64,000 nucleotides of DNA, from NCBI RefSeq assembly GCF_003334315.1, contig NZ_QOWR01000009.1; one strand, 5' to 3'. A program made the translations under genes and the position numbers. How positions within the stretch are numbered: position 1 is the stretch's first letter; every line of letters starts with the position of its first letter. Source of the stretch: Escherichia coli. GTDB lineage: Bacteria > Pseudomonadota > Gammaproteobacteria > Enterobacterales > Enterobacteriaceae. Below, one piece after another: positions 1 through 64,000 of the stretch. The notes beneath the pieces are model-generated. The model was not told where the DNA came from. It worked only from the letters and a program-made list of their open reading frames with translations, and made no database searches.

Positions 1-9360: not shown

Positions 9361-10608
9361 ATGAAAGGCAGTTATAAATCCCGTTGGGTAATCGTAATCG
9401 TGGTGGTTATCGCCGCCATCGCCGCATTCTGGTTCTGGCAAGGCCGCAATGACTCCCGGAGTGCAGCCCCAGGGGCGACGAAACAAGCGCAGCAATCGCC
9501 AGCGAGTGGTCGCCGTGGTATGCGTTCCGGCCCATTAGCCCCGGTTCAGGCGGCGACCGCCGTAGAACAGGCAGTTCCGCGTTACCTCACCGGGCTTGGC
9601 ACCATTACCGCCGCTAATACTGTTACGGTGCGCAGCCGCGTGGACGGTCAACTGATGGCGTTACATTTCCAGGAAGGCCAGCAGGTCAAAGCAGGCGATT
9701 TACTGGCAGAAATTGACCCCAGCCAGTTCAAAGTTGCATTAGCACAAGCCCAGGGCCAACTGGCAAAAGATAAAGCCACGCTTGCTAACGCCCGCCGTGA
9801 CCTGGCGCGTTATCAGCAACTGGCAAAAACCAATCTCGTATCCCGTCAGGAGCTGGATGCCCAACAGGCGCTGGTCAGTGAAACCGAAGGCACCATTAAG
9901 GCTGATGAAGCAAGCGTCGCCAGCGCGCAGCTGCAACTCGACTGGAGCCGCATCACCGCACCAGTCGATGGTCGCGTTGGTCTCAAGCAGGTTGATGTTG
10001 GTAACCAAATCTCCAGTGGTGATACCACCGGGATCGTGGTGATCACCCAGACGCATCCTATCGATTTGCTCTTTACCCTGCCGGAAAGCGATATCGCTAC
10101 CGTCGTGCAGGCGCAGAAAGCCGGAAAACCGCTGGTGGTAGAAGCCTGGGATCGCACCAACTCGAAGAAATTAAGTGAAGGCACGCTGTTAAGCCTCGAT
10201 AACCAAATCGATGCCACAACCGGTACGATTAAAGTGAAAGCACGCTTTAATAATCAGGATGATGCGCTGTTTCCCAATCAGTTTGTTAACGCGCGCATGT
10301 TAGTCGACACCGAACAAAACGCCGTAGTGATCCCATCAGCCGCCCTGCAAATGGGCAATGAAGGCCATTTTGTCTGGGTGCTGAATAGTGAAAACAAGGT
10401 CAGCAAACATCTGGTGACGCCGGGCATTCAGGACAGTCAGAAAGTGGTGATCCGTGCAGGTATTTCTGCGGGCGATCGCGTGGTGACAGACGGCATTGAT
10501 CGCCTGACCGAAGGGGCGAAAGTGGAAGTGGTGGAAGCCCAGAGCGCCACCACTCCAGAAGAGAAAGCCACCAGCCGCGAATACGCGAAAAAAGGAGCAC
10601 GCTCCTGA
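9361..10608 (+). CDS. mdtA: RND efflux membrane fusion (periplasmic adaptor) protein MdtA (415 aa); ORF-track start 9214 is an upstream extension
   Basis: Start MKGSYKSRW with signal/TM segment, HlyD-like adaptor; stop overlaps the mdtB start. Confidence 0.9.
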
Positions 10609-13600
10609 TGCAGGTGTTACCCCCGAGCAGCACAGGCGGCCCGTCTCGCCTGTTTATTATGCGTCCTGTCGCCACCACGCTGCTGATGGTGGCGATCTTA
10701 CTCGCCGGGATTATCGGTTATCGCGCCCTGCCCGTTTCGGCGCTGCCGGAAGTGGACTATCCGACCATTCAGGTAGTCACGCTTTACCCAGGTGCAAGCC
10801 CGGATGTCATGACCTCTGCCGTTACCGCGCCGCTCGAGCGCCAGTTCGGGCAGATGTCTGGCCTGAAACAGATGTCGTCGCAAAGTTCCGGCGGTGCGTC
10901 AGTTATCACCTTACAGTTCCAGCTAACATTACCGCTCGATGTCGCCGAGCAGGAAGTGCAGGCCGCGATTAACGCCGCCACTAACCTGCTACCGAGCGAT
11001 CTGCCTAACCCGCCGGTTTACAGCAAAGTGAACCCGGCAGATCCGCCGATCATGACGCTCGCCGTCACCTCAACCGCCATGCCGATGACGCAAGTGGAAG
11101 ATATGGTGGAAACCCGCGTCGCGCAGAAAATCTCGCAGATTTCCGGCGTCGGCCTGGTGACGCTTTCCGGCGGTCAGCGTCCGGCTGTTCGCGTCAAACT
11201 TAACGCTCAGGCGATTGCCGCCCTCGGCCTGACCAGCGAAACCGTGCGCACCGCCATTACCGGCGCTAACGTTAACTCGGCAAAAGGTAGCCTCGACGGC
11301 CCTTCCCGTGCGGTCACGCTTTCCGCGAACGACCAGATGCAATCCGCCGAAGAGTATCGCCAGCTAATCATCGCCTACCAGAACGGCGCGCCGATTCGTC
11401 TTGGCGATGTCGCAACCGTAGAGCAAGGTGCAGAAAACAGCTGGCTTGGCGCATGGGCGAACAAAGAACAGGCCATTGTGATGAATGTTCAGCGCCAGCC
11501 CGGTGCTAACATTATCTCCACCGCCGACAGCATCCGGCAGATGCTGCCACAGCTCACCGAGAGTCTGCCGAAATCGGTGAAGGTAACAGTGCTTTCCGAT
11601 CGCACCACCAATATCCGCGCATCGGTCAACGATACCCAGTTTGAATTGATGATGGCTATCGCGCTGGTAGTCATGATTATCTACCTGTTTTTGCGCAATA
11701 TTCCGGCGACCATCATTCCCGGCTTCGCAGTGCCGCTGTCGTTAATCGGCACCTTCGCGGTCATGGTGTTTCTCGATTTTTCAATCAATAACCTGACGCT
11801 GATGGCGTTAACTATCGCCACCGGGTTCGTGGTCGATGACGCCATCGTGGTGATCGAAAATATTTCCCGCTATATCGAAAAAGGCGAAAAACCGTTGGCG
11901 GCGGCGCTCAAGGGCGCAGGTGAAATCGGCTTTACCATTATCTCGCTGACCTTCTCGCTGATTGCGGTGTTGATCCCACTGCTGTTTATGGGCGATATCG
12001 TCGGGCGACTGTTCCGCGAATTTGCTATTACCCTGGCGGTAGCGATTTTGATCTCAGCGGTGGTGTCGCTGACCCTGACACCGATGATGTGCGCGCGGAT
12101 GCTCAGCCAGGAGTCGTTGCGTAAACAGAACCGCTTCTCCCGTGCCTCGGAAAAAATGTTCGACAGGATAATCGCCGCCTATGGTCGTGGATTGGCGAAA
12201 GTGCTGAATCATCCGTGGCTGACCTTAAGCGTGGCACTCAGCACGCTGCTGCTTAGCGTGCTGCTGTGGGTGTTCATTCCGAAAGGTTTCTTCCCGGTAC
12301 AGGACAACGGCATTATTCAGGGCACTTTGCAGGCACCGCAATCCAGCTCCTTTGCCAATATGGCCCAGCGGCAACGCCAGGTCGCGGACGTGATTTTGCA
12401 GGATCCGGCAGTGCAAAGTCTGACCTCATTTGTTGGCGTTGATGGCACTAACCCGTCGCTGAACAGTGCGCGTTTGCAGATCAACCTCAAACCGCTGGAT
12501 GAACGTGATGATCGGGTGCAAAAAGTCATCGCCCGTCTGCAAACGGCGGTGGATAAAGTGCCGGGCGTCGATCTCTTCCTGCAACCAACGCAGGACCTGA
12601 CCATCGATACTCAGGTCAGCCGCACCCAGTACCAGTTTACCTTGCAGGCCACCTCACTGGATGCGCTCAGTACCTGGGTGCCAGAGTTGATGGAAAAACT
12701 CCAGCAACTGCCACAGCTTTCTGATGTCTCCAGCGACTGGCAGGACAAAGGGCTGGTGGCGTATGTCAATGTTGATCGCGACAGCGCCAGCCGTCTGGGG
12801 ATCAGCATGGCGGATGTCGATAACGCCCTGTACAACGCGTTTGGTCAGCGGCTGATTTCCACTATTTATACTCAGGCTAACCAGTATCGCGTGGTGCTGG
12901 AACACAACACCGAAAATACCCCAGGCCTCGCGGCGCTGGATACCATTCGCCTGACCAGCAGCGACGGTGGCGTGGTGCCGCTAAGCTCAATTGCCAAAAT
13001 TGAGCAGCGTTTTGCGCCGCTCTCCATCAACCATCTGGATCAGTTCCCGGTAACGACCATCTCCTTTAACGTGCCGGATAACTATTCGCTGGGTGATGCG
13101 GTGCAGGCGATTATGGACACCGAGAAGACGCTGAATCTGCCGGTGGATATCACCACGCAATTCCAGGGCAGCACCCTCGCCTTCCAGTCGGCGCTGGGCA
13201 GCACTGTCTGGCTGATTGTCGCGGCGGTGGTGGCGATGTATATCGTGCTCGGCATTCTGTACGAGAGCTTTATTCACCCGATCACCATTCTCTCGACGCT
13301 ACCCACCGCAGGGGTCGGCGCACTGCTGGCATTAATGATTGCCGGAAGTGAGCTGGATGTGATTGCGATTATCGGCATTATTTTGCTGATCGGTATCGTG
13401 AAGAAGAACGCCATCATGATGATCGACTTCGCGCTGGCTGCTGAGCGCGAGCAAGGCATGTCGCCGCGCGATGCCATCTACCAGGCTTGTCTGTTGCGTT
13501 TTCGTCCGATCCTGATGACCACCCTGGCGGCTCTGCTTGGCGCGCTGCCGCTGATGTTGAGTACCGGGGTCGGCGCGGAACTGCGTCGTCCGTTAGGTAT

Positions 13601-13730
13601 CGGCATGGTCGGCGGTCTGATTGTCAGCCAGGTGCTGACGCTGTTCACCACGCCGGTGATTTATCTGCTGTTCGACCGCCTGGCATTGTGGACCAAAAGT
13701 CGCTTTGCTCGCCATGAAGAGGAGGCGTAA
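10608..13730 (+). CDS. mdtB: RND multidrug efflux transporter subunit MdtB (1040 aa)
   Basis: AcrB-like 12-TM RND permease; expected length and position. Confidence 0.92.
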
Positions 13731-16700
13731 GTGAAGTTTTTTGCCCTCTTCATTTACCGCCCGGTGGCGACGATTTTACTGTCGGTCGCCATTACCCTCT
13801 GCGGCATACTGGGCTTCCGTATGCTGCCGGTCGCCCCGCTGCCGCAGGTCGATTTTCCGGTGATTATGGTCAGCGCCTCGCTGCCCGGTGCGTCGCCGGA
13901 GACAATGGCGTCTTCCGTTGCCACGCCGCTGGAGCGCTCACTTGGGCGCATTGCCGGGGTTAGTGAAATGACCTCCAGTAGTTCGCTCGGCAGCACGCGG
14001 ATTATTTTGCAGTTTGATTTTGACCGGGATATCAACGGCGCAGCGCGTGATGTGCAGGCGGCGATCAACGCTGCACAAAGTTTGCTGCCCAGTGGGATGC
14101 CCAGCCGTCCGACCTATCGCAAAGCGAACCCGTCGGATGCGCCAATTATGATCCTCACGCTGACATCCGATACTTATTCTCAGGGTGAACTGTACGATTT
14201 CGCCTCGACGCAGCTGGCTCCGACGATTTCGCAAATCGACGGTGTTGGTGATGTCGATGTCGGCGGCAGCTCACTGCCCGCCGTACGCGTCGGGCTGAAT
14301 CCGCAGGCGCTGTTTAATCAGGGCGTCTCGCTGGACGACGTACGCACCGCCATCAGCAATGCCAACGTGCGTAAACCACAGGGGGCACTGGAAGATGGCA
14401 CTCACCGCTGGCAGATCCAGACCAATGATGAGCTAAAAACCGCCGCTGAATATCAGCCGTTGATTATTCATTACAACAACGGCGGCGCGGTTCGTCTGGG
14501 TGATGTGGCGACGGTGACTGACTCGGTGCAGGATGTGCGCAACGCCGGGATGACCAACGCCAAACCAGCTATTTTGCTGATGATCCGCAAGCTGCCGGAA
14601 GCCAATATTATCCAGACGGTTGACAGCATCCGGGCAAAATTACCGGAGTTGCAGGAGACCATTCCGGCGGCGATTGATCTGCAAATTGCCCAGGATCGCT
14701 CCCCCACCATTCGCGCCTCGCTGGAAGAAGTCGAGCAAACGCTGATTATCTCGGTGGCGCTGGTGATTCTGGTGGTGTTTTTATTCCTGCGCTCGGGTCG
14801 CGCCACTATTATTCCCGCCGTTGTGGTGCCGGTTTCGCTGATTGGTACGTTTGCGGCGATGTACCTGTGCGGATTCAGTCTCAATAACCTGTCGTTAATG
14901 GCGCTCACCATCGCTACTGGTTTCGTGGTGGATGACGCCATCGTGGTGCTGGAAAACATTGCCCGTCATCTGGAAGCGGGGATGAAACCACTACAGGCCG
15001 CGCTACAAGGTACTCGCGAAGTCGGCTTTACGGTGCTGTCGATGAGTCTGTCACTGGTGGCGGTGTTCCTGCCGCTGCTGTTGATGGGCGGATTGCCGGG
15101 CCGACTGTTACGCGAGTTTGCCGTGACGCTTTCTGTCGCCATTGGTATTTCGTTACTGGTTTCTCTGACATTAACGCCAATGATGTGTGGCTGGATGCTG
15201 AAAGCCAGCAAGCCGCGCGAGCAAAAGCGACTACGTGGTTTTGGTCGCATGTTGGTAGCCCTGCAACAAGGCTACGGCAAGTCACTGAAATGGGTGCTCA
15301 ATCATACCCGTCTGGTGGGCGTGGTGCTGCTTGGCACCATTGCGCTGAATATCTGGCTGTATATCTCGATCCCGAAAACCTTCTTCCCGGAGCAGGACAC
15401 TGGCGTGTTGATGGGCGGGATTCAGGCGGATCAGAGTATTTCGTTTCAGGCGATGCGCGGTAAGTTGCAGGATTTCATGAAAATTATCCGTGACGATCCG
15501 GCAGTGGATAATGTCACCGGCTTTACAGGCGGTTCGCGAGTGAACAGCGGGATGATGTTTATCACCCTCAAGCCACGCGACGAACGCAGCGAAACGGCGC
15601 AGCAAATTATCGACCGTCTGCGCGTAAAACTGGCGAAAGAACCGGGGGCGAATCTGTTCCTGATGGCGGTACAGGATATTCGCGTTGGTGGGCGTCAGTC
15701 GAACGCCAGCTACCAGTACACGTTGTTATCCGACGACCTGGCGGCACTGCGCGAATGGGAGCCGAAAATCCGCAAAAAACTGGCGACGTTGCCGGAACTG
15801 GCGGACGTGAACTCCGATCAGCAGGATAACGGCGCGGAGATGAATCTGGTTTACGACCGCGACACCATGGCACGGCTGGGAATCGACGTACAAGCCGCCA
15901 ACAGCCTGTTAAATAACGCCTTCGGTCAGCGGCAAATCTCGACCATTTACCAGCCGATGAACCAGTATAAAGTGGTGATGGAAGTGGATCCGCGCTATAC
16001 CCAGGACATCAGCGCGCTGGAAAAAATGTTCGTTATCAATAACGAAGGAAAAGCGATCCCGCTGTCGTATTTCGCTAAATGGCAACCGGCGAATGCCCCA
16101 CTATCGGTGAATCATCAGGGATTATCGGCGGCCTCGACCATTTCGTTTAACCTGCCGACCGGAAAATCGCTCTCGGACGCCAGTGCGGCGATCGATCGCG
16201 CAATGACCCAGCTTGGTGTGCCTTCGACGGTGCGCGGCAGTTTTGCCGGCACGGCGCAGGTGTTCCAGGAGACGATGAACTCGCAGGTGATCCTGATTAT
16301 CGCCGCCATCGCCACGGTGTATATCGTGCTGGGTATCCTTTACGAGAGTTACGTACATCCGCTGACGATTCTCTCCACCCTGCCCTCGGCGGGCGTTGGA
16401 GCGCTGCTGGCGCTGGAGCTGTTCAATGCCCCGTTCAGCCTAATCGCCCTGATAGGGATCATGCTATTAATCGGCATCGTGAAGAAAAACGCCATTATGA
16501 TGGTCGATTTTGCGCTTGAAGCCCAACGGCACGGTAACCTGACGCCGCAGGAAGCTATTTTCCAGGCCTGTCTGCTGCGTTTTCGCCCGATTATGATGAC
16601 TACCCTGGCGGCGCTGTTTGGTGCGCTGCCGCTGGTATTGTCGGGCGGCGACGGCTCGGAGCTGCGGCAACCCCTGGGGATCACCATTGTCGGCGGACTG

Positions 16701-16808
16701 GTAATGAGCCAGCTCCTTACGCTGTATACCACGCCGGTGGTGTATCTCTTTTTCGACCGTCTGCAGCTGCGTTTTTCGCGTAAACCTAAACAAACGGTAA
16801 CCGAGTAA
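13731..16808 (+). CDS. mdtC: RND multidrug efflux transporter subunit MdtC (1025 aa)
   Basis: Second AcrB-like RND permease, paralogous to MdtB. Confidence 0.92.
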
Positions 16809-18224
16809 ATGACAGATCTTCCCGACAGCACCCGTTGGCAATTGTGGATTGTGGCTTTCGGCTTCTTTATGCAGTCGCTGGACACCACCATCGTAAACAC
16901 CGCCCTTCCCTCAATGGCGCAAAGCCTCGGGGAAAGTCCGTTGCATATGCACATGGTCATTGTCTCTTATGTGCTGACCGTGGCGGTGATGCTGCCCGCC
17001 AGCGGCTGGCTGGCGGACAAAGTCGGCGTGCGCAATATTTTCTTTACCGCCATCGTGCTGTTTACTCTCGGTTCACTGTTTTGCGCGCTTTCCGGCACGC
17101 TGAACGAACTGTTGCTGGCACGCGCGTTACAGGGCGTTGGCGGCGCGATGATGGTGCCGGTCGGCAGATTGACGGTGATGAAAATCGTACCGCGCGAGCA
17201 ATATATGGCGGCGATGACCTTTGTCACGTTACCCGGTCAGGTCGGTCCGCTGCTCGGTCCGGCGCTCGGCGGTCTGCTGGTGGAGTACGCATCGTGGCAC
17301 TGGATCTTTTTGATCAACATTCCGGTGGGGATTATCGGTGCGATCGCCACATTGCTGTTAATGCCAAACTACACCATGCAGACGCGGCGCTTTGATCTCT
17401 CCGGATTTTTATTGCTGGCGGTTGGCATGGCGGTATTAACCCTGGCGCTGGACGGCAGTAAAGGTACAGGTTTATCGCCGCTGACGATTGCAGGCCTGGT
17501 CGCAGTTGGCGTGGTGGCACTGGTGCTTTATCTGCTGCACGCCAGAAATAACAACCGTGCCCTGTTCAGTCTGAAACTGTTCCGTACTCGTACCTTTTCG
17601 CTGGGCCTGGCGGGGAGCTTTGCCGGACGTATTGGCAGTGGCATGTTGCCCTTTATGACACCGGTTTTCCTGCAAATTGGCCTCGGTTTCTCGCCGTTTC
17701 ATGCCGGACTGATGATGATCCCGATGGTGCTTGGCAGCATGGGAATGAAGCGAATTGTGGTACAGGTGGTGAATCGCTTTGGTTATCGTCGGGTACTGGT
17801 AGCGACCACGCTGGGTCTGTCGCTGGTCACCCTGTTGTTTATGACTACCGCCCTGCTGGGCTGGTACTACGTTTTGCCGTTCGTCCTGTTTTTACAAGGG
17901 ATGGTCAACTCGACGCGTTTCTCCTCCATGAACACCCTGACGCTGAAAGATCTCCCGGACAATCTGGCGAGCAGCGGCAACAGCCTGCTGTCGATGATTA
18001 TGCAATTGTCGATGAGTATCGGCGTCACTATCGCCGGGCTGTTGCTGGGACTTTTTGGTTCACAGCATGTCAGCGTCGACAGCGGCACCACACAAACCGT
18101 CTTTATGTACACCTGGCTTAGCATGGCGTTGATCATCGCCCTTCCGGCGTTCATCTTTGCCAGAGTGCCGAACGATACGCATCAAAATGTAGCTATTTCG
18201 CGGCGAAAAAGGAGCGCGCAATGA
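16809..18224 (+). CDS. mdtD: MFS transporter MdtD (471 aa)
   Basis: 14-TM-type MFS profile; last gene before baeS, with 4-nt overlap. Confidence 0.9.
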
Positions 18225-19624
18225 AGTTCTGGCGACCCGGTATTACCGGCAAACTGTTTCTGGCGATTTTCGCCACCTGCATTGTCTTGCTGATCAGTAT
18301 GCACTGGGCGGTGCGTATCAGTTTTGAGCGTGGCTTTATTGATTACATCAAGCATGGTAATGAACAGCGATTACAACTGTTAAGTGATGCGCTTGGCGAG
18401 CAGTATGCGCAGCATGGCAACTGGCGCTTCCTGCGCAACAATGATCGCTTTGTCTTTCAGATCCTGCGTTCATTTGAACACGATAATTCGGAAGATAAAC
18501 CCGGCCCGGGTATGCCACCGCACGGCTGGCGTACCCAGTTCTGGGTGGTTGATCAAAACAACAAAGTGCTGGTTGGTCCGCGAGCGCCGATTCCACCTGA
18601 CGGTACACGGCGACCCATTCTGGTCAACGGTGCGGAAGTTGGCGCGGTGATCGCCTCCCCCGTTGAGCGGTTAACGCGCAATACTGATATCAATTTCGAT
18701 AAACAACAGCGGCAAACCAGCTGGTTGATTGTCGCCCTGGCAACGTTACTCGCGGCACTTGCCACTTTTCTGCTGGCGCGCGGTTTACTGGCACCGGTAA
18801 AACGACTTGTCGATGGCACGCACAAACTGGCGGCGGGCGATTTCACTACCCGCGTAACGCCCACCAGTGAAGATGAACTGGGCAAACTGGCGCAAGACTT
18901 CAACCAGCTTGCCAGCACACTGGAGAAAAACCAGCAAATGCGGCGCGATTTTATGGCCGATATTTCTCACGAACTGCGTACGCCATTAGCGGTGCTGCGC
19001 GGTGAACTGGAAGCCATTCAGGATGGCGTGCGTAAATTCACGCCGGAGACGGTGGCGTCTTTACAGGCGGAGGTCGGTACACTGACCAAACTGGTTGACG
19101 ATCTCCATCAGTTGTCGATGTCTGATGAAGGCGCTCTCGCCTATCAAAAAGCACCGGTAGATTTGATCCCACTGCTGGAAGTGGCGGGCGGCGCATTTCG
19201 CGAACGATTCGCCAGTCGTGGCCTGAAACTGCAATTTTCCCTGCCAGACAGTATTACCGTATTTGGCGATCGCGACCGTTTAATGCAGTTATTCAATAAC
19301 TTACTGGAAAACAGCCTGCGCTACACTGACAGCGGCGGCAGCCTGCAAATCTCTGCCGGGCAGCGCGACAAAACGGTGCGCCTGACCTTTGCCGACAGTG
19401 CGCCAGGTGTCAGTGACGATCAGCTACAAAAATTGTTTGAACGTTTTTATCGCACCGAAGGTTCCCGCAACCGTGCCAGCGGCGGTTCCGGGCTGGGGCT
19501 GGCGATTTGCCTGAACATTGTTGAAGCACATAATGGTCGCATTATTGCTGCCCATTCGCCTTTTGGCGGGGTAAGCATTACAGTAGAGTTACCGCTGGAA
19601 CGGGATTTACAGAGAGAAGTATGA
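18221..19624 (+). CDS. baeS: Envelope-stress sensor histidine kinase BaeS (467 aa)
   Basis: HAMP, H-box [10 protein letters not shown]-box GSGLGLAI. Confidence 0.92.
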
Positions 19625-20343
19625 CCGAGTTACCAATCGACGAAAACACACCGCGTATTTTGATCGTGGAAGATGAACCGAAGCTGGGGCAGTTGCTCAT
19701 TGATTATCTGCGTGCTGCGAGCTATGCGCCGACGCTTATCAGCCACGGCGATCAGGTACTGCCGTATGTGCGCCAGACACCACCGGATCTGATCCTGTTA
19801 GATCTGATGCTCCCTGGCACCGATGGCCTGACGCTGTGCCGGGAAATTCGTCGTTTTTCTGACATTCCGATCGTGATGGTGACGGCAAAAATCGAAGAGA
19901 TCGATCGCCTGCTGGGGCTGGAGATTGGCGCAGATGATTATATCTGTAAGCCGTACAGCCCACGGGAAGTGGTAGCGCGCGTCAAAACCATTTTGCGCCG
20001 TTGCAAACCGCAGCGCGAGTTGCAGCAACAGGATGCTGAAAGCCCGTTGATTATCGACGAAGGTCGTTTTCAGGCTTCATGGCGCGGTAAAATGCTTGAC
20101 CTGACGCCTGCGGAATTTCGTCTGCTGAAAACGCTCTCTCACGAACCAGGAAAAGTGTTCTCCCGCGAGCAATTGCTCAATCATCTTTATGACGACTACC
20201 GCGTAGTAACCGACCGCACCATCGACAGCCACATTAAAAACCTGCGCCGCAAGCTGGAATCTCTCGACGCCGAACAGTCATTTATCCGCGCCGTTTATGG
20301 CGTCGGTTACCGCTGGGAAGCCGACGCCTGCCGCATCGTTTAG
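19621..20343 (+). CDS. baeR: OmpR-family response regulator BaeR (240 aa)
   Basis: Receiver domain ([18 protein letters not shown]) and winged-helix C-terminus; 4-nt overlap with baeS. Confidence 0.92.
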
Positions 20344-20480
20344 TTTTAGCGACATTATTTTGTTAGCCGGAGATGGCGTTCAGACCAGATCCGGCAACAT
20401 TATCCCACGCATGGTCAGCAAACTGACATTATCTCTCCGCCCTGGCAGGCATCAGAAAATCGCTCATACTTTAATCGGTA

Positions 20481-20505
20481 AACAGCACCTTTAGATGCTG
20501 TTTTC
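20481..20505 (+). terminator. Rho-independent terminator downstream of baeR
   Basis: AACAGCA ... TGCTGTT hairpin followed by TTTT. Confidence 0.55.
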
Positions 20506-20533
20506 GATACACAATTTCAATCAAGGAGTCATT

Positions 20534-20866
20534 ATGGCTGGTTGGTTTGAACTCAGTAAGAGCAGTGATAATCAGTTCCGGTTTGTGCTAAAAGCGGGCA
20601 ATGGTGAGACTATCCTCACCAGCGAGCTTTATACCTCAAAAGCCTCTGCGGAAAAGGGCATCGCGTCGGTGCGTAGCAACAGCCCGCAAGAAGAACGCTA
20701 TGAGAAAAAAACGGCAAGTAACGGCAAATTCTATTTCAATCTGAAAGCCGCTAATCATCAAATTATCGGCTCCAGCCAGATGTACGCCACCGCGCAATCT
20801 CGTGAAACCGGAATTGCCTCCGTTAAAGCCAATGGCACAAGCCAGACGGTGAAAGACAATACGTAA
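20534..20866 (+). CDS. yegP: Small conserved protein YegP (110 aa), tandem-duplicated small domain
   Basis: ATG at 20534 preceded by AAGGAG; two internal repeats (KASAEKGIASVRSN / RETGIASVKAN). Confidence 0.85.
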   Translation: MAGWFELSKSSDNQFRFVLKAGNGETILTSELYTSKASAEKGIASVRSNSPQEERYEKKTASNGKFYFNLKAANHQIIGSSQMYATAQSRETGIASVKANGTSQTVKDNT

Positions 20867-21012
20867 TTACGATGCCGGGCGTGGGTTGTTGGCGTCCGGC
20901 GCTTTACCAGATCCCCCCACAGCGCTACAATGCCCGCCCTTAAAGTGGGGGCACTCCCCTAACCGCTTCATCAGGTGAAGCGGATCTGACCTGTCATCAG
21001 AACGAGAGAATT

Positions 21013-22374
21013 ATGTTTAAACCGGAACTCCTTTCCCCGGCGGGAACGCTGAAAAATATGCGTTACGCTTTCGCTTATGGCGCAGATGCTGTTTATGCGG
21101 GCCAGCCGCGTTACTCCCTGCGTGTGCGCAACAACGAATTCAACCACGAAAATCTTCAGCTCGGCATCAATGAAGCCCACGCGCTGGGGAAAAAGTTTTA
21201 TGTCGTGGTCAACATTGCACCGCACAACGCCAAGCTGAAAACCTTTATCCGTGACCTGAAACCGGTGGTGGAAATGGGGCCGGATGCGCTGATTATGTCC
21301 GATCCAGGGCTGATTATGCTGGTGCGTGAGCACTTCCCTGAAATGCCGATCCACCTCTCGGTGCAGGCTAACGCCGTAAACTGGGCGACGGTGAAATTCT
21401 GGCAGCAAATGGGCCTGACCCGCGTGATCCTCTCTCGCGAGCTGTCGCTGGAAGAGATTGAAGAGATCCGCAATCAGGTGCCGGATATGGAGATCGAGAT
21501 CTTCGTTCACGGCGCACTGTGCATGGCCTACTCCGGTCGCTGCCTGCTCTCTGGCTATATCAACAAGCGCGATCCGAACCAGGGTACCTGCACCAACGCC
21601 TGCCGCTGGGAGTACAACGTCCAGGAAGGGAAAGAAGATGACGTTGGCAACATCGTACACAAGTACGAGCCGATTCCGGTGCAAAATGTTGAGCCGACGC
21701 TGGGTATCGGCGCGCCAACCGACAAAGTGTTTATGATCGAAGAAGCCCAGCGTCCGGGCGAGTATATGACCGCGTTTGAAGATGAGCACGGCACTTACAT
21801 CATGAACTCGAAAGATCTGCGCGCCATCGCCCATGTAGAACGCCTGACCAAAATGGGCGTGCATTCGCTGAAAATCGAAGGCCGTACTAAATCTTTCTAC
21901 TATTGCGCACGCACCGCACAGGTTTACCGTAAAGCTATCGATGACGCCGCTGCGGGCAAACCGTTCGATACCAGCCTGCTGGAAACTCTGGAAGGTCTGG
22001 CGCATCGTGGCTATACCGAAGGTTTCCTGCGTCGTCATACTCACGACGATTATCAGAACTACGAATACGGTTATTCAGTTTCTGACCGCCAGCAGTTTGT
22101 TGGTGAGTTTACCGGTGAGCGCAAGGGGGACCTCGCGGCGGTAGCGGTGAAAAATAAATTCTCCGTTGGCGACAGCCTTGAGCTGATGACGCCGCAAGGC
22201 AACATTAACTTTACCCTTGAGCACATGGAAAACGCCAAAGGTGAAGCGATGCCGGTCGCACCAGGCGATGGTTATACTGTGTGGCTCCCGGTCCCGCAGG
22301 ATCTTGAGCTCAATTACGCTCTGCTGATGCGTAATTTCTCCGGGGAAACCACGCGTAACCCACACGGTAAGTGA
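21013..22374 (+). CDS. yegQ: Peptidase U32-family protein (453 aa), YegQ/TrhP-type tRNA-modification protein
   Basis: U32 family signature region (HGALCMAYSGRCLLSGY). Confidence 0.88.
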   Translation: MFKPELLSPAGTLKNMRYAFAYGADAVYAGQPRYSLRVRNNEFNHENLQLGINEAHALGKKFYVVVNIAPHNAKLKTFIRDLKPVVEMGPDALIMSDPGLIMLVREHFPEMPIHLSVQANAVNWATVKFWQQMGLTRVILSRELSLEEIEEIRNQVPDMEIEIFVHGALCMAYSGRCLLSGYINKRDPNQGTCTNACRWEYNVQEGKEDDVGNIVHKYEPIPVQNVEPTLGIGAPTDKVFMIEEAQRPGEYMTAFEDEHGTYIMNSKDLRAIAHVERLTKMGVHSLKIEGRTKSFYYCARTAQVYRKAIDDAAAGKPFDTSLLETLEGLAHRGYTEGFLRRHTHDDYQNYEYGYSVSDRQQFVGEFTGERKGDLAAVAVKNKFSVGDSLELMTPQGNINFTLEHMENAKGEAMPVAPGDGYTVWLPVPQDLELNYALLMRNFSGETTRNPHGK

Positions 22375-22458
22375 TTAATTTCGATTATTTTTCCCGGATG
22401 GAAAATTCTTAGAAACCGATCACATACAGCTGCATTTATTAAGGTTATCATCCGTTTC

Positions 22459-22545
22459 GCTGAAAAACATAACCCATAAAATGCTAGCTGTACCAGGAAC
22501 CACCTCCTTAGCCTGTGTAATCTCCCTTACACGGGCTTATTTTTT
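22459..22545 (+). ncRNA. cyaR: CyaR (RyeE) Hfq-dependent sRNA
   Basis: Begins GCTGAAAAACATAACCCATAAAATGCTAGCTGTACCAGGAACCACCTCCTTAGCC and ends in a hairpin plus TTTTTT; matches the CyaR sequence as I recall it. Confidence 0.8.
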
Positions 22546-22703
22546 ATGCATAAGCCCTATCCCTGGTCACCGTCTTCCATTGACCACATCGATAGAATCT
22601 CCCTTCATAGCACGATGCCTTTCACGTAACGGCATCGTGCTCGCACAGGTTCCGGCTAAGCACAACCAGAACGCACATATTTGACGCTTACCAAAAAATA
22701 TTC

Positions 22704-23021
22704 TCACTCTCCACATTTGAATGTCAGACGAGCGACACCATGTAATCCTACACCTTCTGTCTTCAGCTCAACTATTTGCATTTTTTTGCCCTGAGTAACA
22801 CAGAAATGGGCTGCATCATTTTTTACTATATTTTCTGCACCAGATATTCTACCCCTGGCTAAAGAAGCTTCGGCTTCGGTGTAGTATTGGTTATCGAGTT
22901 TACGCTGAATATTACTTTTATATGCAAGGCCAAATTTACCGATACTTGTCTCATCATTATGCACAGCACAACCAGACATAAGAAAAACACTAATTAATGA
23001 TATAGCAGCTATTTTATTCAC
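22704..23021 (-). CDS. yegR: Small lipoprotein-like protein YegR (105 aa from GTG; an upstream ATG at 23036 would add 5 aa)
   Basis: Signal peptide with lipobox-like LMSGC; AT-rich gene. Confidence 0.75.
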   Translation of the reverse strand: MNKIAAISLISVFLMSGCAVHNDETSIGKFGLAYKSNIQRKLDNQYYTEAEASLARGRISGAENIVKNDAAHFCVTQGKKMQIVELKTEGVGLHGVARLTFKCGE

Positions 23022-23434
23022 CTCACCTTCCCCCATTAAATACCAACGACACTCTCTAGTGTTTAAGTATAATAATGGCCGATCATTATAATTGAATAGG
23101 ATTATAATAAATGTTTTGTACAACATTTCCTACATAAGTAGGAATTACAGACTCAGAGGCCCTTCCGGGTAACCCTATGGGAGCTTTAATATATTTGGAA
23201 TAGTATATTGAAGATGCCACTGTTTAGTTGAATATTAGATATTTGCTCTTTTTTCAAATTTACCGGTGGCTACCGTTAACATTCACTGCCCCCATTGCAA
23301 GCTCCTGGTGGTAACAACTGAATTACCCATGCTTGAACTGACTTTTTATCCTCCGACTTTCATCCTGTTCTGACTCCACCTTTTGTTTTCTGCTCTACAC
23401 TATCTACAGACCAATCATAAAGGCACATACGATC

Positions 23435-24334
23435 ATGGCAGAATTTCCCGCCAGCTTACTGATTCTTAATGGCAAAAGTACTGACAATCTACCCTTGCGC
23501 GAAGCAATTATGCTGTTGCGTGAGGAAGGAATGACGATCCATGTGCGGGTCACCTGGGAGAAAGGTGATGCCGCACGATTTGTAGAGGAGGCCCGGAAGT
23601 TGGGCGTCGCAACGGTGATTGCTGGAGGTGGCGATGGCACCATTAATGAAGTTTCTACGGCGTTGATTCAGTGTGAGGGGGATGACATACCCGCGCTGGG
23701 AATTTTACCATTAGGAACCGCCAATGATTTTGCCACCAGCGTAGGGATTCCTGAGGCACTGGATAAGGCGCTGAAACTGGCAATTGCCGGTGACGCCATT
23801 GCGATAGATATGGCGCAGGTCAACAAACAAACCTGTTTTATTAATATGGCGACAGGCGGATTTGGGACGCGTATTACCACAGAAACGCCGGAAAAATTAA
23901 AAGCCGCGCTGGGTAGCGTCTCTTACATCATTCATGGCTTAATGCGTATGGATACTCTGCAACCGGACCGTTGTGAAATCCGCGGTGAAAACTTTCACTG
24001 GCAAGGTGACGCCCTGGTCATTGGTATTGGTAACGGGCGTCAGGCCGGTGGCGGTCAGCAATTGTGTCCGAACGCGTTAATTAACGATGGCTTGCTGCAA
24101 CTGCGCATTTTTACCGGCGATGAAATACTTCCGGCTCTCGTATCAACCTTAAAATCTGACGAAGATAACCCGAATATTATCGAAGGCGCTTCGTCGTGGT
24201 TTGATATTCAGGCACCACACGACATCACCTTTAATCTTGATGGCGAACCGTTGAGTGGGCAAAATTTTCATATTGAAATACTTCCGGCAGCGTTGCGTTG
24301 CCGTCTGCCACCAGATTGCCCGCTTTTACGTTAA
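23435..24334 (+). CDS. yegS: Lipid kinase YegS (299 aa), diacylglycerol-kinase catalytic-domain family
   Basis: DAGK_cat signature (GGDGTINEV). Confidence 0.9.
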
Positions 24335-24343
24335 ATAAAAGCA

Positions 24344-24406
24344 AGCGCAGAAGCAGGATTAGCAGACCGGCATCATCCCTGGGATCTTCTGCGCTCACCC
24401 TTTTTT
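24344..24406 (+). terminator. Long-loop hairpin plus T-tract after yegS, at the left edge of the pentitol island
   Basis: AGCGCAGAAG (24344-24353) pairs with CTTCTGCGCT (24386-24395), then CACCCTTTTTT. Confidence 0.45.
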
Positions 24407-24407
24407 G

Positions 24408-25106
24408 TTACGCAGCTACGGCTAACGCTGCCAGTAATTCATTCATCGATAAATATCTTGCACTCGCCGCATTAAAGCAGGTTTGTTGGGCATCTTCTGA
24501 TACCACAATGGTGTTTATTCCTGCCGCCTGTGCTGCCTGAAAACCACTCACGCTGTCCTCTATAACCAAACAATCTGCAGCAGACAGTTGCAATTCTCGC
24601 AGTGCAGAAAGATAAACTGCCGGATGGGGTTTCCCATGCTTTTCGTCATCAGCACTACAAATCACCGAAAAATAATGCTGAATATTGAGTTTTGTCAGTA
24701 CAGCATCGATCACCTGGTAAGATGAAGAGGTTGCCAGCGCCAGTTGATAGCCACTCCGGCGCAAAAAAAATAACACGTCCTGAACGCCTGGCATCGCTTC
24801 GCCCGTCCCGGCAATCAACGTAGTGATCAGGCGGCGAATCTCACTTTCCAACAGTGCGGGTTCAATGTGTAAATGACAATATTCACACCAGGTTTGGGCA
24901 ATCTCATCCAGCCTTTTACCTTTAGTCAGTCTTATACACTCTTCGTCACTGACACATGCGCCCCACCTTGCCAGTGCTCCCTTTTGTGCCTCACGCCATA
25001 ACCCTTCCGAATCAATGATGACGCCGTCCATATCAAAAATGACTGCTTTACAATTAAACATTGTTCCTCGCAATAAAGCCTGGCACCACACCAGGCTTGT
25101 CGTCAT
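24408..25106 (-). CDS. HAD-superfamily sugar-phosphate phosphatase (beta-phosphoglucomutase-like subfamily), 232 aa from the coupled ATG, or 217 aa if it starts at Met16 (25061)
   Basis: HAD motif I FDMDGVIIDSE, motif II (LATSS), motif III/IV (KPHP ... EDSVSG); its ATG overlaps the stop of the upstream permease (TGATG). Confidence 0.8.
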   Translation of the reverse strand: MTTSLVWCQALLRGTMFNCKAVIFDMDGVIIDSEGLWREAQKGALARWGACVSDEECIRLTKGKRLDEIAQTWCEYCHLHIEPALLESEIRRLITTLIAGTGEAMPGVQDVLFFLRRSGYQLALATSSSYQVIDAVLTKLNIQHYFSVICSADDEKHGKPHPAVYLSALRELQLSAADCLVIEDSVSGFQAAQAAGINTIVVSEDAQQTCFNAASARYLSMNELLAALAVAA

Positions 25107-26383
25107 CAGGAAATGGTGGCGGTCTTCCCTTCACACACTTGCTGATTTGAGAATCCCGGTTGTTCGACGCGAATAAACGGGCAAATAATAAACGCTATCA
25201 CATACAGGGTGGTGTAAGCGATAACCACACCAATAGTACTGAAATAAGGCAGAAGTACCACGGCGATTGCCGGAGCAAGGAAGTTGGACAACCCGGCTGA
25301 AAGGTTATAAACCGAAATAGCTGCTCCTTTATGTTTCGGTTCCAGTGCCGGGAAAACGGCTGCCATCGGTACGAATGCAGCAACAAAGATCCCCAGTGCC
25401 ACCGCAGGTATCAGCGCCATAGCAAAGTTATGACCGAAATGTTGCGGCATGTAGTAGAACGCCAGGCTTGAAAGCGCCATTCCCACGCAACCAAACCAGC
25501 GAACAACTTTCATCCAGCCCATTTTCTCTGCCAGCACGCCCCAGAATACGTTAGAGAAGATGGTGGTAAAGAAGAAGACTGCCCAGACCTGCAACCACTC
25601 AGAGGTGGTAAAGCCCAGCTCATCAACAAACATCATCGGCATAATTACGGCGAATCCGAATAAAGATAAGGTGTTGATAATGCGAACAATACTGGAAAGC
25701 AAAATATTGCGGTTGGTATAAAGCAAAGTCACCGCACGGCCCAGTTCGCTAAACTTCTCTTTTGTGGTTAGGTTTTGCATATGGCGTGGTGTTTCTACTT
25801 TGCGCATAGAAATTAACGCAACAGCGCCACCAACCCCACAGAAGGCCAGCGCCAGCCATAATGTTCCCATTTCGCCAATAAGCGGAATGGTAAAACTGGG
25901 GATGTAGCTGCCGAATACGCCGATACCAATAGAGTAAACTGCCCAGAACCAGCCCAGAGCAGCACTGGTGCTGTCACTGCGTACGTTATGGACAATCGCC
26001 ACAATAAAGGCGTAGAGGAACAGCGGATAGGCTAGGCCACGAATACCATAAAACAGCAGGATTAACCCATAGTTCGCCTGCCCCAGACCAAAGACCAGAA
26101 ACAGCACGTGAAATACGCACCACAGCACAAAGCCGATAAACATGGTTTTTTGTGGCGTAATAATTTCGGCAACTACGCCGGAAACCCAGGCGGAAAGCGC
26201 TGCCGCCAGGCCATAGAGCGTAAAGGCAAAGGAGGCTTCTGCAGGCGTGAAACCCAGTGCTTTAATGTAATGCGACAGGAATGCCAGTTCAAAACCGTCT
26301 CCGGTCATAAAGATGGCAATGGCAATATATCCCCACACCAGATTTAAGGGTAATCCCAGCCATTGTTTATTTGTTAACGACAT
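25106..26383 (-). CDS. dalT: MFS pentitol permease, D-arabinitol transporter type (425 aa)
   Basis: 12-TM MFS; near-identical to the second permease at 34112..35386; sits in the operon with xylulokinase and arabinitol dehydrogenase. Confidence 0.8.
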   Translation of the reverse strand: MSLTNKQWLGLPLNLVWGYIAIAIFMTGDGFELAFLSHYIKALGFTPAEASFAFTLYGLAAALSAWVSGVVAEIITPQKTMFIGFVLWCVFHVLFLVFGLGQANYGLILLFYGIRGLAYPLFLYAFIVAIVHNVRSDSTSAALGWFWAVYSIGIGVFGSYIPSFTIPLIGEMGTLWLALAFCGVGGAVALISMRKVETPRHMQNLTTKEKFSELGRAVTLLYTNRNILLSSIVRIINTLSLFGFAVIMPMMFVDELGFTTSEWLQVWAVFFFTTIFSNVFWGVLAEKMGWMKVVRWFGCVGMALSSLAFYYMPQHFGHNFAMALIPAVALGIFVAAFVPMAAVFPALEPKHKGAAISVYNLSAGLSNFLAPAIAVVLLPYFSTIGVVIAYTTLYVIAFIICPFIRVEQPGFSNQQVCEGKTATIS

Positions 26384-26451
26384 AGTGACCTCGTTTGTAG
26401 GATACAAAACGCCGCTCCGGTGCAAACACCGGAGGGCATTTGTGACAGATG

Positions 26452-27915
26452 TTATTGATTGCGATAGTTCAGGTCGTTGTGATACAGCGCAGTAAACTGC
26501 TGATATCGTTGCATCAGCGCATTATGACGTTCAGGATCGCTGCGCCAGGTTTTGAAGATTTCAGGTTTTTCACACACTGCCGCCAGTGGTTTTCCCGCAG
26601 CAAGACAGGCCAGACGCGCGGCTCCCAGCGCCCCACCCGTTTCACCGCCTTTATGCGTCACCACTGGCATATCGAGAATATCGGCCAGTAACTGCGCCCA
26701 GAATGGACTTCTCGCCCCCCCACCTACCAGCGAGCATTGCTCAATTGCCGTACCGCTTTCTTGCAGGACTCGCAGCCCATCGGCAATACCAAAGCTGACG
26801 CCTTCCAGCACTGCATATCCCATTAGCGCACGCTGACTGGAGTGTGTCAGCGCCCAGAACAATCCCCGGGCATGAGGATCGTTATGTGGCGTACGTTCAC
26901 CAGAAAGATACGGGAGGAACATCGGTGCACTGGCTTTGTCTGCATCAGAAAGTTGGGCAATCTCTTCCAGTAACTCTGTTTCCGTTACCCCCACCAGACG
27001 GCAGAACCATTGCAGACAACTGGCGGCACTGAGCATTACACTCATCTGGTGCCATAAATTCGGTAGTACGTGACAGAAAGCATGGACTGCTGATTGCGGC
27101 GCAGGACGATAGGCATCTGTCACTACAAACAACACCCCGGAAGTTCCCAAAGAAATAAACGCATCTCCGGGAGAAACGGCCCCCACACCAATTGCGCTCA
27201 CGGCGTTATCGCCACCGCCACCAGCAACTACAACCGAAGATGTCAGCCCCCAACGGCTGGCAACTTCAGGGGAAAGAGTGGCAGAAACGTCACAACCTTC
27301 CACCAGTTCCGGCATATTCGCCCGTGTCAGGCCACATTTTTCCAGCAACGAATCTGACCAGTCGCGTTTTTCCACGTCGAGCCACAACGTGCCAGCAGAA
27401 TCCGACATATCGGAAATCTTTTGGCCGGTCATTTTGAAACGCAAATAGTCTTTCGGCAGTAAAACGGTGGAAATGCGCGCAAAGTGCTGCGGCTCATGGC
27501 GCCGTACCCATAGCAATTTGGGGGCGGTAAATCCAGGCATCGCCAGGTTTCCCGCTACCTGATGCAACTCTGGTGCGATCTCTTCCAGCTCCGCACACTC
27601 CTGCGCACTGCGGGTGTCGTTCCATAAAATCGCCGGACGAATCGCCTCTCCTTTTTCATCCAACAGGACGGCACCATGCATTTGACCAGAAAGGCCAATG
27701 GCTTTGATCGCCTGCCAGTGGTGACCGCATTTTTCCCGCAGGGTCGACATTAAATATTCCGTCGCTTCCCACCAGGCTTGCGGCGATTGTTCTGACCAGT
27801 GTGGATGGGGCCGCTGAATGGTCAGCGGCGCACTATGGGTGGCAACAATTTCATTGTTTTCATCAATGACCAGCGCCTTAACTTCCGATGTGCCCAGATC
27901 GATACCCAGATACAT
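26452..27915 (-). CDS. dalK: FGGY-family D-xylulokinase (487 aa)
   Basis: XylB-like N-terminus MYLGIDLGTSEVKA and FGGY C-terminal domain. Confidence 0.85.
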   Translation of the reverse strand: MYLGIDLGTSEVKALVIDENNEIVATHSAPLTIQRPHPHWSEQSPQAWWEATEYLMSTLREKCGHHWQAIKAIGLSGQMHGAVLLDEKGEAIRPAILWNDTRSAQECAELEEIAPELHQVAGNLAMPGFTAPKLLWVRRHEPQHFARISTVLLPKDYLRFKMTGQKISDMSDSAGTLWLDVEKRDWSDSLLEKCGLTRANMPELVEGCDVSATLSPEVASRWGLTSSVVVAGGGGDNAVSAIGVGAVSPGDAFISLGTSGVLFVVTDAYRPAPQSAVHAFCHVLPNLWHQMSVMLSAASCLQWFCRLVGVTETELLEEIAQLSDADKASAPMFLPYLSGERTPHNDPHARGLFWALTHSSQRALMGYAVLEGVSFGIADGLRVLQESGTAIEQCSLVGGGARSPFWAQLLADILDMPVVTHKGGETGGALGAARLACLAAGKPLAAVCEKPEIFKTWRSDPERHNALMQRYQQFTALYHNDLNYRNQ

Positions 27916-27928
27916 AACCGCCTCCTGG

Positions 27929-29296
27929 TTAGTTAATTAACGCGTAGACGTCAGCGATTTTTTCGCGCAACAACGCGGCAAAATCTTCACGTTCGGTTAA
28001 ATCGCCAAACAGCGCTTTATCACTGGCATAAACAGCGACGGGATCGGCAGACTGGAACATTGCATGGACAGCTGGTGCATCAAGGATGCCATCCTGATAT
28101 TCATAGGGCAGTTTGCCGTGATGCCATTGCTCCATGAATACGTAAAACAGTGCAGGTAACATGGCGGTGGCATTCGGGCGAACGCCTCGCTGGTAGCACT
28201 CTCGCAGTGTGGGGGCAATCATCGCCGGAATTTTCGAGAAACCATCCGCAGCGACGCGTTGGTTGGTGTCCTGAATATGTGGATTGGTAAAACGCTTGAG
28301 TACAACATCACGGTAGGTTGGCAAATCGATACCGTTATCGCCCAAGCAAGGAATGACATCTTCCGTCACGTAGCGGTCGGCAATCTGATAGATAAAATCG
28401 GTCATTGTGCTTTCGTGGATATATTTTTGACCGATTAACGTACCTGCCCAGGCGATGCAACTGTGTGAAGAGTTAAGAATGCGAATCTTCGCCTCTTCAT
28501 AGGGGATTACCGACGCCACCAGTTCGACACCGACCTTCTCCAGTGCCGGACGGACATCACGGAAATTATCTTCCACGACCCACTGGATAAAGGTTTCGCC
28601 CATTACCGGCGCTTTATCGGCAATACCCGTTTGAGCCTTGATCCGTGCCGGAAGTTCTGCTGCCGGACGAGGCGTAATGCGGTCAACCATGGTATTCGGG
28701 CAAGTGGTATTTGTACTCAGCCAGTCGATGACATCCTGTTTGCCAGTTAGCTGGAGAAACTCAACCAGGCCATCATGGAAACGTTCACCATTATGGCGCA
28801 CGTTATCGCAATTCAGCAGGGTTAGTGGTCCGGCGTTATTTGCCATACGTGCTTCGAGGATACGGGTAATAACACCGTAAATTGTTTTGCATCCCCCTTT
28901 AAGATCTGCCGCTAAATCAGGATTGTTAACTTCCAGTTTGTGACTGGTATTCAGGTAGTACCCGCCTTCGGTGACGGTGAAAGCAATCACTTTTGTCTTC
29001 GGATCTGCCCCTTCAGCAATCAGCGGTTGTAAATCTGCCTGCCACGGTATCAACTTCTGAATTGAGGTGATCTCTTCATATTCGCTTACCCCTTCCGGGC
29101 TGACGGTTTCCAGCACATAGCGACCTTTCTGTGCACTGAGTGCCTGTACGACATGTTCAGCATCATTACGAATATTGCCCGCAGCAATGCTCCAGCGTTT
29201 ATCGCCCATCACCTGCAAACGGTGTAGATACCACGCCTGATGTGCGCGATGAAAAGAACCTAACCCGATGTGCAGCCATGTAAATTGTTCGTTCAT
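27929..29296 (-). CDS. dalD: D-arabinitol 4-dehydrogenase, mannitol dehydrogenase family (455 aa; ORF-track start 29341 is an extension)
   Basis: Long-chain mannitol-DH family Rossmann N-terminus ([13 protein letters not shown]); GGAG RBS before the ATG at 29296. Confidence 0.85.
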
Positions 29297-29508
29297 TGTT
29301 TCGTTCTCCATTGACGTTATGGCTGAACTGTAATCGAACATTTGAGTTAATTAAGAGCGTTAGATCACAAAAGAACAATTGACCAAAAAAATTACAAATG
29401 ACCAAATCAAAGCAATAAACTTGCCTCGCGGTAAAGCTATGGCCAAAATGACGCTAATCAGTTGCGGGATTTTCACGATTCCGCACGCCACTTTTGAGGT
29501 AGGGAAAC

Positions 29509-30450
29509 GTGAACAAAGAAGATGACATCAGGCTCGATCAAAAAGTACGGGCGGCATGGATGTACTACATTGCCGGACTTAATCAGAGTGAAATCGCAAG
29601 TCAGTTAGGTACTTCACGGCCAGTGGTTCAACGCCTGATAGCAGCAGCGAAAGACGAAGGGATTGTGTCGATTGGATTGCATCATCCGGTTGCCAACTGT
29701 CTCGATTATGCCCAACTGTTAAAGGAAAAGTACCAATTAACCGACTGCAATATTATGCCGGTTTACAGTATTGAAAGTACGCTCGACAGCGTGACATTTG
29801 GCTGTTATCAACTGATGGCGCGTTACTTACAGGGTGACAAACCGACCATCGTTGGTATTGGTTCTGGCTTAACGTTGAAGAAAACCATTAAACGTATCGA
29901 TTTTGATAGTCAGAATACCCGCTGTGTGGCGCTGATTAGCGCCATGAATGAACACGGGCAATGTAACTATTACGACGACGTACCGCTGCTTTTGGCGAGA
30001 AAAATTCAGGGAAAATATTACCAGTGGCCAGCTCCACGCTATGCTCAGTCCCGCGAAGAGTACCAAATGTGGTCAACCAATCGATTGTTCCGCAACGTCT
30101 CTACCGTAGCGCGTGACTCTGATGTTATTTTCGTGGGTATTGGTGCTTTAGGTCGTCAAAGCCCTATTTTCAAAGATGGCTTTATTGATGAGCAGCAACT
30201 GGAAGAGTTAACAGCACGCGGAGGCGTTGGTGAAATCCTCGGACGCTTTATTGATGCTGAAGGCAATGTTGTGGAAAGCCAGATCAACCAGATGATCACC
30301 AGCCATGATATCCGCGAAAGCAACTGCCCACGTATCGCAGCTGCCTGTGGTGAGGATAAACGTCCGGCGATCCTCGCAGCATTAAAAGGTGGGTGGATCA
30401 ACGGTCTGGTCACCGATGAACACACCGCACGCTGGTTGCTGACACGTTAA
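29509..30450 (+). CDS. dalR: SorC/DeoR-type sugar-binding transcriptional regulator (313 aa), probable D-arabinitol operon repressor
   Basis: N-terminal HTH (SEIASQLGTSRPVVQRLIAAAKDEG) plus sugar-binding C-terminal domain; divergent from the arabinitol operon. Confidence 0.75.
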   Translation: MNKEDDIRLDQKVRAAWMYYIAGLNQSEIASQLGTSRPVVQRLIAAAKDEGIVSIGLHHPVANCLDYAQLLKEKYQLTDCNIMPVYSIESTLDSVTFGCYQLMARYLQGDKPTIVGIGSGLTLKKTIKRIDFDSQNTRCVALISAMNEHGQCNYYDDVPLLLARKIQGKYYQWPAPRYAQSREEYQMWSTNRLFRNVSTVARDSDVIFVGIGALGRQSPIFKDGFIDEQQLEELTARGGVGEILGRFIDAEGNVVESQINQMITSHDIRESNCPRIAAACGEDKRPAILAALKGGWINGLVTDEHTARWLLTR

Positions 30451-30452
30451 TC

Positions 30453-31484
30453 TCAGCTGACAACATTCAGGCTCGGAATAAGTTGTGGCGGTATCTCAAT
30501 GCGACGCAGGGTGGTATCGCCAGAATCCACAATTTCAAACACTTTTTCGAGCATGGCGGGTACATCCTGACGAACCATATCGATATCGTGCCCGAGCAGA
30601 GAAACAAAAGGATCCCAGTCAAAACACCCCATTGGCGGTTGATTGGCTCCCGTCTGCCCGGTTTGCGCCAGCCAGCGAACCACCCCTTCAAGAGAGATTG
30701 TCGAGTTGACGAATAACCCGTGAAGCGATACTGCAGAGCTTTGGAAGACCTCTTTCAGTAATCCCTCTACGCGAGCAGAAGAGTAGCCGGTAACCAGTTT
30801 ATGTTCATCCGGTACGGTTATCCCCAAAGCCTGATGGGCATCGACAAAACCACATAAACGTTCAGCAGTATTGTTATCGCTTATACGTCCACCGACAAAA
30901 GTCAAAGGTGCCAGCTTGCCATAGCGTTTCTGGCTGTTGGCTAAAATTCTTTCCGTCAATAATTTCGCCCCCATATAGTTATCAGAAATGATCGACGGCG
31001 CCAGTGTTCCCGGCAGATCCAGATTCAGTGTCGGTACGCCCGCTTGCTGGCACATTTGGGCTATTTTATCCGGTTGAGTCGCTCCGGTAGCAATGACCCA
31101 ATCCACCTGCCAGGAGAGCATGGCGCGAGCAGCCTCAATTTCCAGTTCTGGCTGTCGCCGCGTACAGGTGATGATTGGCAGTAATCCTCTGGCACGCGCC
31201 ATCTCTTCAAATTTTTCGGCAATCGATCCAAAGTATCGGTTGTCATATTTCGGCACAATCATGCCAATAACGTTGGATTTTTTACTGCGCAGTAAACTTG
31301 CCTGCCGATTAATGGCATATCCCTGCTCTTCCGCAATACGGGTGACCTTCTCAGCCAGCTTTGCGCTGATGCGTCGCTTTTTCCAGTTGCCATTCAAAAT
31401 AGCGCTTACCGCACTGGCAGAAACGCCGGTTAATTCTGCCAGGTCGTAAATGGTCGTTTTCTTCGTTTTCTCAACGCGTGTCAC
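30453..31484 (-). CDS. rbtR: LacI-family transcriptional regulator (343 aa), probable ribitol operon repressor
   Basis: LacI-type HTH (TIYDLAELTGVSASAVSAILNG) and periplasmic-binding-protein-like effector domain; divergent from the ribitol operon and convergent with the other regulator. Confidence 0.75.
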   Translation of the reverse strand: MTRVEKTKKTTIYDLAELTGVSASAVSAILNGNWKKRRISAKLAEKVTRIAEEQGYAINRQASLLRSKKSNVIGMIVPKYDNRYFGSIAEKFEEMARARGLLPIITCTRRQPELEIEAARAMLSWQVDWVIATGATQPDKIAQMCQQAGVPTLNLDLPGTLAPSIISDNYMGAKLLTERILANSQKRYGKLAPLTFVGGRISDNNTAERLCGFVDAHQALGITVPDEHKLVTGYSSARVEGLLKEVFQSSAVSLHGLFVNSTISLEGVVRWLAQTGQTGANQPPMGCFDWDPFVSLLGHDIDMVRQDVPAMLEKVFEIVDSGDTTLRRIEIPPQLIPSLNVVS

Positions 31485-31541
31485 AAATTTGCCTCTTCAT
31501 TTTGAATGTCTCTTGCTGAGAATTTAAGCAAGTGCTAGATC

Positions 31542-31559
31542 TGCTTCATCGATTGAGCA
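31542..31559. promoter_or_regulatory. Candidate LacI-type operator in the ribitol regulator/operon intergenic region
   Basis: TGCTTCATCGATTGAGCA: 14 of 18 positions self-complementary around a central ATCGAT. Confidence 0.35.
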
Positions 31560-31642
31560 GTTTGCTTCACACGGCAGCTAAATTCCCGTTCAGTGCGTGC
31601 AAGCAAACAGAGACTATAAATTCGCCCTGGTAAAAGGATTAT

Positions 31643-32395
31643 ATGATGAATCACTCTGTGCCCTCTATGAATACTCCCCTTAATGGCAAAGTTGCAGCTA
31701 TCACTGGCGCTGCGTCAGGTATTGGCCTGCAATGTGCAAAAACGCTGCTCGATGCAGGAGCAAAGGTAGTATTGATTGACCGGGAAGGCGACAAACTGCA
31801 CAAGATTGTCGCTGAGTTAGGCGAAAACGCGTACGCGCTGCAACTCGATCTCTTCAATAATCAGCAAGTCGATAACATGCTGGCGGACATTATCGAACTG
31901 GCGGGTGGGCTGGATATTTTTCATGCCAATGCAGGCGCTTATATTGGCGGCCCAGTGACTGAAGGTGATCCAGATGTCTGGGATCGTGTGTTAAATCTGA
32001 ATATAAATGCGGCGTTTCGCTGTGTCCGTGCAGTCCTGCCGCATATGATTGCGCAGAGGTCGGGCGATATAATTTTTACCAGTTCCATCGCGGGCGTCGT
32101 TCCGGTTATCTGGGAACCGATCTACACCGCGTCCAAATTTGCCGTTCAGGCATTCGTACACACTACCCGCCGCCAGGTTTCTCAATATGGCGTGCGTGTG
32201 GGTGCGGTGCTGCCAGGACCAGTAGTCACTGCCCTGCTTGATGACTGGCCAAAAGCCAAAATGGAAGAAGCCCTGGCAAATGGTAGCCTGATGCAACCGA
32301 TTGAAGTGGCGGAATCAGTATTGTTTATGGTGACCCGCTCGAAAAATGTCACCGTGCGAGATTTAGTGATCCTGCCTGGCAGTGTCGATCTGTAA
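31643..32395 (+). CDS. rbtD: Ribitol 2-dehydrogenase, short-chain dehydrogenase/reductase family (250 aa)
   Basis: SDR cofactor motif [13 protein letters not shown] and catalytic YTASK; matches Klebsiella ribitol dehydrogenase as I recall it. Confidence 0.88.
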
Positions 32396-32405
32396 GGGCG
32401 CAATC

Positions 32406-34010
32406 ATGACAATAACCAAAACCGTTATTGGTGTTGATGTGGGATCAGGCAGTGTCCGCGCCGGGATTTTTGATCTCAACGGATCTCTGCTATCCCATGC
32501 CACAGAAAAAATCACGACTACGCGGCGCAGCGGAAGCCGCGTGGAACAGTCCAGCCAGGAGATCTGGCAGGCGGTCTGTTCATGTATTCGTAATGCGCTC
32601 ACTCTGGCAGACGTTTGTGCACAAAGTGTGGCAGGCATCGGTTTTGATGCCACCTGTTCTCTGGTGGTACTGGATAAAAACGGTGATCCATTGCCTGTCA
32701 GCCCGGAAGGAGATGCAAAGCAAAATATCATTGTGTGGATGGATCACCGCGCCACCGAACAAGCAGAGCGAATCAATGCCACTCACCATCCGGTGCTGAA
32801 CTACGTCGGTGGTAAAATTTCGCCTGAAATGGAAACACCGAAAATTCTCTGGCTGAAAGAAAATATGCCAGAGATCTACGAACGTGCCGGACAATTTTTC
32901 GATCTGGCCGATTTTCTGACCTGGCGGGCTACCGGTGATTTAGCGCGTTCAGTATGCACTGTTACCTGTAAATGGACGTGGCTGGCACATGAAAATCGCT
33001 GGGATCCAGATTATTTCCGCACCATTGGCCTTGCAGAGTTAGCGGATGAAGATTTTATTCGCATTGGTCATCATATTGTTTCTCCCGGAACACCTTGTGG
33101 AAATGGTTTAACAGCACAAGCCGCGGCAGAGATGGGATTACTCCCCGGCACACCTGTCGCTGTAGGGTTAATTGATGCTCACGCTGGTGGCATCGGTACG
33201 GTTGGCGTAGAAGGTGGAGCGCTGAACAATCTCGCGTATGTTTTCGGCACTTCTTCATGCACCATGGCATCTACCACTTCTCCCTCGTTTGTACCGGGTG
33301 TCTGGGGGCCGTATTACAGTGCGATGGTTCCAGGTCTGTGGTTAGTTGAAGGCGGGCAAAGTGCTGCGGGAGCAGCTATTGACCAGCTACTTGATTTCCA
33401 TCCGGCTGTTGAAGAAGCTCGCGAAATGGCACAACGTGTGAATCAGCCCCTCCCCGTCTGGCTTGCTGATCGAATCCTCGAAAAAACGGCGCAACCATCA
33501 GATGCTGTCGCCCTGGCGAAAGGGCTACACGTGGTGCCGGAATTTCTCGGAAATCGCGCCCCCTTCGCAGATCCTCATGCCAGAGCGGTAATTTGTGGCC
33601 TGGGTATGGAGCGAGATCTGGATAATTTACTCGCCTTGTATATCGCTGGATTATGCGGAATTGGTTATGGTCTGCGCCAAATTCTCGACGCTCAAACAGC
33701 GCAGGGAGTAGTGAGTAAAAATATCGTTATTAGCGGCGGTGCCGGGCAGCATCCACTGGTACGACAAATTCTGGCAGATACCTGCGGTATTCCGGTCATT
33801 ACCACGCAATGCTGCGAACCGGTTTTATTAGGCTCGGCCATTCTTGGTGCTGTCGCCGGAAATATTGCACCTTCTGTTGGCGAAGCGATGCAACAATTCA
33901 CCCATGTGGATAAATATTATTATCCGCAAGAACGCTATCAATCTCTTCATCATCGTCGATATGAGGCCTATAAGCAGTTGCAGCATACTGCAAAATTACT
34001 CAGAGACTAA
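32406..34010 (+). CDS. rbtK: FGGY-family D-ribulokinase (534 aa; ORF-track start 32382 overlaps rbtD)
   Basis: FGGY N-terminus (VIGVDVGSGSVRAGIFD) and C-terminal domain. Confidence 0.85.
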   Translation: MTITKTVIGVDVGSGSVRAGIFDLNGSLLSHATEKITTTRRSGSRVEQSSQEIWQAVCSCIRNALTLADVCAQSVAGIGFDATCSLVVLDKNGDPLPVSPEGDAKQNIIVWMDHRATEQAERINATHHPVLNYVGGKISPEMETPKILWLKENMPEIYERAGQFFDLADFLTWRATGDLARSVCTVTCKWTWLAHENRWDPDYFRTIGLAELADEDFIRIGHHIVSPGTPCGNGLTAQAAAEMGLLPGTPVAVGLIDAHAGGIGTVGVEGGALNNLAYVFGTSSCTMASTTSPSFVPGVWGPYYSAMVPGLWLVEGGQSAAGAAIDQLLDFHPAVEEAREMAQRVNQPLPVWLADRILEKTAQPSDAVALAKGLHVVPEFLGNRAPFADPHARAVICGLGMERDLDNLLALYIAGLCGIGYGLRQILDAQTAQGVVSKNIVISGGAGQHPLVRQILADTCGIPVITTQCCEPVLLGSAILGAVAGNIAPSVGEAMQQFTHVDKYYYPQERYQSLHHRRYEAYKQLQHTAKLLRD

Positions 34011-34111
34011 TTAACCAGCCGCCTGACGCTGTTTTCAGGCAATCACTAATAACGACTCACTCCGGTAATATCCCGGAGTGCATTCATCTGCACCCTAAAA
34101 ACGAGGTTTAT

Positions 34112-35386
34112 ATGTCCAGAAATAATAAACAGTGGTTGGGTTTGCCACTGCATCTGATATGGGGATATATCGCCATCGCAGTATTTATGACTGGTGATGG
34201 TTTCGAACTCGCATTCTTATCGCACTATATTAAATCGTTAGGCTTCACACCTGCGGAAGCCTCTTTTGCCTTTACGCTCTACGGCCTGGCGGCTGCCCTT
34301 TCCGCCTGGGTTTCTGGGGTAGTAGCGGAAATCATCACGCCGCAAAAAACCATGCTGATTGGTTTTGTCCTATGGTGCGTATTCCATGTTCTGTTTCTGG
34401 TCTTTGGATTAGGACAGGCAAACTATGGGTTAATCCTGCTGTTTTACGGGATTCGTGGTTTAGCGTATCCGCTATTTCTCTACTCATTTATCGTCGTTAT
34501 TATTCATAACGTGCGTAGCGAAAATTCCAGTTCTGCTCTGGGTTGGTACTGGGCGGTATATTCAGTAGGGATCGGTGTTGCTGGCAGTTATATTCCCAGT
34601 TTTACGATACCGATTATGGGTGAAATGGGAACCTTATGGCTGGCACTGGCGTTCTGCTTTGCTGGCGGTGTCATTGCCATGATCTCCTTGCGTCATGTTA
34701 AAACGCCTGGACATATGCATAATTTAACTCCCCGTGAGAAGTTTGCAGAATTAAGTCGGGCAGTAACTTTACTTTATACCAACCGCAATATTTTTCTCTC
34801 CAGTATTGTGCGCATTATAAATACCTTATCGTTATTCGGTTTTGCGGTCATTATGCCAATGATGTTTGTGGATGAACTGGGATTCACCACCTCTGAATGG
34901 TTGCAGGTCTGGGCGGCATTTTTCTTTACCACTATTTTCTCTAATATTTTTTGGGGGATTGTGGCAGAAAAAATGGGCTGGATGCGTGTTATTCGCTGGT
35001 TTGGTTGCCTCGGGATGGCAGCATCAAGTTTAGCGTTTTACTACATGCCGCAATACTTTGGTCACAACTACTGGATGGCAATGATTCCGGCGATTGCTCT
35101 GGGAACTTTTGTTGCTGCATTTGTGCCGATGGCCGCTGTCTTCCCGGCACTGGAACCAAAACACAAAGGTGCTGCAATCTCGGTTTACAACCTCTCTGCG
35201 GGTATGTCTAACTTCCTGGCTCCGGCAATTGCCGTGGTGTTATTACCGTGGTTTAGCACTATCGGTGTGGTCATTGCCTATACAGCATTGTATCTATTGG
35301 CCTTTGTCCTTTGCGCATTCATTCGCGTTGAGCAGCCAGGATTCAGTTCTGCGCCAGTGACTGAGAAGGCATTGAATATCTCCTGA
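34112..35386 (+). CDS. rbtT: MFS pentitol permease, ribitol transporter type (424 aa)
   Basis: Near-identical paralog of the permease at 25106..26383 (N-termini NKQWLGLPL.L.WGYIAIA.FMTGDGFELAFLSHYIK.LGFTPAEASFAFTLYGLAAALSAWVSGVVAEIITPQKTM). Confidence 0.8.
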   Translation: MSRNNKQWLGLPLHLIWGYIAIAVFMTGDGFELAFLSHYIKSLGFTPAEASFAFTLYGLAAALSAWVSGVVAEIITPQKTMLIGFVLWCVFHVLFLVFGLGQANYGLILLFYGIRGLAYPLFLYSFIVVIIHNVRSENSSSALGWYWAVYSVGIGVAGSYIPSFTIPIMGEMGTLWLALAFCFAGGVIAMISLRHVKTPGHMHNLTPREKFAELSRAVTLLYTNRNIFLSSIVRIINTLSLFGFAVIMPMMFVDELGFTTSEWLQVWAAFFFTTIFSNIFWGIVAEKMGWMRVIRWFGCLGMAASSLAFYYMPQYFGHNYWMAMIPAIALGTFVAAFVPMAAVFPALEPKHKGAAISVYNLSAGMSNFLAPAIAVVLLPWFSTIGVVIAYTALYLLAFVLCAFIRVEQPGFSSAPVTEKALNIS

Positions 35387-35408
35387 AAAACGAAACGCAT
35401 CAGGCACT

Positions 35409-35434
35409 CATCCTCTCCCTCATGGGAGAGGATG
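35409..35434. terminator. Hairpin (11-bp stem) between convergent rbtT and fbaB, at the right edge of the island
   Basis: CATCCTCTCCC-tcat-GGGAGAGGATG. Confidence 0.5.
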
Positions 35435-35442
35435 ATTTCACA

Positions 35443-36495
35443 TCAGGCAATAGTGACTTTGTTATCGAGATAAACGTCCTGCACGGCGTTAATCAGTTTC
35501 ACGCCGTCAGCCATCGATTTCTTAAATGCTTTCCGCCCCAGAATCAGCCCCATTCCGCCTGCGCGTTTGTTGATAACCGCAGTACGCACTGCATCGCTGA
35601 GGTCAGTTTCACCGCCCGCAGCACCGCCGGAGTTTATCAACCCAGCCCGACCCATATAGCAGTTAGCTAACTGATAACGCACCAGATCAATCGGGTTTTC
35701 GCTGGTCAATTTGCTGTAAACACGATCGTCGGTGTAACCGTAATTAATTGCTTTATAGCCGCCGTTATTTTCCGCCATTTTTTGTTTGACGATATCTGCA
35801 CCGATGGTTGCCGCCAGATGGTTTGCCTGACCGGTCAGGTCGGCGGAAACATGGTAATCAACGCCATCTTTCTTAAAGGCGGAGTTACGCAAATAGGCCC
35901 ACAGCACTGTCACCATACCCAGCTCGTGCGCACGTTCAAAAGCCGCAGAAATTTCTTCAATCTGGCGACGTGACTCTTCCGAGCCAAAATAGATAGTCGC
36001 ACCAACCGCAACCGCGCCCATGTTGAACGCCTGCTCCACGCTGGCATACAGCGTTTGATCGTAGGTATTCGGGTAACTTAGCGTCTCGTTGTGATTAAGT
36101 TTGACGAGGAATGGAATGCGATGCGCATAACGCCGCGATACCGACGCCAGCACGCCGTAAGTTGACGCCACACAGTTACAGCCCGCTTCGATCGCCAGTT
36201 CAACAATGTTTTTCGGGTCAAAGTAGAGCGGGTTAGCAGCAAATGAAGCTCCGGCAGAGTGCTCAACGCCCTGGTCAACCGGCAGAATAGAAAGATATCC
36301 TGTGCCAGCCAGACGCCCGGTGTTGTACAACGTCTGCATATTACGTAACACCGCTGGCGGGCGATTATTGTCAATCATTACGCGGTCTACGTAGTCATGT
36401 CCGGGGAGATAAAGCTGGTCAGAAGGAATTGTCATACAACGGTGCTGTAAAAGGTTGTCGGCGTCTTTGCCAAGCAACTGCGCAATATCTGTCAT
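35443..36495 (-). CDS. fbaB: Class I fructose-bisphosphate aldolase (350 aa; ORF-track start 36567 is an extension)
   Basis: DeoC/FbaB-type class I aldolase; start [16 protein letters not shown]. Confidence 0.9.
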
Positions 36496-36751
36496 TACTA
36501 TGCTCCCGTAAATTCCGATTGGATATCGGCTATGGATTGTCCTGGCCCGCCTTTTGCGGGCAATCATAATCCTGGTCGTTACGGGCGAGTTTTTCCATCT
36601 TTTGGATGTTTTTTCAGCGTTTTCTGTTGGCTCGATTCATCAGAAAAAATGTTAGCGCGGTCAAGTTTTCACCGCAAAGGTATTTAAAAGGTATTATTAA
36701 GTGGTATTGTCATCGCGTACCTTACATTACCTGTCATGAAGGAATTAAAAG

Positions 36752-38029
36752 ATGAAAACAACAGCAAAGCTGTCGTTCATGATGTTTGTTGAATGGTTTA
36801 TCTGGGGCGCGTGGTTTGTGCCATTGTGGTTGTGGTTAAGTAAAAGCGGTTTTAGTGCCGGAGAAATTGGCTGGTCGTATGCCTGTACCGCCATTGCGGC
36901 GATCCTGTCGCCAATTCTGGTTGGCTCCATCACTGACCGCTTTTTCTCGGCGCAAAAAGTGCTGGCGGTATTGATGTTCGCAGGCGCGCTGCTGATGTAT
37001 TTCGCTGCGCAACAGACCACTTTTGCCGGGTTCTTTCCGTTACTGCTGGCTTACTCTCTAACCTATATGCCGACCATTGCGCTGACTAACAGCATCGCTT
37101 TTGCCAACGTGCCGGATGTGGAGCGTGATTTCCCGCGCATTCGTGTGATGGGCACTATCGGCTGGATTGTCTCCGGTCTGGCATGTGGTTTCTTGCCGCA
37201 AATACTGGGGTATGCCGATATCTCACCGACTAACATCCCGCTGCTGATTACCGCCGGAAGTTCTGCTCTGCTCGGTGTGTTTGCGTTTTTCCTGCCCGAC
37301 ACGCCACCAAAAAGCACCGGCAAAATGGATATTAAAGTCATGCTCGGCCTGGATGCGCTGATCCTGCTGCGCGATAAAAACTTCCTCGTCTTTTTCTTCT
37401 GTTCATTCCTGTTTGCGATGCCACTGGCGTTCTATTACATCTTTGCCAACGGTTATCTGACCGAAGTCGGCATGAAAAATGCCACCGGCTGGATGACGCT
37501 CGGCCAGTTCTCTGAAATATTCTTTATGCTGGCATTACCGTTTTTCACTAAACGCTTTGGTATCAAAAAGGTATTATTGCTTGGTCTGGTCACCGCTGCG
37601 ATCCGCTATGGCTTCTTTATTTACGGTAGTGCGGATGAATATTTCACCTACGCGTTACTGTTCCTCGGTATTTTGCTTCACGGCGTAAGTTACGATTTTT
37701 ACTACGTTACCGCTTACATCTATGTCGATAAAAAAGCCCCCGTGCATATGCGTACCGCCGCGCAGGGGCTGATCACGCTCTGCTGCCAGGGCTTCGGCAG
37801 TTTGCTCGGCTATCGTCTTGGCGGTGTGATGATGGAAAAGATGTTCGCTTATCAGGAACCGGTAAACGGACTGACTTTCAACTGGTCCGGGATGTGGACT
37901 TTTGGCGCGGTGATGATTGCCATTATCGCCGTGCTGTTCATGATTTTTTTCCGCGAATCCGACAACGAAATTACGGCTATCAAGGTCGATGATCGCGATA
38001 TTGCGTTGACACAAGGGGAAGTTAAATGA
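36752..38029 (+). CDS. yegT: Nucleoside:H+ symporter-family MFS transporter (425 aa)
   Basis: 12-TM MFS with NHS-family character; 4-nt overlap with yegU. Confidence 0.85.
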   Translation: MKTTAKLSFMMFVEWFIWGAWFVPLWLWLSKSGFSAGEIGWSYACTAIAAILSPILVGSITDRFFSAQKVLAVLMFAGALLMYFAAQQTTFAGFFPLLLAYSLTYMPTIALTNSIAFANVPDVERDFPRIRVMGTIGWIVSGLACGFLPQILGYADISPTNIPLLITAGSSALLGVFAFFLPDTPPKSTGKMDIKVMLGLDALILLRDKNFLVFFFCSFLFAMPLAFYYIFANGYLTEVGMKNATGWMTLGQFSEIFFMLALPFFTKRFGIKKVLLLGLVTAAIRYGFFIYGSADEYFTYALLFLGILLHGVSYDFYYVTAYIYVDKKAPVHMRTAAQGLITLCCQGFGSLLGYRLGGVMMEKMFAYQEPVNGLTFNWSGMWTFGAVMIAIIAVLFMIFFRESDNEITAIKVDDRDIALTQGEVK

Positions 38030-39030
38030 AAACAGAACGTATTCTCGGTGCTCTTTATGGGCAGGCGTTAGGGGATGCGATGGGGATGCCCTCCGAGCTT
38101 TGGCCACGCAGCCGCGTTAAAGCACACTTTGGCTGGATTGACCGTTTTCTTCCTGGACCAAAGGAGAATAACGCGGCCTGTTATTTTAACCGCGCCGAAT
38201 TCACCGACGATACCTCGATGGCGCTGTGTCTGGCGGATGCGTTACTGGAACGTGAAGGCAAGATCGATCCGAATCTGATTGGGCGTAATATTCTCGACTG
38301 GGCGCTGCGTTTCGACGCCTTTAACAAAAACGTACTTGGTCCGACCTCGAAGATTGCGCTTAACGCCATTCGCGACGGTAAACCCATTGCTGAACTGGAA
38401 AACAACGGCGTGACCAACGGCGCAGCGATGCGCGTCTCGCCATTAGGTTGTTTGCTTCCGGCGCACGATGTTGATTCCTTTATTGATGATGTGGCGCTGG
38501 CGTCCAGCCCGACCCATAAATCCGATCTGGCGATTGCAGGCGCGGTAGTCATCGCATGGGCGATTTCTCGTGCCATTGACGGAGAAAGCTGGTCAGCGAT
38601 TGTAGATTCACTGCCTTCAATTGCGCGACATGCACAGCAAAAACGCATCACTACCTTCAGCGCCTCACTGGCAGCACGTCTGGAGATTGCGCTGAAAATT
38701 GTGCGCAATGCCGACGGCACCGAATCCGCCAGCGAACAGCTTTACCAGGTCGTTGGCGCAGGTACCAGCACTATTGAGTCCGTTCCGTGCGCCATTGCGC
38801 TGGTTGAACTGGCACAAACCGACCCGAATCGCTGCGCCGTCCTGTGCGCTAACCTTGGCGGCGACACAGACACCATCGGCGCTATGGCGACGGCGATTTG
38901 CGGCGCGTTGCATGGCGTTAACGCTATCGATCCTGCATTAAAGGCGGAACTGGATGCGGTAAATCAGCTTGATTTCAACCGCTATGCCACAGCGCTGGCG
39001 AAATATCGTCAACAACGGGAGGCGGTATGA
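38026..39030 (+). CDS. yegU: ADP-ribosylglycohydrolase-family protein (334 aa)
   Basis: ADP-ribosylglycohydrolase fold motifs (GALYGQALGDAMGMP, GGDTDTIGAMA). Confidence 0.85.
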   Translation: MKTERILGALYGQALGDAMGMPSELWPRSRVKAHFGWIDRFLPGPKENNAACYFNRAEFTDDTSMALCLADALLEREGKIDPNLIGRNILDWALRFDAFNKNVLGPTSKIALNAIRDGKPIAELENNGVTNGAAMRVSPLGCLLPAHDVDSFIDDVALASSPTHKSDLAIAGAVVIAWAISRAIDGESWSAIVDSLPSIARHAQQKRITTFSASLAARLEIALKIVRNADGTESASEQLYQVVGAGTSTIESVPCAIALVELAQTDPNRCAVLCANLGGDTDTIGAMATAICGALHGVNAIDPALKAELDAVNQLDFNRYATALAKYRQQREAV

Positions 39031-39992
39031 GCGGCGCTCGATTACACACGCTGCTGCCTGAATTAACCTCGCGTCAGCCGGTGATGGTCGTCGGCGCGGC
39101 GGTCATTGATGTGATCGCCGACGCTTATGCCCTCCCCTGGCGTGGGTGCGATATCGAACTGAAGCAGCAGAGCGTTAACGTTGGCGGCTGCGCACTGAAT
39201 ATTGCCGTGGCGTTAAAGCGCCTCGGCATCGAAGCGGGTAATGCCTTGCCGCTCGGTCAGGGCGTGTGGGCGGAGATTATTCGCAACCGGATGGCGAAAG
39301 AGGGGTTAATCAGCCTGATCGATAACGCCGAAGGCGATAACGGCTGGTGTCTGGCGCTGGTTGAGCCGGATGGCGAACGCACTTTTATGTCATTCAGCGG
39401 TGTGGAAAATCAGTGGAATCGCCAGTGGCTGGCGCGATTAACCGTTGCGCCTGGCAGCCTGCTCTATTTTTCCGGTTATCAACTGGCCTCGCCCTGCGGC
39501 GAATTGTTAGTGGAATGGCTGGAAAAGCTGCAAGACGTGACGCCGTTTATCGATTTTGGCCCACGTATCGGCGATATCCCGGACGCATTACTGGCGCGGA
39601 TCATGGCCTGTCGACCTTTAGTATCACTCAATCGTCAAGAGGCTGAGATTGCCGCCGAACGTTTTGCTTTATCCGCAGAGATAACAACACTTGGCAAGCA
39701 ATGGCAGGAGAAATCTGCCGCGCCGTTGATCGTTCGTCTCGATAAAGAGGGTGCATGGTATTTCAGCAACGACGCTTCTGGCTGCATTCCGGCATTTCCA
39801 ACGCAAGTTGTAGACACCATTGGGGCGGGCGACAGTCATGCAGGTGGCGTACTTGCCGGGCTGGCCTCTGGTCTGCCACTGGCGGATGCCGTATTACTGG
39901 GCAATGCAGTGGCGTCGTGGGTTGTCGGGCATCGGGGCGGTGATTGTGCGCCAACGCGCGAGGAACTACTCCTCGCACACAAAAACGTATAG
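39027..39992 (+). CDS. yegV: PfkB-family carbohydrate/nucleoside kinase (321 aa)
   Basis: PfkB motifs (VDTIGAGDSHAGG). Confidence 0.85.
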   Translation: MSGARLHTLLPELTSRQPVMVVGAAVIDVIADAYALPWRGCDIELKQQSVNVGGCALNIAVALKRLGIEAGNALPLGQGVWAEIIRNRMAKEGLISLIDNAEGDNGWCLALVEPDGERTFMSFSGVENQWNRQWLARLTVAPGSLLYFSGYQLASPCGELLVEWLEKLQDVTPFIDFGPRIGDIPDALLARIMACRPLVSLNRQEAEIAAERFALSAEITTLGKQWQEKSAAPLIVRLDKEGAWYFSNDASGCIPAFPTQVVDTIGAGDSHAGGVLAGLASGLPLADAVLLGNAVASWVVGHRGGDCAPTREELLLAHKNV

Positions 39993-40712
39993 ATCGCTGC
40001 GACAGTGGCTAATGCTGTACTCAATAGGCCGTTGCTGTTGGTCAAGCGCCACTTGCTTGATCACCAGCACCGGTATTTTGCTATCTAACTGAATATGTGA
40101 CTGAAACTCGGCATCCGGCATCCGGGCGCTAACGCGGGAACGTGTACGTTGTGGGTAAATGTGCTGGCTGCGGAAATAGTCATAAAGTGAAATCCCGATG
40201 GCATCAACATCATGAATTAAATGCGCCGGAACCCACGATTCCTCAATCGATACCGCTTCTTCATCGACATAGCGAATACGCTTAAGCAAAAAGACATCAC
40301 TTCCTGCTTCGACCGCCAGCTGCTGCGCGACTTCTTCGGGACATTTCACGACACGCTTGTTAACCCATAGCGTATCGGGCTTTTTCCCGCGCAATACCAC
40401 CTGCTGAGAAAAACCTCGCGCTTCTTTCAACGAGTATTCGAAGATGTTGTTGATCTGCGTGCCGTAACCGCGCGAACGCGTCACCACACCCTCTTCTTCC
40501 AGCGCCTGCATCGCCTTGCGCACCGTAATGCGCGAAACGCCGGTTAACTGACTTAAATCACGCTCACCGGGCAAAATATTGCCATGCTCCAGCACCCCGC
40601 TGCGCACGGCATTTTTTACCGTTTCGGCAAACTTAATATAAAGCGGCGTGTTATCCGCAGCTAAAATACGCTCGTTCAGTTGGGCAATCAGCTGGGTATG
40701 CGCTTGTTCCAT
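39966..40712 (-). CDS. yegW: GntR/HutC-family transcriptional regulator (248 aa)
   Basis: GntR HTH (LPGERDLSQLTGVSRITVRKAM) and UTRA-like C-terminal domain; 3' end overlaps the yegV 3' end by 27 bp. Confidence 0.85.
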   Translation of the reverse strand: MEQAHTQLIAQLNERILAADNTPLYIKFAETVKNAVRSGVLEHGNILPGERDLSQLTGVSRITVRKAMQALEEEGVVTRSRGYGTQINNIFEYSLKEARGFSQQVVLRGKKPDTLWVNKRVVKCPEEVAQQLAVEAGSDVFLLKRIRYVDEEAVSIEESWVPAHLIHDVDAIGISLYDYFRSQHIYPQRTRSRVSARMPDAEFQSHIQLDSKIPVLVIKQVALDQQQRPIEYSISHCRSDLYVFVCEE

Positions 40713-40763
40713 TTGTCTTTTTCCTGCCAGGGAGTCTGGTGGGAGTATATCACTGCTTCTTAT

Positions 40764-41582
40764 TTAAGGCGTTTCTTTAATCCCATCAACGAATCCCTGC
40801 AACTCCTCCACCGTGCCATTAAACACATTAAAATCCACCGGACCATTGATGCCATCTACCTGTCCACGGTCGGAATGCTGCCAGAAGCGCCAGGCCATTC
40901 CGTCATTGTCCGGACGACGTTGATAATAGTGAGCCACCCACCACGGATATTCATTAAAATAGCCCGCCAGATTCGTGTGATAAAAAACGGCTCCTGAGTA
41001 AATAATCGGCTTTTTTCCCGTGCGTTTTTCTACCATTTTTAGCCACTGACTTACCCGCTTGCGTAATTCTTTTGCCGATAATTTTCCCCGTTCTTCTACG
41101 TCCAGCACGGCAGGGAAATCGCCTTGTGAGAAATCCACCGTTTGCAGAAATAATCGTGCCTGAACCGGCGCTGCTACCGACGGGGAGAAATAATGATACG
41201 CCCCGCGCAGCAGGCCATTTTCGCGGCTTAGTTGCCAGTTACGCGAAAAATAGGGGTCCACCAGCTTTTCGCCTTCCGTCGCCTTAATAAAAGCAAACTG
41301 TAAGCGGATACCGTTGTCGCGCATTTTTGCCACCCGCTGCCAGTCGATCCGCTCCTGCCAGCGAGAAACATCTATTCCGTGAATGGTGTAACTGGCAGGA
41401 ATGCGAATAGCGAAAGATTTAACCGGGCGATAACCGTAGAAATGGATGTAGTCTTTAATCTGAATTGCTGTCGAATAGAAAAAATTCACCGTCTGACGCG
41501 GATAAATTGCAACGATAGAAATTAGCCCAAGAGCGCATAATAGAGAGGTGAGTTTTTTTCGACTGGTAATTCTTAGCTGCAT
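40764..41582 (-). CDS. yegX: Glycoside hydrolase family 25 (lysozyme-like) protein with signal peptide (272 aa)
   Basis: GH25 signature (GIDVSRWQ) after an N-terminal signal/TM segment. Confidence 0.8.
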   Translation of the reverse strand: MQLRITSRKKLTSLLCALGLISIVAIYPRQTVNFFYSTAIQIKDYIHFYGYRPVKSFAIRIPASYTIHGIDVSRWQERIDWQRVAKMRDNGIRLQFAFIKATEGEKLVDPYFSRNWQLSRENGLLRGAYHYFSPSVAAPVQARLFLQTVDFSQGDFPAVLDVEERGKLSAKELRKRVSQWLKMVEKRTGKKPIIYSGAVFYHTNLAGYFNEYPWWVAHYYQRRPDNDGMAWRFWQHSDRGQVDGINGPVDFNVFNGTVEELQGFVDGIKETP

Positions 41583-41646
41583 TGGTTTCATCCCTGAATG
41601 TCAGTGCAAAAGACTGACAATAACCAAAGCAGCTATAGTACGGTGC

Positions 41647-42447
41647 TCACCACCAGGCGTGGAAGTGGTGAACCGGACCAATACCGTGACCAACTTCCAG
41701 CGTGTCGGCCTGGGCTAACGCCGATGAAAGCCAGCTTTTTGCCTCCTGTACGGTGTCAGCCCAGTTTGTATGGCGCGGGCGTAGTGCAGCCAACGCCGCA
41801 GAGAGTGTACAACCAGTGCCGTGGGTGTTTTTGGTCATAATGCGCGGTGCGGTAAACCGTTGTTCACCCTCGCGGGTAAACAGCCAGTCCGGGCTTTGCT
41901 CATCATCCAGATGACCACCTTTCATTAGCACTGCGCCACAGCCCATCGCCAACAGCGATCGCCCTTGTTCCAGCATTTCCTGTTCGGTGCGCGCGTGTGG
42001 CGCGTCGAGCAAGGCGGCAGCTTCGGGCAAGTTTGGCGTTATTAATGAAACCTGTGGCAATAATCGACTGCGCAGCGTAGCAACCGCCGAAGGTGAAAGC
42101 AGCGGGTCGCCGCTTTTTGCCAGCATAACGGTGTCGAGTACCACGTTTTGGATCTGATAACGTTGCAACCGTTCTGCCACCGCTTCAACAATATCGGTTT
42201 CCGCCAACATACCGATTTTAGTGGTATCGATTCGCACATCGCTGAACACCGAATCGAGCTGGGCGGCGACAAAATCAGGCTCAATGCGATACACCGACTG
42301 TACGCCACGGGTATTTTGCGCCACCAGTGCAGTAATAACTGAGCAACCATAAGCGCCAAGTGCCGAGAAGGTTTTAAGATCGGCCTGAATCCCCGCACCA
42401 CCACTCGGATCAGTACCGGCAATCGTCAGAGCGTTAATTCGTTTCAT
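41647..42447 (-). CDS. thiD: Hydroxymethylpyrimidine/phosphomethylpyrimidine kinase (266 aa)
   Basis: PfkB/ThiD ribokinase-like fold ([15 protein letters not shown]). Confidence 0.92.
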
Positions 42448-43232
42448 GCCTGCACCTCCTGCGTCAATTGCCAGAGCGCATCAAGGAAATGTGGAACAAA
42501 ACTGCCTGGCCCCTCGCTTCTGGCGACTGCGCGTTCTCCGGCTTGTTTCATCCAGTGACAGGCAGATGCGACATTTTCCAGCATATCGCCTGGTAACGCA
42601 CAACAGGCAGCGACAACCGCCGATAATGCACAGCCAGTTCCTACCACTTTGGTCATTAACGGATCGCCACCGTGAATGCCAATGATACGATGTCCATCGG
42701 TAACATAATCCACCTCGCCAGTGACCACGACGATTGCGCCAGTTTCCCGTGCCAGTGTTTGTGCAGCGGGTATCGCGTTAGCTGCGGCGTCAGTGGTATC
42801 CACTCCCCGCCCACCATTAGCAATGCCAGCTAATGCCATGATTTCCGAAGCATTACCACGTATCGCTGCCGGTTTAAAAGATAAAAGTTCATGACAAAAA
42901 TGGCGGCGATAATCGAGCGCACCCACCGCTACTGGATCAAGCGTCCAGGGTGTTTGAGAGCTTTTTGCTTGCTCAACGGCAGCACGCATCGCCTGTGTGC
43001 GTGGCTGCGTCAGTGTGCCAACGTTAATCAACAAGGCACTGGCGATAGCCGCAAACTGACTGGCCTCTTCGGTTTCGATAACCATCGCTGGCGATGCACC
43101 GAGCGCCAGCAAGGTATTGGCAGTAAAGGTTTGCACCACATCGTTGGTCATGCAGTGCACAAGAGGGGAATGTTGGTGAAAAAGGTGTAACGTGTGCGCA
43201 GATTGCGCTGAACTCAGCAGGTCGACTTGCAT
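42444..43232 (-). CDS. thiM: Hydroxyethylthiazole kinase (262 aa)
   Basis: ThiM family; 4-nt overlap with thiD. Confidence 0.92.
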
Positions 43233-43239
43233 AGTTTGC

Positions 43240-43365
43240 TCCTGCCATAACGTGAAGAAGCAATGACCTGGTGGTCCGTGACTTCCCTACGCTGGCATTA
43301 TCCAGATCAGGTGATACGGGTATTTCTCAGCCTTCACGCAGAAGGGCACCCCGAGTCGTTTGGTT
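43240..43365 (-). promoter_or_regulatory. TPP (thi-box) riboswitch in the thiM leader
   Basis: Minus-strand sequence GGGGTGCCCTTCTGCGTGAAGGCTGAGAAATACCCGTATCACCTGATCTGGATAATGCCAGCGTAGGGAAGTCACGG is the canonical thiM thi-box aptamer. Confidence 0.9.
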
Positions 43366-43454
43366 GCGATGATAAATCGCAGAGGAGGATGGTAATGTCC
43401 AGCGCACGCGTTGTAAACGAGGAAAAACGGCAGTTTTACAATCGCGTTAATAAA

Positions 43455-43727
43455 TTATTTGATATATGAATCCAGCACCTTCAGAACGACATCCAGATCT
43501 TCTTCACGTTTTAGCTCATCCCCCTGGTGAACGATATGTTCCGTTAGATGACCTTTAATCACTTCCCGCATCAGACCGTTTACCGCGCCACGGATAGCAG
43601 CAATCTGTTGTAAAACTGCAGCGCATTCGTGCGGCTCGTCGAGCATTTTCTTGAGCGCCACGACCTGGCCCTGAATCTTACTGGCACGCGCTTTCAGTTT
43701 CTGTTTATCACGGATTGTATGAGACAT
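43455..43727 (-). CDS. rcnR: Ni/Co-responsive repressor RcnR (90 aa), CsoR/RcnR family
   Basis: CsoR/RcnR helical bundle; divergent from rcnA. Confidence 0.9.
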
Positions 43728-43775
43728 GGCAACACCTGGTTAACAAGAACATGAAAAATCATAGCACTATTAATC

Positions 43776-43810
43776 TACTGGGGGGTAGTATCAGGTACTG
43801 GGGGGGAGTA
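43776..43810. promoter_or_regulatory. Two adjacent RcnR operator sites of TACT-G6/7-(N)-AGTA type
   Basis: TACTGGGGGGTAGTA (43776-43790) and TACTGGGGGGGAGTA (43796-43810) in the rcnR-rcnA intergenic region. Confidence 0.8.
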
Positions 43811-43847
43811 GAATCAGATTGCCGAATTAATACTAAGAATTATTATC

Positions 43848-44672
43848 ATGACCGAATTTACAACTCTTCTTCAGCAAGGAAACGCCTGGTTCTTCATCCC
43901 CAGCGCCATCTTACTTGGTGCGCTTCATGGCCTGGAACCAGGGCACTCAAAAACGATGATGGCGGCGTTTATCATCGCCATCAAAGGCACCATTAAACAG
44001 GCGGTGATGCTCGGACTGGCAGCAACCATTTCGCATACCGCGGTGGTCTGGTTGATTGCCTTTGGCGGGATGGTGATCAGTAAGCGCTTTACTGCTCAAT
44101 CAGCAGAACCGTGGCTCCAGCTGATTTCCGCAGTGATCATTATTGGCACCGCGTTCTGGATGTTCTGGCGTACCTGGCGCGGCGAACGCAACTGGCTGGA
44201 GAATATGCACGGGCATGATTATGAGCATCATCACCACGATCACGAAGATCACCACGACCATGGACATCATCACCATCACGAACATGGCGAGTATCAGGAT
44301 GCCCATGCACGAGCCCATGCCAATGACATTAAACGACGCTTTGATGGTAGAGAGGTCACCAACTGGCAAATTTTGCTATTTGGCTTAACCGGTGGCCTTA
44401 TCCCCTGCCCGGCAGCAATTACCGTGCTGTTGATATGCATTCAGTTGAAAGCCCTGACACTGGGCGCAACACTGGTCGTCAGTTTCAGCATTGGCCTGGC
44501 GTTAACGCTTGTCACCGTAGGCGTTGGCGCAGCAATCAGCGTTCAGCAGGTCGCAAAACGCTGGAGCGGATTTAACACTCTCGCTAAACGCGCCCCCTAT
44601 TTTTCCAGTCTGTTGATTGGCTTAGTTGGTGTGTATATGGGCGTACATGGCTTCATGGGCATAATGCGATAA
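43848..44672 (+). CDS. rcnA: Nickel/cobalt efflux protein RcnA (274 aa) with His-rich cytoplasmic loop
   Basis: TM segments flanking a His/Asp/Glu-rich loop (HGHDYEHHHHDHEDHHDHGHHHHHEHGEY). Confidence 0.92.
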   Translation: MTEFTTLLQQGNAWFFIPSAILLGALHGLEPGHSKTMMAAFIIAIKGTIKQAVMLGLAATISHTAVVWLIAFGGMVISKRFTAQSAEPWLQLISAVIIIGTAFWMFWRTWRGERNWLENMHGHDYEHHHHDHEDHHDHGHHHHHEHGEYQDAHARAHANDIKRRFDGREVTNWQILLFGLTGGLIPCPAAITVLLICIQLKALTLGATLVVSFSIGLALTLVTVGVGAAISVQQVAKRWSGFNTLAKRAPYFSSLLIGLVGVYMGVHGFMGIMR

Positions 44673-44890
44673 CTCAATCCTTTAGGCTTGCATGTTATCT
44701 TCAGCCCAGGATGATTCTTAAATCAGCTATTTCCGCTGACTCTCTGCTCGCTAAGGATGCTTTTAGGGCATCCTTTCATTTACACTTTTTACGAAATCAT
44801 GGGATCACTAACAAAATATCGCTTGTCAGTTATATTGTATGGCAGGAAAGATATGCGACTGATATTACAGATCCCCAAAGTGGAGAGTTT

Positions 44891-45229
44891 ATGACCATTA
44901 AAAATAAGATGTTGCTGGGTGCGCTTTTGCTGGTTACCAGTGCCGCCTGGGCCGCACCAGCCACCGCGGGTTCGACCAATACCTCGGGAATTTCTAAGTA
45001 TGAGTTAAGCAGTTTCATTGCTGACTTTAAGCATTTCAAACCAGGGGACACCGTACCAGAAATGTACCGTACCGATGAGTACAACATTAAGCAGTGGCAG
45101 TTGCGTAACCTGCCCGCACCTGACGCCGGAACCCACTGGACCTATATGGGTGGCGCGTACGTGTTGATCAGCGACACCGACGGAAAAATCATTAAAGCCT
45201 ACGACGGTGAGATTTTTTATCATCGCTAA
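44891..45229 (+). CDS. rcnB: Periplasmic Ni/Co homeostasis protein RcnB (112 aa; ORF-track start 44711 is an extension)
   Basis: Signal peptide MTIKNKMLLGALLLVTSAAWA. Confidence 0.85.
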   Translation: MTIKNKMLLGALLLVTSAAWAAPATAGSTNTSGISKYELSSFIADFKHFKPGDTVPEMYRTDEYNIKQWQLRNLPAPDAGTHWTYMGGAYVLISDTDGKIIKAYDGEIFYHR

Positions 45230-45254
45230 AAAAAGCCCCCTCGGAGAGAGGGGG
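45230..45254 (-). terminator. Rho-independent terminator after yehA (minus strand), possibly bidirectional
   Basis: CCCCCTC-ggaga-GAGGGGG with a T-run on the minus strand. Confidence 0.6.
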
Positions 45255-45310
45255 AAATGCAGACACCTTATTATTTCTTATTATTAGCCACTTGCTCGTC
45301 TTGCTTGTTA

Positions 45311-46345
45311 TTAGTCGTATTTCACGTTGATTAATGCGGTTGCTTCCAGTGCGCCAGATTTAACTTTGTTTGTATCGTAGACGTAGTAACTGGCTGTTAT
45401 CGGAATTGAAACCGTTGTATCTGTAAGTTTTGACTTTGCCGCAATTTCTTTTAAATTTGTGTATCCTTTACTGCTGTTAGTGATATTTAAAAGTGTGACT
45501 GGCGAACTATTACTTTCAAGAATAAATCCTACGCCATTATCTTCCGCACCTTTCAGTATTGTGTTGCTGTTGGTTAACAAGTCAGAACTTGATAAATACA
45601 CCTGCATTTTCCGTGATGTTTGATTTTGTTGACCTAATAAATTTTTACAACGCAGAATAATATCCCCTTGTTTACTATTTATTGTTGCTTTGTTACCTGT
45701 GGCTGGTAATTGTGAAACGGGAATACTGTCTAAAGTAATTAATAAATCGTCCGGTTTGCAGGTTGTGGTTATCGGGTTGTATGACAATGTCAGATTAAAG
45801 GAATAGACACCTGCATTTTGTGCCAATGCATTTCTGTAGCTATTTACACATGCATCCCATGACTTGCCACCTAATAAACACAGTAGAAATTGTACTGCGG
45901 CACTCCCGCGTGTCGATGATGAAGCACTGGATAATGTTGCAACACCATTAATCATCACTGAACCGCCGCCCCCCGCAGAAACATTCACTTTTGCATTACT
46001 GGCCGCAGGTGTCACCGTTACCGAATAACCATTGGTGAAACTGGTCTGATTATTTGACAACGTGATGTTATTTTTATTGGTCCATTCAAAATGTAAATTT
46101 AATTTAATGGTATCGTTATAAAGTCCAACAATAATATCCGACGGGCTCATAGGGGTGATAGTATTTGTACTTACGCATGACGAATCATTAAAATTATGCT
46201 CATATGTCGCCATTTGTGTTTGAGTAAGTGCAAAACCCCCCTGAACAACCAAGTTGTGCTGAACAGATAACTCACTATAACATGCCGCATAGCTCACAGG
46301 CATAACCATCATCATTAATATAAATAGCATTATGCGAATTTCCAT
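45311..46345 (-). CDS. yehA: Fimbrial adhesin/tip subunit-like protein (344 aa)
   Basis: Signal peptide, Ser/Thr/Asn-rich two-domain fimbrial protein at the distal end of a chaperone-usher operon. Confidence 0.85.
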   Translation of the reverse strand: MEIRIMLFILMMMVMPVSYAACYSELSVQHNLVVQGGFALTQTQMATYEHNFNDSSCVSTNTITPMSPSDIIVGLYNDTIKLNLHFEWTNKNNITLSNNQTSFTNGYSVTVTPAASNAKVNVSAGGGGSVMINGVATLSSASSSTRGSAAVQFLLCLLGGKSWDACVNSYRNALAQNAGVYSFNLTLSYNPITTTCKPDDLLITLDSIPVSQLPATGNKATINSKQGDIILRCKNLLGQQNQTSRKMQVYLSSSDLLTNSNTILKGAEDNGVGFILESNSSPVTLLNITNSSKGYTNLKEIAAKSKLTDTTVSIPITASYYVYDTNKVKSGALEATALINVKYD

Positions 46346-46360
46346 AGAACCACCTGACTA

Positions 46361-48841
46361 TTACTGGCAAATATAATTTCTACTTTCATCAATCTCTTTA
46401 CCGAAGGTGATTGTGCATGAAAGTCCTTGTTGCTTATCAATTGCCACATTAACCGATGGCGGTACTTCATTGGTGCGAATAAATAACTGACTTCCCTGGC
46501 CGACAACGCCAATATTATGACCATGGATATCATTGACTTCATAACCAAACGTTAATGATTGCCCATCTGCTCTTAACGCTTTTATAAACCATGGCTTGCG
46601 CTGATCGGTATCAAAATTAACAAGTACAACCGCGCCGCGATAAGGGGCGGCAATTTTCCGGTTGCCACGTAATTCTGCTTCGCTATCGCTTTGCGACACA
46701 TCCAGCATCAGGTGATTTTCCCGATAAGGTGTCATTCCGTCGTATATCACCACTCCATTACGGTTTGTTGTGCGATATTTTTGCCCATTGACATAAGCAT
46801 CTTTAATTCCTGGCGCATTCATCACAGCAAACGTTTCGGAAAGACGGTTCGCCAGATTAACGCCACCCGACCAGGCGACAATGCCCCCTAAAACACTGGC
46901 TCCAGCCTGTCGATAAGTACTCGACTGACTATAACTGCCATTCACTGTCGCAACCGGCGCGTTCCAGGTCAAATTCGCCCCAGCTGTCGTTTCATTTCCC
47001 TGATGTTGATGACTCAGGTTGACACCATAATTGAACTGATCCCGACTCCCTACTGTTCCTGATAATCCCGTATTATTTGAGGCAAACCCCTGATCATCAA
47101 ACGTCGTTGAGTTAGACATATATATTTGCCGACGAGGCGTCGAAACGTCATCACCCCAATCAAAGGGAATCGATATAAAAATATTAAAACGTTTCTCTTC
47201 ATGATGATTCTCGTCATAAGCCTGGCTTGCCGCGAGGGTATAGCTTATCCGTCGCAGGTTGTTGGAATAACTCAACTGATAATCCTTACTACTGCCGCTA
47301 CGCCCCCAGTAATCTCGCCATAACGTACTTAATGACACAGACCCCCAACCTTCTGGCAATGACTGGCTCATATTGGCGGAAAAGCTATTTTTGCGGCCAA
47401 AATCGTTCTGGTAATAATCGGCAATGTCATAGACATCGTTTTCATCACGGCGATAATTATCTTTATTGTTTGCCCAAACGTGATCGTTAAATGTCCGGTA
47501 ATCACGCGACGAATAACGCCAGGCCGCCAGACCAAAACGCGTCGACGTTTGGCTCACAAATTTGTTGTAGGCAATTTGATAACTTTGCCCGTCAAACACA
47601 TCGCCGTTGTCTTGTTTACTATGCGACTTAGTGGCATCGACGGAAATGGCACCAATGCGTGTATTCCAGCCAGCCCCCAAAGTAAACGCGTAATAATTAT
47701 TCGCGACCATCGAGCCACCATACAGCGTCAATAAATTATTAAAACCATACTGATAACCCGCCTGGACAAAATCACTTTGTTTGCTCGCCCCTTCAATATG
47801 GCTACGACCCGCCGCTAAATCATATTTCGACACGCCGGGTTGCAGCATATTTGGCACCGCTGCATAAGGCACCAGATAGGTGGTTACCGAGCCGTCCGCC
47901 TCTTTCACGCTGACATCAAGATCTGCTCCACCACCGGCCAACTGCAAATCTGTAATCGCGAACGGGCCAGGAGGAACCTCTTTCTGATAAACCACAAAAC
48001 CATTCTGTTCAATAGTTACCAGCGCGTTACTCTGAGCAATCCCCTGCACCCGTGGCGTAAAATTTTGTTTCGAGTTAGGCAACATCTGCATATCACGAAA
48101 CAACCGCACACCTCTGAAGCGAACAGAATCAAAAATATCGCTTGATGTGTACATATCACCCACGCGAAGCGTGCCGAGAAGTTGGGCAAATCCACGTTCC
48201 AGATACAGGGTATTGCTTTTCCACACCCCTGGATTGTTATTTGTTTTACTGAAACTGGCATCAGAATGCAGTTGCCACCCCAGTAAATTTAACCCGCTGT
48301 TAAAACGTACATATGTACTCTTGTTATTACCCGACGCTTTATAGTCGCTGTAATACTGACTCAGATAATAAGAGGTATAAAACGCATTAATACCCCGCTC
48401 CCAGTTTTCCGGTGGAACATAGCCACTTTCCAGTTCTTCCACCCAGGCCTGCGGGACACTGAAATCGAGACGAAAAACCCCGATATCCCAGGTATAGCTC
48501 CCACCCTGAACAAGTTGCTCAAATGTTAAACATTGCTTACCGCTGGCGAAGTTATCGCTATTAATGCCTAACCGCTTGATAACTTCTCTTGATAAACATG
48601 TTTCTTGCGGGTTGTCTTTAACAATAATCTCATATTTCCCGCGCCATTGCTTATTGACATAAATATCGATGTCATACTGCCCCGGTAAGGGTTGATTATC
48701 ATCAAGACGAATATTTGCAACCTGCTGGTCTTTCATTCCACCTATCATAAAATGGGTATCAAAGGTTTCTTCAGCTGCATAAGCTTCAATGCCGAGCAAT
48801 AACGCTACGATTGCTGATGCAAGTGGGGTCATTCTCAACAT
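46361..48841 (-). CDS. yehB: Fimbrial outer-membrane usher (826 aa)
   Basis: PapC/FimD-type usher. Confidence 0.9.
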   Translation of the reverse strand: MLRMTPLASAIVALLLGIEAYAAEETFDTHFMIGGMKDQQVANIRLDDNQPLPGQYDIDIYVNKQWRGKYEIIVKDNPQETCLSREVIKRLGINSDNFASGKQCLTFEQLVQGGSYTWDIGVFRLDFSVPQAWVEELESGYVPPENWERGINAFYTSYYLSQYYSDYKASGNNKSTYVRFNSGLNLLGWQLHSDASFSKTNNNPGVWKSNTLYLERGFAQLLGTLRVGDMYTSSDIFDSVRFRGVRLFRDMQMLPNSKQNFTPRVQGIAQSNALVTIEQNGFVVYQKEVPPGPFAITDLQLAGGGADLDVSVKEADGSVTTYLVPYAAVPNMLQPGVSKYDLAAGRSHIEGASKQSDFVQAGYQYGFNNLLTLYGGSMVANNYYAFTLGAGWNTRIGAISVDATKSHSKQDNGDVFDGQSYQIAYNKFVSQTSTRFGLAAWRYSSRDYRTFNDHVWANNKDNYRRDENDVYDIADYYQNDFGRKNSFSANMSQSLPEGWGSVSLSTLWRDYWGRSGSSKDYQLSYSNNLRRISYTLAASQAYDENHHEEKRFNIFISIPFDWGDDVSTPRRQIYMSNSTTFDDQGFASNNTGLSGTVGSRDQFNYGVNLSHQHQGNETTAGANLTWNAPVATVNGSYSQSSTYRQAGASVLGGIVAWSGGVNLANRLSETFAVMNAPGIKDAYVNGQKYRTTNRNGVVIYDGMTPYRENHLMLDVSQSDSEAELRGNRKIAAPYRGAVVLVNFDTDQRKPWFIKALRADGQSLTFGYEVNDIHGHNIGVVGQGSQLFIRTNEVPPSVNVAIDKQQGLSCTITFGKEIDESRNYICQ

Positions 48842-48856
48842 AGGCAGCTCCTGCAA

Positions 48857-49531
48857 TTAAATTTTGTCACTAATATAGTTGCCATGGTCATCGATAATGG
48901 TCAGATGCCAGTTATTTGCATTATTACTTTTGACATTAACACTCTGACTTTCTAAGGGGGCAATCATAATAGTTTCATAATTGACTTTGACATTATTAGC
49001 TTTGACATCCGAAATCGTCACCCAATTAGCTGAGTCATTTTTTATCACCAAACCATTGCCACTGCGATTTACCAGCAATTTTTTAAATGTCGCTTTATTT
49101 ACCGGAGCAATACCCGCTGGCCGGTAAAACAACTTAATTCTGTTTTGCATCGCAAACTTCAGTGCATTCTTACCTTCTTGCTCTGGACTATTTGGTGGAA
49201 TATCCAGAACATTCAGATAAAAAATGCTTTCTTTATTAGTGGGCAGTTTATTCGGCATAGTTTTGATTTTTACTTGCTGCCCGGAATTTGCCCCTATTTT
49301 TGCCACTGGTGGCGTTAACATGAAAGGAACCTGAATTTTTTCTGGTGGTAATGACGTATCGCCATCATCAATCCACGCCTGCAGCAGCGAAGAACGGTTT
49401 CCCTGGTTCATCAACTGCACCATCACTTCTTTATTTTCTGCCGGGTAAATAATGCGCGTCCCGTAGATAACAATTCCGGCATGTGCAGGAAGGACCATAG
49501 AAAAAATGAGTAAAGATAATAATCCTTTCAT
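48857..49531 (-). CDS. yehC: Periplasmic fimbrial chaperone (224 aa from MKGLLSL; ORF extension to 49576 possible)
   Basis: PapD-like chaperone; strong RBS AAGAGGA before the ATG at 49531. Confidence 0.85.
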   Translation of the reverse strand: MKGLLSLLIFSMVLPAHAGIVIYGTRIIYPAENKEVMVQLMNQGNRSSLLQAWIDDGDTSLPPEKIQVPFMLTPPVAKIGANSGQQVKIKTMPNKLPTNKESIFYLNVLDIPPNSPEQEGKNALKFAMQNRIKLFYRPAGIAPVNKATFKKLLVNRSGNGLVIKNDSANWVTISDVKANNVKVNYETIMIAPLESQSVNVKSNNANNWHLTIIDDHGNYISDKI

Positions 49532-49553
49532 TTTAATTCCTCTTAAATTAAAA

Positions 49554-49574
49554 GGCCGCCATGGGATAGCGGCC
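49554..49574 (-). terminator. Intra-operon hairpin between yehD and yehC (candidate partial terminator/attenuator)
   Basis: GGCCGCC-atgggatagc-GGCC type hairpin followed on the minus strand by T-rich sequence. Confidence 0.4.
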
Positions 49575-49610
49575 ATGTTTATTACCTGGAGAAACTTACA
49601 ATTTTATTTA

Positions 49611-50153
49611 TTAATCCTGCGCCACACGCATAACCAGAGAAGATAACACATCACCTGATTGCACTGAGTTATCTGTCAGTTTCAGGTATTTTGCTTTAAA
49701 CGGAATAGCATATTGACCTTCCGCTGTTTTATAACTCTCAATGTTAAAAGGTGCAGAAACATCCAGGACATCGCTGTTATCACCTAAATAGAGATAGTAA
49801 CCCACGGTATCGTTGCTACTGGCTATCGCCTTATCGTTACCGGTTATTTTATCGTTGGTAATCAACGAGAGTTTTACACCAGCAACTTCTTTCGGGCAGC
49901 TAATTTTTAACATGCTGCTGGTTACACCGACTGCATCATCATAGGTAGAATATTTAGCTTTACCTTCAAAGACACTGGTTGGTACAGTCGGCATATTAAT
50001 ACTTACTGAATCACCACCCGCTTCGAATTTACACGGAGATTCTGCAATATTCCCCTTAATAGTTAATGTTCCGGTATCAACGTCTGCAGCAAATACTCCA
50101 GCGCTCATAAAAAAAGAAGAAAAGACAGCGGCAGCAATAATTGAACGTTTCAT
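49611..50153 (-). CDS. yehD: Major fimbrial subunit (180 aa)
   Basis: Signal peptide plus fimbrillin fold, first gene of the yehDCBA operon. Confidence 0.88.
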   Translation of the reverse strand: MKRSIIAAAVFSSFFMSAGVFAADVDTGTLTIKGNIAESPCKFEAGGDSVSINMPTVPTSVFEGKAKYSTYDDAVGVTSSMLKISCPKEVAGVKLSLITNDKITGNDKAIASSNDTVGYYLYLGDNSDVLDVSAPFNIESYKTAEGQYAIPFKAKYLKLTDNSVQSGDVLSSLVMRVAQD

Positions 50154-50380
50154 AATATGTTCCTTAATAAAATTTATTTTTGGTTGTTAAGAGTCTGTAT
50201 CTCTTGGAAACAAATTTCTCACATCAAAAAAGTTGCCGCAATGTAAACACATTGTTTTATTGATTTAAAAAAAATTAACAATTGCAATATAAATACAACA
50301 AATATTTAAGAGTATTAACTATTTATCGCATCTATCAATTAATGTAGATTTATGTAAATGGTATTGTTGATATCAATAAA

Positions 50381-50416
50381 AAAGCCGAAATCATTTATAT
50401 AAATGATTTCGGCTTT
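50381..50416 (-). terminator. Rho-independent terminator after yehE (perfect 18-bp inverted repeat)
   Basis: AAAGCCGAAATCATTTAT / ATAAATGATTTCGGCTTT, with a T-run on the minus strand. Confidence 0.7.
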
Positions 50417-50445
50417 CTAAATGCAATTAAAATCAGGTTGCCAAA

Positions 50446-50727
50446 TTAATCGTAGCGATTTAACACGATTCGACGTTTGCTATCGCTACCTGCAACAACC
50501 ACTTCTGTCGTTACACCTTTGACGGGCGAAGAAAACAGATGACGGGTGTCAACATTATACGTTAACTGACCACAATGCTGTTGAGGTTGACCATTAACCA
50601 TAGCCATACTGCATGTTGGGGGACTGATCCTGCCATTAATCGCTAATGTGGCAGTCTCTGAAGAGAATGCGGGAGAAGCCAATCCATAGGCAAGAAAAAT
50701 AATTCCTGACAGCCAATACTTATTCAT
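50446..50727 (-). CDS. yehE: Small secreted protein YehE (93 aa)
   Basis: Signal peptide MNKYWLSGIIFLAYGLASPAFS. Confidence 0.8.
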   Translation of the reverse strand: MNKYWLSGIIFLAYGLASPAFSSETATLAINGRISPPTCSMAMVNGQPQQHCGQLTYNVDTRHLFSSPVKGVTTEVVVAGSDSKRRIVLNRYD

Positions 50728-50989
50728 TGAACGTTATCCCTGTAGTAAAGGTTATGCCTGGATAGAATGAGTGCATAACAAACTATAGCTGTACATCCAC
50801 TACACAGCCACGAAGGATGATAATGAAGCATTGCCTGTATGATCAATCGACTTTGTAGAGTTTCGGACGAAGGTCCGCAGAATATTCGCAGTATTAAATA
50901 AGTGTTCATTAATGCGGCAAAAACTAATACACCGCATCAATGTAACATCTCTGCGGTGTATGAAGAATAACCAGAATGGTTAATAGGCG

Positions 50990-52099
50990 TTAGACCGCGC
51001 GGAAGGAAATCTCGCCTGGAATGACTTCACCCTGCCAGTAGAGCTGAGCTGCAACGCGGTCAGCCAGCTGGCGGTAGATAGCGGTAAATTCGCTCTCCGG
51101 ACGGCTGATAACCGTTGGCGTACCTTTATCGAGATCCTCACGTAAGGAGATGTGTAACGGCATCTGCCCCAGCAGCTGTGTATGGTATTTTTCAGCCAGT
51201 TTCTCTGCACCACCGGTACCGAAAATCGGTTCATGGTGACCACAGTTACTGCAAATATGCACACTCATGTTCTCGACAATACCGAGCACCGGAACCTCGA
51301 CTTTCTCGAACATCACAATGCCTTTTTTCGCATCGATCAGCGCGATGTCCTGCGGGGTGGTGACCACGACTGCACCGGTTACTGGAATGTTTTGCGCCAG
51401 CGTCAATTGAATGTCACCGGTGCCTGGCGGCATATCAAGCACCAGATAGTCGAGATCCGGCCACAAGGTTTCCTGCAACATCTGCATTAACGCCTTGCTC
51501 GCCATCGGTCCACGCCACACCATCGCATTGTCGTCAGTGACCAGATAACCAATTGAATTGGTTGCCAGGCCATGAGACATAATCGGTGCCATATGGGTAC
51601 CGTCCGGCGAAGTTGGACGCTGATTTTCTGCGCCCAACATTGTTGGGATTGATGGGCCGTAGATATCGGCGTCCAGAATGCCGACTTTCGCCCCTTCTGC
51701 CGCCAGCGCCAGTGCCAGGTTTACCGCCGTGGACGATTTACCCACGCCGCCTTTACCGGAACTCACCGCGATAATGTTCTTCACACCGTTAATTCCCGGC
51801 TGATTCTTCACGCGTTTCAGAGTGGCTATGTTATACGACAGTTTCCAGTCGATAGCTTTCGCCCCGGTGATGCGCAGCAGTTCGGCGCTACATTGCTCTT
51901 TTAACTCTTCGAACGCGCTATGCCAGACAAACGGCATAACCAGTTCCACATGCAACGTGTCGTCCATCCAGGCGACATGGTGCAACGCTTTCAGCGTGGT
52001 GAGGTTATGCTTCAGGGTTGGGTGCTGAAAATTGGCCAGTGTCCCGGCGACCATTGCGCGCAAGGCTTCTGGTGATTTGGCCTGGGATTGTTCGTTCAT
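50990..52099 (-). CDS. mrp: Fe-S cluster carrier ATPase Mrp/ApbC (369 aa; ORF-track start 52129 is an extension)
   Basis: P-loop GKGGVGKSS and CxxC (CSNCGHHE) of the Mrp/NBP35 family. Confidence 0.92.
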   Translation of the reverse strand: MNEQSQAKSPEALRAMVAGTLANFQHPTLKHNLTTLKALHHVAWMDDTLHVELVMPFVWHSAFEELKEQCSAELLRITGAKAIDWKLSYNIATLKRVKNQPGINGVKNIIAVSSGKGGVGKSSTAVNLALALAAEGAKVGILDADIYGPSIPTMLGAENQRPTSPDGTHMAPIMSHGLATNSIGYLVTDDNAMVWRGPMASKALMQMLQETLWPDLDYLVLDMPPGTGDIQLTLAQNIPVTGAVVVTTPQDIALIDAKKGIVMFEKVEVPVLGIVENMSVHICSNCGHHEPIFGTGGAEKLAEKYHTQLLGQMPLHISLREDLDKGTPTVISRPESEFTAIYRQLADRVAAQLYWQGEVIPGEISFRAV

Positions 52100-52230
52100 C
52101 CCGACTCCTTTTTTGTATAGATAAACCATCAGCTGATAGTTTACCTGAAGAATATAGAGAAGTACTTACTTAACATTTTCCCATTTGGTACTATCTAACC
52201 CCTTTTCACTATTAAGAAGTAATGCCTACT

Positions 52231-54264
52231 ATGACTCAAGTCGCGAAGAAAATTCTGGTGACGTGCGCACTGCCGTACGCTAACGGCTCAATCCACCTCG
52301 GCCATATGCTGGAGCACATCCAGGCTGATGTCTGGGTCCGTTACCAGCGAATGCGCGGCCACGAGGTCAACTTCATCTGCGCCGACGATGCCCACGGTAC
52401 ACCGATCATGCTGAAAGCTCAGCAGCTTGGTATCACCCCGGAGCAGATGATTGGCGAAATGAGTCAGGAGCATCAGACTGATTTCGCAGGCTTTAACATC
52501 AGCTATGACAACTATCACTCGACGCACAGCGAAGAGAACCGCCAGTTGTCAGAACTTATCTACTCTCGCCTGAAAGAGAACGGTTTTATTAAAAACCGCA
52601 CCATCTCTCAGCTGTACGATCCGGAAAAAGGCATGTTCCTGCCGGACCGTTTTGTGAAAGGCACCTGCCCGAAATGTAAATCCCCGGATCAATACGGCGA
52701 TAACTGCGAAGTCTGCGGCGCGACCTACAGCCCGACTGAATTGATCGAGCCGAAATCGGTGGTTTCTGGCGCTACGCCGGTAATGCGTGATTCTGAACAC
52801 TTCTTCTTTGATCTGCCCTCTTTCAGCGAAATGTTGCAGGCATGGACCCGCAGCGGTGCGTTGCAGGAGCAGGTGGCAAATAAAATGCAGGAGTGGTTTG
52901 AATCCGGCCTGCAACAGTGGGATATCTCCCGCGACGCGCCATACTTTGGTTTTGAAATTCCGAACGCGCCGGGCAAATATTTCTACGTCTGGCTGGACGC
53001 ACCGATTGGCTACATGGGTTCTTTCAAGAATCTGTGCGACAAGCGCGGCGACAGCGTAAGCTTCGATGAATACTGGAAGAAAGACTCCACCGCCGAACTG
53101 TACCACTTCATCGGTAAAGATATCGTTTACTTCCACAGCCTGTTCTGGCCTGCCATGCTGGAAGGCAGCAACTTCCGCAAGCCGACCAACCTGTTTGTTC
53201 ATGGCTATGTGACGGTGAACGGCGCGAAGATGTCCAAGTCTCGCGGCACCTTTATTAAAGCCAGCACCTGGCTGAATCATTTTGACGCTGACAGCCTGCG
53301 TTACTACTACACTGCGAAACTCTCTTCGCGCATTGATGATATCGATCTCAACCTGGAGGATTTCGTTCAGCGCGTGAATGCCGATATCGTTAACAAAGTG
53401 GTTAACCTGGCCTCCCGTAACGCGGGCTTTATCAACAAACGTTTTGACGGCGTGCTGGCAAACGAACTGGCTGACCCGCAGTTGTACAAAACCTTCACTG
53501 ATGCCGCTGAAGTGATTGGTGAAGCGTGGGAAAGCCGTGAATTTGGTAAAGCTGTGCGCGAAATCATGGCGCTGGCTGATCTGGCTAACCGCTATGTCGA
53601 TGAACAGGCTCCGTGGGTAGTCGCAAAACAGGAAGGTCGCGATGCTGACCTGCAGGCGATTTGCTCAATGGGCATCAACCTGTTCCGCGTGCTGATGACT
53701 TACCTGAAGCCGGTACTGCCGAAACTGACCGAGCGTGCAGAAGCCTTCCTCAATACGGAACTGACCTGGGATGGTATCCAGCAACCGCTGCTGGGCCACA
53801 AAGTGAATCCGTTCAAGGCGCTGTATAACCGCATCGATATGAAACAGGTTGAAGCTCTGGTGGAAGCCTCTAAAGAAGAAGTGAAAGCAGCTGCCGCGCC
53901 AGTTACTGGCCCACTGGCAGATGATCCGATTCAGGAAACCATCACCTTTGACGACTTCGCCAAAGTTGACCTGCGCGTAGCGCTGATCGAAAACGCAGAG
54001 TTTGTTGAAGGTTCTGACAAACTGCTGCGCCTGACACTGGATCTCGGCGGTGAAAAACGCAATGTCTTCTCCGGTATTCGTTCTGCCTACCCGGATCCGC
54101 AGGCACTGATTGGTCGTCACACCATTATGGTGGCTAACCTGGCACCACGTAAAATGCGCTTTGGAATCTCCGAAGGCATGGTGATGGCTGCCGGTCCAGG
54201 CGGGAAAGATATCTTCCTGCTAAGCCCGGATGCTGGTGCTAAACCGGGTCATCAGGTGAAATAA
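52231..54264 (+). CDS. metG: Methionyl-tRNA synthetase (677 aa)
   Basis: HIGH motif ([16 protein letters not shown]), KMSKS motif, Zn knuckle and C-terminal tRNA-binding domain. Confidence 0.95.
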
Positions 54265-54275
54265 TCCCCCTTCAA

Positions 54276-54303
54276 GGCGCTGCATCGACAGCGCCTTTTC
54301 TTT
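54276..54303 (+). terminator. Rho-independent terminator of metG
   Basis: GGCGCTG-catcga-CAGCGCC followed by TTTTCTTT. Confidence 0.75.
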
Positions 54304-54404
54304 ATAAATTCCTAAAGTTGTTTTCTTGCGATTTTGTCTCTCTCTAACCCGCATAAATACTGGTAGCATCTGCATTCAACTGGATAAAATTACAGGGATG
54401 CAGA

Positions 54405-57400
54405 ATGAGACACTTTATCTATCAGGACGAAAAATCACATAAATTCTGGGCGGTGGAGCAACAGGGAAACGAGTTGCATATCAGTTGGGGAAAAGTTGGC
54501 ACCAAAGGGCAAAGTCAGATAAAAAGTTTTTCAGATGCTGCGGCAGCGGAAAAAGCGGAACTTAAGCTGATTGCGGAGAAGGTGAAGAAGGGGTATGTGG
54601 AGCAAGCGAAGGATAATTCTTTGCAACCTTCCCAAACGGTAACGGGCTCTCTCAAGGTAGCGGACTTATCCACCATTATTCAGGAACAACCCTCTTTCGT
54701 AGCAGAAACCCGTGCGCCTGACAAAAATACAGATGCTGTTTTACCGTGGCTGGCGAAAGATATTGCTGTCGTTTTTCCGCCCGAAGTTGTACACACCACG
54801 TTAAGTCATCGCCGCTTTCCCGGAGTTCCTGTTCAGCAAGCAGACAAATTGACCCAATTACGTCGCTTAGCCTGTAGTGTGTCGCAACGGGATAATAAAA
54901 CAGCCACATTTGACTTCAGCGCCTGTTCTTTAGAATGGCAAAACACCGTCGCCCAGGCGATCAGTCAGATCGACGGCCTGAAAACAACACAGTTACCATC
55001 ACCAGTAATGGCTGTACTCACGGCACTTGAAATGAAATGCACAAGATATAAAGTGCGTGAGGATGTTATGGATCAGATCGTCCAGGAAGGCGGTCTGGAA
55101 TATGCTACTGATGTAATAATACACCTTCAACAGATTGATATTGAATGGGATTATGCGAATAATGTCATTATTATTCTGCCGTCTGGCATTGCACCTAGCT
55201 ACTTGGAGCAATATTCCAGATTTGAATTACGCCTACGTAAACATTTATCACTGACGGAAGAGTCTCTCTGGCAAAAATGTGCACAAAAACTTATTGCCGC
55301 AATTCCACATATTCCAGAATGGCGGCAACCATTAATTGCTTTGTTATTACCCGAAAAACCAGAAATTGCACATGAAATTGCCCAGCGTCTACTGGGGCAA
55401 AAAAAATTACCCTCGCTTGAGTGGTTAAAAATAGTGGCGACTGATGAGCACATTCTTGCCTCATTAGAAAAATATCACGAACCATATGCCATTTTTGATG
55501 ATTACTATTGTGGTGCGATATGGTCAGCCACCGTATTACAGGAGCAAGGTGTTGCAGCCCTGCCCCGATTTGCTCCCTATGCCGCAAGTGACTACTGCGC
55601 CGATGTGTTGCGTCATATCAATCATCCGTTCGCATTGACACTGCTTATACGTGTAGCCGGGCAAACTAAACGCTGTCACGATCGGATGACGAAAGCCATT
55701 GCTGCGTTCCCACATGCAGCAATGGCGGCACTGACGGAACTTCTTGGGCAAAAAGAAGAGAACAGTTGGCGCATTATGCTAATGACAATGCTTATCTCAC
55801 AACCAGCACTGGCAGAACAGGTCATTCCCTGGCTCTCGACACCCGCAGTTGCCGTACTGAAATCATGCCAGCAACAACTGACACAGCCCTCAAACCATGC
55901 CAGCGCCGATCTACTGCCAGCCGTAGTAGTCTCCCCTCCCTGGCTTTCGAAAAAGAAAAAATCGCCGATTCCGGTGCTGGATTTAGCGCCATTAGGCATT
56001 GAGCCAATCTGTTATCTGACAGAAGAAATCAGTAATCAACTTTTGGCGAAATATATCTGGTATTCAAAACACATCACGGTTAGCCATGAAGAAAGTACTA
56101 CCAACCTGTTGGCAAGGATGGGTTTTCAACGACGGATCGCTGGTACATATATTAAAGCTCCCGAAGCGGTAGTTGAGGCATGGCTAAATGAAGATTATTC
56201 AACCTTACTAAGTGAATTTAAGGTGTTTCATTCACCTACCGGGCATTATTGGCAGTTGGGGATTTTGACAACATTGCCGCTGGAGAAAGCAGTAAAAGCA
56301 TGGAATGCCCTTACCCTATCTCCACATACCGATACCGAATACTCCATGTTACATTTTGGACTCAAAGGGTTACCTGGGTTAGTAAACTCACTTGCACGCT
56401 ATCCACAAGAAGCCTTGCCCATCACGAATTACTTCGCAGCGAGTGAGCTGGCTCCTGCCGTCGCCCGTGCCTTCAACAAACTGAAAACGCTACGCGAAAA
56501 CGCCCGTAGCTGGCTGTTGAAATACCCGGAACATGCCCTTACCGGCCTGCTGCCTGCGGCGCTCGGCAAAGCCGGTGAAGCACAGGATAACGCCCGCGCT
56601 GCCTTGCGTATGCTTACCGAAAACGGTCATCAGCCATTACTGCAAGAAATCGCCCGACGTTATAACCAGCCGGAAGTAACCGATGCGGTGAACGCTCTGC
56701 TTGCGCTCGATCCCTTAGATAATCACCCGACAAAAATCCCCACTCTTCCGGCCTTTTATCAGCCATCGCTCTGGACGCGCCCGGTATTAAAAGCAAATGC
56801 CCAATCACTGCCAGATAGCGCCCTCCTCCACCTCGGTGAAATGCTCCGCTTCCCTCAGGAAGAGGCTCTGTATCCGGGATTATTGCAGGTGAAAGACGTC
56901 TGTTCCGCCGACTCACTGGCGGGATTTGCCTGGGATCTGTTTACCGCCTGGCAGACCGCTGGCGCGCCGTCGAAAGAGAGTTGGGCGTTCACTGCGTTAG
57001 GCGTTCTCGGTAACGATGACACCGCCCGCAAACTGACGCCATTAATACGCGCCTGGCCTGGTGAATCCCAGCATAAACGCGCCACCGTTGGGTTGGATAT
57101 TCTCGCTGCTATCGGTAGTGATATCGCCCTTATGCAGCTTAACGGCATCGCCCAGAAACTGAAATTCAAAGCATTACAGGAGCGGGCAAAAGAAAAAATT
57201 GCCGACATTGCCGAGAGCCGCGAACTCACGGTGGCGGAGCTTGAAGATCGGTTAGCACCGGATCTCGGTCTGGATGATAACGGTTCGCTGCTGCTGGATT
57301 TTGGCCCACGGCAGTTCACCGTCAGCTTTGATGAAACCTTAAAACCGTTTGTGCGTGATGTTTCCGGCAGCCGCCTGAAGGACCTGCCCAAACCGAACAA

Positions 57401-58199
57401 AAGCGATGATGAAACGCGGGCGAACGATGCGGTTAACCGCTACAAATTGCTGAAAAAAGATGCGCGTACCATCGCCGCCCAGCAGGTAGCAAGGCTGGAA
57501 TCCGCCATGTGCCTGCGCCGCCGCTGGTCGCTGGAAAACTTCCAGCTCTTCCTGGTTGAGCATCCGCTGGTTCGTCACTTAACCCGCCGTCTGATTTGGG
57601 GCGTTTATAGCGCCGAAAACCAGCTACTGGCTTGCTTTCGCGTAGCAGAAGATAACAGCTCCAGCACCGCTGACGATGATCTTTTCACCCTGCCGGAAGG
57701 CGATATCTCTATCGGCACTCCTCACGTTCTGGAAATATCACCAACGGATGCTGCCGCCTTTGGTCAGCTTTTTGCCGACTACGAACTGCTACCACCGTTC
57801 CGCCAGCTCGACCGTAACAGCTACGCCCTGACAGAAGCCGAGCGCAATGCCAGTGAACTGACCCGCTGGGCAGGCAGAAAATGCCCGAGTGGTCGGGTCA
57901 TGGGGCTGGCGAATAAAGGCTGGATAAAGGGCGAACCACAGGATGGAGGCTGGATCGGATGGATGATCAAACCTTTGGGTCGCTGGTCGTTAATCATGGA
58001 AATCGATGAAGGCTTTGCGGTAGGCATGTCGCCAGCCGAACTCAGCGCTGAGCAGCTCTTAAGCAAGCTGTGGCTATGGGAAGGCAAAGCAGAAAGATAT
58101 GGCTGGGGGAGTAATTCAACACAGGAAGCGCAGTTCTCCGTAATCGATGCCATCACCGCCAGCGAGCTAATTAACGATATTGAAGCCCTGTTTGAATAA
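54405..58199 (+). CDS. yehH: Large WGR-domain protein with YehI-like C-terminal region (1264 aa), intact here
   Basis: N-terminal WGR domain (FIYQDEKSHKFWAVEQQGNELHISWGKVGTKGQ); long colinear similarity to YehI (FDLRLRKHLSL, AWDLFTAWQ.AGAP, FGPRQFTV.FDE, FADYE..PPFRQL). Confidence 0.85.
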   Translation: MRHFIYQDEKSHKFWAVEQQGNELHISWGKVGTKGQSQIKSFSDAAAAEKAELKLIAEKVKKGYVEQAKDNSLQPSQTVTGSLKVADLSTIIQEQPSFVAETRAPDKNTDAVLPWLAKDIAVVFPPEVVHTTLSHRRFPGVPVQQADKLTQLRRLACSVSQRDNKTATFDFSACSLEWQNTVAQAISQIDGLKTTQLPSPVMAVLTALEMKCTRYKVREDVMDQIVQEGGLEYATDVIIHLQQIDIEWDYANNVIIILPSGIAPSYLEQYSRFELRLRKHLSLTEESLWQKCAQKLIAAIPHIPEWRQPLIALLLPEKPEIAHEIAQRLLGQKKLPSLEWLKIVATDEHILASLEKYHEPYAIFDDYYCGAIWSATVLQEQGVAALPRFAPYAASDYCADVLRHINHPFALTLLIRVAGQTKRCHDRMTKAIAAFPHAAMAALTELLGQKEENSWRIMLMTMLISQPALAEQVIPWLSTPAVAVLKSCQQQLTQPSNHASADLLPAVVVSPPWLSKKKKSPIPVLDLAPLGIEPICYLTEEISNQLLAKYIWYSKHITVSHEESTTNLLARMGFQRRIAGTYIKAPEAVVEAWLNEDYSTLLSEFKVFHSPTGHYWQLGILTTLPLEKAVKAWNALTLSPHTDTEYSMLHFGLKGLPGLVNSLARYPQEALPITNYFAASELAPAVARAFNKLKTLRENARSWLLKYPEHALTGLLPAALGKAGEAQDNARAALRMLTENGHQPLLQEIARRYNQPEVTDAVNALLALDPLDNHPTKIPTLPAFYQPSLWTRPVLKANAQSLPDSALLHLGEMLRFPQEEALYPGLLQVKDVCSADSLAGFAWDLFTAWQTAGAPSKESWAFTALGVLGNDDTARKLTPLIRAWPGESQHKRATVGLDILAAIGSDIALMQLNGIAQKLKFKALQERAKEKIADIAESRELTVAELEDRLAPDLGLDDNGSLLLDFGPRQFTVSFDETLKPFVRDVSGSRLKDLPKPNKSDDETRANDAVNRYKLLKKDARTIAAQQVARLESAMCLRRRWSLENFQLFLVEHPLVRHLTRRLIWGVYSAENQLLACFRVAEDNSSSTADDDLFTLPEGDISIGTPHVLEISPTDAAAFGQLFADYELLPPFRQLDRNSYALTEAERNASELTRWAGRKCPSGRVMGLANKGWIKGEPQDGGWIGWMIKPLGRWSLIMEIDEGFAVGMSPAELSAEQLLSKLWLWEGKAERYGWGSNSTQEAQFSVIDAITASELINDIEALFE

Positions 58200-58208
58200 G
58201 GAAAGAGC

Positions 58209-61200
58209 ATGGACAAGGAATTACCGTGGCTGGCGGATAACGCCCAACTGGAACTGAAATATAAAAAAGGCAAAACGCCGCTCAGTCATCGTCGCTGGCC
58301 GGGCGAACCAGTGTCCGTTATCACTGGAAGTCTCATCCAGACATTGGGTGATGAATTGCTACAAAAAGCTGAGAAGAAAAAAAACATTGTCTGGCGTTAT
58401 GAGAATTTTTCACTGGAGTGGCAGTCCGCCATCACGCAGGCCATCAACTTGATCGGCGAACACAAACCCTCAATCCCGGACCGGACAATGGCGGCGCTAG
58501 CCTGTATCGCGCAAAATGACAGCCAACAGTTGCTCGACGAAATCGTCCAACAAGAGGGGCTGGAATATGCGACTGAGGTGGTGATTGCACGCCAGTTTAT
58601 TGCGCGGTGTTATGAGAGTGATCCTCTGGTAGTGACATTGCAGTATCAGGACGAGGATTATGGCTATGGTTATCGCTCAGAAACCTATAACGAATTCGAT
58701 CTCCGACTGCGTAAGCATCTCTCTCTGGCAGAGGAAAGCTGCTGGCAGCGTTGCGCCGACAAACTCATTGCCGCACTACCAGGAATAACCAAAGTTCGCC
58801 GCCCTTTTATTGCGCTGATCCTCCCGGAAAAACCAGAAATAGCCAATGAGTTGGTAGGCCTTGAATGCCCGCGAACTCATTTTCATTCTAAGGAGTGGTT
58901 AAAAGTTGTTGCTAATGACCCCACAGCGGTGAGAAAACTCGAACACTACTGGAGCCAGGATATATTTAGCGATCGAGAAGCCAGCTACATGTCGCATGAA
59001 AACCACTTCGGCTACGCGGCCTGCGCCGCCCTTTTGCGCGAACAAGGACTGGCAGCCATTCCGCGCCTCGCGATGTATGCCCATAAAGAAGATTGCGGCA
59101 GTCTGCTGGTACAAATTAACCATCCGCAAGTCATCCGCACCTTGCTACTGGTGGCTGATAAAAACAAACCCAGCCTGCAACGTGTAGCTAAATACCATAA
59201 AAACTTCCCCCATGCGACGCTCGCCGCACTGGCAGAACTGCTGGCGTTAACAGAACCACCAGCCCGCCCTGGTTATCCAATCATCGAAGACAAAAAGCTG
59301 CCTGCACAGCAAAAAGCACGCGATGAATACTGGCGTACGCTGTTACAAACGCTGATGGCATCGCAGCCACAACTGGCAGCAGAAGTGATGCCGTGGTTAA
59401 GTACTCAACCCCAGTCAGTGCTGAAGAGTTATTTATCGGCACCGCCCAAACCGGTTATTGATGGCACCGATAACAGCAATCTGCCAGAAATCCTCGTTTC
59501 ACCACCGTGGCGTAGTAAGAAAAAAATGACAGCTCCACGTCTTGATTTGGCACCGCTCGAATTAACTCCGCAAGTTTACTGGCAACCAGGCGAACAAGAG
59601 AGGCTTGCCGCCACTGAGCCTGCCCGTTATTTCAGCACGGAATCTCTTGCGCAACGCATGGAACAAAAAAGTGGACGAGTTGTATTACAGGAACTGGGTT
59701 TTGGGGATGATGTATGGCTGTTTCTGAATTATATACTCCCCGGAAAACTGGATGCTGCACGCAATTCACTCTTTGTTCAGTGGCATTACTACCAGGGGCG
59801 GGTTGAAGAGATCCTGAATGGCTGGAACTCCCCGGAAGCACAATTAGCAGAACAGGCGCTCCGCAGCGGTCACATAGAAGCGTTAATTAACATATGGGAA
59901 AATGACAACTACTCACATTATCGTCCGGAAAAGAGTGTCTGGAACCTGTATTTATTGGCACAGTTGCCGCGTGAGATGGCTTTGACCTTCTGGCTGCGTA
60001 TCAATGAGAAAAAGCATCTGTTCGCGGGTGAGGACTATTTTCTCAGTATCCTCGGATTGGATGCGCTACCAGGTCTGCTGTTGGCTTTTTCACATCGTCC
60101 AAAAGAAACATTTCCGTTAATTTTAAATTTTGGCGCAACAGAACTGGCGCTGCCTGTTGCCCACGTCTGGCGACGTTTCGCGGCGCAGCGTGATCTGGCT
60201 CGCCAGTGGATTTTACAATGGCCGGAACATACGGCTAGTGCACTTATCCCTCTTGTCTTTACCAAACCCAGCGATAATAGCGAAGCCGCATTACTTGCCC
60301 TGCGTTTACTGTACGAACAGGGACATGGCGAATTGCTACAAACCGTGGCAAACCGCTGGCAGCGTACAGATGTATGGTCTGCCCTGGAGCAGTTGCTTAA
60401 ACAGGGTCCAATGGACATTTACCCGGCACGCATTCCAAAAGCCCCTGATTTCTGGCATCCGCAAATGTGGTCCAGGCCGCGCCTTATCACTAATAATCAA
60501 ACTGTTACCAATGACGCTCTGGAAATTATCGGCGAAATGCTGCGCTTTACCCAGGGGGGACGTTTTTATAGCGGGCTGGAACAACTGAAAACGTTCTGCC
60601 AGCCACAAACGCTGACAGCTTTTGCCTGGGATCTCTTCACTGCGTGGCAACAAGCTGGTGCCCCCGCAAAAGACAACTGGGCATTTCTGGCGTTAAGTCT
60701 CTTTGGTGACGAAAGCACGGCACGGGATCTGACGACACAGATCCTCGCCTGGCCACAAGAAGGCAAATCTGCCCGTGCTGTCAGCGGCCTGAACATCCTT
60801 ACCCTGATGAATAATGATATGGCGCTGATACAGCTGCATCATATATCGCAACGGGCTAAATCCCGCCCCTTACGTGATAACGCGGCGGAATTTCTTCAGG
60901 TGGTCGCAGAAAATCGCGGGCTAAGCCAGGAAGAGCTAGCGGACAGATTAGTCCCAACCCTGGGCCTTGATGATCCGCAGGCGTTGAGTTTTGATTTTGG
61001 TCCCCGGCAGTTTACCGTTCGCTTCGATGAAAATCTCAACCCGGTTATCTTTGATCAGCAAAACGTTCGCCAGAAAAGCGTTCCCCGTTTGCGCGCCGAT
61101 GACGATCAACTGAAAGCGCCCGAGGCACTGGCCCGACTAAAAGGGCTAAAAAAAGATGCTACTCAGGTGAGCAAAAACCTGCTCCCGCGTCTTGAAACGG

Positions 61201-61841
61201 CCCTACGTACCACCCGACGCTGGTCGCTGGCAGATTTTCATTCTCTGTTTGTTAATCATCCCTTTACCCGTCTGGTTACCCAGCGATTAATATGGGGGGT
61301 TTATCCGGCAAATGAACCGCGTTGTTTACTCAAAGCCTTTCGTGTGGCCGCAGAGGGGGAGTTCTGCAATGCGCAAGATGAGCCAATTGACCTGCCTGCG
61401 GACGCTCTGATTGGCATTGCCCACCCGTTAGAAATGACAGCAGAAATGCGCAGTGAATTTGCACAGCTTTTTGCCGATTACGAAATTATGCCGCCTTTTC
61501 GCCAGTTGTCGCGCCGCACGGTGCTGCTCACACCTGACGAGTCAACCAGTAACAGCCTGACTCGCTGGGAAGGTAAATCCGCTACCGTTGGGCAACTTAT
61601 GGGAATGCGATACAAAGGCTGGGAGTCAGGCTATGAGGACGCATTTGTCTATAACCTGGGTGAGTACCGGCTGGTCCTTAAGTTTTCACCCGGTTTTAAC
61701 CACTACAATGTTGATAGCAAAGCGCTAATGAGCTTCCGTTCTCTTCGAGTGTACCGTGACAATAAATCCGTCACTTTTGCCGAACTTGATGTGTTTGATT
61801 TGAGTGAGGCGTTAAGCGCACCTGACGTCATTTTCCATTAA
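58209..61841 (+). CDS. yehI: Large YehH-paralogous protein lacking the WGR domain (1210 aa)
   Basis: Paralog of yehH (shared blocks listed there). Confidence 0.88.
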   Translation: MDKELPWLADNAQLELKYKKGKTPLSHRRWPGEPVSVITGSLIQTLGDELLQKAEKKKNIVWRYENFSLEWQSAITQAINLIGEHKPSIPDRTMAALACIAQNDSQQLLDEIVQQEGLEYATEVVIARQFIARCYESDPLVVTLQYQDEDYGYGYRSETYNEFDLRLRKHLSLAEESCWQRCADKLIAALPGITKVRRPFIALILPEKPEIANELVGLECPRTHFHSKEWLKVVANDPTAVRKLEHYWSQDIFSDREASYMSHENHFGYAACAALLREQGLAAIPRLAMYAHKEDCGSLLVQINHPQVIRTLLLVADKNKPSLQRVAKYHKNFPHATLAALAELLALTEPPARPGYPIIEDKKLPAQQKARDEYWRTLLQTLMASQPQLAAEVMPWLSTQPQSVLKSYLSAPPKPVIDGTDNSNLPEILVSPPWRSKKKMTAPRLDLAPLELTPQVYWQPGEQERLAATEPARYFSTESLAQRMEQKSGRVVLQELGFGDDVWLFLNYILPGKLDAARNSLFVQWHYYQGRVEEILNGWNSPEAQLAEQALRSGHIEALINIWENDNYSHYRPEKSVWNLYLLAQLPREMALTFWLRINEKKHLFAGEDYFLSILGLDALPGLLLAFSHRPKETFPLILNFGATELALPVAHVWRRFAAQRDLARQWILQWPEHTASALIPLVFTKPSDNSEAALLALRLLYEQGHGELLQTVANRWQRTDVWSALEQLLKQGPMDIYPARIPKAPDFWHPQMWSRPRLITNNQTVTNDALEIIGEMLRFTQGGRFYSGLEQLKTFCQPQTLTAFAWDLFTAWQQAGAPAKDNWAFLALSLFGDESTARDLTTQILAWPQEGKSARAVSGLNILTLMNNDMALIQLHHISQRAKSRPLRDNAAEFLQVVAENRGLSQEELADRLVPTLGLDDPQALSFDFGPRQFTVRFDENLNPVIFDQQNVRQKSVPRLRADDDQLKAPEALARLKGLKKDATQVSKNLLPRLETALRTTRRWSLADFHSLFVNHPFTRLVTQRLIWGVYPANEPRCLLKAFRVAAEGEFCNAQDEPIDLPADALIGIAHPLEMTAEMRSEFAQLFADYEIMPPFRQLSRRTVLLTPDESTSNSLTRWEGKSATVGQLMGMRYKGWESGYEDAFVYNLGEYRLVLKFSPGFNHYNVDSKALMSFRSLRVYRDNKSVTFAELDVFDLSEALSAPDVIFH

Positions 61842-61901
61842 AACACAGCGGGCAGTGATGCAACTGCCCGTTATCAACACGACTTACCAGCGGGGAAAGC
61901 G

Positions 61902-62219
61902 ATGATCGTGCAAAAAGAGCTGGTTGCTATTTACGATTATGAGGTCCCTGTACCTGAAGATCCGTTTTCCTTCAGACTTGAGATCCATAAATGCTCTGAA
62001 TTATTTACAGGTTCCGTCTATCGACTGGAGCGATTCCGGCTACGTCCAACATTTCATCAACGTGATCGAGAAGATGCTGACCCGCTAATAAATGATGCGT
62101 TGATTTATATAAGAGATGAGTGTATTGATGAGCGGAAATTACGAGGTGAATCACCTGAAACTGTAATAGCAATTTTTAATCGTGAACTACAGAATATATT
62201 CAACCAAGAAATAGAATAA
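61902..62219 (+). CDS. yehK: Small protein of unknown function (105 aa)
   Basis: Conserved position between yehI and yehL. Confidence 0.75.
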   Translation: MIVQKELVAIYDYEVPVPEDPFSFRLEIHKCSELFTGSVYRLERFRLRPTFHQRDREDADPLINDALIYIRDECIDERKLRGESPETVIAIFNRELQNIFNQEIE

Positions 62220-62525
62220 TATACTCTAAATAATTCAAATTGGTCCGATCCGGCGCACCGTCCCAATGGCCTGGATTATAAATCTCATTATCTTAATTGC
62301 AACGGGGTCCAGCCGTGGTTATAATTCGTTCGTTGGAACACGATGTTGCACAGGCTGTGGTGTTAGGCCTGAAAATAGTAAATAAAAGAACCTGCCTCAC
62401 CAGCAGGTTTTTTTATTTACTGTGATCTGCTTTCCAGATATTTTTCGCTCAAACAACTAATGCGCCAAACATTTATTGCGCGTAAAATATCGTTTATTTC
62501 ATTAATACATTTCAGGGATGAATAT

Positions 62526-63613
62526 ATGTCACCGCAGAATAATCATCTGCAGCGTCCGCCTGCTGCTGTGTTATACGCCGATGAACTGGCAAAATTAAAA
62601 CAAAATGATAACGCACCTTGCCCGCCCGGTTGGCAGTTAAGTTTGCCTGCGGCCCGTGCTTTTATCCTTGGCGACGAAGCGCAAAATATCAGCCGTAAAG
62701 TGGTGATTAGCCCCTCCGCTGTCGAACGTATGTTAGTCACTCTTGCTACCGGCCGCGGTTTGATGTTGGTGGGGGAACCGGGTACCGCAAAATCTCTTCT
62801 TTCTGAATTACTGGCAACCGCTATTAGCGGCGATGCCGGGTTAACCATCCAGGGCGGGGCATCTACCACCGAAGATCAAATCAAGTATGGCTGGAACTAC
62901 GCCCTGCTTATCAATCATGGTCCGTCAACGGAAGCGCTGGTCCCTGCCCCGCTTTATCAGGGAATGCGCGACGGCAAAATCGTCCGTTTCGAAGAGATAA
63001 CGCGTACACCGCTGGAAGTGCAGGACTGTCTGTTAGGTATGCTTTCTGACAGGGTGATGACGGTGCCGGAACTCACTGGTGAAGCCAGTCAGCTCTATGC
63101 GCGAGAAGGCTTTAATATTATTGCCACTGCCAATACCCGCGATCGCGGCGTCAATGAAATGAGTGCTGCGCTAAAGCGTCGCTTCGATTTTGAAACGGTT
63201 TTTCCGATTATGGATTTCGCCCAGGAGTTGGAACTGGTCGCCAGTGCTTCGGCGCGTTTGCTGGCCCATAGCGGTATTCCGCATAAAGTGCCTGACGCGG
63301 TACTGGAATTACTGGTCCGCACCTTCCGCGATCTGCGTGCCAACGGCGAAAAGAAAACGTCAATGGATACACTGACAGCGATTATGTCCACCGCTGAAGC
63401 CGTGAACGTGCCCATGCTGTGGGCGTCCGCGCCTGGTTTTTAGCGAATCGCGCGGGGGAGCCTGCCGACCTGGTGGAATGTATTGCCGGAACCATCGTCA
63501 AAGATAACGAAGAAGATCGCGCGCGTCTGCGCCGTTACTTCGAACAGCGTGTCGCCACACATAAAGAAGCTCACTGGCAGGCTTATTATCAAGCCCGCCA
63601 CCGCCTGCCGTGA
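62526..63613 (+). pseudogene. yehL: MoxR-like AAA+ ATPase YehL, apparently frameshifted near 63407-63443 (or an indel error in this sequence)
   Basis: Walker A GEPGTAKS and AAA core in frame 1 ending at 63443; the C-terminal continuation is in another frame to 63613. The intact product would be about 362 aa. Confidence 0.7.
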
Positions 63614-63623
63614 GGAAAGATGC

Positions 63624-64000: not shown

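Follow-up and report, generated by a model that had tools for sequence, protein, structure and literature searches.

Comparative analysis of the yegTUV operon of Escherichia coli and its repressor GgaR suggests a silent module for use of a non-canonical riboside

The pseudouridine cluster of Escherichia coli combines a PfkB kinase (psuK/yeiC), a glycosidase (psuG/yeiN) and a transporter (psuT/yeiM), and its logic is to phosphorylate the riboside and then cleave it to ribose 5-phosphate and base. The yegT-yegU-yegV operon likewise brings a nucleoside transporter, a PfkB kinase and a glycosidase together at one locus, and the logic we propose for it is alike; it differs in the glycosidase, which belongs to the ADP-ribosylglycohydrolase (ARH) family PF03747 rather than the PsuG family, and in the transporter, which is of NHS rather than CNT type. 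PsuT and pseudouridine are mentioned in the published work on YegT transport (PMC11241209). PnuC/NadR salvage of nicotinamide riboside also couples riboside uptake to subsequent phosphorylation, and in 19 loci a YegU-YegV pair is followed by a PnuC homologue. In these systems, however, the kinase is PfkB-type as opposed to the NadR RNK domain, E. coli has YegT and not PnuC at this position, and a glycohydrolase is added, implying breakdown rather than, or besides, salvage. The regulator YegW, renamed GgaR in 2024, is a single-target repressor with a single ChIP-chip peak (PMC10819704). It carries the GntR HTH plus UTRA domains of the HutC-subfamily repressors NagR, TreR, PhnF and HutC and, like them, lies next to its sole target and is released by a small molecule (PMC10819704). 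The yegV-yegW pair is one of 165 convergent excludons listed in the E. coli excludome in 2025, with overlapping transcripts in at least 50% of 58 RNA-seq sets (PMC12288877); in this pair the overlap extends to the coding sequences, over 27 bp.

The window analysed here is a 64-kb stretch of E. coli DNA, in which yegT, yegU, yegV and yegW were identified as the four open reading frames where the first-pass annotation had placed them (Table 1). Their DNA is 100% identical to the annotated yegT, yegU, yegV and yegW of E. coli ECCNB12-2, and yegTUVW was found in 5425 of 5426 complete E. coli genomes. The locus thus comprises the yegT-yegU-yegV operon, part of the E. coli core, and the published repressor YegW (GgaR). 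The family assignments made at first pass hold (profile matches to TIGR00889, PF03747, PF00294 and GntR plus UTRA), and the layout it had read as translational coupling is present in the junction sequence. Both same-strand junctions are 4-nt ATGA overlaps, within GGGGAAGTTAAATGAAAAC and GGGAGGCGGTATGAGC, with a Shine-Dalgarno-like sequence (GGGGA or GGGAGG) lying within the preceding gene in each case, and both are kept in nearly all of 24 Enterobacteriaceae and Pectobacterium loci. The view of the three genes as one unit is borne out by a published single 3.3-kb mRNA, and that of a cryptic operon by the silence of yegTUV in laboratory conditions and its regulation by YegW (PMC10819704). The gene layout is real, yet mostly published before; the substrate is most likely an unusual riboside.

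Table 1. Coordinates of genes and candidate regulatory features at the yegTUVW locus (positions in the 64-kb window)
Feature	Position	Strand	Description
Candidate sigma-70 promoter of yegTUV	36668..36697	+	TTCACC, 18-nt spacer, TATTAT (consensus scan)
Candidate primary GgaR operator	36679..36705	+	three direct GGT(AT) repeats, GGTATTTAAAAGGTATTATTAAGTGGT
yegT	36752-38029	+	ORF, 425 aa
Candidate low-affinity GgaR site, second triple-GGT copy	37559..37585	+	GGTATCAAAAAGGTATTATTGCTTGGT, +808 of yegT
yegU	38026-39030	+	ORF, 334 aa; start overlaps yegT stop (ATGA)
yegV	39027-39992	+	ORF, 321 aa; start overlaps yegU stop (ATGA)
Convergent yegV/yegW coding overlap	39966..39992	both	27 bp, CTACTCCTCGCACACAAAAACGTATAG
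yegW (ggaR)	39966-40712	-	ORF, 248 aa; HutC-subfamily GntR repressor with UTRA effector domain
Candidate 3' end of yegTUV mRNA	40029..40080	+	long hairpin then UAUUUUG, antisense inside yegW
Candidate extended -10 of yegW (TGaTATACT)	40744..40752	-	read from sequence, ~30 nt upstream of ATG

Northern analysis detected the yegTUV mRNA only in a ggaR mutant and not in the wild type, and RT-qPCR revealed ~30-fold derepression in the absence of GgaR (PMC10819704). The repressor is present at roughly 20-30 molecules per cell, with a constant protein level in the conditions tested; ADP-glucose is the sole effector and glycogen accumulation the sole phenotype reported (PMC10819704). Two probes were bound by GgaR in EMSA, with highest affinity for the 190 bp upstream of yegT and binding at higher concentration to yegT +571..+869; no binding motif was given (PMC10819704). 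The candidate yegTUV promoter falls inside the 190-bp region, and a triple-GGT pattern, which overlaps its -10-like hexamer, is followed by a conserved GTACC/TTACC block to ~36735. This pattern occurs twice in the 64 kb, with 0 occurrences expected. The upstream copy sits within published EMSA probe 2; 22 of 28 loci have it upstream of yegT, and as a phylogenetic footprint it is near-invariant within an otherwise divergent spacer across four genera. The internal copy lies inside the yegT +571..+869 probe and was matched strictly in 8 of 28 loci. Its position is that of the conserved peptide GIKKVLLLG, and constraint on the coding sequence therefore confounds the conservation of this copy. The triple-GGT motif, new here, is a candidate GgaR operator that matches both published GgaR-bound regions. 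Its three direct GGT, 11 and 13 bp apart, with downstream TACC half-sites and a second copy in the first structural gene, are unlike the single short palindrome of the HutC subfamily.

YegT scored 655 bits against the nucleoside permease model TIGR00889 (cut-off 446) and is an NHS-family MFS proton symporter with G311xxxD315 and E255 present; a crystal structure exists (PDB 8ZOJ). Uridine, cytidine, xanthosine and gemcitabine were not transported by YegT (PMC11241209), and U, A, C and G did not bind by ITC (PMC11979927). Because standard nucleosides are neither bound nor transported, the substrate would be a non-canonical riboside; it may be of pyridine type. YegV carries PF00294 (PfkB), with GG at 53-54, DTIGAGD at 263-269 and an N-terminal Asp of ribokinase type (D28). 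The highest-scoring curated model for YegV is ribokinase, but the 84 bits lie far under its cut-off (299.65) and assign no equivalog; UniProt continues to list YegV as an uncharacterised sugar kinase (10.1101/2024.07.01.601547), and its motifs predict a ribokinase-like PfkB kinase. YegU carries PF03747, and its AlphaFold model (pLDDT 97) matches MJ1187, ARH3 and DraG. YegU shares the fold of DraG, ARH1, ARH3, Tri1 and MJ1187 (TM 0.7-0.9) and conserves the two-metal ligands, its equivalents being E24, T60, D61, D62, D280, D282 and T283. On the strength of these ligands and the ARH-fold model, YegU is predicted to be a catalytically competent, metal-dependent ribosyl glycohydrolase. It differs from DraG, ARH1, ARH3 and Tri1 in falling under every curated equivalog cut-off (DraG 80 bits, cut-off 337; Tri1 70 bits, cut-off 490) and in an adenine clamp that is not conserved, F143 and Y149 of ARH3 aligning with N126 and V129. 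The function of MJ1187, its closest solved relative, is itself uncharacterised. The motifs TNGAAMR and TH, which we take to be phosphate-contacting, are near-invariant in the YegU family. The literature examined, to mid-2026, assigns no enzyme activity to YegU or YegV.

A YegU-type hydrolase and a YegV-type kinase were adjacent in 66 of ~78 loci across phyla, with the kinase a same-strand neighbour in all 66 and at +1 in 53; a YegW-like regulator was present in 52 loci. Among the 150 representative clusters listed, at least 11 of 13 long YegU homologues were ARH+PfkB fusions, and both domain orders were found. By adjacency and fusion, the kinase and hydrolase are functionally coupled. The partner transporter changed with lineage (NHS in 29 loci, NCS1 in 17, PnuC-type in 19), and an ABC system accompanied one fusion locus. 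The PnuC-type partners were full-length and 31-41% identical to N. mucosa PnuC (PDB 4QTN, entry name nicotinamide riboside transporter). One locus had an additional DeoD-type phosphorylase, and NrtR, an MFS transporter and NadC lay upstream of one Leuconostoc locus, the only one with an NAD-type neighbourhood or NAD-regulator link. Transporter type tracks the YegU tree and taxonomy, and substrates may therefore differ between clades. The kinase-hydrolase adjacency and fusion across phyla and the lineage-wise transporter swap are new here. Of the substrate suggested at first pass, an (ADP-)ribosylated or nucleoside-like compound, the nucleoside-like part stands, all partner transporters being of nucleoside, nucleobase or vitamin-riboside type, and an ADP-ribosylated compound is unlikely, given that YegU lacks the ARH3 aromatic clamp and that these positions were aromatic in 0 of 24 family members. 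An ADP-ribosylated substrate was also disfavoured by the partners PnuC, NCS1 and NHS, whose cargo is small ribosides and bases that are uncharged or cationic.

We consider it somewhat probable that yegTUV is a normally silent module for use of a non-canonical riboside, in which the kinase acts before the glycohydrolase. GgaR, a constitutive protein of a few dimers per cell, would bind both the triple-GGT operator, which overlaps the yegT promoter at its -10, and the weaker copy in yegT, and would keep the operon shut off until an effector releases the repressor. YegT would then take in the riboside with a proton, YegV would phosphorylate its 5'-hydroxyl, and YegU, through the two-metal site of its ARH fold, would hydrolyse the ribosyl bond to ribose 5-phosphate and the free aglycone; translation of the three genes would be coupled via the ATGA overlaps. 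The kinase acting first is at least as likely as deglycosylation first, because the known ARH-fold substrates, to our knowledge, all carry 5''-phosphorylated ribose. The 27-bp overlap would represent a compaction of this convergent gene pair specific to Enterobacteriaceae. With the 3' ends of the two mRNAs complementary as a result, strong transcription of yegTUV could reduce the expression of yegW and make induction sharper. The riboside model accounts for the ADP-glucose effector and the glycogen phenotype only indirectly.

The net chemistry would be identical, and the comparative evidence would fit equally well, if YegU first hydrolysed the riboside to base and ribose, in place of Rih, and YegV then acted as a ribokinase to yield ribose 5-phosphate. 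This order follows the gene order T-U-V and agrees with the ribokinases that are the top curated matches of YegV and with its D28, GG 53-54 and DTxGAGD motifs; we nevertheless regard it as rather unlikely, with RbsK already present in E. coli, YegV well below the ribokinase cut-off, ARH-fold substrates phosphorylated as far as we know, and little reason for a kinase of free ribose only to be recurrently fused to a hydrolase in both orders. The published proposal gives ADP-glucose as the compound that yegTUV imports or produces, thereby promoting glycogen synthesis, with GgaR sensing ADP-glucose. In EMSA, GgaR was dissociated from DNA by ADP-glucose but by neither glucose nor ADP, a ggaR mutant had 2-3 times more glycogen and grew poorly on minimal glucose, and yegV deletion was reported to reduce glycogen; the authors, however, termed the basis 'somewhat ambiguous', and an in vivo test with ADP-glucose was impossible for them (PMC10819704). 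The carriers that accompany this hydrolase-kinase pair in other phyla, PnuC and NCS1, are not nucleotide-sugar transporters, and no glg gene was found among the neighbours run through NCBIfam, which was not a systematic scan. ARH enzymes cut at ribose C1'', and ADP-glucose has no such bond. Overexpressing a kinase and a transporter 30-fold could carry a cost that gives rise to the glycogen phenotype indirectly, and we judge the ADP-glucose proposal improbable. That YegU strips ADP-ribose from protein or nucleic acid, the module being a reversal or immunity system and not catabolic, appears more improbable still. PF03747, the structural matches to ARH3 and DraG and the weak DraG and Tri1 scores point that way, but these scores are far under the cut-offs, the adenine-clamp residues are absent, no ADP-ribosyltransferase gene was called near yegTUVW in the annotated loci examined, and there was no PADLOC hit. 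ADP-ribosyl-acceptor hydrolases pair with an ADP-ribosyltransferase or nitrogenase system, whereas YegU sits in a transporter-kinase operon, and its obligate transporter, sugar-type kinase and UTRA metabolite-sensing repressor are the signature of a catabolic operon.

The convergent 27-bp overlap of the yegV and yegW 3' ends at 39966-39992, described at first pass, was confirmed in the junction sequence. All 24 Enterobacteriaceae and Pectobacterium loci examined carry it; it is confined to these groups and was absent from the loci examined in Tatumella, Budvicia, Rahnella and Gilliamella; this distribution is new here. Since the 27-bp overlap is kept in 24/24 loci and the 4-nt overlaps in nearly all, the coding overlaps are more than chance. 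A simple terminator scan found no terminator between yegV and yegW and did not flag the hairpin listed in Table 1. Folding of the + strand at 39940-40080 gave z = -4.65, and the hairpin and U-rich tail are kept in 13 genera, without covariation and under coding constraint. A yegTUV mRNA that ends there would be ~3.4 kb, which fits the 3.3-kb Northern band (PMC10819704), and we infer that this hairpin within yegW is its 3' end; no structure was found 3' of yegW. These features, with the candidate terminator ~40-90 nt inside yegW and overlapping transcripts in most RNA-seq sets, would suit a functional antisense switch, in which yegTUV induction lowers yegW mRNA by convergent transcription or RNase III duplex cleavage and produces positive feedback and all-or-none induction. 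The overlap DNA has only one variable position across four genera, but such invariance is expected anyway where both strands code. Other Enterobacterales lack the overlap, and in loci beyond these the regulator lies divergent or co-directional; the module therefore works without overlapping genes. GgaR abundance did not change between the conditions tested (PMC10819704), and the pair is just one of 165 (PMC12288877). We view the antisense effect raised at first pass as plausible, and a switch of this kind as possible yet on the doubtful side.

Upstream of yegW, the consensus scan reported no promoter and no -35 was recognised. The TATACT of the candidate extended -10 keeps its place in Salmonella, although the gene upstream is thiD there instead of yegX, and an arrangement of this kind fits the ~20-30 GgaR molecules per cell.

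The four open reading frames of the yegT-yegU-yegV and yegW locus lie exactly where the first-pass annotation had placed them. The two 4-nt overlaps that it described, at the yegT/yegU and yegU/yegV junctions, both read as ATGA, and its 27-bp overlap between the 3' ends of the convergent yegV and yegW genes reads as CTACTCCTCGCACACAAAAACGTATAG. A Shine-Dalgarno-like GGGGA or GGGAGG precedes each ATGA junction within the upstream gene. The DNA of the locus is 100% identical to the annotated yegT, yegU, yegV and yegW of E. coli ECCNB12-2, and the segment was found in 5425 of 5426 complete E. coli genomes. The fbaB gene is divergent upstream, and yegX, thiD and thiM follow downstream on the yegW strand. 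The earlier interpretation of this layout was right in part, but the locus had already been described: its layout, its regulator and the overlap of its transcripts are in the literature and by themselves change nothing. The genes yegU and yegV are counted among the E. coli core genes still without a function.

Features of the yegTUV-yegW region and its flanks (window coordinates)
Feature	Position	Strand	Length	Remarks
Four-gene pentitol-type cluster	30500-35386			upstream of fbaB
RbtT/DalT/CsbX-family MFS transporter gene	34112-35386			in the pentitol-type cluster
fbaB	35443-36567	-	374 aa	longest ORF
Conserved spacer block TCTGtTGGCtCGATTCA	36623-36639
Conserved spacer block AAATGTTAGCGCGGTCAAG	around 36646-36665
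Candidate GgaR operator, three direct GGT(AT) repeats GGTATTTAAAAGGTATTATTAAGTGGT	36679-36705			basis: sequence pattern, conservation
yegT	36752-38029	+	425 aa	ORF
Second copy of the composite operator pattern	37559-37585			inside yegT
yegU	38026-39030	+	334 aa	ORF
yegV	39027-39992	+	321 aa	ORF
yegW	39966-40712	-	248 aa	ORF
Candidate yegTUV terminator, long hairpin followed by UAUUUUG	40029-40073	+		inside the yegW coding sequence
yegX	40764-41582	-		between yegW and thiD
TPP riboswitch	about 43267-43363	-		RefSeq annotation, upstream of thiM

YegT scored 655 bits against the TIGR00889 nucleoside permease model (curated cut-off 446), placing it by sequence in the NHS family of 12-TM MFS transporters (TC 2.A.1.10), and matched NupG at E = 2e-51. 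Both the TM10 GxxxD protonation motif (G311-V-S-Y-D315) and its TM8 Glu partner (E255), as described in PMC11979927, are present. The protein is identical to the chain of PDB 8ZOJ; its crystal structure has been solved, and the residues with which NupG contacts uridine are not conserved in it (PMC11979927). ITC of YegT with uridine, adenosine, cytidine and guanosine gave no signal (PMC11979927), and uridine, cytidine, xanthosine and gemcitabine were not transported (PMC11241209).

Analysis of YegV revealed the PfkB signature, with GG at residues 53-54 and DTIGAGD, including the catalytic Asp, at 263-269, together with a precomputed PF00294 match. Ribokinase structures matched it at E = 1e-14 to 1e-16. 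No kinase of known substrate was found for YegV among its 17 NCBIfam matches, all of which fell far below their cut-offs; the best curated model was ribokinase (84 bits versus a cut-off of 299.65), and with a best match so far below its cut-off YegV cannot be assigned to any characterised kinase. It is cited as an uncharacterised sugar kinase as late as a 2025 preprint. A paper on the ribose kinase RikA (STM3547) deals with another gene.

YegU carries a precomputed match to PF03747 (ADP-ribosylglycohydrolase, ARH), and its AlphaFold model (pLDDT 97.2) has the all-helical ARH fold. Foldseek analysis of the model gave TM-scores of 0.81/0.90 to MJ1187 and 0.73-0.79 to ARH3 and DraG, and the model also superposed on a Thermus ARH-related protein. 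The ARH3 metal ligands E41, T76/D77/D78 and D314/D316/T317 align to E24, T60/D61/D62 and D280/D282/T283 of YegU; these positions are conserved in 20-24 of 24 family members, as in a two-metal site. The adenine-clamp residues F143 and Y149 of ARH3 align to N126 and V129, positions that are aromatic in none of the 24 family members, and ARH3 S148 sits in an insertion absent from YegU. DraG binds adenine differently. YegU is not an equivalog of DraG (80 bits versus a cut-off of 337) or Tri1 (70 bits versus 490). The ADP-ribosylated substrate put forward as one option in the first-pass annotation is thus weakly argued against by the non-aromatic clamp positions, and only weakly because the alignment of the loop that contains them is uncertain.

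To place the pair in context, the YegU family was surveyed across genomes. A HMMER search with YegU returned 6840 clusters, 237 of them at E <= 1e-30. Thirteen of the 150 clusters listed exceed 420 aa, and at least 11 of these are fusions of ARH and ribokinase-like PfkB domains (seven PfkB-ARH and four ARH-PfkB). The neighbourhood survey covered 77 genome loci with YegU relatives and a few metagenome loci. A YegV-like kinase lies beside the hydrolase on the same strand in 66 of the surveyed loci, immediately downstream in 53, and a YegW-like regulator is present in 52. YegU/YegV-type pairs were seen in Enterobacterales, Vibrio, Chromobacterium, Clostridia, Bacilli, lactic acid bacteria, Sutterella and others. 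That the two genes so often lie side by side, and are at times fused, shows on comparative grounds that the hydrolase and the kinase work in a single pathway.

The transporter varies between these loci. A YegT-type transporter is found in just 29, all from Enterobacterales, Vibrio and Gilliamella, and an NCS1 permease takes its place in 17 (Bacilli, lactic acid bacteria, Dialister, Sutterella, Chromobacterium and Serratia oryzae). In 19 loci, mainly from Clostridia plus one Pasteurellaceae taxon, a PnuC-family protein directly follows the kinase, and an ABC system is encoded at one fusion locus. The PnuC-like proteins score above the cut-off of the curated PnuC model (85.6 bits versus 42.45) and share 31-41% full-length identity with N. 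mucosa PnuC (PDB 4QTN, entry name nicotinamide riboside transporter). In a neighbour-joining tree of the hydrolases the transporter type tracks clade and taxonomy, with NCS1 permeases in both major clades, a pattern that makes a common substrate class plausible without proving it. In Leuconostoc holzapfelii the module is preceded by a co-directional NrtR-type regulator (NUDIX plus NrtR winged helix), an MFS transporter and NadC, and one locus adds a DeoD-type nucleoside phosphorylase. Across the 77 loci the NAD-related neighbours (NrtR, NadC, an isochorismatase-like protein and DeoD) are each singletons, so it is mainly the PnuC transporters that support a link to NAD. Apart from the transporter, the kinase and the regulator, no recurrent partner was identified among the annotated neighbours, which include GalU, an aldo-keto reductase, an M20 peptidase, an AraC regulator, a GMP reductase and an aminotransferase.

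The survey also returned unusual arrangements. Metagenome locus L088 (354-8500) encodes on one strand a GntR/UTRA regulator, a 673-aa ARH-PfkB fusion, an ABC transporter specified by four genes and another ARH protein that stands alone. The module here has a fifth kind of transporter, and its hydrolase is duplicated. A more distant YegU subgroup (loci L066, L083 and L086, also L072 and L076) has no adjacent kinase and lies beside the ATPase and T components of an ECF-type transporter; it may represent a different, kinase-independent use of the same hydrolase family. In the 692-aa YegU homologue P0162, no NCBIfam model matches the roughly 350 residues after the N-terminal ARH domain.

Every partner transporter comes from a family whose members move nucleosides, nucleobases or vitamin ribosides. 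Together with the rejection of canonical nucleosides by YegT, this points to a non-canonical riboside as the substrate. The nucleoside-like substrate of the first-pass annotation agrees with the type of these transporters. The known enzymes of the ARH family act on ribose that carries a 5-phosphate, which makes a kinase-first scheme the most economical: the riboside would be imported, phosphorylated at the 5' position by YegV, and its 5'-phosphate then hydrolysed by YegU to ribose 5-phosphate and the aglycone. The PsuK/PsuG pathway follows the same logic of kinase, then glycosidase, and, as in that system, transporter, PfkB kinase and glycosidase are encoded together at yegTUV. The glycosidase fold differs, however, in that YegU has the ARH fold (PF03747) and not that of the PsuG (pseudouridine-5'-phosphate glycosidase) family; yegTUV may thus work like the PsuK/PsuG pathway, yet not be a member of it. 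The opposite order, deglycosylation by YegU and then phosphorylation of the released ribose by YegV, was the one suggested at first; it would give the same net reaction and agrees with the similarity of YegV to ribokinases above all other kinases, and we regard it as less likely than the kinase-first scheme.

Two further readings concern the substrate class. GgaR, as YegW has been named since 2024, is released from DNA in vitro by ADP-glucose and not by glucose or ADP, glycogen stores are 2-3 times higher in the YegW mutant, and the published proposal is that yegTUV acts on ADP-glucose (PMC10819704). This proposal is hard to reconcile with the PnuC and NCS1 partner transporters, and ADP-glucose has no ribosyl C1'' bond on which an ARH enzyme could act. 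The ggaR mutant may accumulate glycogen through an indirect effect. Removal of ADP-ribose from macromolecules is what the ARH fold has, to our knowledge, so far been known for. A role for YegU in protein de-ADP-ribosylation, toxin immunity or defence is unlikely and was rejected, as no ADP-ribosyltransferase gene was called among the neighbours in the annotated loci and PADLOC analysis of all four proteins gave no defence-system match.

Taken together, the comparative data narrow the substrate to a non-canonical riboside. The foremost candidates, still unproven, are pyridine-type ribosides, and enzyme assays could be confined to a few ribosides and the corresponding 5'-phosphates. If identified, the substrate would establish a metabolic role for the ARH fold, account for a module that is conserved across many gut bacteria, and provide a biochemical basis for the glycogen phenotype reported for the ggaR mutant. 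There is an outside chance that YegU/YegV-type pairs constitute a widespread, undescribed pathway for pyridine-type ribosides (nicotinamide or nicotinate riboside, the reduced or alpha-anomeric forms of these, or a close analogue), in which the PfkB kinase would form the mononucleotide and the ARH-fold enzyme would split it into the base and ribose 5-phosphate. Literature searches for a connection of ARH with PfkB, nucleoside, PnuC or nicotinamide riboside yielded no relevant work. If this pathway exists, the ARH-fold enzyme would be a small-molecule nucleotide glycohydrolase, the first metabolic, non-ADP-ribose role for the fold. An NMN-nucleosidase activity was reported long ago in E. coli, and the pathway might supply its gene.

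YegW combines an N-terminal GntR winged helix (PF00392) with a C-terminal UTRA domain (PF07702), as in the HutC subfamily, and resembles the PhnF, HutC and TreR models with scores below their cut-offs. By ChIP-chip its single genomic binding place is the fbaB/yegT spacer (Saito et al. 2024, PMC10819704), with a weaker site at +571..+869 of yegT; binding and repression were also documented by EMSA, Northern blotting and RT-qPCR (PMC10819704). The yegTUV genes form one 3.3-kb mRNA, seen only without YegW, and loss of YegW raises yegTUV about 30-fold and leaves fbaB unaffected; the regulator is present at about 20-30 molecules per cell, constant in all conditions tested (PMC10819704). A CRP SELEX site has also been reported in the spacer. 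No GgaR motif is given in PMC10819704, and the direct repeats upstream of yegT are a candidate for the operator. Upstream of yegT there is a single promoter-like site, and the repeats overlap its -10-like hexamer; in a simple promoter and terminator scan the number of sites was not above that in shuffles. The composite pattern GGTAT-N6-GGTATTATT-N4-GGT occurs just once more in the 64-kb window, inside yegT and within the second published GgaR-bound region, with none expected by chance, a count that is not independent because the pattern was built from these same two sites. What counts for the candidate is that its two copies fall in the two fragments bound in experiment. The upstream copy and the GTACC/TTACC block that follows it are near-invariant in Escherichia, Salmonella, Kluyvera and another genus, and the rest of the spacer is divergent; the copy was found before yegT in 22 of 28 loci. 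Just 8 of 28 loci have a strict match to the internal copy, whose conservation may reflect coding, as it falls on the conserved peptide GIKKVLLLG. Two other spacer blocks listed in the table are conserved across four genera, and further regulators of fbaB or yegT may bind there.

The 27-bp yegV/yegW overlap is present in 24/24 loci from Enterobacteriaceae and Pectobacterium, even where YegV varies in length (317-326 aa), and its DNA is almost invariant among them, a sequence frozen because both strands code. It shrinks to 4 bp in Tatumella, is lacking in Budvicia, Rahnella and Gilliamella, and in other phyla the regulator gene lies upstream in divergent orientation or downstream in the same direction. 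The YegW C-terminus DLYVFVCEE is conserved with or without the overlap, and the YegV end LLAHKNV is lineage-specific. On this comparative evidence the overlap is a lineage-specific compaction that the module does not require. A simple terminator scan found no intrinsic terminator between yegV and yegW and nothing at the overlap. The plus strand folds unusually well at 39940-40080 (z = -4.65), where the hairpin within yegW would end an mRNA of about 3.4 kb, with its 3' end predicted near 40075-40085, fitting the Northern estimate; no unusual structure was detected on the minus strand 3' of yegW (z = -0.03). RNAalifold analysis of the region 3' of yegV from 13 genera preserved the hairpin with no covariation (term -0.13), and thus no sign of selection for structure beyond coding constraint, so that it is a terminator candidate only. 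ExcludonFinder lists yegV-yegW among 165 convergent MG1655 pairs with transcripts overlapping in at least 50% of 58 RNA-seq sets (PMC12288877), a status consistent with a candidate terminator within yegW and none between the genes. With this candidate inside yegW and no structure 3' of yegW, the two mRNAs are expected to be complementary over roughly 100 nt or more at their 3' ends, in agreement with that catalogue. Such pairing might lower GgaR upon induction of the operon.

An Rfam scan of 36000-41800 gave no RNA family at E <= 1. The longest fbaB ORF exceeds the 350-aa RefSeq protein, which would start at about 36495, and the upstream in-frame start is probably not used. Beyond fbaB, the pentitol-type cluster of this strain encodes a LacI-family regulator, an SDR oxidoreductase, an FGGY pentulose kinase and the MFS transporter; in another E. 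coli (L011) and in Salmonella a gene for a 299-aa YegS-like lipid kinase lies next to fbaB instead, which makes the cluster a strain-variable insertion. The lysozyme-like product of yegX belongs to glycoside hydrolase family 25; Salmonella, Kluyvera and Enterobacteriaceae bacterium 89 have no yegX at that position, and thiD directly follows yegW. Because thiM, thiD, yegX and yegW share one strand and are separated by short gaps, transcription could conceivably run on into yegW to some extent.

Follow-up and report, generated by a model that had tools for sequence, protein, structure and literature searches.

Two short G-tracts lie between the divergent genes rcnR and rcnA of Escherichia coli. 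The question raised by this locus is whether they are the operator of the nickel- and cobalt-responsive repressor RcnR and, if so, how one pair of sites could serve both genes. The DNA analysed here, called the window, is a stretch of 64,000 nucleotides, and all coordinates refer to it. The original prediction, made from the letters of the window, placed two TACT-G6/7-AGTA sites 20 bp apart at 43776–43790 and 43796–43810, located them between rcnR and rcnA, and took them to match the RcnR recognition pattern. Pattern search returns exactly these coordinates, and the interval 43728–43847 is precisely the 120-bp gap bounded by the two start codons, which we treat as the intergenic control region.

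The genes on either side are clearly assignable. The minus-strand gene (43455–43727, with its ATG ending at 43727) encodes a protein of 90 residues that matches the NCBIfam RcnR equivalog NF011613 from end to end with 197.3 bits, against a cut-off of 138, and is the Ni(II)/Co(II)-responsive repressor of the CsoR/RcnR family. The plus-strand gene (43848–44672, 825 nt, with its ATG at 43848) encodes a Ni/Co efflux membrane protein of 274 residues and matches the nickel/cobalt efflux transporter subfamily NF007454 with 557.5 bits (cut-off 195). Downstream of rcnA is rcnB (44891–45229, plus strand), the accessory periplasmic subunit; its product gave no NCBIfam match, and it is identified from RefSeq, which annotates RcnB at the corresponding place in K-12 and strain CP53. 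The region is matched by 5368 of 5426 complete E. coli genomes, in which RefSeq places rcnR and rcnA at these positions. The gene neighbourhood, yegX-thiD-thiM-(TPP riboswitch)-rcnR / rcnA-rcnB-yehA-yehB, is that of K-12.

The repressor itself appears fully equipped. Published work on RcnR (PMC7055735) assigns metal ligation to the N-terminal amine, His3, Glu34, Cys35, Glu63 and His64, and contacts with DNA to Arg14 and Lys17. All five ligand side chains and both DNA-contact residues are present in the protein of the window, and hence the sites have a cognate repressor, with its metal ligands and DNA contacts intact, encoded next to them.

It is worth adding some observations on the surrounding sequence. 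The 3′ end of rcnR is adjoined downstream by a TPP riboswitch (RF00059, 71 bits, 43267–43363, minus strand), which forms the leader of thiM and is annotated by RefSeq in the matching records. Other matches above the Rfam gathering score, all on the plus strand, are two Sib antitoxin RNAs (8620–8768 and 8955–9097), CyaR (22457–22542) and an OrzO-P antitoxin RNA (62339–62414); no tRNA genes were found in the 64-kb window. The exceptionally His-rich loop that had been noted in the rcnA product is real. It spans residues 118–157 (44199–44318, plus strand), with 18 histidines in 40 residues, and includes the string HHHHDHEDHHDHGHHHHHEH (residues 127–146, nucleotides 44226–44285), with 14 histidines in 20. 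RcnA homologues from other lineages are far longer, at 324–377 residues compared with 274 (loci L009, 763–1878; L010, 766–1899; L043; L011). Where the translation was inspected the extra length is in the His-rich loop, which in an Erwinia metagenome-assembled genome has long HQH and HDH repeats.

The recognition motif of RcnR is TACT-G6-N-AGTA, which occurs twice in the rcnR-rcnA intergenic region. The primary sources are Iwig & Chivers (2009, J Mol Biol 393:514) and Blaha et al. (2011, Biochimie 93:434), here as summarised in PMC7055735, PMC3902906 and PMC7105576. Both sites in the window are exact matches. Site 1, proximal to rcnR, is TACT-G6-T-AGTA (TACTGGGGGGTAGTA, 43776–43790, plus strand), and site 2, proximal to rcnA, is TACT-G6-G-AGTA (TACTGGGGGGGAGTA, 43796–43810, plus strand), so that its tract is an uninterrupted G7. 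They are separated by the 5-bp spacer TCAGG (43791–43795), and the order along the plus strand is ttaatc, TACTGGGGGGTAGTA, tcagg, TACTGGGGGGGAGTA, gaatcag. Each has the form of a type 1 site, with inverted TACT/AGTA arms 7 bp apart and an unbroken run of at least six G. Both G runs (43780–43785 and 43800–43806) are on the plus strand, 14 nt apart. A repeat finder reports the pair as a direct repeat of 15 nt, 93% identical, with a gap of 5 bp and a start-to-start distance of 20. Both lie inside the gap between the divergent genes, as the published arrangement of two copies requires, and with the flanking genes confirmed the proposed match to the RcnR pattern holds.

This pair does not arise readily by chance. 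The pattern TACTGGGGGGNAGTA has only two matches on either strand of the 64-kb window, namely sites 1 and 2. In 100 dinucleotide-preserving shuffles there was no exact match in any (mean 0.00). With up to two mismatches allowed, 0.16 matches are expected from shuffling, and two were reached in one of the 100 shuffles. The twin sites, including their outer arms, are bracketed by an imperfect inverted repeat of 16 nt (43764–43779 and 43807–43822, 75% complementary). The DNA flanking RcnR sites is reported to wrap around the complex, and this repeat may reflect the extended contacts or the wrapping.

A comparison with the K-12 operators had been suggested as a check, and it shows both sites and the spacer to be identical. 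The tandem type 1 operator of the K-12 chromosome, where the motif was defined, has the same two 15-bp sites and 5-bp spacer as the window, and its flanks, gene order and RcnR protein are also the same. Over 171 bp aligned across the intergenic region there is a single difference, at 43750 (C in the window, T in K-12), which is outside the sites. RcnB is likewise identical to the K-12 protein, and RcnA differs at two residues, G100S and D134H. None of the differences is in the operator.

The original prediction had singled out the G7 of the second site as a variant, and here it was mistaken. G7 is the K-12 reference, with N being G. Site 2 is a normal site because the published motif allows any base at that position, and the same G7 is kept in 77 of the 78 loci from other species described below. 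The description of the operator as established biology was apt, since it has already been characterised.

On the basis of the identity with K-12, and of Iwig & Chivers (2009) and Blaha et al. (2011) as represented in secondary sources, we are highly confident that the twin sites are the native tandem type 1 RcnR operator of the divergent rcnR-rcnA(B) control region, and that they would act to repress both genes.

How far the arrangement extends beyond E. coli was examined by scanning one genome per species, among species other than E. coli, for two copies of the motif 0–30 bp apart. This gave 78 loci, spanning the Enterobacterales, Vibrio, Shewanella and Chromobacterium. The set was fetched by exact motif, and the counts that follow therefore measure constraint where the motif exists and not its frequency among rcnR loci. 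In 75 of the 78 loci the left neighbour of the twin motif is a divergent rcnR homologue (58–100% identity), and in 70 the right neighbour is rcnA, with 31–40 nt between site 2 and the rcnA start. Spacers of 5 bp (61 loci) and 6 bp (16 loci) account for all but one of the loci, in which a spacer of 24 bp holds a third site; apart from an initial T, present in 76 of 77 unique loci, the sequence of the spacer is unconstrained. When six distant lineages are aligned, the mean column identity is 55% and both sites are invariant. At the N of the motif, which is nominally free, all 78 loci have T in site 1, and 77 have G in site 2. This T/G asymmetry extends over all the lineages named above, against a background of freely drifting spacer and flanks. 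In a Ralstonia homologue there is only one site, TACTAGGGGGGAGTA.

Some loci depart from the two-site plan. In eighteen, a third RcnR-like site begins 21 bp left of site 1, and the distance from site 1 to the rcnR start is larger, at 62–98 nt. In 13 of them, from Enterobacter, Lelliottia and Klebsiella (L020, L021, L045, L051, L055, L060, L063, L065, L068–L070, L082 and L084), the third site is TACTCCCCC(T/G)GAGTA, with its tract on the other strand; in the remaining five, from Kosakonia and relatives (L044, L056, L058, L064 and L088), it is AACTGGGGGGGAGTT. Vibrio diabolicus (L054, 4404–4457) has three tandem sites at a pitch of 19–20 bp, of which the middle one has a tract of only five G (TACTGGGGGTAGTA). 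Three Shewanella loci (L012, L034 and L038) combine the twin operator with an rcnR homologue of 67–68% identity, and no rcnA homologue was found within the fetched locus. The divergent gene there encodes a membrane protein of 116 residues from the uncharacterised PRK09272 family (NF006751, 188 bits) and is apparently monocistronic; it is possibly an unstudied Ni/Co-responsive gene.

The same set of loci is informative about the promoters. Four bases beyond site 2 there is an invariant T (76 of 76 loci), so that together with the final TA of the site the sequence always reads TAnnnT. In the window this is TAGAAT (43809–43814, plus strand), which overlaps the last two bases of site 2 and is a candidate −10 hexamer of the rcnA promoter. 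Its conservation points to an overlap between site 2 and the −10 element of that promoter. On the other strand, 39 of the 57 unique loci with two sites have TGnTAnnnT at a fixed offset from site 1. The window has TGcTATGAT (43758–43766, minus strand), 9 bp after site 1 on that strand, which gives TGCTATGAT when read from 43766 down to 43758. This is plausible as an extended −10 element for rcnR, and from its position we infer that the −35 position of the rcnR promoter would lie inside site 1. The proposed overlap agrees with the claim made in the title of Blaha et al. (2011), as cited in PMC7055735, of an operator shared by both genes.

A generic sigma-70 scan gave three weak matches, compared with 2.9 expected in shuffles, and neither candidate −10 element was among them, because neither is accompanied by a recognisable −35 hexamer. 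The three matches were not adopted: they are at chance level, and one of them is inside rcnR, while another would place the transcription start beyond the rcnA ATG. A further element is found directly before the rcnA start codon, where the near-palindrome AAGAATnATTnTC (43835–43847, extending over 43829–43853) is kept in most enterobacterial loci. Compared with the 19-bp Fur consensus it scores 14 of 19 in two registers, and 15 positions in the window score equally well or better. Possible roles are those of a Fur site or of an element in translation initiation.

The mechanism by which RcnR acts at such sites has been described for the identical K-12 sequence, with binding by the apo-protein and release by Ni(II) or Co(II) (PMC7055735, PMC3902906, PMC7105576). 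Without metal, one tetramer binds each TACT-G6-N-AGTA site, contacting the minor groove at the TACT and AGTA arms and reading the unusual A-like shape of the unbroken G-tract (PMC3902906). Ligation of the metal gives the N-terminus an ordered structure and limits the access of Arg14 and Lys17 to DNA (PMC7055735). Applied to the window, site 2 would overlap the −10 element of rcnA and site 1 would cover the −35 position of rcnR, as conservation suggests, and the 20-bp pitch, at about two helical turns, would place both tetramers on one face of the DNA. Because of these two overlaps, and of the placing of the tetramers on the same face, one pair of sites would be able to shut both divergent promoters. 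Once RcnR has bound metal and left the DNA, the efflux genes rcnA-rcnB and rcnR itself would all be transcribed.

Within E. coli the operator is largely, if not completely, uniform. The 64 bp at 43751–43814 are present exactly in 4815 of 5346 matching complete genomes (about 90%). Queries of 55–65 bp were used with megablast, as a 35-bp query of the twin sites alone gave no match, probably through low-complexity masking. Exact matches to queries with an altered run, among about 5340 genomes, showed site 2 with G8 in 105 genomes and with G6 in 126, and site 1 with G7 in 29 and with G5 in 28. Each class makes up 0.5–2.4% of the genomes, and together they come to some 5% of the E. coli assemblies. 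A gained G is about as frequent as a lost one, the longer run shows roughly four times as many changes as the shorter, and the strains that carry them are not related; one O157:H7 isolate, for example, has a site 1 of G5, and other O157:H7 genomes are canonical. Because the changes are symmetric, scale with run length and are scattered over unrelated strains, they are probably homopolymer length errors in the assemblies. Outside the runs there is a frequent substitution, C43815A, just to the right of site 2. In one strain, 097H6 (NZ_CP187781.1, locus L008), a 5-bp deletion at the equivalent of 43807–43811 takes out the right arm AGTA of site 2 together with the candidate TAGAAT hexamer; either the strain is a naturally occurring mutant of the operator and promoter, or the deletion is an artefact of assembly.

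This variation bears on a different reading of the tracts, in which they form a slippage-prone contingency switch, the length of the run altering promoter spacing or operator strength and thereby varying rcnA expression in populations (phase variation). Variants of one G more or less do occur among complete assemblies, as such a switch would produce, but they show just the pattern expected of assembly errors, and frequent variation in run length among close strains was not seen, with 4815 of 5346 genomes exact. Moreover the G6-T and G7 tracts are kept in 77 of 78 other species, and runs of six or seven bases are short for a contingency locus. We regard a switch of this kind as very unlikely. 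Another proposal, that the tracts fold into an intramolecular G-quadruplex that controls transcription, has in its favour two long G runs on the same strand 14 nt apart. Four runs are needed, however, and no run of three or more G or C other than these two occurs in the intergenic region; the structure is excluded on these grounds, and its probability is negligible.

It might also be argued that the sites are bound mainly by some other regulator, such as FrmR or Fur, or act only as structural or promoter DNA, with the presence of RcnR being incidental. FrmR, the formaldehyde-responsive paralogue that controls frmRAB, belongs to the same DUF156 CsoR/RcnR family as the window RcnR, and recognition of a G/C tract flanked by AT-rich repeats is a property of that family (PMC3902906). 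For Fur, a related expression module includes rcnA (PMC10164565). FrmR differs from RcnR in its effector and its target genes, though, and the protein encoded beside the sites scores only 76.5 bits against the FrmR model (cut-off 133), compared with 197 bits against that of RcnR, which marks it as RcnR and not FrmR. The only Fur-like sequence is elsewhere, in the palindrome at 43829–43853, and is statistically not distinctive. An rcnR homologue adjoins the sites in 75 of 78 loci, and the literature assigns binding at this exact motif to RcnR (PMC7055735, PMC3902906, PMC7105576). A principal role for another regulator thus seems extremely improbable, and the tandem type 1 RcnR operator is the reading that we retain.

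Related systems help to place this operator. A plasmid-borne copy is found in the IncHI2 rcnR-rcnA cassette (Salmonella plasmid CP048303.1), which has both sites exactly, with T in site 1, G in site 2, a 5-bp spacer and TAGAAT after site 2 as in the window. Its RcnR is 92% identical, whereas the sequence of the spacer and the flanks have diverged, and the annotated rcnA coding sequence is 1116 nt compared with 825 nt here. More distantly, the type 2 operators of CsoR (Streptomyces lividans CsoR, PMC3902906) resemble RcnR sites in having G/C tracts between AT-rich TAC/GTA inverted repeats, in the readout of an A-like DNA shape and in being bound by a repressor of the same family that is released by metal. 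They differ in that each type 2 site has two short G/C tracts with intervening bases and takes two tetramers, while the type 1 site of RcnR has one unbroken tract and takes one tetramer (PMC3902906).

The constancy of T and G at the nominally free position leaves room for a more elaborate proposal, namely that the two sites are not interchangeable, that site 1 is under a second constraint, that the G7 of site 2 has a tuning function and that some of the run-length variants are real alleles. Site 1 together with the next, conserved T reads TAGTAT, at the −35 position of the proposed rcnA promoter, and this might be the second constraint. The full G7 of site 2 might tune the affinity of RcnR or the shape of the DNA, and some of the alleles with one G more or less could be real and retune Ni/Co efflux in E. 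coli. As a whole we consider this proposal, which is drawn from patterns of conservation, rather unlikely, and the T/G asymmetry may already be covered by Iwig & Chivers (2009).

The twin operator is thus already known in every respect tested, and its identification is correct but ordinary. The present analysis makes small additions: the T/G asymmetry, the invariant −10-like overlap at site 2, the third sites in some genera and the rare run-length variants. The operator is of practical use as an annotation anchor for the rcnR-rcnA-rcnB nickel/cobalt efflux locus. The two sites, their pitch of 20–21 bp and the nominally free N are conserved far beyond E. coli, which is of possible interest for engineered RcnR-based cobalt/nickel sensors.

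What the first reader, a model, noticed from the sequence alone, without database searches (positions are those of the whole stretch)
45311..50727. AT-rich chaperone-usher fimbrial cluster with an internal hairpin after the major subunit
The yehDCBA operon and yehE are markedly AT-rich relative to their neighbours, consistent with horizontal acquisition and H-NS silencing. The ~225-bp AT-rich yehD upstream region (50154-50380) and the hairpin at 49554-49574 between yehD and yehC suggest stoichiometry control by partial termination.
Basis: inference. Interest (0 to 1): 0.3.

Follow-up and report, generated by a model that had tools for sequence, protein, structure and literature searches.

The report
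Stem-loop after the yehD pilin gene
This is the known, H-NS-silenced E. coli yeh fimbrial operon, and the hairpin after its main pilin gene is a real, conserved example of the stem-loops that fimbrial operons use to make more pilin than assembly proteins, so it is ordinary.

Summary
Window 45311-50727 (minus strand) is E. coli yehE plus yehDCBA. Its GC is 41.4% against 51.5% for the rest of the window. The 227 bp upstream of yehD has 22.5% GC. A 9-bp GC-rich hairpin lies exactly at 49574-49554, followed by UUUUAAUUU.

H-NS silencing of yeh is already published. "Horizontal acquisition" holds only in an ancient sense. The cluster sits between apbC and rcnB in Escherichia, Citrobacter and Salmonella arizonae, and is found in 5421 of 5426 complete E. 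coli genomes.

The hairpin is functional rather than chance. All 16 distinct orthologous yehD-yehC spacers carry a GC-rich stem-loop, although the spacers share only 40-49% sequence identity. The U tract is not conserved: the O157:H7-type E. coli allele and most Citrobacter/Salmonella orthologues lack it. So "partial terminator" fits this K-12-type allele, while the conserved role is more likely protection of the yehD mRNA 3' end.

Five other K-12 chaperone-usher operons have similar hairpins, so this is an uncharacterised member of a textbook class. Interest is low.

Side observations: a strongly conserved 165-nt yehD leader/promoter block, and a pilin-like N-terminus in YehE.

The parts
50446..50727 (-). 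yehE: small secreted DUF2574 protein and its own transcription unit.
   Evidence: RefSeq annotation. Pfam PF10836, E = 1.8e-52. Adjacent to the operon in nearly all orthologous loci.
50378..50418 (-). Canonical intrinsic terminator after yehE: an 18-pair hairpin plus a U6 tract.
   Evidence: Energy -23.6 kcal/mol, z = -5.05. Hairpin plus U tract are kept in all 13 orthologues that have a co-directional yehE, with compensatory changes in the lower stem.
50154..50318 (-). Conserved proximal promoter/leader block upstream of yehD. It lies within the 292-nt yehE-yehD spacer, which has 24% GC.
   Evidence: 75-78% nucleotide identity to Citrobacter and S. arizonae, against 53-56% for the mature yehD coding part. 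No RNA covariation was detected.
49611..50153 (-). yehD, the major fimbrial subunit.
   Evidence: Annotation. Best NCBIfam match is NF011766, fimbrial protein YehD, at 113 bits, below the curated 136-bit cutoff.
49554..49574 (-). GC-rich stem-loop in the yehD-yehC spacer. This is the reported hairpin.
49545..49553 (-). Interrupted U tract UUUUAAUUU directly 3' of the stem. It is specific to the K-12-type allele.
   Evidence: Tail score nT = 3.67 against 0.25 in the O157-type allele.
49539..49544 (-). yehC Shine-Dalgarno sequence AAGAGG, 7 nt before the ATG at 49531. The stem ends 22 nt before that ATG.
   Evidence: Sequence. The spacing from stem end to ATG is 19-26 nt in 14 of 16 orthologues.
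49588..49595 (-). Pyrimidine tract GUUUCUCC that can pair with the yehC Shine-Dalgarno in the minimum-energy fold. A possible outer helix, not supported by covariation.
   Evidence: for the fold; 90% of cells paired but no compensatory change, and the tract is present only in Escherichia.
48857..49531 (-). yehC, the periplasmic chaperone.
46361..48841 (-). yehB, the outer-membrane usher.
   Evidence: NF011763 at 1749.6 bits.
45311..46345 (-). yehA, a putative tip adhesin-like subunit.
   Evidence: NF011788 at 682.6 bits.
45228..45254 (-). Operon-end terminator after yehA: CCCCCUCUCUCCGAGGGGG followed by C and U7.

Best explanation
The hairpin is the post-pilin intercistronic stem-loop of a chaperone-usher operon. 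It makes yehD (needed in many copies per fimbria) more highly expressed than yehC, yehB and yehA.

Transcription starts upstream of yehD. That promoter is normally silenced by H-NS and can be counter-silenced, for example by SlyA. In this K-12-type allele the 9-bp GC-rich stem followed by UUUUAAUUU has the anatomy of a Rho-independent terminator. A fraction of polymerases should therefore stop 36-60 nt after the yehD stop codon, and the rest read through into yehCBA.

Whether the 3' end arises by termination or by endonuclease cleavage of the AU-rich spacer, the stem-loop then blocks 3'-to-5' exonucleases. This leaves a stable monocistronic yehD mRNA.

Shown here: the structure, its stability, its position, its retention through complete sequence turnover, and the terminator-like tail in this allele. 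Inferred: actual termination, its efficiency, and the stabilising effect.
For: The hairpin and tail are at the stated coordinates.

All 16 distinct orthologous yehD-yehC spacers carry a 7-13-pair GC-rich stem-loop of -12.5 to -19.1 kcal/mol. The spacers themselves are only 40-49% identical to the window. There are at least 7 unrelated stem sequences, giving a combined p of about 2e-7.

Within Escherichia the helix is 98% paired, with two G-C to A-U compensatory pairs.

The class A hairpin plus tail scores +14.7 on a d'Aubenton-Carafa-type yardstick. That is comparable with the operon's flanking terminators (yehE +17, yehA +5.6).

It sits in the only sizeable spacer in the operon. The gene coordinates leave only about 15 nt at yehC-yehB and yehB-yehA.

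Five further K-12 chaperone-usher operons (elf, yad, yra, ybg, yfc) have a comparable hairpin directly after the first subunit gene.

Literature: rho-independent stem-loops 3' of the subunit gene are described as a general device of fimbrial clusters (PMC3373541). papA mRNA is stabilised by terminal structures (PMC5927463). Mutating or deleting the CS6 cssB-cssC stem-loop (stem GGCCGC) strongly lowers CS6 protein (PMC8923064).
Against: There is no experimental 3' end. yehD, yehC and yehE do not occur in the held supplementary tables of the E. coli Term-seq study PMC7815308, as expected for a silent operon.

The U tract is interrupted (U4AAU3). It is absent in the O157:H7-type E. coli allele (about 320-370 of roughly 5300 genomes) and in most Citrobacter and Salmonella orthologues, which score -18 to -44. 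Intrinsic termination therefore cannot be the conserved function.

By contrast, the yehE terminator keeps its U tract in all 13 orthologues.

The terminator score formula was recalled from memory and serves only as a relative yardstick.
Confidence: 0.65

Rival explanations
1. The hairpin is purely an RNA-stability element. It blocks exonucleases after RNase E cleavage or Rho-dependent termination but causes no appreciable intrinsic termination. The U-rich tail in this allele is incidental, since the spacer is AT-rich anyway.
For: The stem-loop is kept in every orthologue, but the U tract is present in only a minority. Post-pilin hairpins in other K-12 operons also mostly have poor tails. The fimA-fimI hairpin has no U tract and is released by RNase E (PMC9723502). 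There are papA and CFA/I precedents for differential decay.
Against: All class A E. coli alleles sampled keep UUUUAA plus a U-rich run directly after the stem. The class A site scores like the flanking bona fide-looking terminators.
Confidence: 0.2
2. The hairpin is part of a translational control structure for yehC. Together with the upstream GUUUCUCC tract it forms an extended fold that sequesters the yehC Shine-Dalgarno. Alternatively, it is a 5' stabiliser of processed yehCBA mRNA.
For: The minimum-energy fold pairs GUUUCUCC with the Shine-Dalgarno. The stem ends 19-26 nt before the yehC ATG in 14 of 16 orthologues.
Against: The outer helix shows no compensatory change, is found only in Escherichia, and is explained by conservation of the Shine-Dalgarno and a U-run. 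The Citrobacter and Salmonella spacers (51-54 nt) have no room for it. The constant spacing is also what a minimal spacer would give. Each hairpin sequence travels with its yehD allele rather than with yehC.
Confidence: 0.05
3. The stem-loop is the core of a stable 3'UTR-derived small RNA, analogous to FimR2 from the fimA-fimI spacer, with a trans-acting role.
For: It occupies the same position as FimR2, which is annotated in K-12 and shown to be RNase E-processed and functional (PMC9723502). AU-rich flanks suit RNase E.
Against: There is no sequence conservation of the loop or flanks across orthologues. There is no GGA motif in the loop and no similarity to FimR2. No Rfam family matches at E <= 1 apart from three chance-level hits, far below their gathering scores, at the yehE terminator. 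The operon is normally silent.
Confidence: 0.05
4. It is a chance inverted repeat with no function.
For: Terminator-like pattern matches are not enriched in the region (9 against 8.3 expected).
Against: Structure is retained in 16 of 16 orthologous spacers through complete sequence turnover and through compensatory changes.
Confidence: 0.02

Closest known systems
Stem-loops 3' of the major-subunit gene in chaperone-usher operons (pap papA terminator/stabiliser, CFA/I cfaAB, ETEC CS6 cssB-cssC hairpin)
   Same: Position directly after the pilin gene and before the chaperone gene. A GC-rich stem of 6-10 bp. The presumed effect is more pilin than assembly proteins. The CS6 stem even shares the half-stem GGCCGC (PMC8923064). 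The principle is stated generally in PMC3373541, and the papA mechanism in PMC5927463.
   Different: The yeh hairpin has never been tested experimentally, as far as the searched literature shows. In pap the stabilised mRNA is also defined by an RNase E cut upstream of papA, and nothing comparable is known for yehD.
Rho-independent (intrinsic) terminators, including leaky intra-operon ones
   Same: A GC-rich hairpin followed within 0-1 nt by a U-rich run (6 U in the first 8). An A-rich stretch lies upstream. The score is comparable with the operon's flanking terminators.
   Different: The U tract is interrupted. It is not conserved in the second E. coli allele or in other genera, unlike the neighbouring yehE terminator.
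FimR2, the RNase E-processed sRNA from the fimA-fimI spacer of type 1 fimbriae
   Same: The same genomic position in a paralogous operon: a hairpin right after the major pilin gene.
   Different: No sequence similarity, no GGA/CsrA motif, and no evidence of a stable RNA species.
H-NS-silenced cryptic fimbrial operons of E. coli K-12 (elf/ycb, sfm, yad, yeh, yra, ybg, yfc; Korea et al. 2010)
   Same: This is one of them. It is AT-rich, H-NS-bound and H-NS-repressed, and SlyA-inducible (PMC5797941).
   Different: Nothing differs. The locus is the already described yeh operon (Salmonella counterpart peg, according to PMC3373541).

Membership tests
Chaperone-usher fimbrial operon | Encodes a pilin subunit, a PapD-like periplasmic chaperone, an outer-membrane usher and a tip/adhesin subunit in one co-directional cluster. 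| tested here: met
   NCBIfam hits for usher (1749.6 bits), chaperone and YehA-type adhesin (682.6 bits); the YehD pilin hit (113 bits) is below the curated cutoff. RefSeq annotation.
Rho-independent terminator | A stable GC-rich stem-loop downstream of a stop codon. | tested here: met
   9 pairs, 6 of them G-C, -15.3 kcal/mol, z = -3.8, 36 nt after the yehD stop.
Rho-independent terminator | A U-rich tract immediately 3' of the stem. | tested here: inconclusive
   UUUUAAUUU has 6 U in the first 8 positions but is interrupted. The yardstick score is positive, +14.7. The formula was recalled from memory.
Rho-independent terminator | Hairpin and U tract are conserved together in orthologues. | tested here: not met
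   The stem is kept in 16 of 16 orthologues. The U tract is present only in E. coli class A, L010 and L011. Class B and most Citrobacter/Salmonella orthologues score -18 to -44. The neighbouring yehE terminator keeps its U tract in 13 of 13.
Rho-independent terminator | RNA 3' ends mapped at the U tract. | not testable with these tools
   No yehD, yehC or yehE entries occur in the held supplements of PMC7815308. No supplements are held for PMC6061677.
Intercistronic mRNA-stabilising stem-loop (selective processing and stabilisation) | A stable stem-loop at the 3' side of the cistron needed in excess, with the structure kept while the sequence drifts. | tested here: met
   and compensatory pairs.
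Intercistronic mRNA-stabilising stem-loop (selective processing and stabilisation) | The upstream segment decays more slowly than the downstream segment, and this depends on the stem. | not testable with these tools
   Needs rifampicin decay experiments.
H-NS-silenced, horizontally acquired island | Markedly lower GC than the flanking core genes. | tested here: met
   41.4% against 51.5%; GC3 0.33-0.44 against 0.62.
H-NS-silenced, horizontally acquired island | H-NS occupancy and derepression without H-NS. | not testable with these tools
   From the literature only: PMC5797941 Table 2 (Kahramanoglou and Oshima ChIP sets; Korea et al. 2010), and the EPOD preprint. A scan for the H-NS motif was uninformative.
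H-NS-silenced, horizontally acquired island | Patchy distribution or a lineage-specific insertion site. | tested here: not met
   Same apbC/metG ... rcnB context in Escherichia, Citrobacter and S. arizonae. Present in 5421 of 5426 E. coli genomes.
FimR2-like 3'UTR sRNA | Sequence or motif similarity to FimR2 (GGA in the loop and in the single-stranded region). | tested here: not met
   The loops are CCC, AUUC, UUG and others. There is no similarity to the FimR2 sequence.

The most novel reading that the evidence does not exclude
The post-pilin stem-loop is not primarily a terminator. Instead it is the 3' module of an exchangeable pilin cassette: each yehD allele carries its own unrelated hairpin. 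On this reading the hairpin is released, like FimR2 from fimA-fimI, as a stable processed RNA with a role of its own, which would make 'pilin 3'UTR hairpin RNAs' a general feature of chaperone-usher operons.
Probability: 0.07. Interest if true: 0.5.

Novelty: new member of a known kind. Interest (0 to 1): 0.15.

Why it matters
It matters little beyond annotation. The yeh operon, its AT-richness and its H-NS silencing are already described. Stem-loops after the major pilin gene are a textbook way of setting subunit stoichiometry.

The useful increments are three:
- This particular hairpin is under selection as a structure.
- E. coli carries two alleles, one with and one without a U tract. They form a natural pair for separating termination from RNA stabilisation.
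- The yehD leader/promoter and the adjacent yehE gene are more conserved than the pilin itself.

Tried and rejected
- **Rfam scan** of 44000-53000 at E <= 1. Only three chance-level hits to eukaryotic families, at the yehE terminator.
- **H-NS high-affinity motif** TCGATAAATT with 2 mismatches. 85 matches against 65 +/- 8 expected over the whole window, so it is not informative for this locus.
- **Outer helix** pairing GUUUCUCC with the yehC Shine-Dalgarno. No covariation, and found only in Escherichia.
- **Structured RNA in the conserved yehD leader.** The RNAalifold covariation term is -0.07 with 0 compensatory pairs. A 21-codon ORF in the leader (read from the sequence) is not conserved in other loci.
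- **Invertible, fim-like switch** upstream of yehD. No flanking inverted repeats of that kind. No tandem repeats of note.
- **Experimental 3' ends.** No yeh entries in the held Term-seq supplements.
- **Promoter consensus scan.** Fewer hits than in shuffles (13 against 18.5), so no promoter could be assigned.
Full report
**What is there.** The span 45311-50727 on the minus strand encodes yehE (50446-50727), yehD (49611-50153), yehC (48857-49531), yehB (46361-48841) and yehA (45311-46345). It is 99.6% identical to E. coli K-12 MG1655 and 99.9% to strain HS30-1. NCBIfam places yehB, yehC and yehA as usher, chaperone and adhesin-like subunit. YehD's best match is the YehD pilin family, at 113 bits, below the curated 136-bit cutoff. 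YehE is the Pfam family DUF2574. The flanking genes are rcnB on one side and apbC and metG on the other. The longest ORF for yehC starts at an ATG at 49576, inside the hairpin. The annotated start at 49531 is the real one: it has an AAGAGG Shine-Dalgarno, the signal peptide begins there, and all orthologues start there.

**Composition.** The span has 41.4% GC against 51.5% for the rest of the window, and it is the lowest-GC 5.4-kb stretch in the 64 kb. GC3 is 0.33-0.44 in the yeh genes against 0.62 in apbC and metG.

**H-NS and horizontal transfer.** H-NS silencing is already in the literature. PMC5797941 lists yehDCBA as H-NS-associated in the Kahramanoglou and Oshima data sets. It reports a 3.6-fold rise on SlyA overproduction, an overlap with a GIST-predicted island, and repression by H-NS according to Korea et al. 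2010. A preprint places the locus in a static silenced protein-occupancy domain.

Recent horizontal acquisition is not supported. The cluster is found in 5421 of 5426 complete E. coli genomes. In Escherichia clades, E. albertii, several Citrobacter species and Salmonella enterica subsp. arizonae it lies in the same metG/apbC ... rcnB context. In those genomes it shows the same GC deficit, 41-46% against 52-55% in the flanks. PMC3373541 also treats yeh as the positional orthologue of a Salmonella cluster. The low GC is thus an old, maintained property of the locus.

**The hairpin.** GGCCGCUAUCCCAUGGCGGCC lies at 49574-49554, starting 36 nt after the yehD stop codon. It is followed by UUUUAAUUU, then the yehC Shine-Dalgarno, and it ends 22 nt before the yehC ATG. 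It folds at -15.3 kcal/mol with z = -3.8. A pattern match alone is no better than chance in this region (9 found, 8.3 expected), so I tested conservation.

**Conservation of the hairpin.**
- I collected fifteen orthologous loci from other species and six further E. coli alleles. They give 16 distinct yehD-yehC spacers.
- Every spacer contains a 7-13-pair GC-rich stem-loop of -12.5 to -19.1 kcal/mol.
- The spacers of the other genera are only 40-49% identical to the window, which amounts to no sequence conservation. For comparison, yehB is 72-77% identical.
- At least seven unrelated stem sequences occur. Fisher's combination of their shuffle tests gives p of about 2e-7.
- Within Escherichia the helix is 98% paired, with two G-C to A-U double changes.
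- Loop sequences are not conserved, which argues against a sequence-specific ligand.
- Each hairpin type goes with a particular YehD type. The stem-loop therefore behaves as the 3' end of the pilin gene.

**Terminator or stabiliser.** I used a d'Aubenton-Carafa-type score, recalled from memory, as a relative yardstick only.
- The window's hairpin plus tail scores +14.7. This is in the range of the canonical-looking terminators after yehE (+17) and yehA (+5.6).
- The O157:H7-type E. coli allele has the tail GCAUAAAUAU. It is carried by about 320-370 of roughly 5300 genomes.
- That allele, E. albertii, and most Citrobacter and Salmonella orthologues score -18 to -44 because they lack a U tract.
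- By contrast, the terminator after yehE keeps its U tract in all 13 orthologues, with compensatory changes in the lower stem.

The conserved element is therefore the stem-loop, not a complete intrinsic terminator. My best reading is this. In the K-12-type allele the site probably terminates a fraction of transcripts. In all alleles the stem protects the 3' end of the yehD segment from exonucleases. Either way, more pilin message results than chaperone, usher or adhesin message. Termination and stabilisation are inferred, not shown. The held Term-seq supplements contain no yeh entries.

**Context.** The same architecture is seen in K-12's other cryptic chaperone-usher operons. elfA-elfD, yadN-yadV, yraH-yraI, ybgD-ybgQ and yfcV-yfcU each have a stem-loop of -12 to -23 kcal/mol right after the first subunit gene, mostly with weak tails. 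In fim, the corresponding spacer holds the annotated sRNA FimR2, which is cut out by RNase E and acts on CsrA and on mRNAs (PMC9723502).

The literature states the principle explicitly (PMC3373541). It also gives experimental examples in papA (PMC5927463) and in CS6, where destroying a GGCCGC stem between cssB and cssC strongly lowers CS6 protein (PMC8923064). The yeh hairpin is thus an uncharacterised member of a well-known class.

**Rivals.**
- A stability-only element is the main alternative.
- A role in yehC translation through pairing of GUUUCUCC with the Shine-Dalgarno appears in the minimum-energy fold. It has no covariation and exists only in Escherichia.
- A FimR2-like sRNA is not excluded, but it has no positive support.
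- Chance is excluded by the comparative data.

**Other things seen.**
- The 165 nt proximal to the yehD ATG are 75-78% identical between E. coli and Citrobacter or Salmonella. The yehD signal-peptide codons are 78-87% identical. The mature pilin part is only 53-56% identical.
- This pattern points to a conserved promoter/leader joined to a replaceable pilin cassette. No RNA covariation was found in the leader, and there is no invertible switch.
- YehE's first 46 residues (signal peptide plus TATLTINGxIxxPTC) match the pilin N-terminal profile with 96.6% hhalign probability. The rest is a small beta domain with no fold match.
- The YehE family is tiny: 33 representatives among 1.8 billion proteins.

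**Verdict.** The feature is ordinary and largely already explained, so interest is low.

Noticed in passing
window 50378-50418 (- strand); L002-L016 equivalents: In the yehE terminator the lower stem varies through compensatory changes. The upper stem and loop, AUCAUU-N3-AUGAAUGAU (a DNA palindrome ATCATT..AATGAT), are conserved from E. coli to Citrobacter and S. arizonae. That is the reverse of what is usual for terminators, and it may mark a protein- or RNA-binding site.
   Followed up: partly
window 50154-50318 (- strand): The 165 nt just upstream of the yehD ATG are conserved across genera (75-78% identity), with invariant blocks such as GTTTACATTGCGG and TTTAAATCAA. yehD itself is hypervariable. 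The yehE-yehD spacer length is constant at 277-294 nt. No promoter or RNA structure could be assigned.
   Followed up: partly
window 50446-50727 (yehE): YehE (DUF2574) has an N-terminus resembling a pilin's signal peptide plus donor-strand region (hhalign 96.6%). It has two invariant cysteines and a C-terminal ...RYD with a penultimate Tyr, like pilins. It is only about 70 residues when mature and has no detectable fold relative. It is almost always next to the yeh operon, and the family is very small.
   Followed up: partly
window 49611-50153 and 45311-46345; loci L007-L016: YehD (33-39% amino-acid identity) and YehA (27% or undetectable) are replaced between genera, while YehB (72-83%) and YehC (61-76%) are kept. 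The YehD signal peptide stays nearly identical. This looks like cassette-type replacement of the exposed subunits. E. coli itself has two alleles of the whole cluster, K-12 type and O157:H7 type, about 85% identical.
   Followed up: partly
window 49538: This strain has A where K-12 and all other sampled alleles have C, in the spacer after the yehC Shine-Dalgarno (AAGAGGAAUU against AAGAGGCAUU). The change extends the purine run and alters which register pairs with the upstream pyrimidine tract.
   Followed up: no
L023 (NC_000913.3 4543674-4543708): K-12 RefSeq annotates the sRNA FimR2 in the fimA-fimI spacer, the position equivalent to the yeh hairpin. Its hairpin also lacks a U tract.
   Followed up: yes
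PMC8923064 (ETEC CS6 operon): The experimentally studied cssB-cssC intergenic stem uses the same half-stem GGCCGC as the yeh class A hairpin. This is probably coincidence, and the sequences were not compared.
   Followed up: no

What the first reader, a model, noticed from the sequence alone, without database searches (positions are those of the whole stretch)
63407..63443. Frame break in the MoxR-like ATPase gene yehL
The AAA+ frame ends at TAG 63441-63443, but the conserved C-terminal continuation (VRAWFLANRAGEPADL...) is open in another frame from 63407 to 63613. A single 1-bp difference restores one ~362-aa product. This is either a genuine inactivating mutation or an indel error; a run of five T residues lies at 63436-63440.
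Basis: seen in the sequence. Interest (0 to 1): 0.4.

Follow-up and report, generated by a model that had tools for sequence, protein, structure and literature searches.

The report
One-base deletion breaks E. coli yehL
A single missing G has cut short yehL, a poorly understood ATPase gene, in one E. coli strain whose neighbouring gene yehM is already broken, so this is ordinary decay of a dispensable operon.

Summary
The frame break is real. yehL (ATG 62526) stops at TAG 63441-63443 after 305 codons. The native C-terminus (A296-P362) continues in the overlapping frame to TGA 63611-63613.

The cause is loss of one G from a GG pair (intact AACGTGGCCCAT, window AACGTGCCCAT; surviving G at 63410). 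It is not the T5 run, which lies at 63437-63441 and is unchanged. Re-inserting the G gives the normal 362-aa YehL.

- **Rarity:** none of about 5,220 complete RefSeq E. coli genomes that carry the region matches the deleted sequence exactly.
- **Assembly quality:** it is the only indel in 64 kb against the nearest complete genomes.
- **Independent support:** a reassembly of raw reads (Logan, SRR3824135) is identical to the window over 11,475 nt, deletion included.
- **Second hit:** that strain also has a nonsense mutation in yehM (Q461*), 1,004 nt past the window end. A whole lineage shares it, and its other members keep yehL intact. One is identical over 15.5 kb except for this G.
- **Damage:** the break falls inside lid helix 289-307 of a NorQ/CbbQ-like MoxR AAA+ ATPase and removes four conserved helices.

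Verdict: a genuine, recent, private pseudogenising deletion, about 0.85. Sequencing error is about 0.1. Interest is low.

The parts
62526..63443 (+). Truncated yehL reading frame: 305 codons plus TAG. Residues 1-295 are native and residues 296-305 (PMLWASAPGF) are out of frame.
   Evidence: The start matches the RefSeq annotation of intact yehL. The AAA_5 domain covers residues 79-220.
63410..63410 (+). Site of the lesion: the single surviving G of what is a GG pair in every intact yehL (GTG GCC becomes GTG CC). This is a 1-bp deletion at the codon 295/296 boundary.
   Evidence: Alignment A1. BLAST comparisons report a gap at 63409/63410.
63411..63440 (+). Ten out-of-frame codons (CCC ATG CTG TGG GCG TCC GCG CCT GGT TTT) read after the deletion.
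63441..63443 (+). Premature stop codon TAG. It is created by reading the native ...TGG TTT TTA GCG... one base out of register.
63437..63441 (+). T5 run. It is unchanged relative to intact genes and is not the site of this mutation.
   Evidence: T5-to-T4 alleles are seen in other, noisy assemblies.
63410..63613 (+). Stranded native 3' coding part of yehL (A296-P362 plus TGA) in the overlapping frame. That frame is open from 63398. The only start in it is GTG 63419, with no Shine-Dalgarno-like sequence upstream.
   Evidence: Conservation of this part in distant homologues is shown. It forms helices 289-307 (part), 313-324, 331-341 and 349-360 in the model.
63624..64000 (+). 5' part of yehM (DUF5682), the next gene of the operon, starting 11 nt after the native yehL stop. 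In this strain yehM carries CAG-to-TAG (Q461*) 1,004 nt beyond the window end.
   Evidence: annotation. One search gives L004 12479 T versus C..

Best explanation
This is a genuine, recent, strain-private 1-bp deletion: one G lost from a GG pair at the codon 295/296 boundary. It turns yehL into a pseudogene.

**Effect on the protein.** Translation runs 10 codons out of frame and stops at TAG 63441-63443. The 305-aa product keeps the AAA+ alpha/beta core. It loses the rest of lid helix 289-307 and the three helices after it (313-324, 331-341, 349-360). These are conserved in homologues down to about 35% identity, so the ATPase is very probably inactive. That last step is inferred.

**Why it was tolerated.** The strain belongs to a lineage in which yehM, the next gene of the same operon (yehL-yehM-yehP-yehQ: MoxR-type ATPase, DUF5682, VWA, SWIM), was already knocked out by a nonsense mutation (Q461*). 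The yehL deletion is therefore a second hit in an operon that was already dead, and was probably neutral. The operon is also H-NS-silenced in K-12. This is stepwise operon decay.
For: **Shown**
1. The deletion and its exact site. Re-inserting the G gives the standard 362-aa YehL.
2. No complete RefSeq E. coli genome matches the deletion-bearing sequence exactly. The best match is 99.6% for the 261-mer, among 5,218 matching genomes, and 98.4% for the 60-mer, among 4,842. All listed best hits are one base longer.
3. The assembly is clean.
   - Window 40001-64000 against strain 027_SK3 shows 37 substitutions and only this indel.
   - Window 97-48846 against USDA-ARS-USMARC-51408 shows 135 substitutions and no indels.
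4. The exact 305-aa product exists in the 15-billion-protein collection on 2 Logan contigs. Logan contig SRR3824135_123, a reassembly from raw reads, is 100% identical to window 52526-64000, deletion included.
5. That contig has yehM CAG-to-TAG at codon 461.
   - The allele is absent from complete RefSeq genomes.
   - It is present on at least 24 contigs from several samples.
   - In three of these (GCA_025412885.1, ERR972103, GCA_004172665.1) yehL is intact.
6. GCA_004172665.1 is identical to the SRR3824135 contig over 15,522 nt except for this single G.
7. A sister strain (ERR972103) carries a separate 1-bp deletion in the upstream WGR+DUF4132 gene.
8. The lost part is conserved. Full-length homologues at 34-53% identity align to residues 356-361, and D331 and Y338 are at least 90% conserved.
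9. The AF2 model (pLDDT 91.1) places the break inside helix 289-307.

**From the literature**
- yehM and yehL are deleted in Shigella sonnei lineages 2 and 3 (PMC12795559).
Against: - Read pile-ups could not be inspected.
- The window's assembly may have been built from the same reads as SRR3824135. In that case the Logan contig checks the assembler but not the sequencing chemistry.
- The sample behind the second Logan contig that carries the allele could not be identified.
- A difference of exactly one indel and no substitutions from the sister genome is also what a lone consensus error would look like.
- Loss of function of the truncated protein is inferred from conservation and a predicted structure. 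It was not measured.
Confidence: 0.85

Rival explanations
1. Sequencing or assembly indel error: the strain really has GTGGCCC and an intact yehL, and the consensus dropped a G.
For: The sister genome GCA_004172665.1 differs by this one base only over 15.5 kb. The allele is seen on only 2 contigs of the large collection. Other yehL frameshift alleles, such as T5-to-T4, occur in clearly error-ridden assemblies.
Against: - The site is a GG pair, not a long homopolymer.
- There are no other indels in 64 kb against the nearest complete genomes.
- All other genes on the SRR3824135 contig are full length apart from the lineage-wide yehM stop.
- The same base is missing in an independent k-mer-based reassembly of the raw reads and on a second contig.
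- NCBI's own annotation normally gives no protein for frameshifted genes (my knowledge of PGAP practice, not tested here). The count of 2 contigs would then be a lower bound.
Confidence: 0.1
2. The two-frame arrangement is functional. Either full-length protein is restored by ribosomal slippage, or the two pieces (1-305 and a GTG-initiated 64-aa peptide) work as a split protein.
For: From the sequence alone: in the mutant frame the last sense codon and the stop read U UUU UAG. A -1 slip of tRNA-Phe on the U5 run (UUU 63438-40 to UUU 63437-39) would re-enter the native frame at Leu306.
Against: - The arrangement is absent from all the roughly 5,220 complete genomes that carry the region and from the nearest sister strains. 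It is therefore not a conserved recoding signal.
- There is no canonical X XXY YYZ heptamer.
- No Shine-Dalgarno-like sequence precedes GTG 63419.
- Any slipped product would still carry 10 wrong residues, two of them prolines, inside lid helix 289-307.
- The partner gene yehM is null anyway.
Confidence: 0.03
3. Loss of yehL was positively selected (adaptive inactivation of a costly or toxic MoxR-VWA module) rather than neutral decay.
For: Three independent disabling hits lie in one roughly 12-kb gene cluster within one lineage: yehM Q461*, the yehL frameshift, and the upstream DUF4132 gene frameshift in ERR972103. Several other independent yehL truncation alleles exist. The genes are deleted in S. 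sonnei lineages.
Against: - Once yehM is null, further hits are expected to be neutral.
- The operon is H-NS-silenced in K-12, so its cost is likely small.
- More than 5,200 complete genomes keep yehL, which argues for weak purifying selection overall.
- No phenotype data exist.
Confidence: 0.1

Closest known systems
Intact E. coli YehL (362 aa; WP_001300974.1 and WP_001350535.1), first gene of yehLMPQ
   Same: Residues 1-295 are identical to WP_001300974.1. The genomic context is the same (yehI-yehK-yehL-yehM), and so is the DNA apart from one G.
   Different: The window allele lacks residues 296-362, which are replaced by PMLWASAPGF. The lid domain is incomplete.
NorQ and CbbQ, MoxR-class AAA+ ATPases that act with VWA partners (NorD, CbbO)
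   Same: These are the best structural matches to the intact YehL model: NorQ 9qh9_C at E = 1.1e-12 and TM 0.81 on the target, and CbbQ 6l1q and 5c3c. YehL has an AAA_5 domain. A VWA protein (YehP; VWA_CoxE and VWA_2) is encoded in the same operon.
   Different: Sequence identity is only 15-20%. YehL has an extra N-terminal region (about 60 residues) and two extra C-terminal helices (331-360). Its operon also encodes DUF5682 and SWIM proteins. No substrate or function is known for YehL.
Frameshift pseudogenes in bacterial accessory operons (stepwise operon decay, as in Shigella)
   Same: There is a single-base indel, intact orthologues in close relatives, a second disabling mutation in the adjacent gene of the same operon, and whole-gene deletion of yehL and yehM in S. 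sonnei lineages.
   Different: Nothing essential differs. This is one more private allele.
Other truncated yehL alleles in public data (P0018, P0020, P0023 and others)
   Same: All give 305-aa products ending at the same TAG, because any 1-bp deletion shortly upstream runs into TTT TAG.
   Different: They have different mutation sites: a G lost further downstream (AHAVASAPGF), another single-base loss (AHAVGAAPGF), or T5-to-T4 (VRAWF*). The T-run allele occurs mainly on contigs whose neighbouring genes are also shredded, so it is likely sequencing error.

Membership tests
MoxR-class AAA+ ATPase (Pfam AAA_5; NorQ/CbbQ-like) | Walker A P-loop GxxGxGK[ST] | tested here: met
   GEPGTAKS at residues 83-90. 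G83, P85, G86 and K89 are invariant in 18 homologues.
MoxR-class AAA+ ATPase (Pfam AAA_5; NorQ/CbbQ-like) | Walker B acidic pair after a hydrophobic strand | tested here: met
   IVRFEE at residues 151-156, on strand 152-156. E156 is invariant and E157 is at least 90% conserved.
MoxR-class AAA+ ATPase (Pfam AAA_5; NorQ/CbbQ-like) | Significant match to the AAA_5 profile | tested here: met
   PF07728, E = 2.6e-34, residues 79-220, model positions 2-139 of 139.
MoxR-class AAA+ ATPase (Pfam AAA_5; NorQ/CbbQ-like) | Fold closest to solved MoxR ATPases | tested here: met
   The Foldseek top hits are NorQ (9qh9, 9qh7, 9qh8, 9qhd) and CbbQ (6l1q, 5c3c), at probability 1.00 and TM on the target of about 0.8. 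This applies to the intact sequence.
MoxR-class AAA+ ATPase (Pfam AAA_5; NorQ/CbbQ-like) | VWA-domain partner encoded alongside | tested here: met
   yehP (378 aa; VWA_CoxE and VWA_2) lies two genes downstream on the same strand in L004, outside the window.
MoxR-class AAA+ ATPase (Pfam AAA_5; NorQ/CbbQ-like) | Complete C-terminal helical lid domain | tested here: not met
   The window allele ends at residue 305, with native sequence only to 295. Helix 289-307 is broken and helices 313-324, 331-341 and 349-360 are missing. The gene is of this family, but the product encoded here is incomplete.
Frameshift pseudogene | Intact orthologue in close relatives, with one indel restoring the frame | tested here: met
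Frameshift pseudogene | Lesion present in the organism, not only in one consensus | tested here: inconclusive
   It is reproduced in the Logan reassembly of SRR3824135 and on a second Logan contig. Read-level data are not available here.
Frameshift pseudogene | Lost segment is functionally constrained | tested here: met
   It is conserved end to end in homologues at 34-53% identity. D331 and Y338 are at least 90% conserved.
Frameshift pseudogene | Loss of activity of the product | not testable with these tools
   This needs an ATPase or complementation assay.
Programmed ribosomal frameshift (recoding) | Two-frame arrangement conserved among orthologues | tested here: not met
   No exact match to the deletion-bearing sequence in any complete genome, among 5,218 that match the 261-mer and 4,842 that match the 60-mer. 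Sister strains are in one frame.
Programmed ribosomal frameshift (recoding) | Canonical slippery heptamer X XXY YYZ in the overlap | tested here: not met
   The overlap 63398-63443 was read directly. It holds only U UUU UAG, which is not a canonical heptamer.
Homopolymer sequencing error | Indel lies in a homopolymer run and is accompanied by other indels nearby | tested here: not met
   The site is a GG pair, and there are no other indels in 64 kb.

The most novel reading that the evidence does not exclude
A little near-full-length YehL may still be made in the mutant. The out-of-frame reading ends at U UUU UAG. At that slow stop codon, tRNA-Phe could slip -1 on the U5 run and re-enter the native frame at Leu306. 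The product would be 362 aa with only residues 296-305 altered, which would make this a leaky rather than a null allele.
Probability: 0.03. Interest if true: 0.3.

Novelty: already known. Interest (0 to 1): 0.1.

Why it matters
It matters little beyond annotation. In this genome yehL should be annotated as a frameshifted pseudogene, not as two ORFs, and the lesion should be placed at 63410, not in the T run.

There is a modest wider point. The yehH-yehQ cluster encodes DUF4132 proteins and a MoxR ATPase-DUF5682-VWA-SWIM module of unknown function. In one E. coli lineage it shows stepwise decay: yehM Q461* came first, then separate frameshifts arose in yehL and in the upstream DUF4132 gene in different sublineages. 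This agrees with the cluster being dispensable and H-NS-silenced. A natural series of single and double mutants also exists for anyone who wants to study its function.

Tried and rejected
- **T5 run as the mutation site.** Rejected. The run is identical in intact genes.
- **Same two-ORF arrangement in other complete genomes.**
  - No exact match to the deletion-bearing 261-mer or 60-mer was found.
  - Two hits whose match was one base shorter (H18, H22) have an intact 1089-nt yehL, so their indel is intergenic.
- **PADLOC defence-system models for YehL.** No match.
- **NCBIfam.** Only far sub-threshold matches: GvpN at 32.9 bits against a cut-off of 266.8, and MadB at 30.1 against 475. These are uninformative beyond the AAA+ class.
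- **PDB sequence search.** It gave only AAA+ core matches (midasin, 2r44, McrB) that do not reach the C-terminus. A predicted structure and fold search were used instead.
- **Literature on yehLMPQ function.** There is no functional study. The only mentions are H-NS silencing and deletion in S. sonnei.
- **Search for papers naming SRR3824135, ERR972103 or the two GCA accessions.** Nothing found.
- **First cluster look-up.** It failed for lack of capacity and was repeated successfully.
- **Sample behind the second Logan contig with the allele.** It could not be displayed, because the tool merges near-identical places.

Full report
**1. Observation**

The window's last 2 kb holds yehK, yehL and the start of yehM. 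The gene order matches every annotated E. coli genome examined.

- From the annotated yehL start (ATG 62526) the frame runs 305 codons to TAG 63441-63443.
- The sequence that encodes the normal C-terminus continues in the overlapping frame to TGA 63611-63613.
- That frame is open from 63398, not 63407.
- The T5 run is at 63437-63441, not 63436-63440.

**2. Nature of the lesion**

Alignment with K-12 MG1655 and strain A27 shows 161 of 162 columns identical. The one gap is a lost G: AACGTGGCCCAT has become AACGTGCCCAT, with the surviving G at 63410. The T5 run is the same in intact genes and is not involved.

Putting the G back yields a 362-aa protein. It is identical to the YehL of strain A27, WP_001300974.1. 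That exact sequence is found on at least 1000 contigs in the large protein collection.

**3. How rare it is**

- Of 5,426 complete RefSeq E. coli genomes, 5,218 have the region.
- None matches a 261-nt query across the deletion at 100%. The best is 99.6%, and every listed best hit is one base longer.
- A 60-nt query centred on the deletion gives no match at 99% or above among 4,842 genomes.
- Two genomes whose match was one base shorter (H18, H22) have a full 1089-nt yehL.

**4. Error or mutation**

The window is otherwise free of indels against its nearest complete relatives.
- Positions 40001-64000 against strain 027_SK3 show 37 substitutions and this single gap.
- Positions 97-48846 against USDA-ARS-USMARC-51408 show 135 substitutions and no gaps.

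The exact 305-aa product is on record on two Logan contigs. Logan contigs are assemblies made directly from public read sets. One of them, SRR3824135_123, is 100% identical to window 52526-64000 over 11,475 nt, including the missing G.

A T5-to-T4 yehL allele does occur in public data. It sits on contigs where yehI and yehM are also broken into many pieces, which is the signature of noisy reads. The SRR3824135 contig is clean.

These points make a consensus error unlikely, although I could not see reads.

**5. Context that explains it**

On the same SRR3824135 contig, yehM carries CAG-to-TAG at codon 461 of 759. This lies 1,004 nt beyond the window end.

- No complete RefSeq genome has this stop.
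- The 460-aa fragment is on at least 24 contigs from several samples, so it marks a lineage.
- In the three other lineage members shown (GCA_025412885.1, ERR972103, GCA_004172665.1) yehL is intact.
- GCA_004172665.1 is identical to the SRR3824135 contig over 15,522 nt except for the one G.
- ERR972103 has its own 1-bp deletion in the upstream WGR+DUF4132 gene.

The order of events is therefore yehM nonsense first, then independent second hits in neighbouring genes. This is the classic picture of decay once an operon has lost function.

**6. What is lost**

- Pfam finds only AAA_5, at residues 79-220.
- A search of 1.84 billion representative proteins finds full-length homologues at 34-53% identity that align to residues 356-361.
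- In an 18-sequence alignment, S288 is invariant just before the break. D331 and Y338, both at least 90% conserved, lie in the lost part.
- An AlphaFold2 model (pLDDT 91.1, pTM 0.88) gives lid helices 231-248, 257-272, 289-307 and 313-324, plus C-terminal helices 331-341 and 349-360.
- The frameshift after V295 cuts helix 289-307, adds ten wrong residues including two prolines, and removes the rest.
- The best structural neighbours are NorQ and CbbQ, MoxR AAA+ ATPases that work with VWA partners. yehP, in the same operon, encodes a VWA protein.

Loss of ATPase function is inferred, not shown.

**7. Rivals**

- **Sequencing error (about 0.1).** It is not excluded without reads.
- **Functional recoding or a split protein (about 0.03).** The arrangement is not conserved, there is no canonical slippery heptamer, and there is no ribosome-binding site before GTG 63419. 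A -1 slip on U UUU UAG could in principle re-enter the native frame.
- **Adaptive loss (about 0.1, and compatible with the main explanation).** It cannot be told apart from neutral decay with these data.

**8. Known biology and novelty**

No functional study of yehLMPQ was found. yehL and yehM are derepressed only in hns/stpA mutants of K-12 (PMC3686432). They are deleted in S. sonnei lineages 2 and 3 (PMC12795559). PADLOC has no model that matches YehL.

A private frameshift in a dispensable, silenced operon is an ordinary finding, so interest is low. The practical result is an annotation: yehL is a frameshifted pseudogene, with the lesion at 63410.

Noticed in passing
window 1-96 (junction at 96/97): The window begins with the last 96 nt of an IS1 copy (...GTAAGTTGGAGTCATTACC; recognised as IS1 from memory of its terminal sequence, and multi-copy in E. 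coli genomes). From 97 it continues into the interior of dgcE (yegE), so the diguanylate cyclase gene dgcE appears to be interrupted by IS1 in this strain.
   Followed up: partly
L004 12479-12481 (1,004 nt beyond the window end, inside yehM): Nonsense mutation CAG-to-TAG (Q461*) in yehM. It is absent from all complete RefSeq E. coli genomes but shared by a lineage of at least 24 contigs. It predates the yehL deletion.
   Followed up: yes
L007 (ERR972103), about 4481; corresponds to the WGR+DUF4132 gene at window 54405-58199: A sister strain of the same yehM-null lineage has an independent 1-bp deletion that splits the 1264-aa WGR+DUF4132 gene into 274 + 933 aa. In the window this gene is intact.
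   Followed up: partly
window about 25,400-36,500: A D-arabinitol/ribitol (dal/rbt) catabolic island lies between yegS and fbaB. Only 315 of 5,426 complete E. coli genomes cover at least 80% of window 20001-40000.
   Followed up: no
window about 40,100-41,100 (yegV/yegW/yegX): Substitution density against strain USDA-ARS-USMARC-51408 jumps from about 1 per 5 kb (97-40000) to 49-79 per 5 kb after 40 kb. Against strain 027_SK3, 22 of 37 substitutions cluster in 40,143-41,031. This looks like a recombination mosaic boundary.
   Followed up: no
window 50381-50416: A perfect 36-nt palindrome (AAAAAGCCGAAATCATTTATATAAATGATTTCGGCTTT) lies in the yehD-yehE intergenic region. It looks like a bidirectional intrinsic terminator.
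   Followed up: no
proteins P0017, P0023, P0028, P0029; loci L012-L017: yehL alleles ending ...VRAWF* (T5 to T4) recur in public read-set assemblies. They occur on contigs where neighbouring genes are also fragmented, so the T5 run is a hotspot for sequencing error in noisy data rather than a documented natural hotspot.
   Followed up: partly
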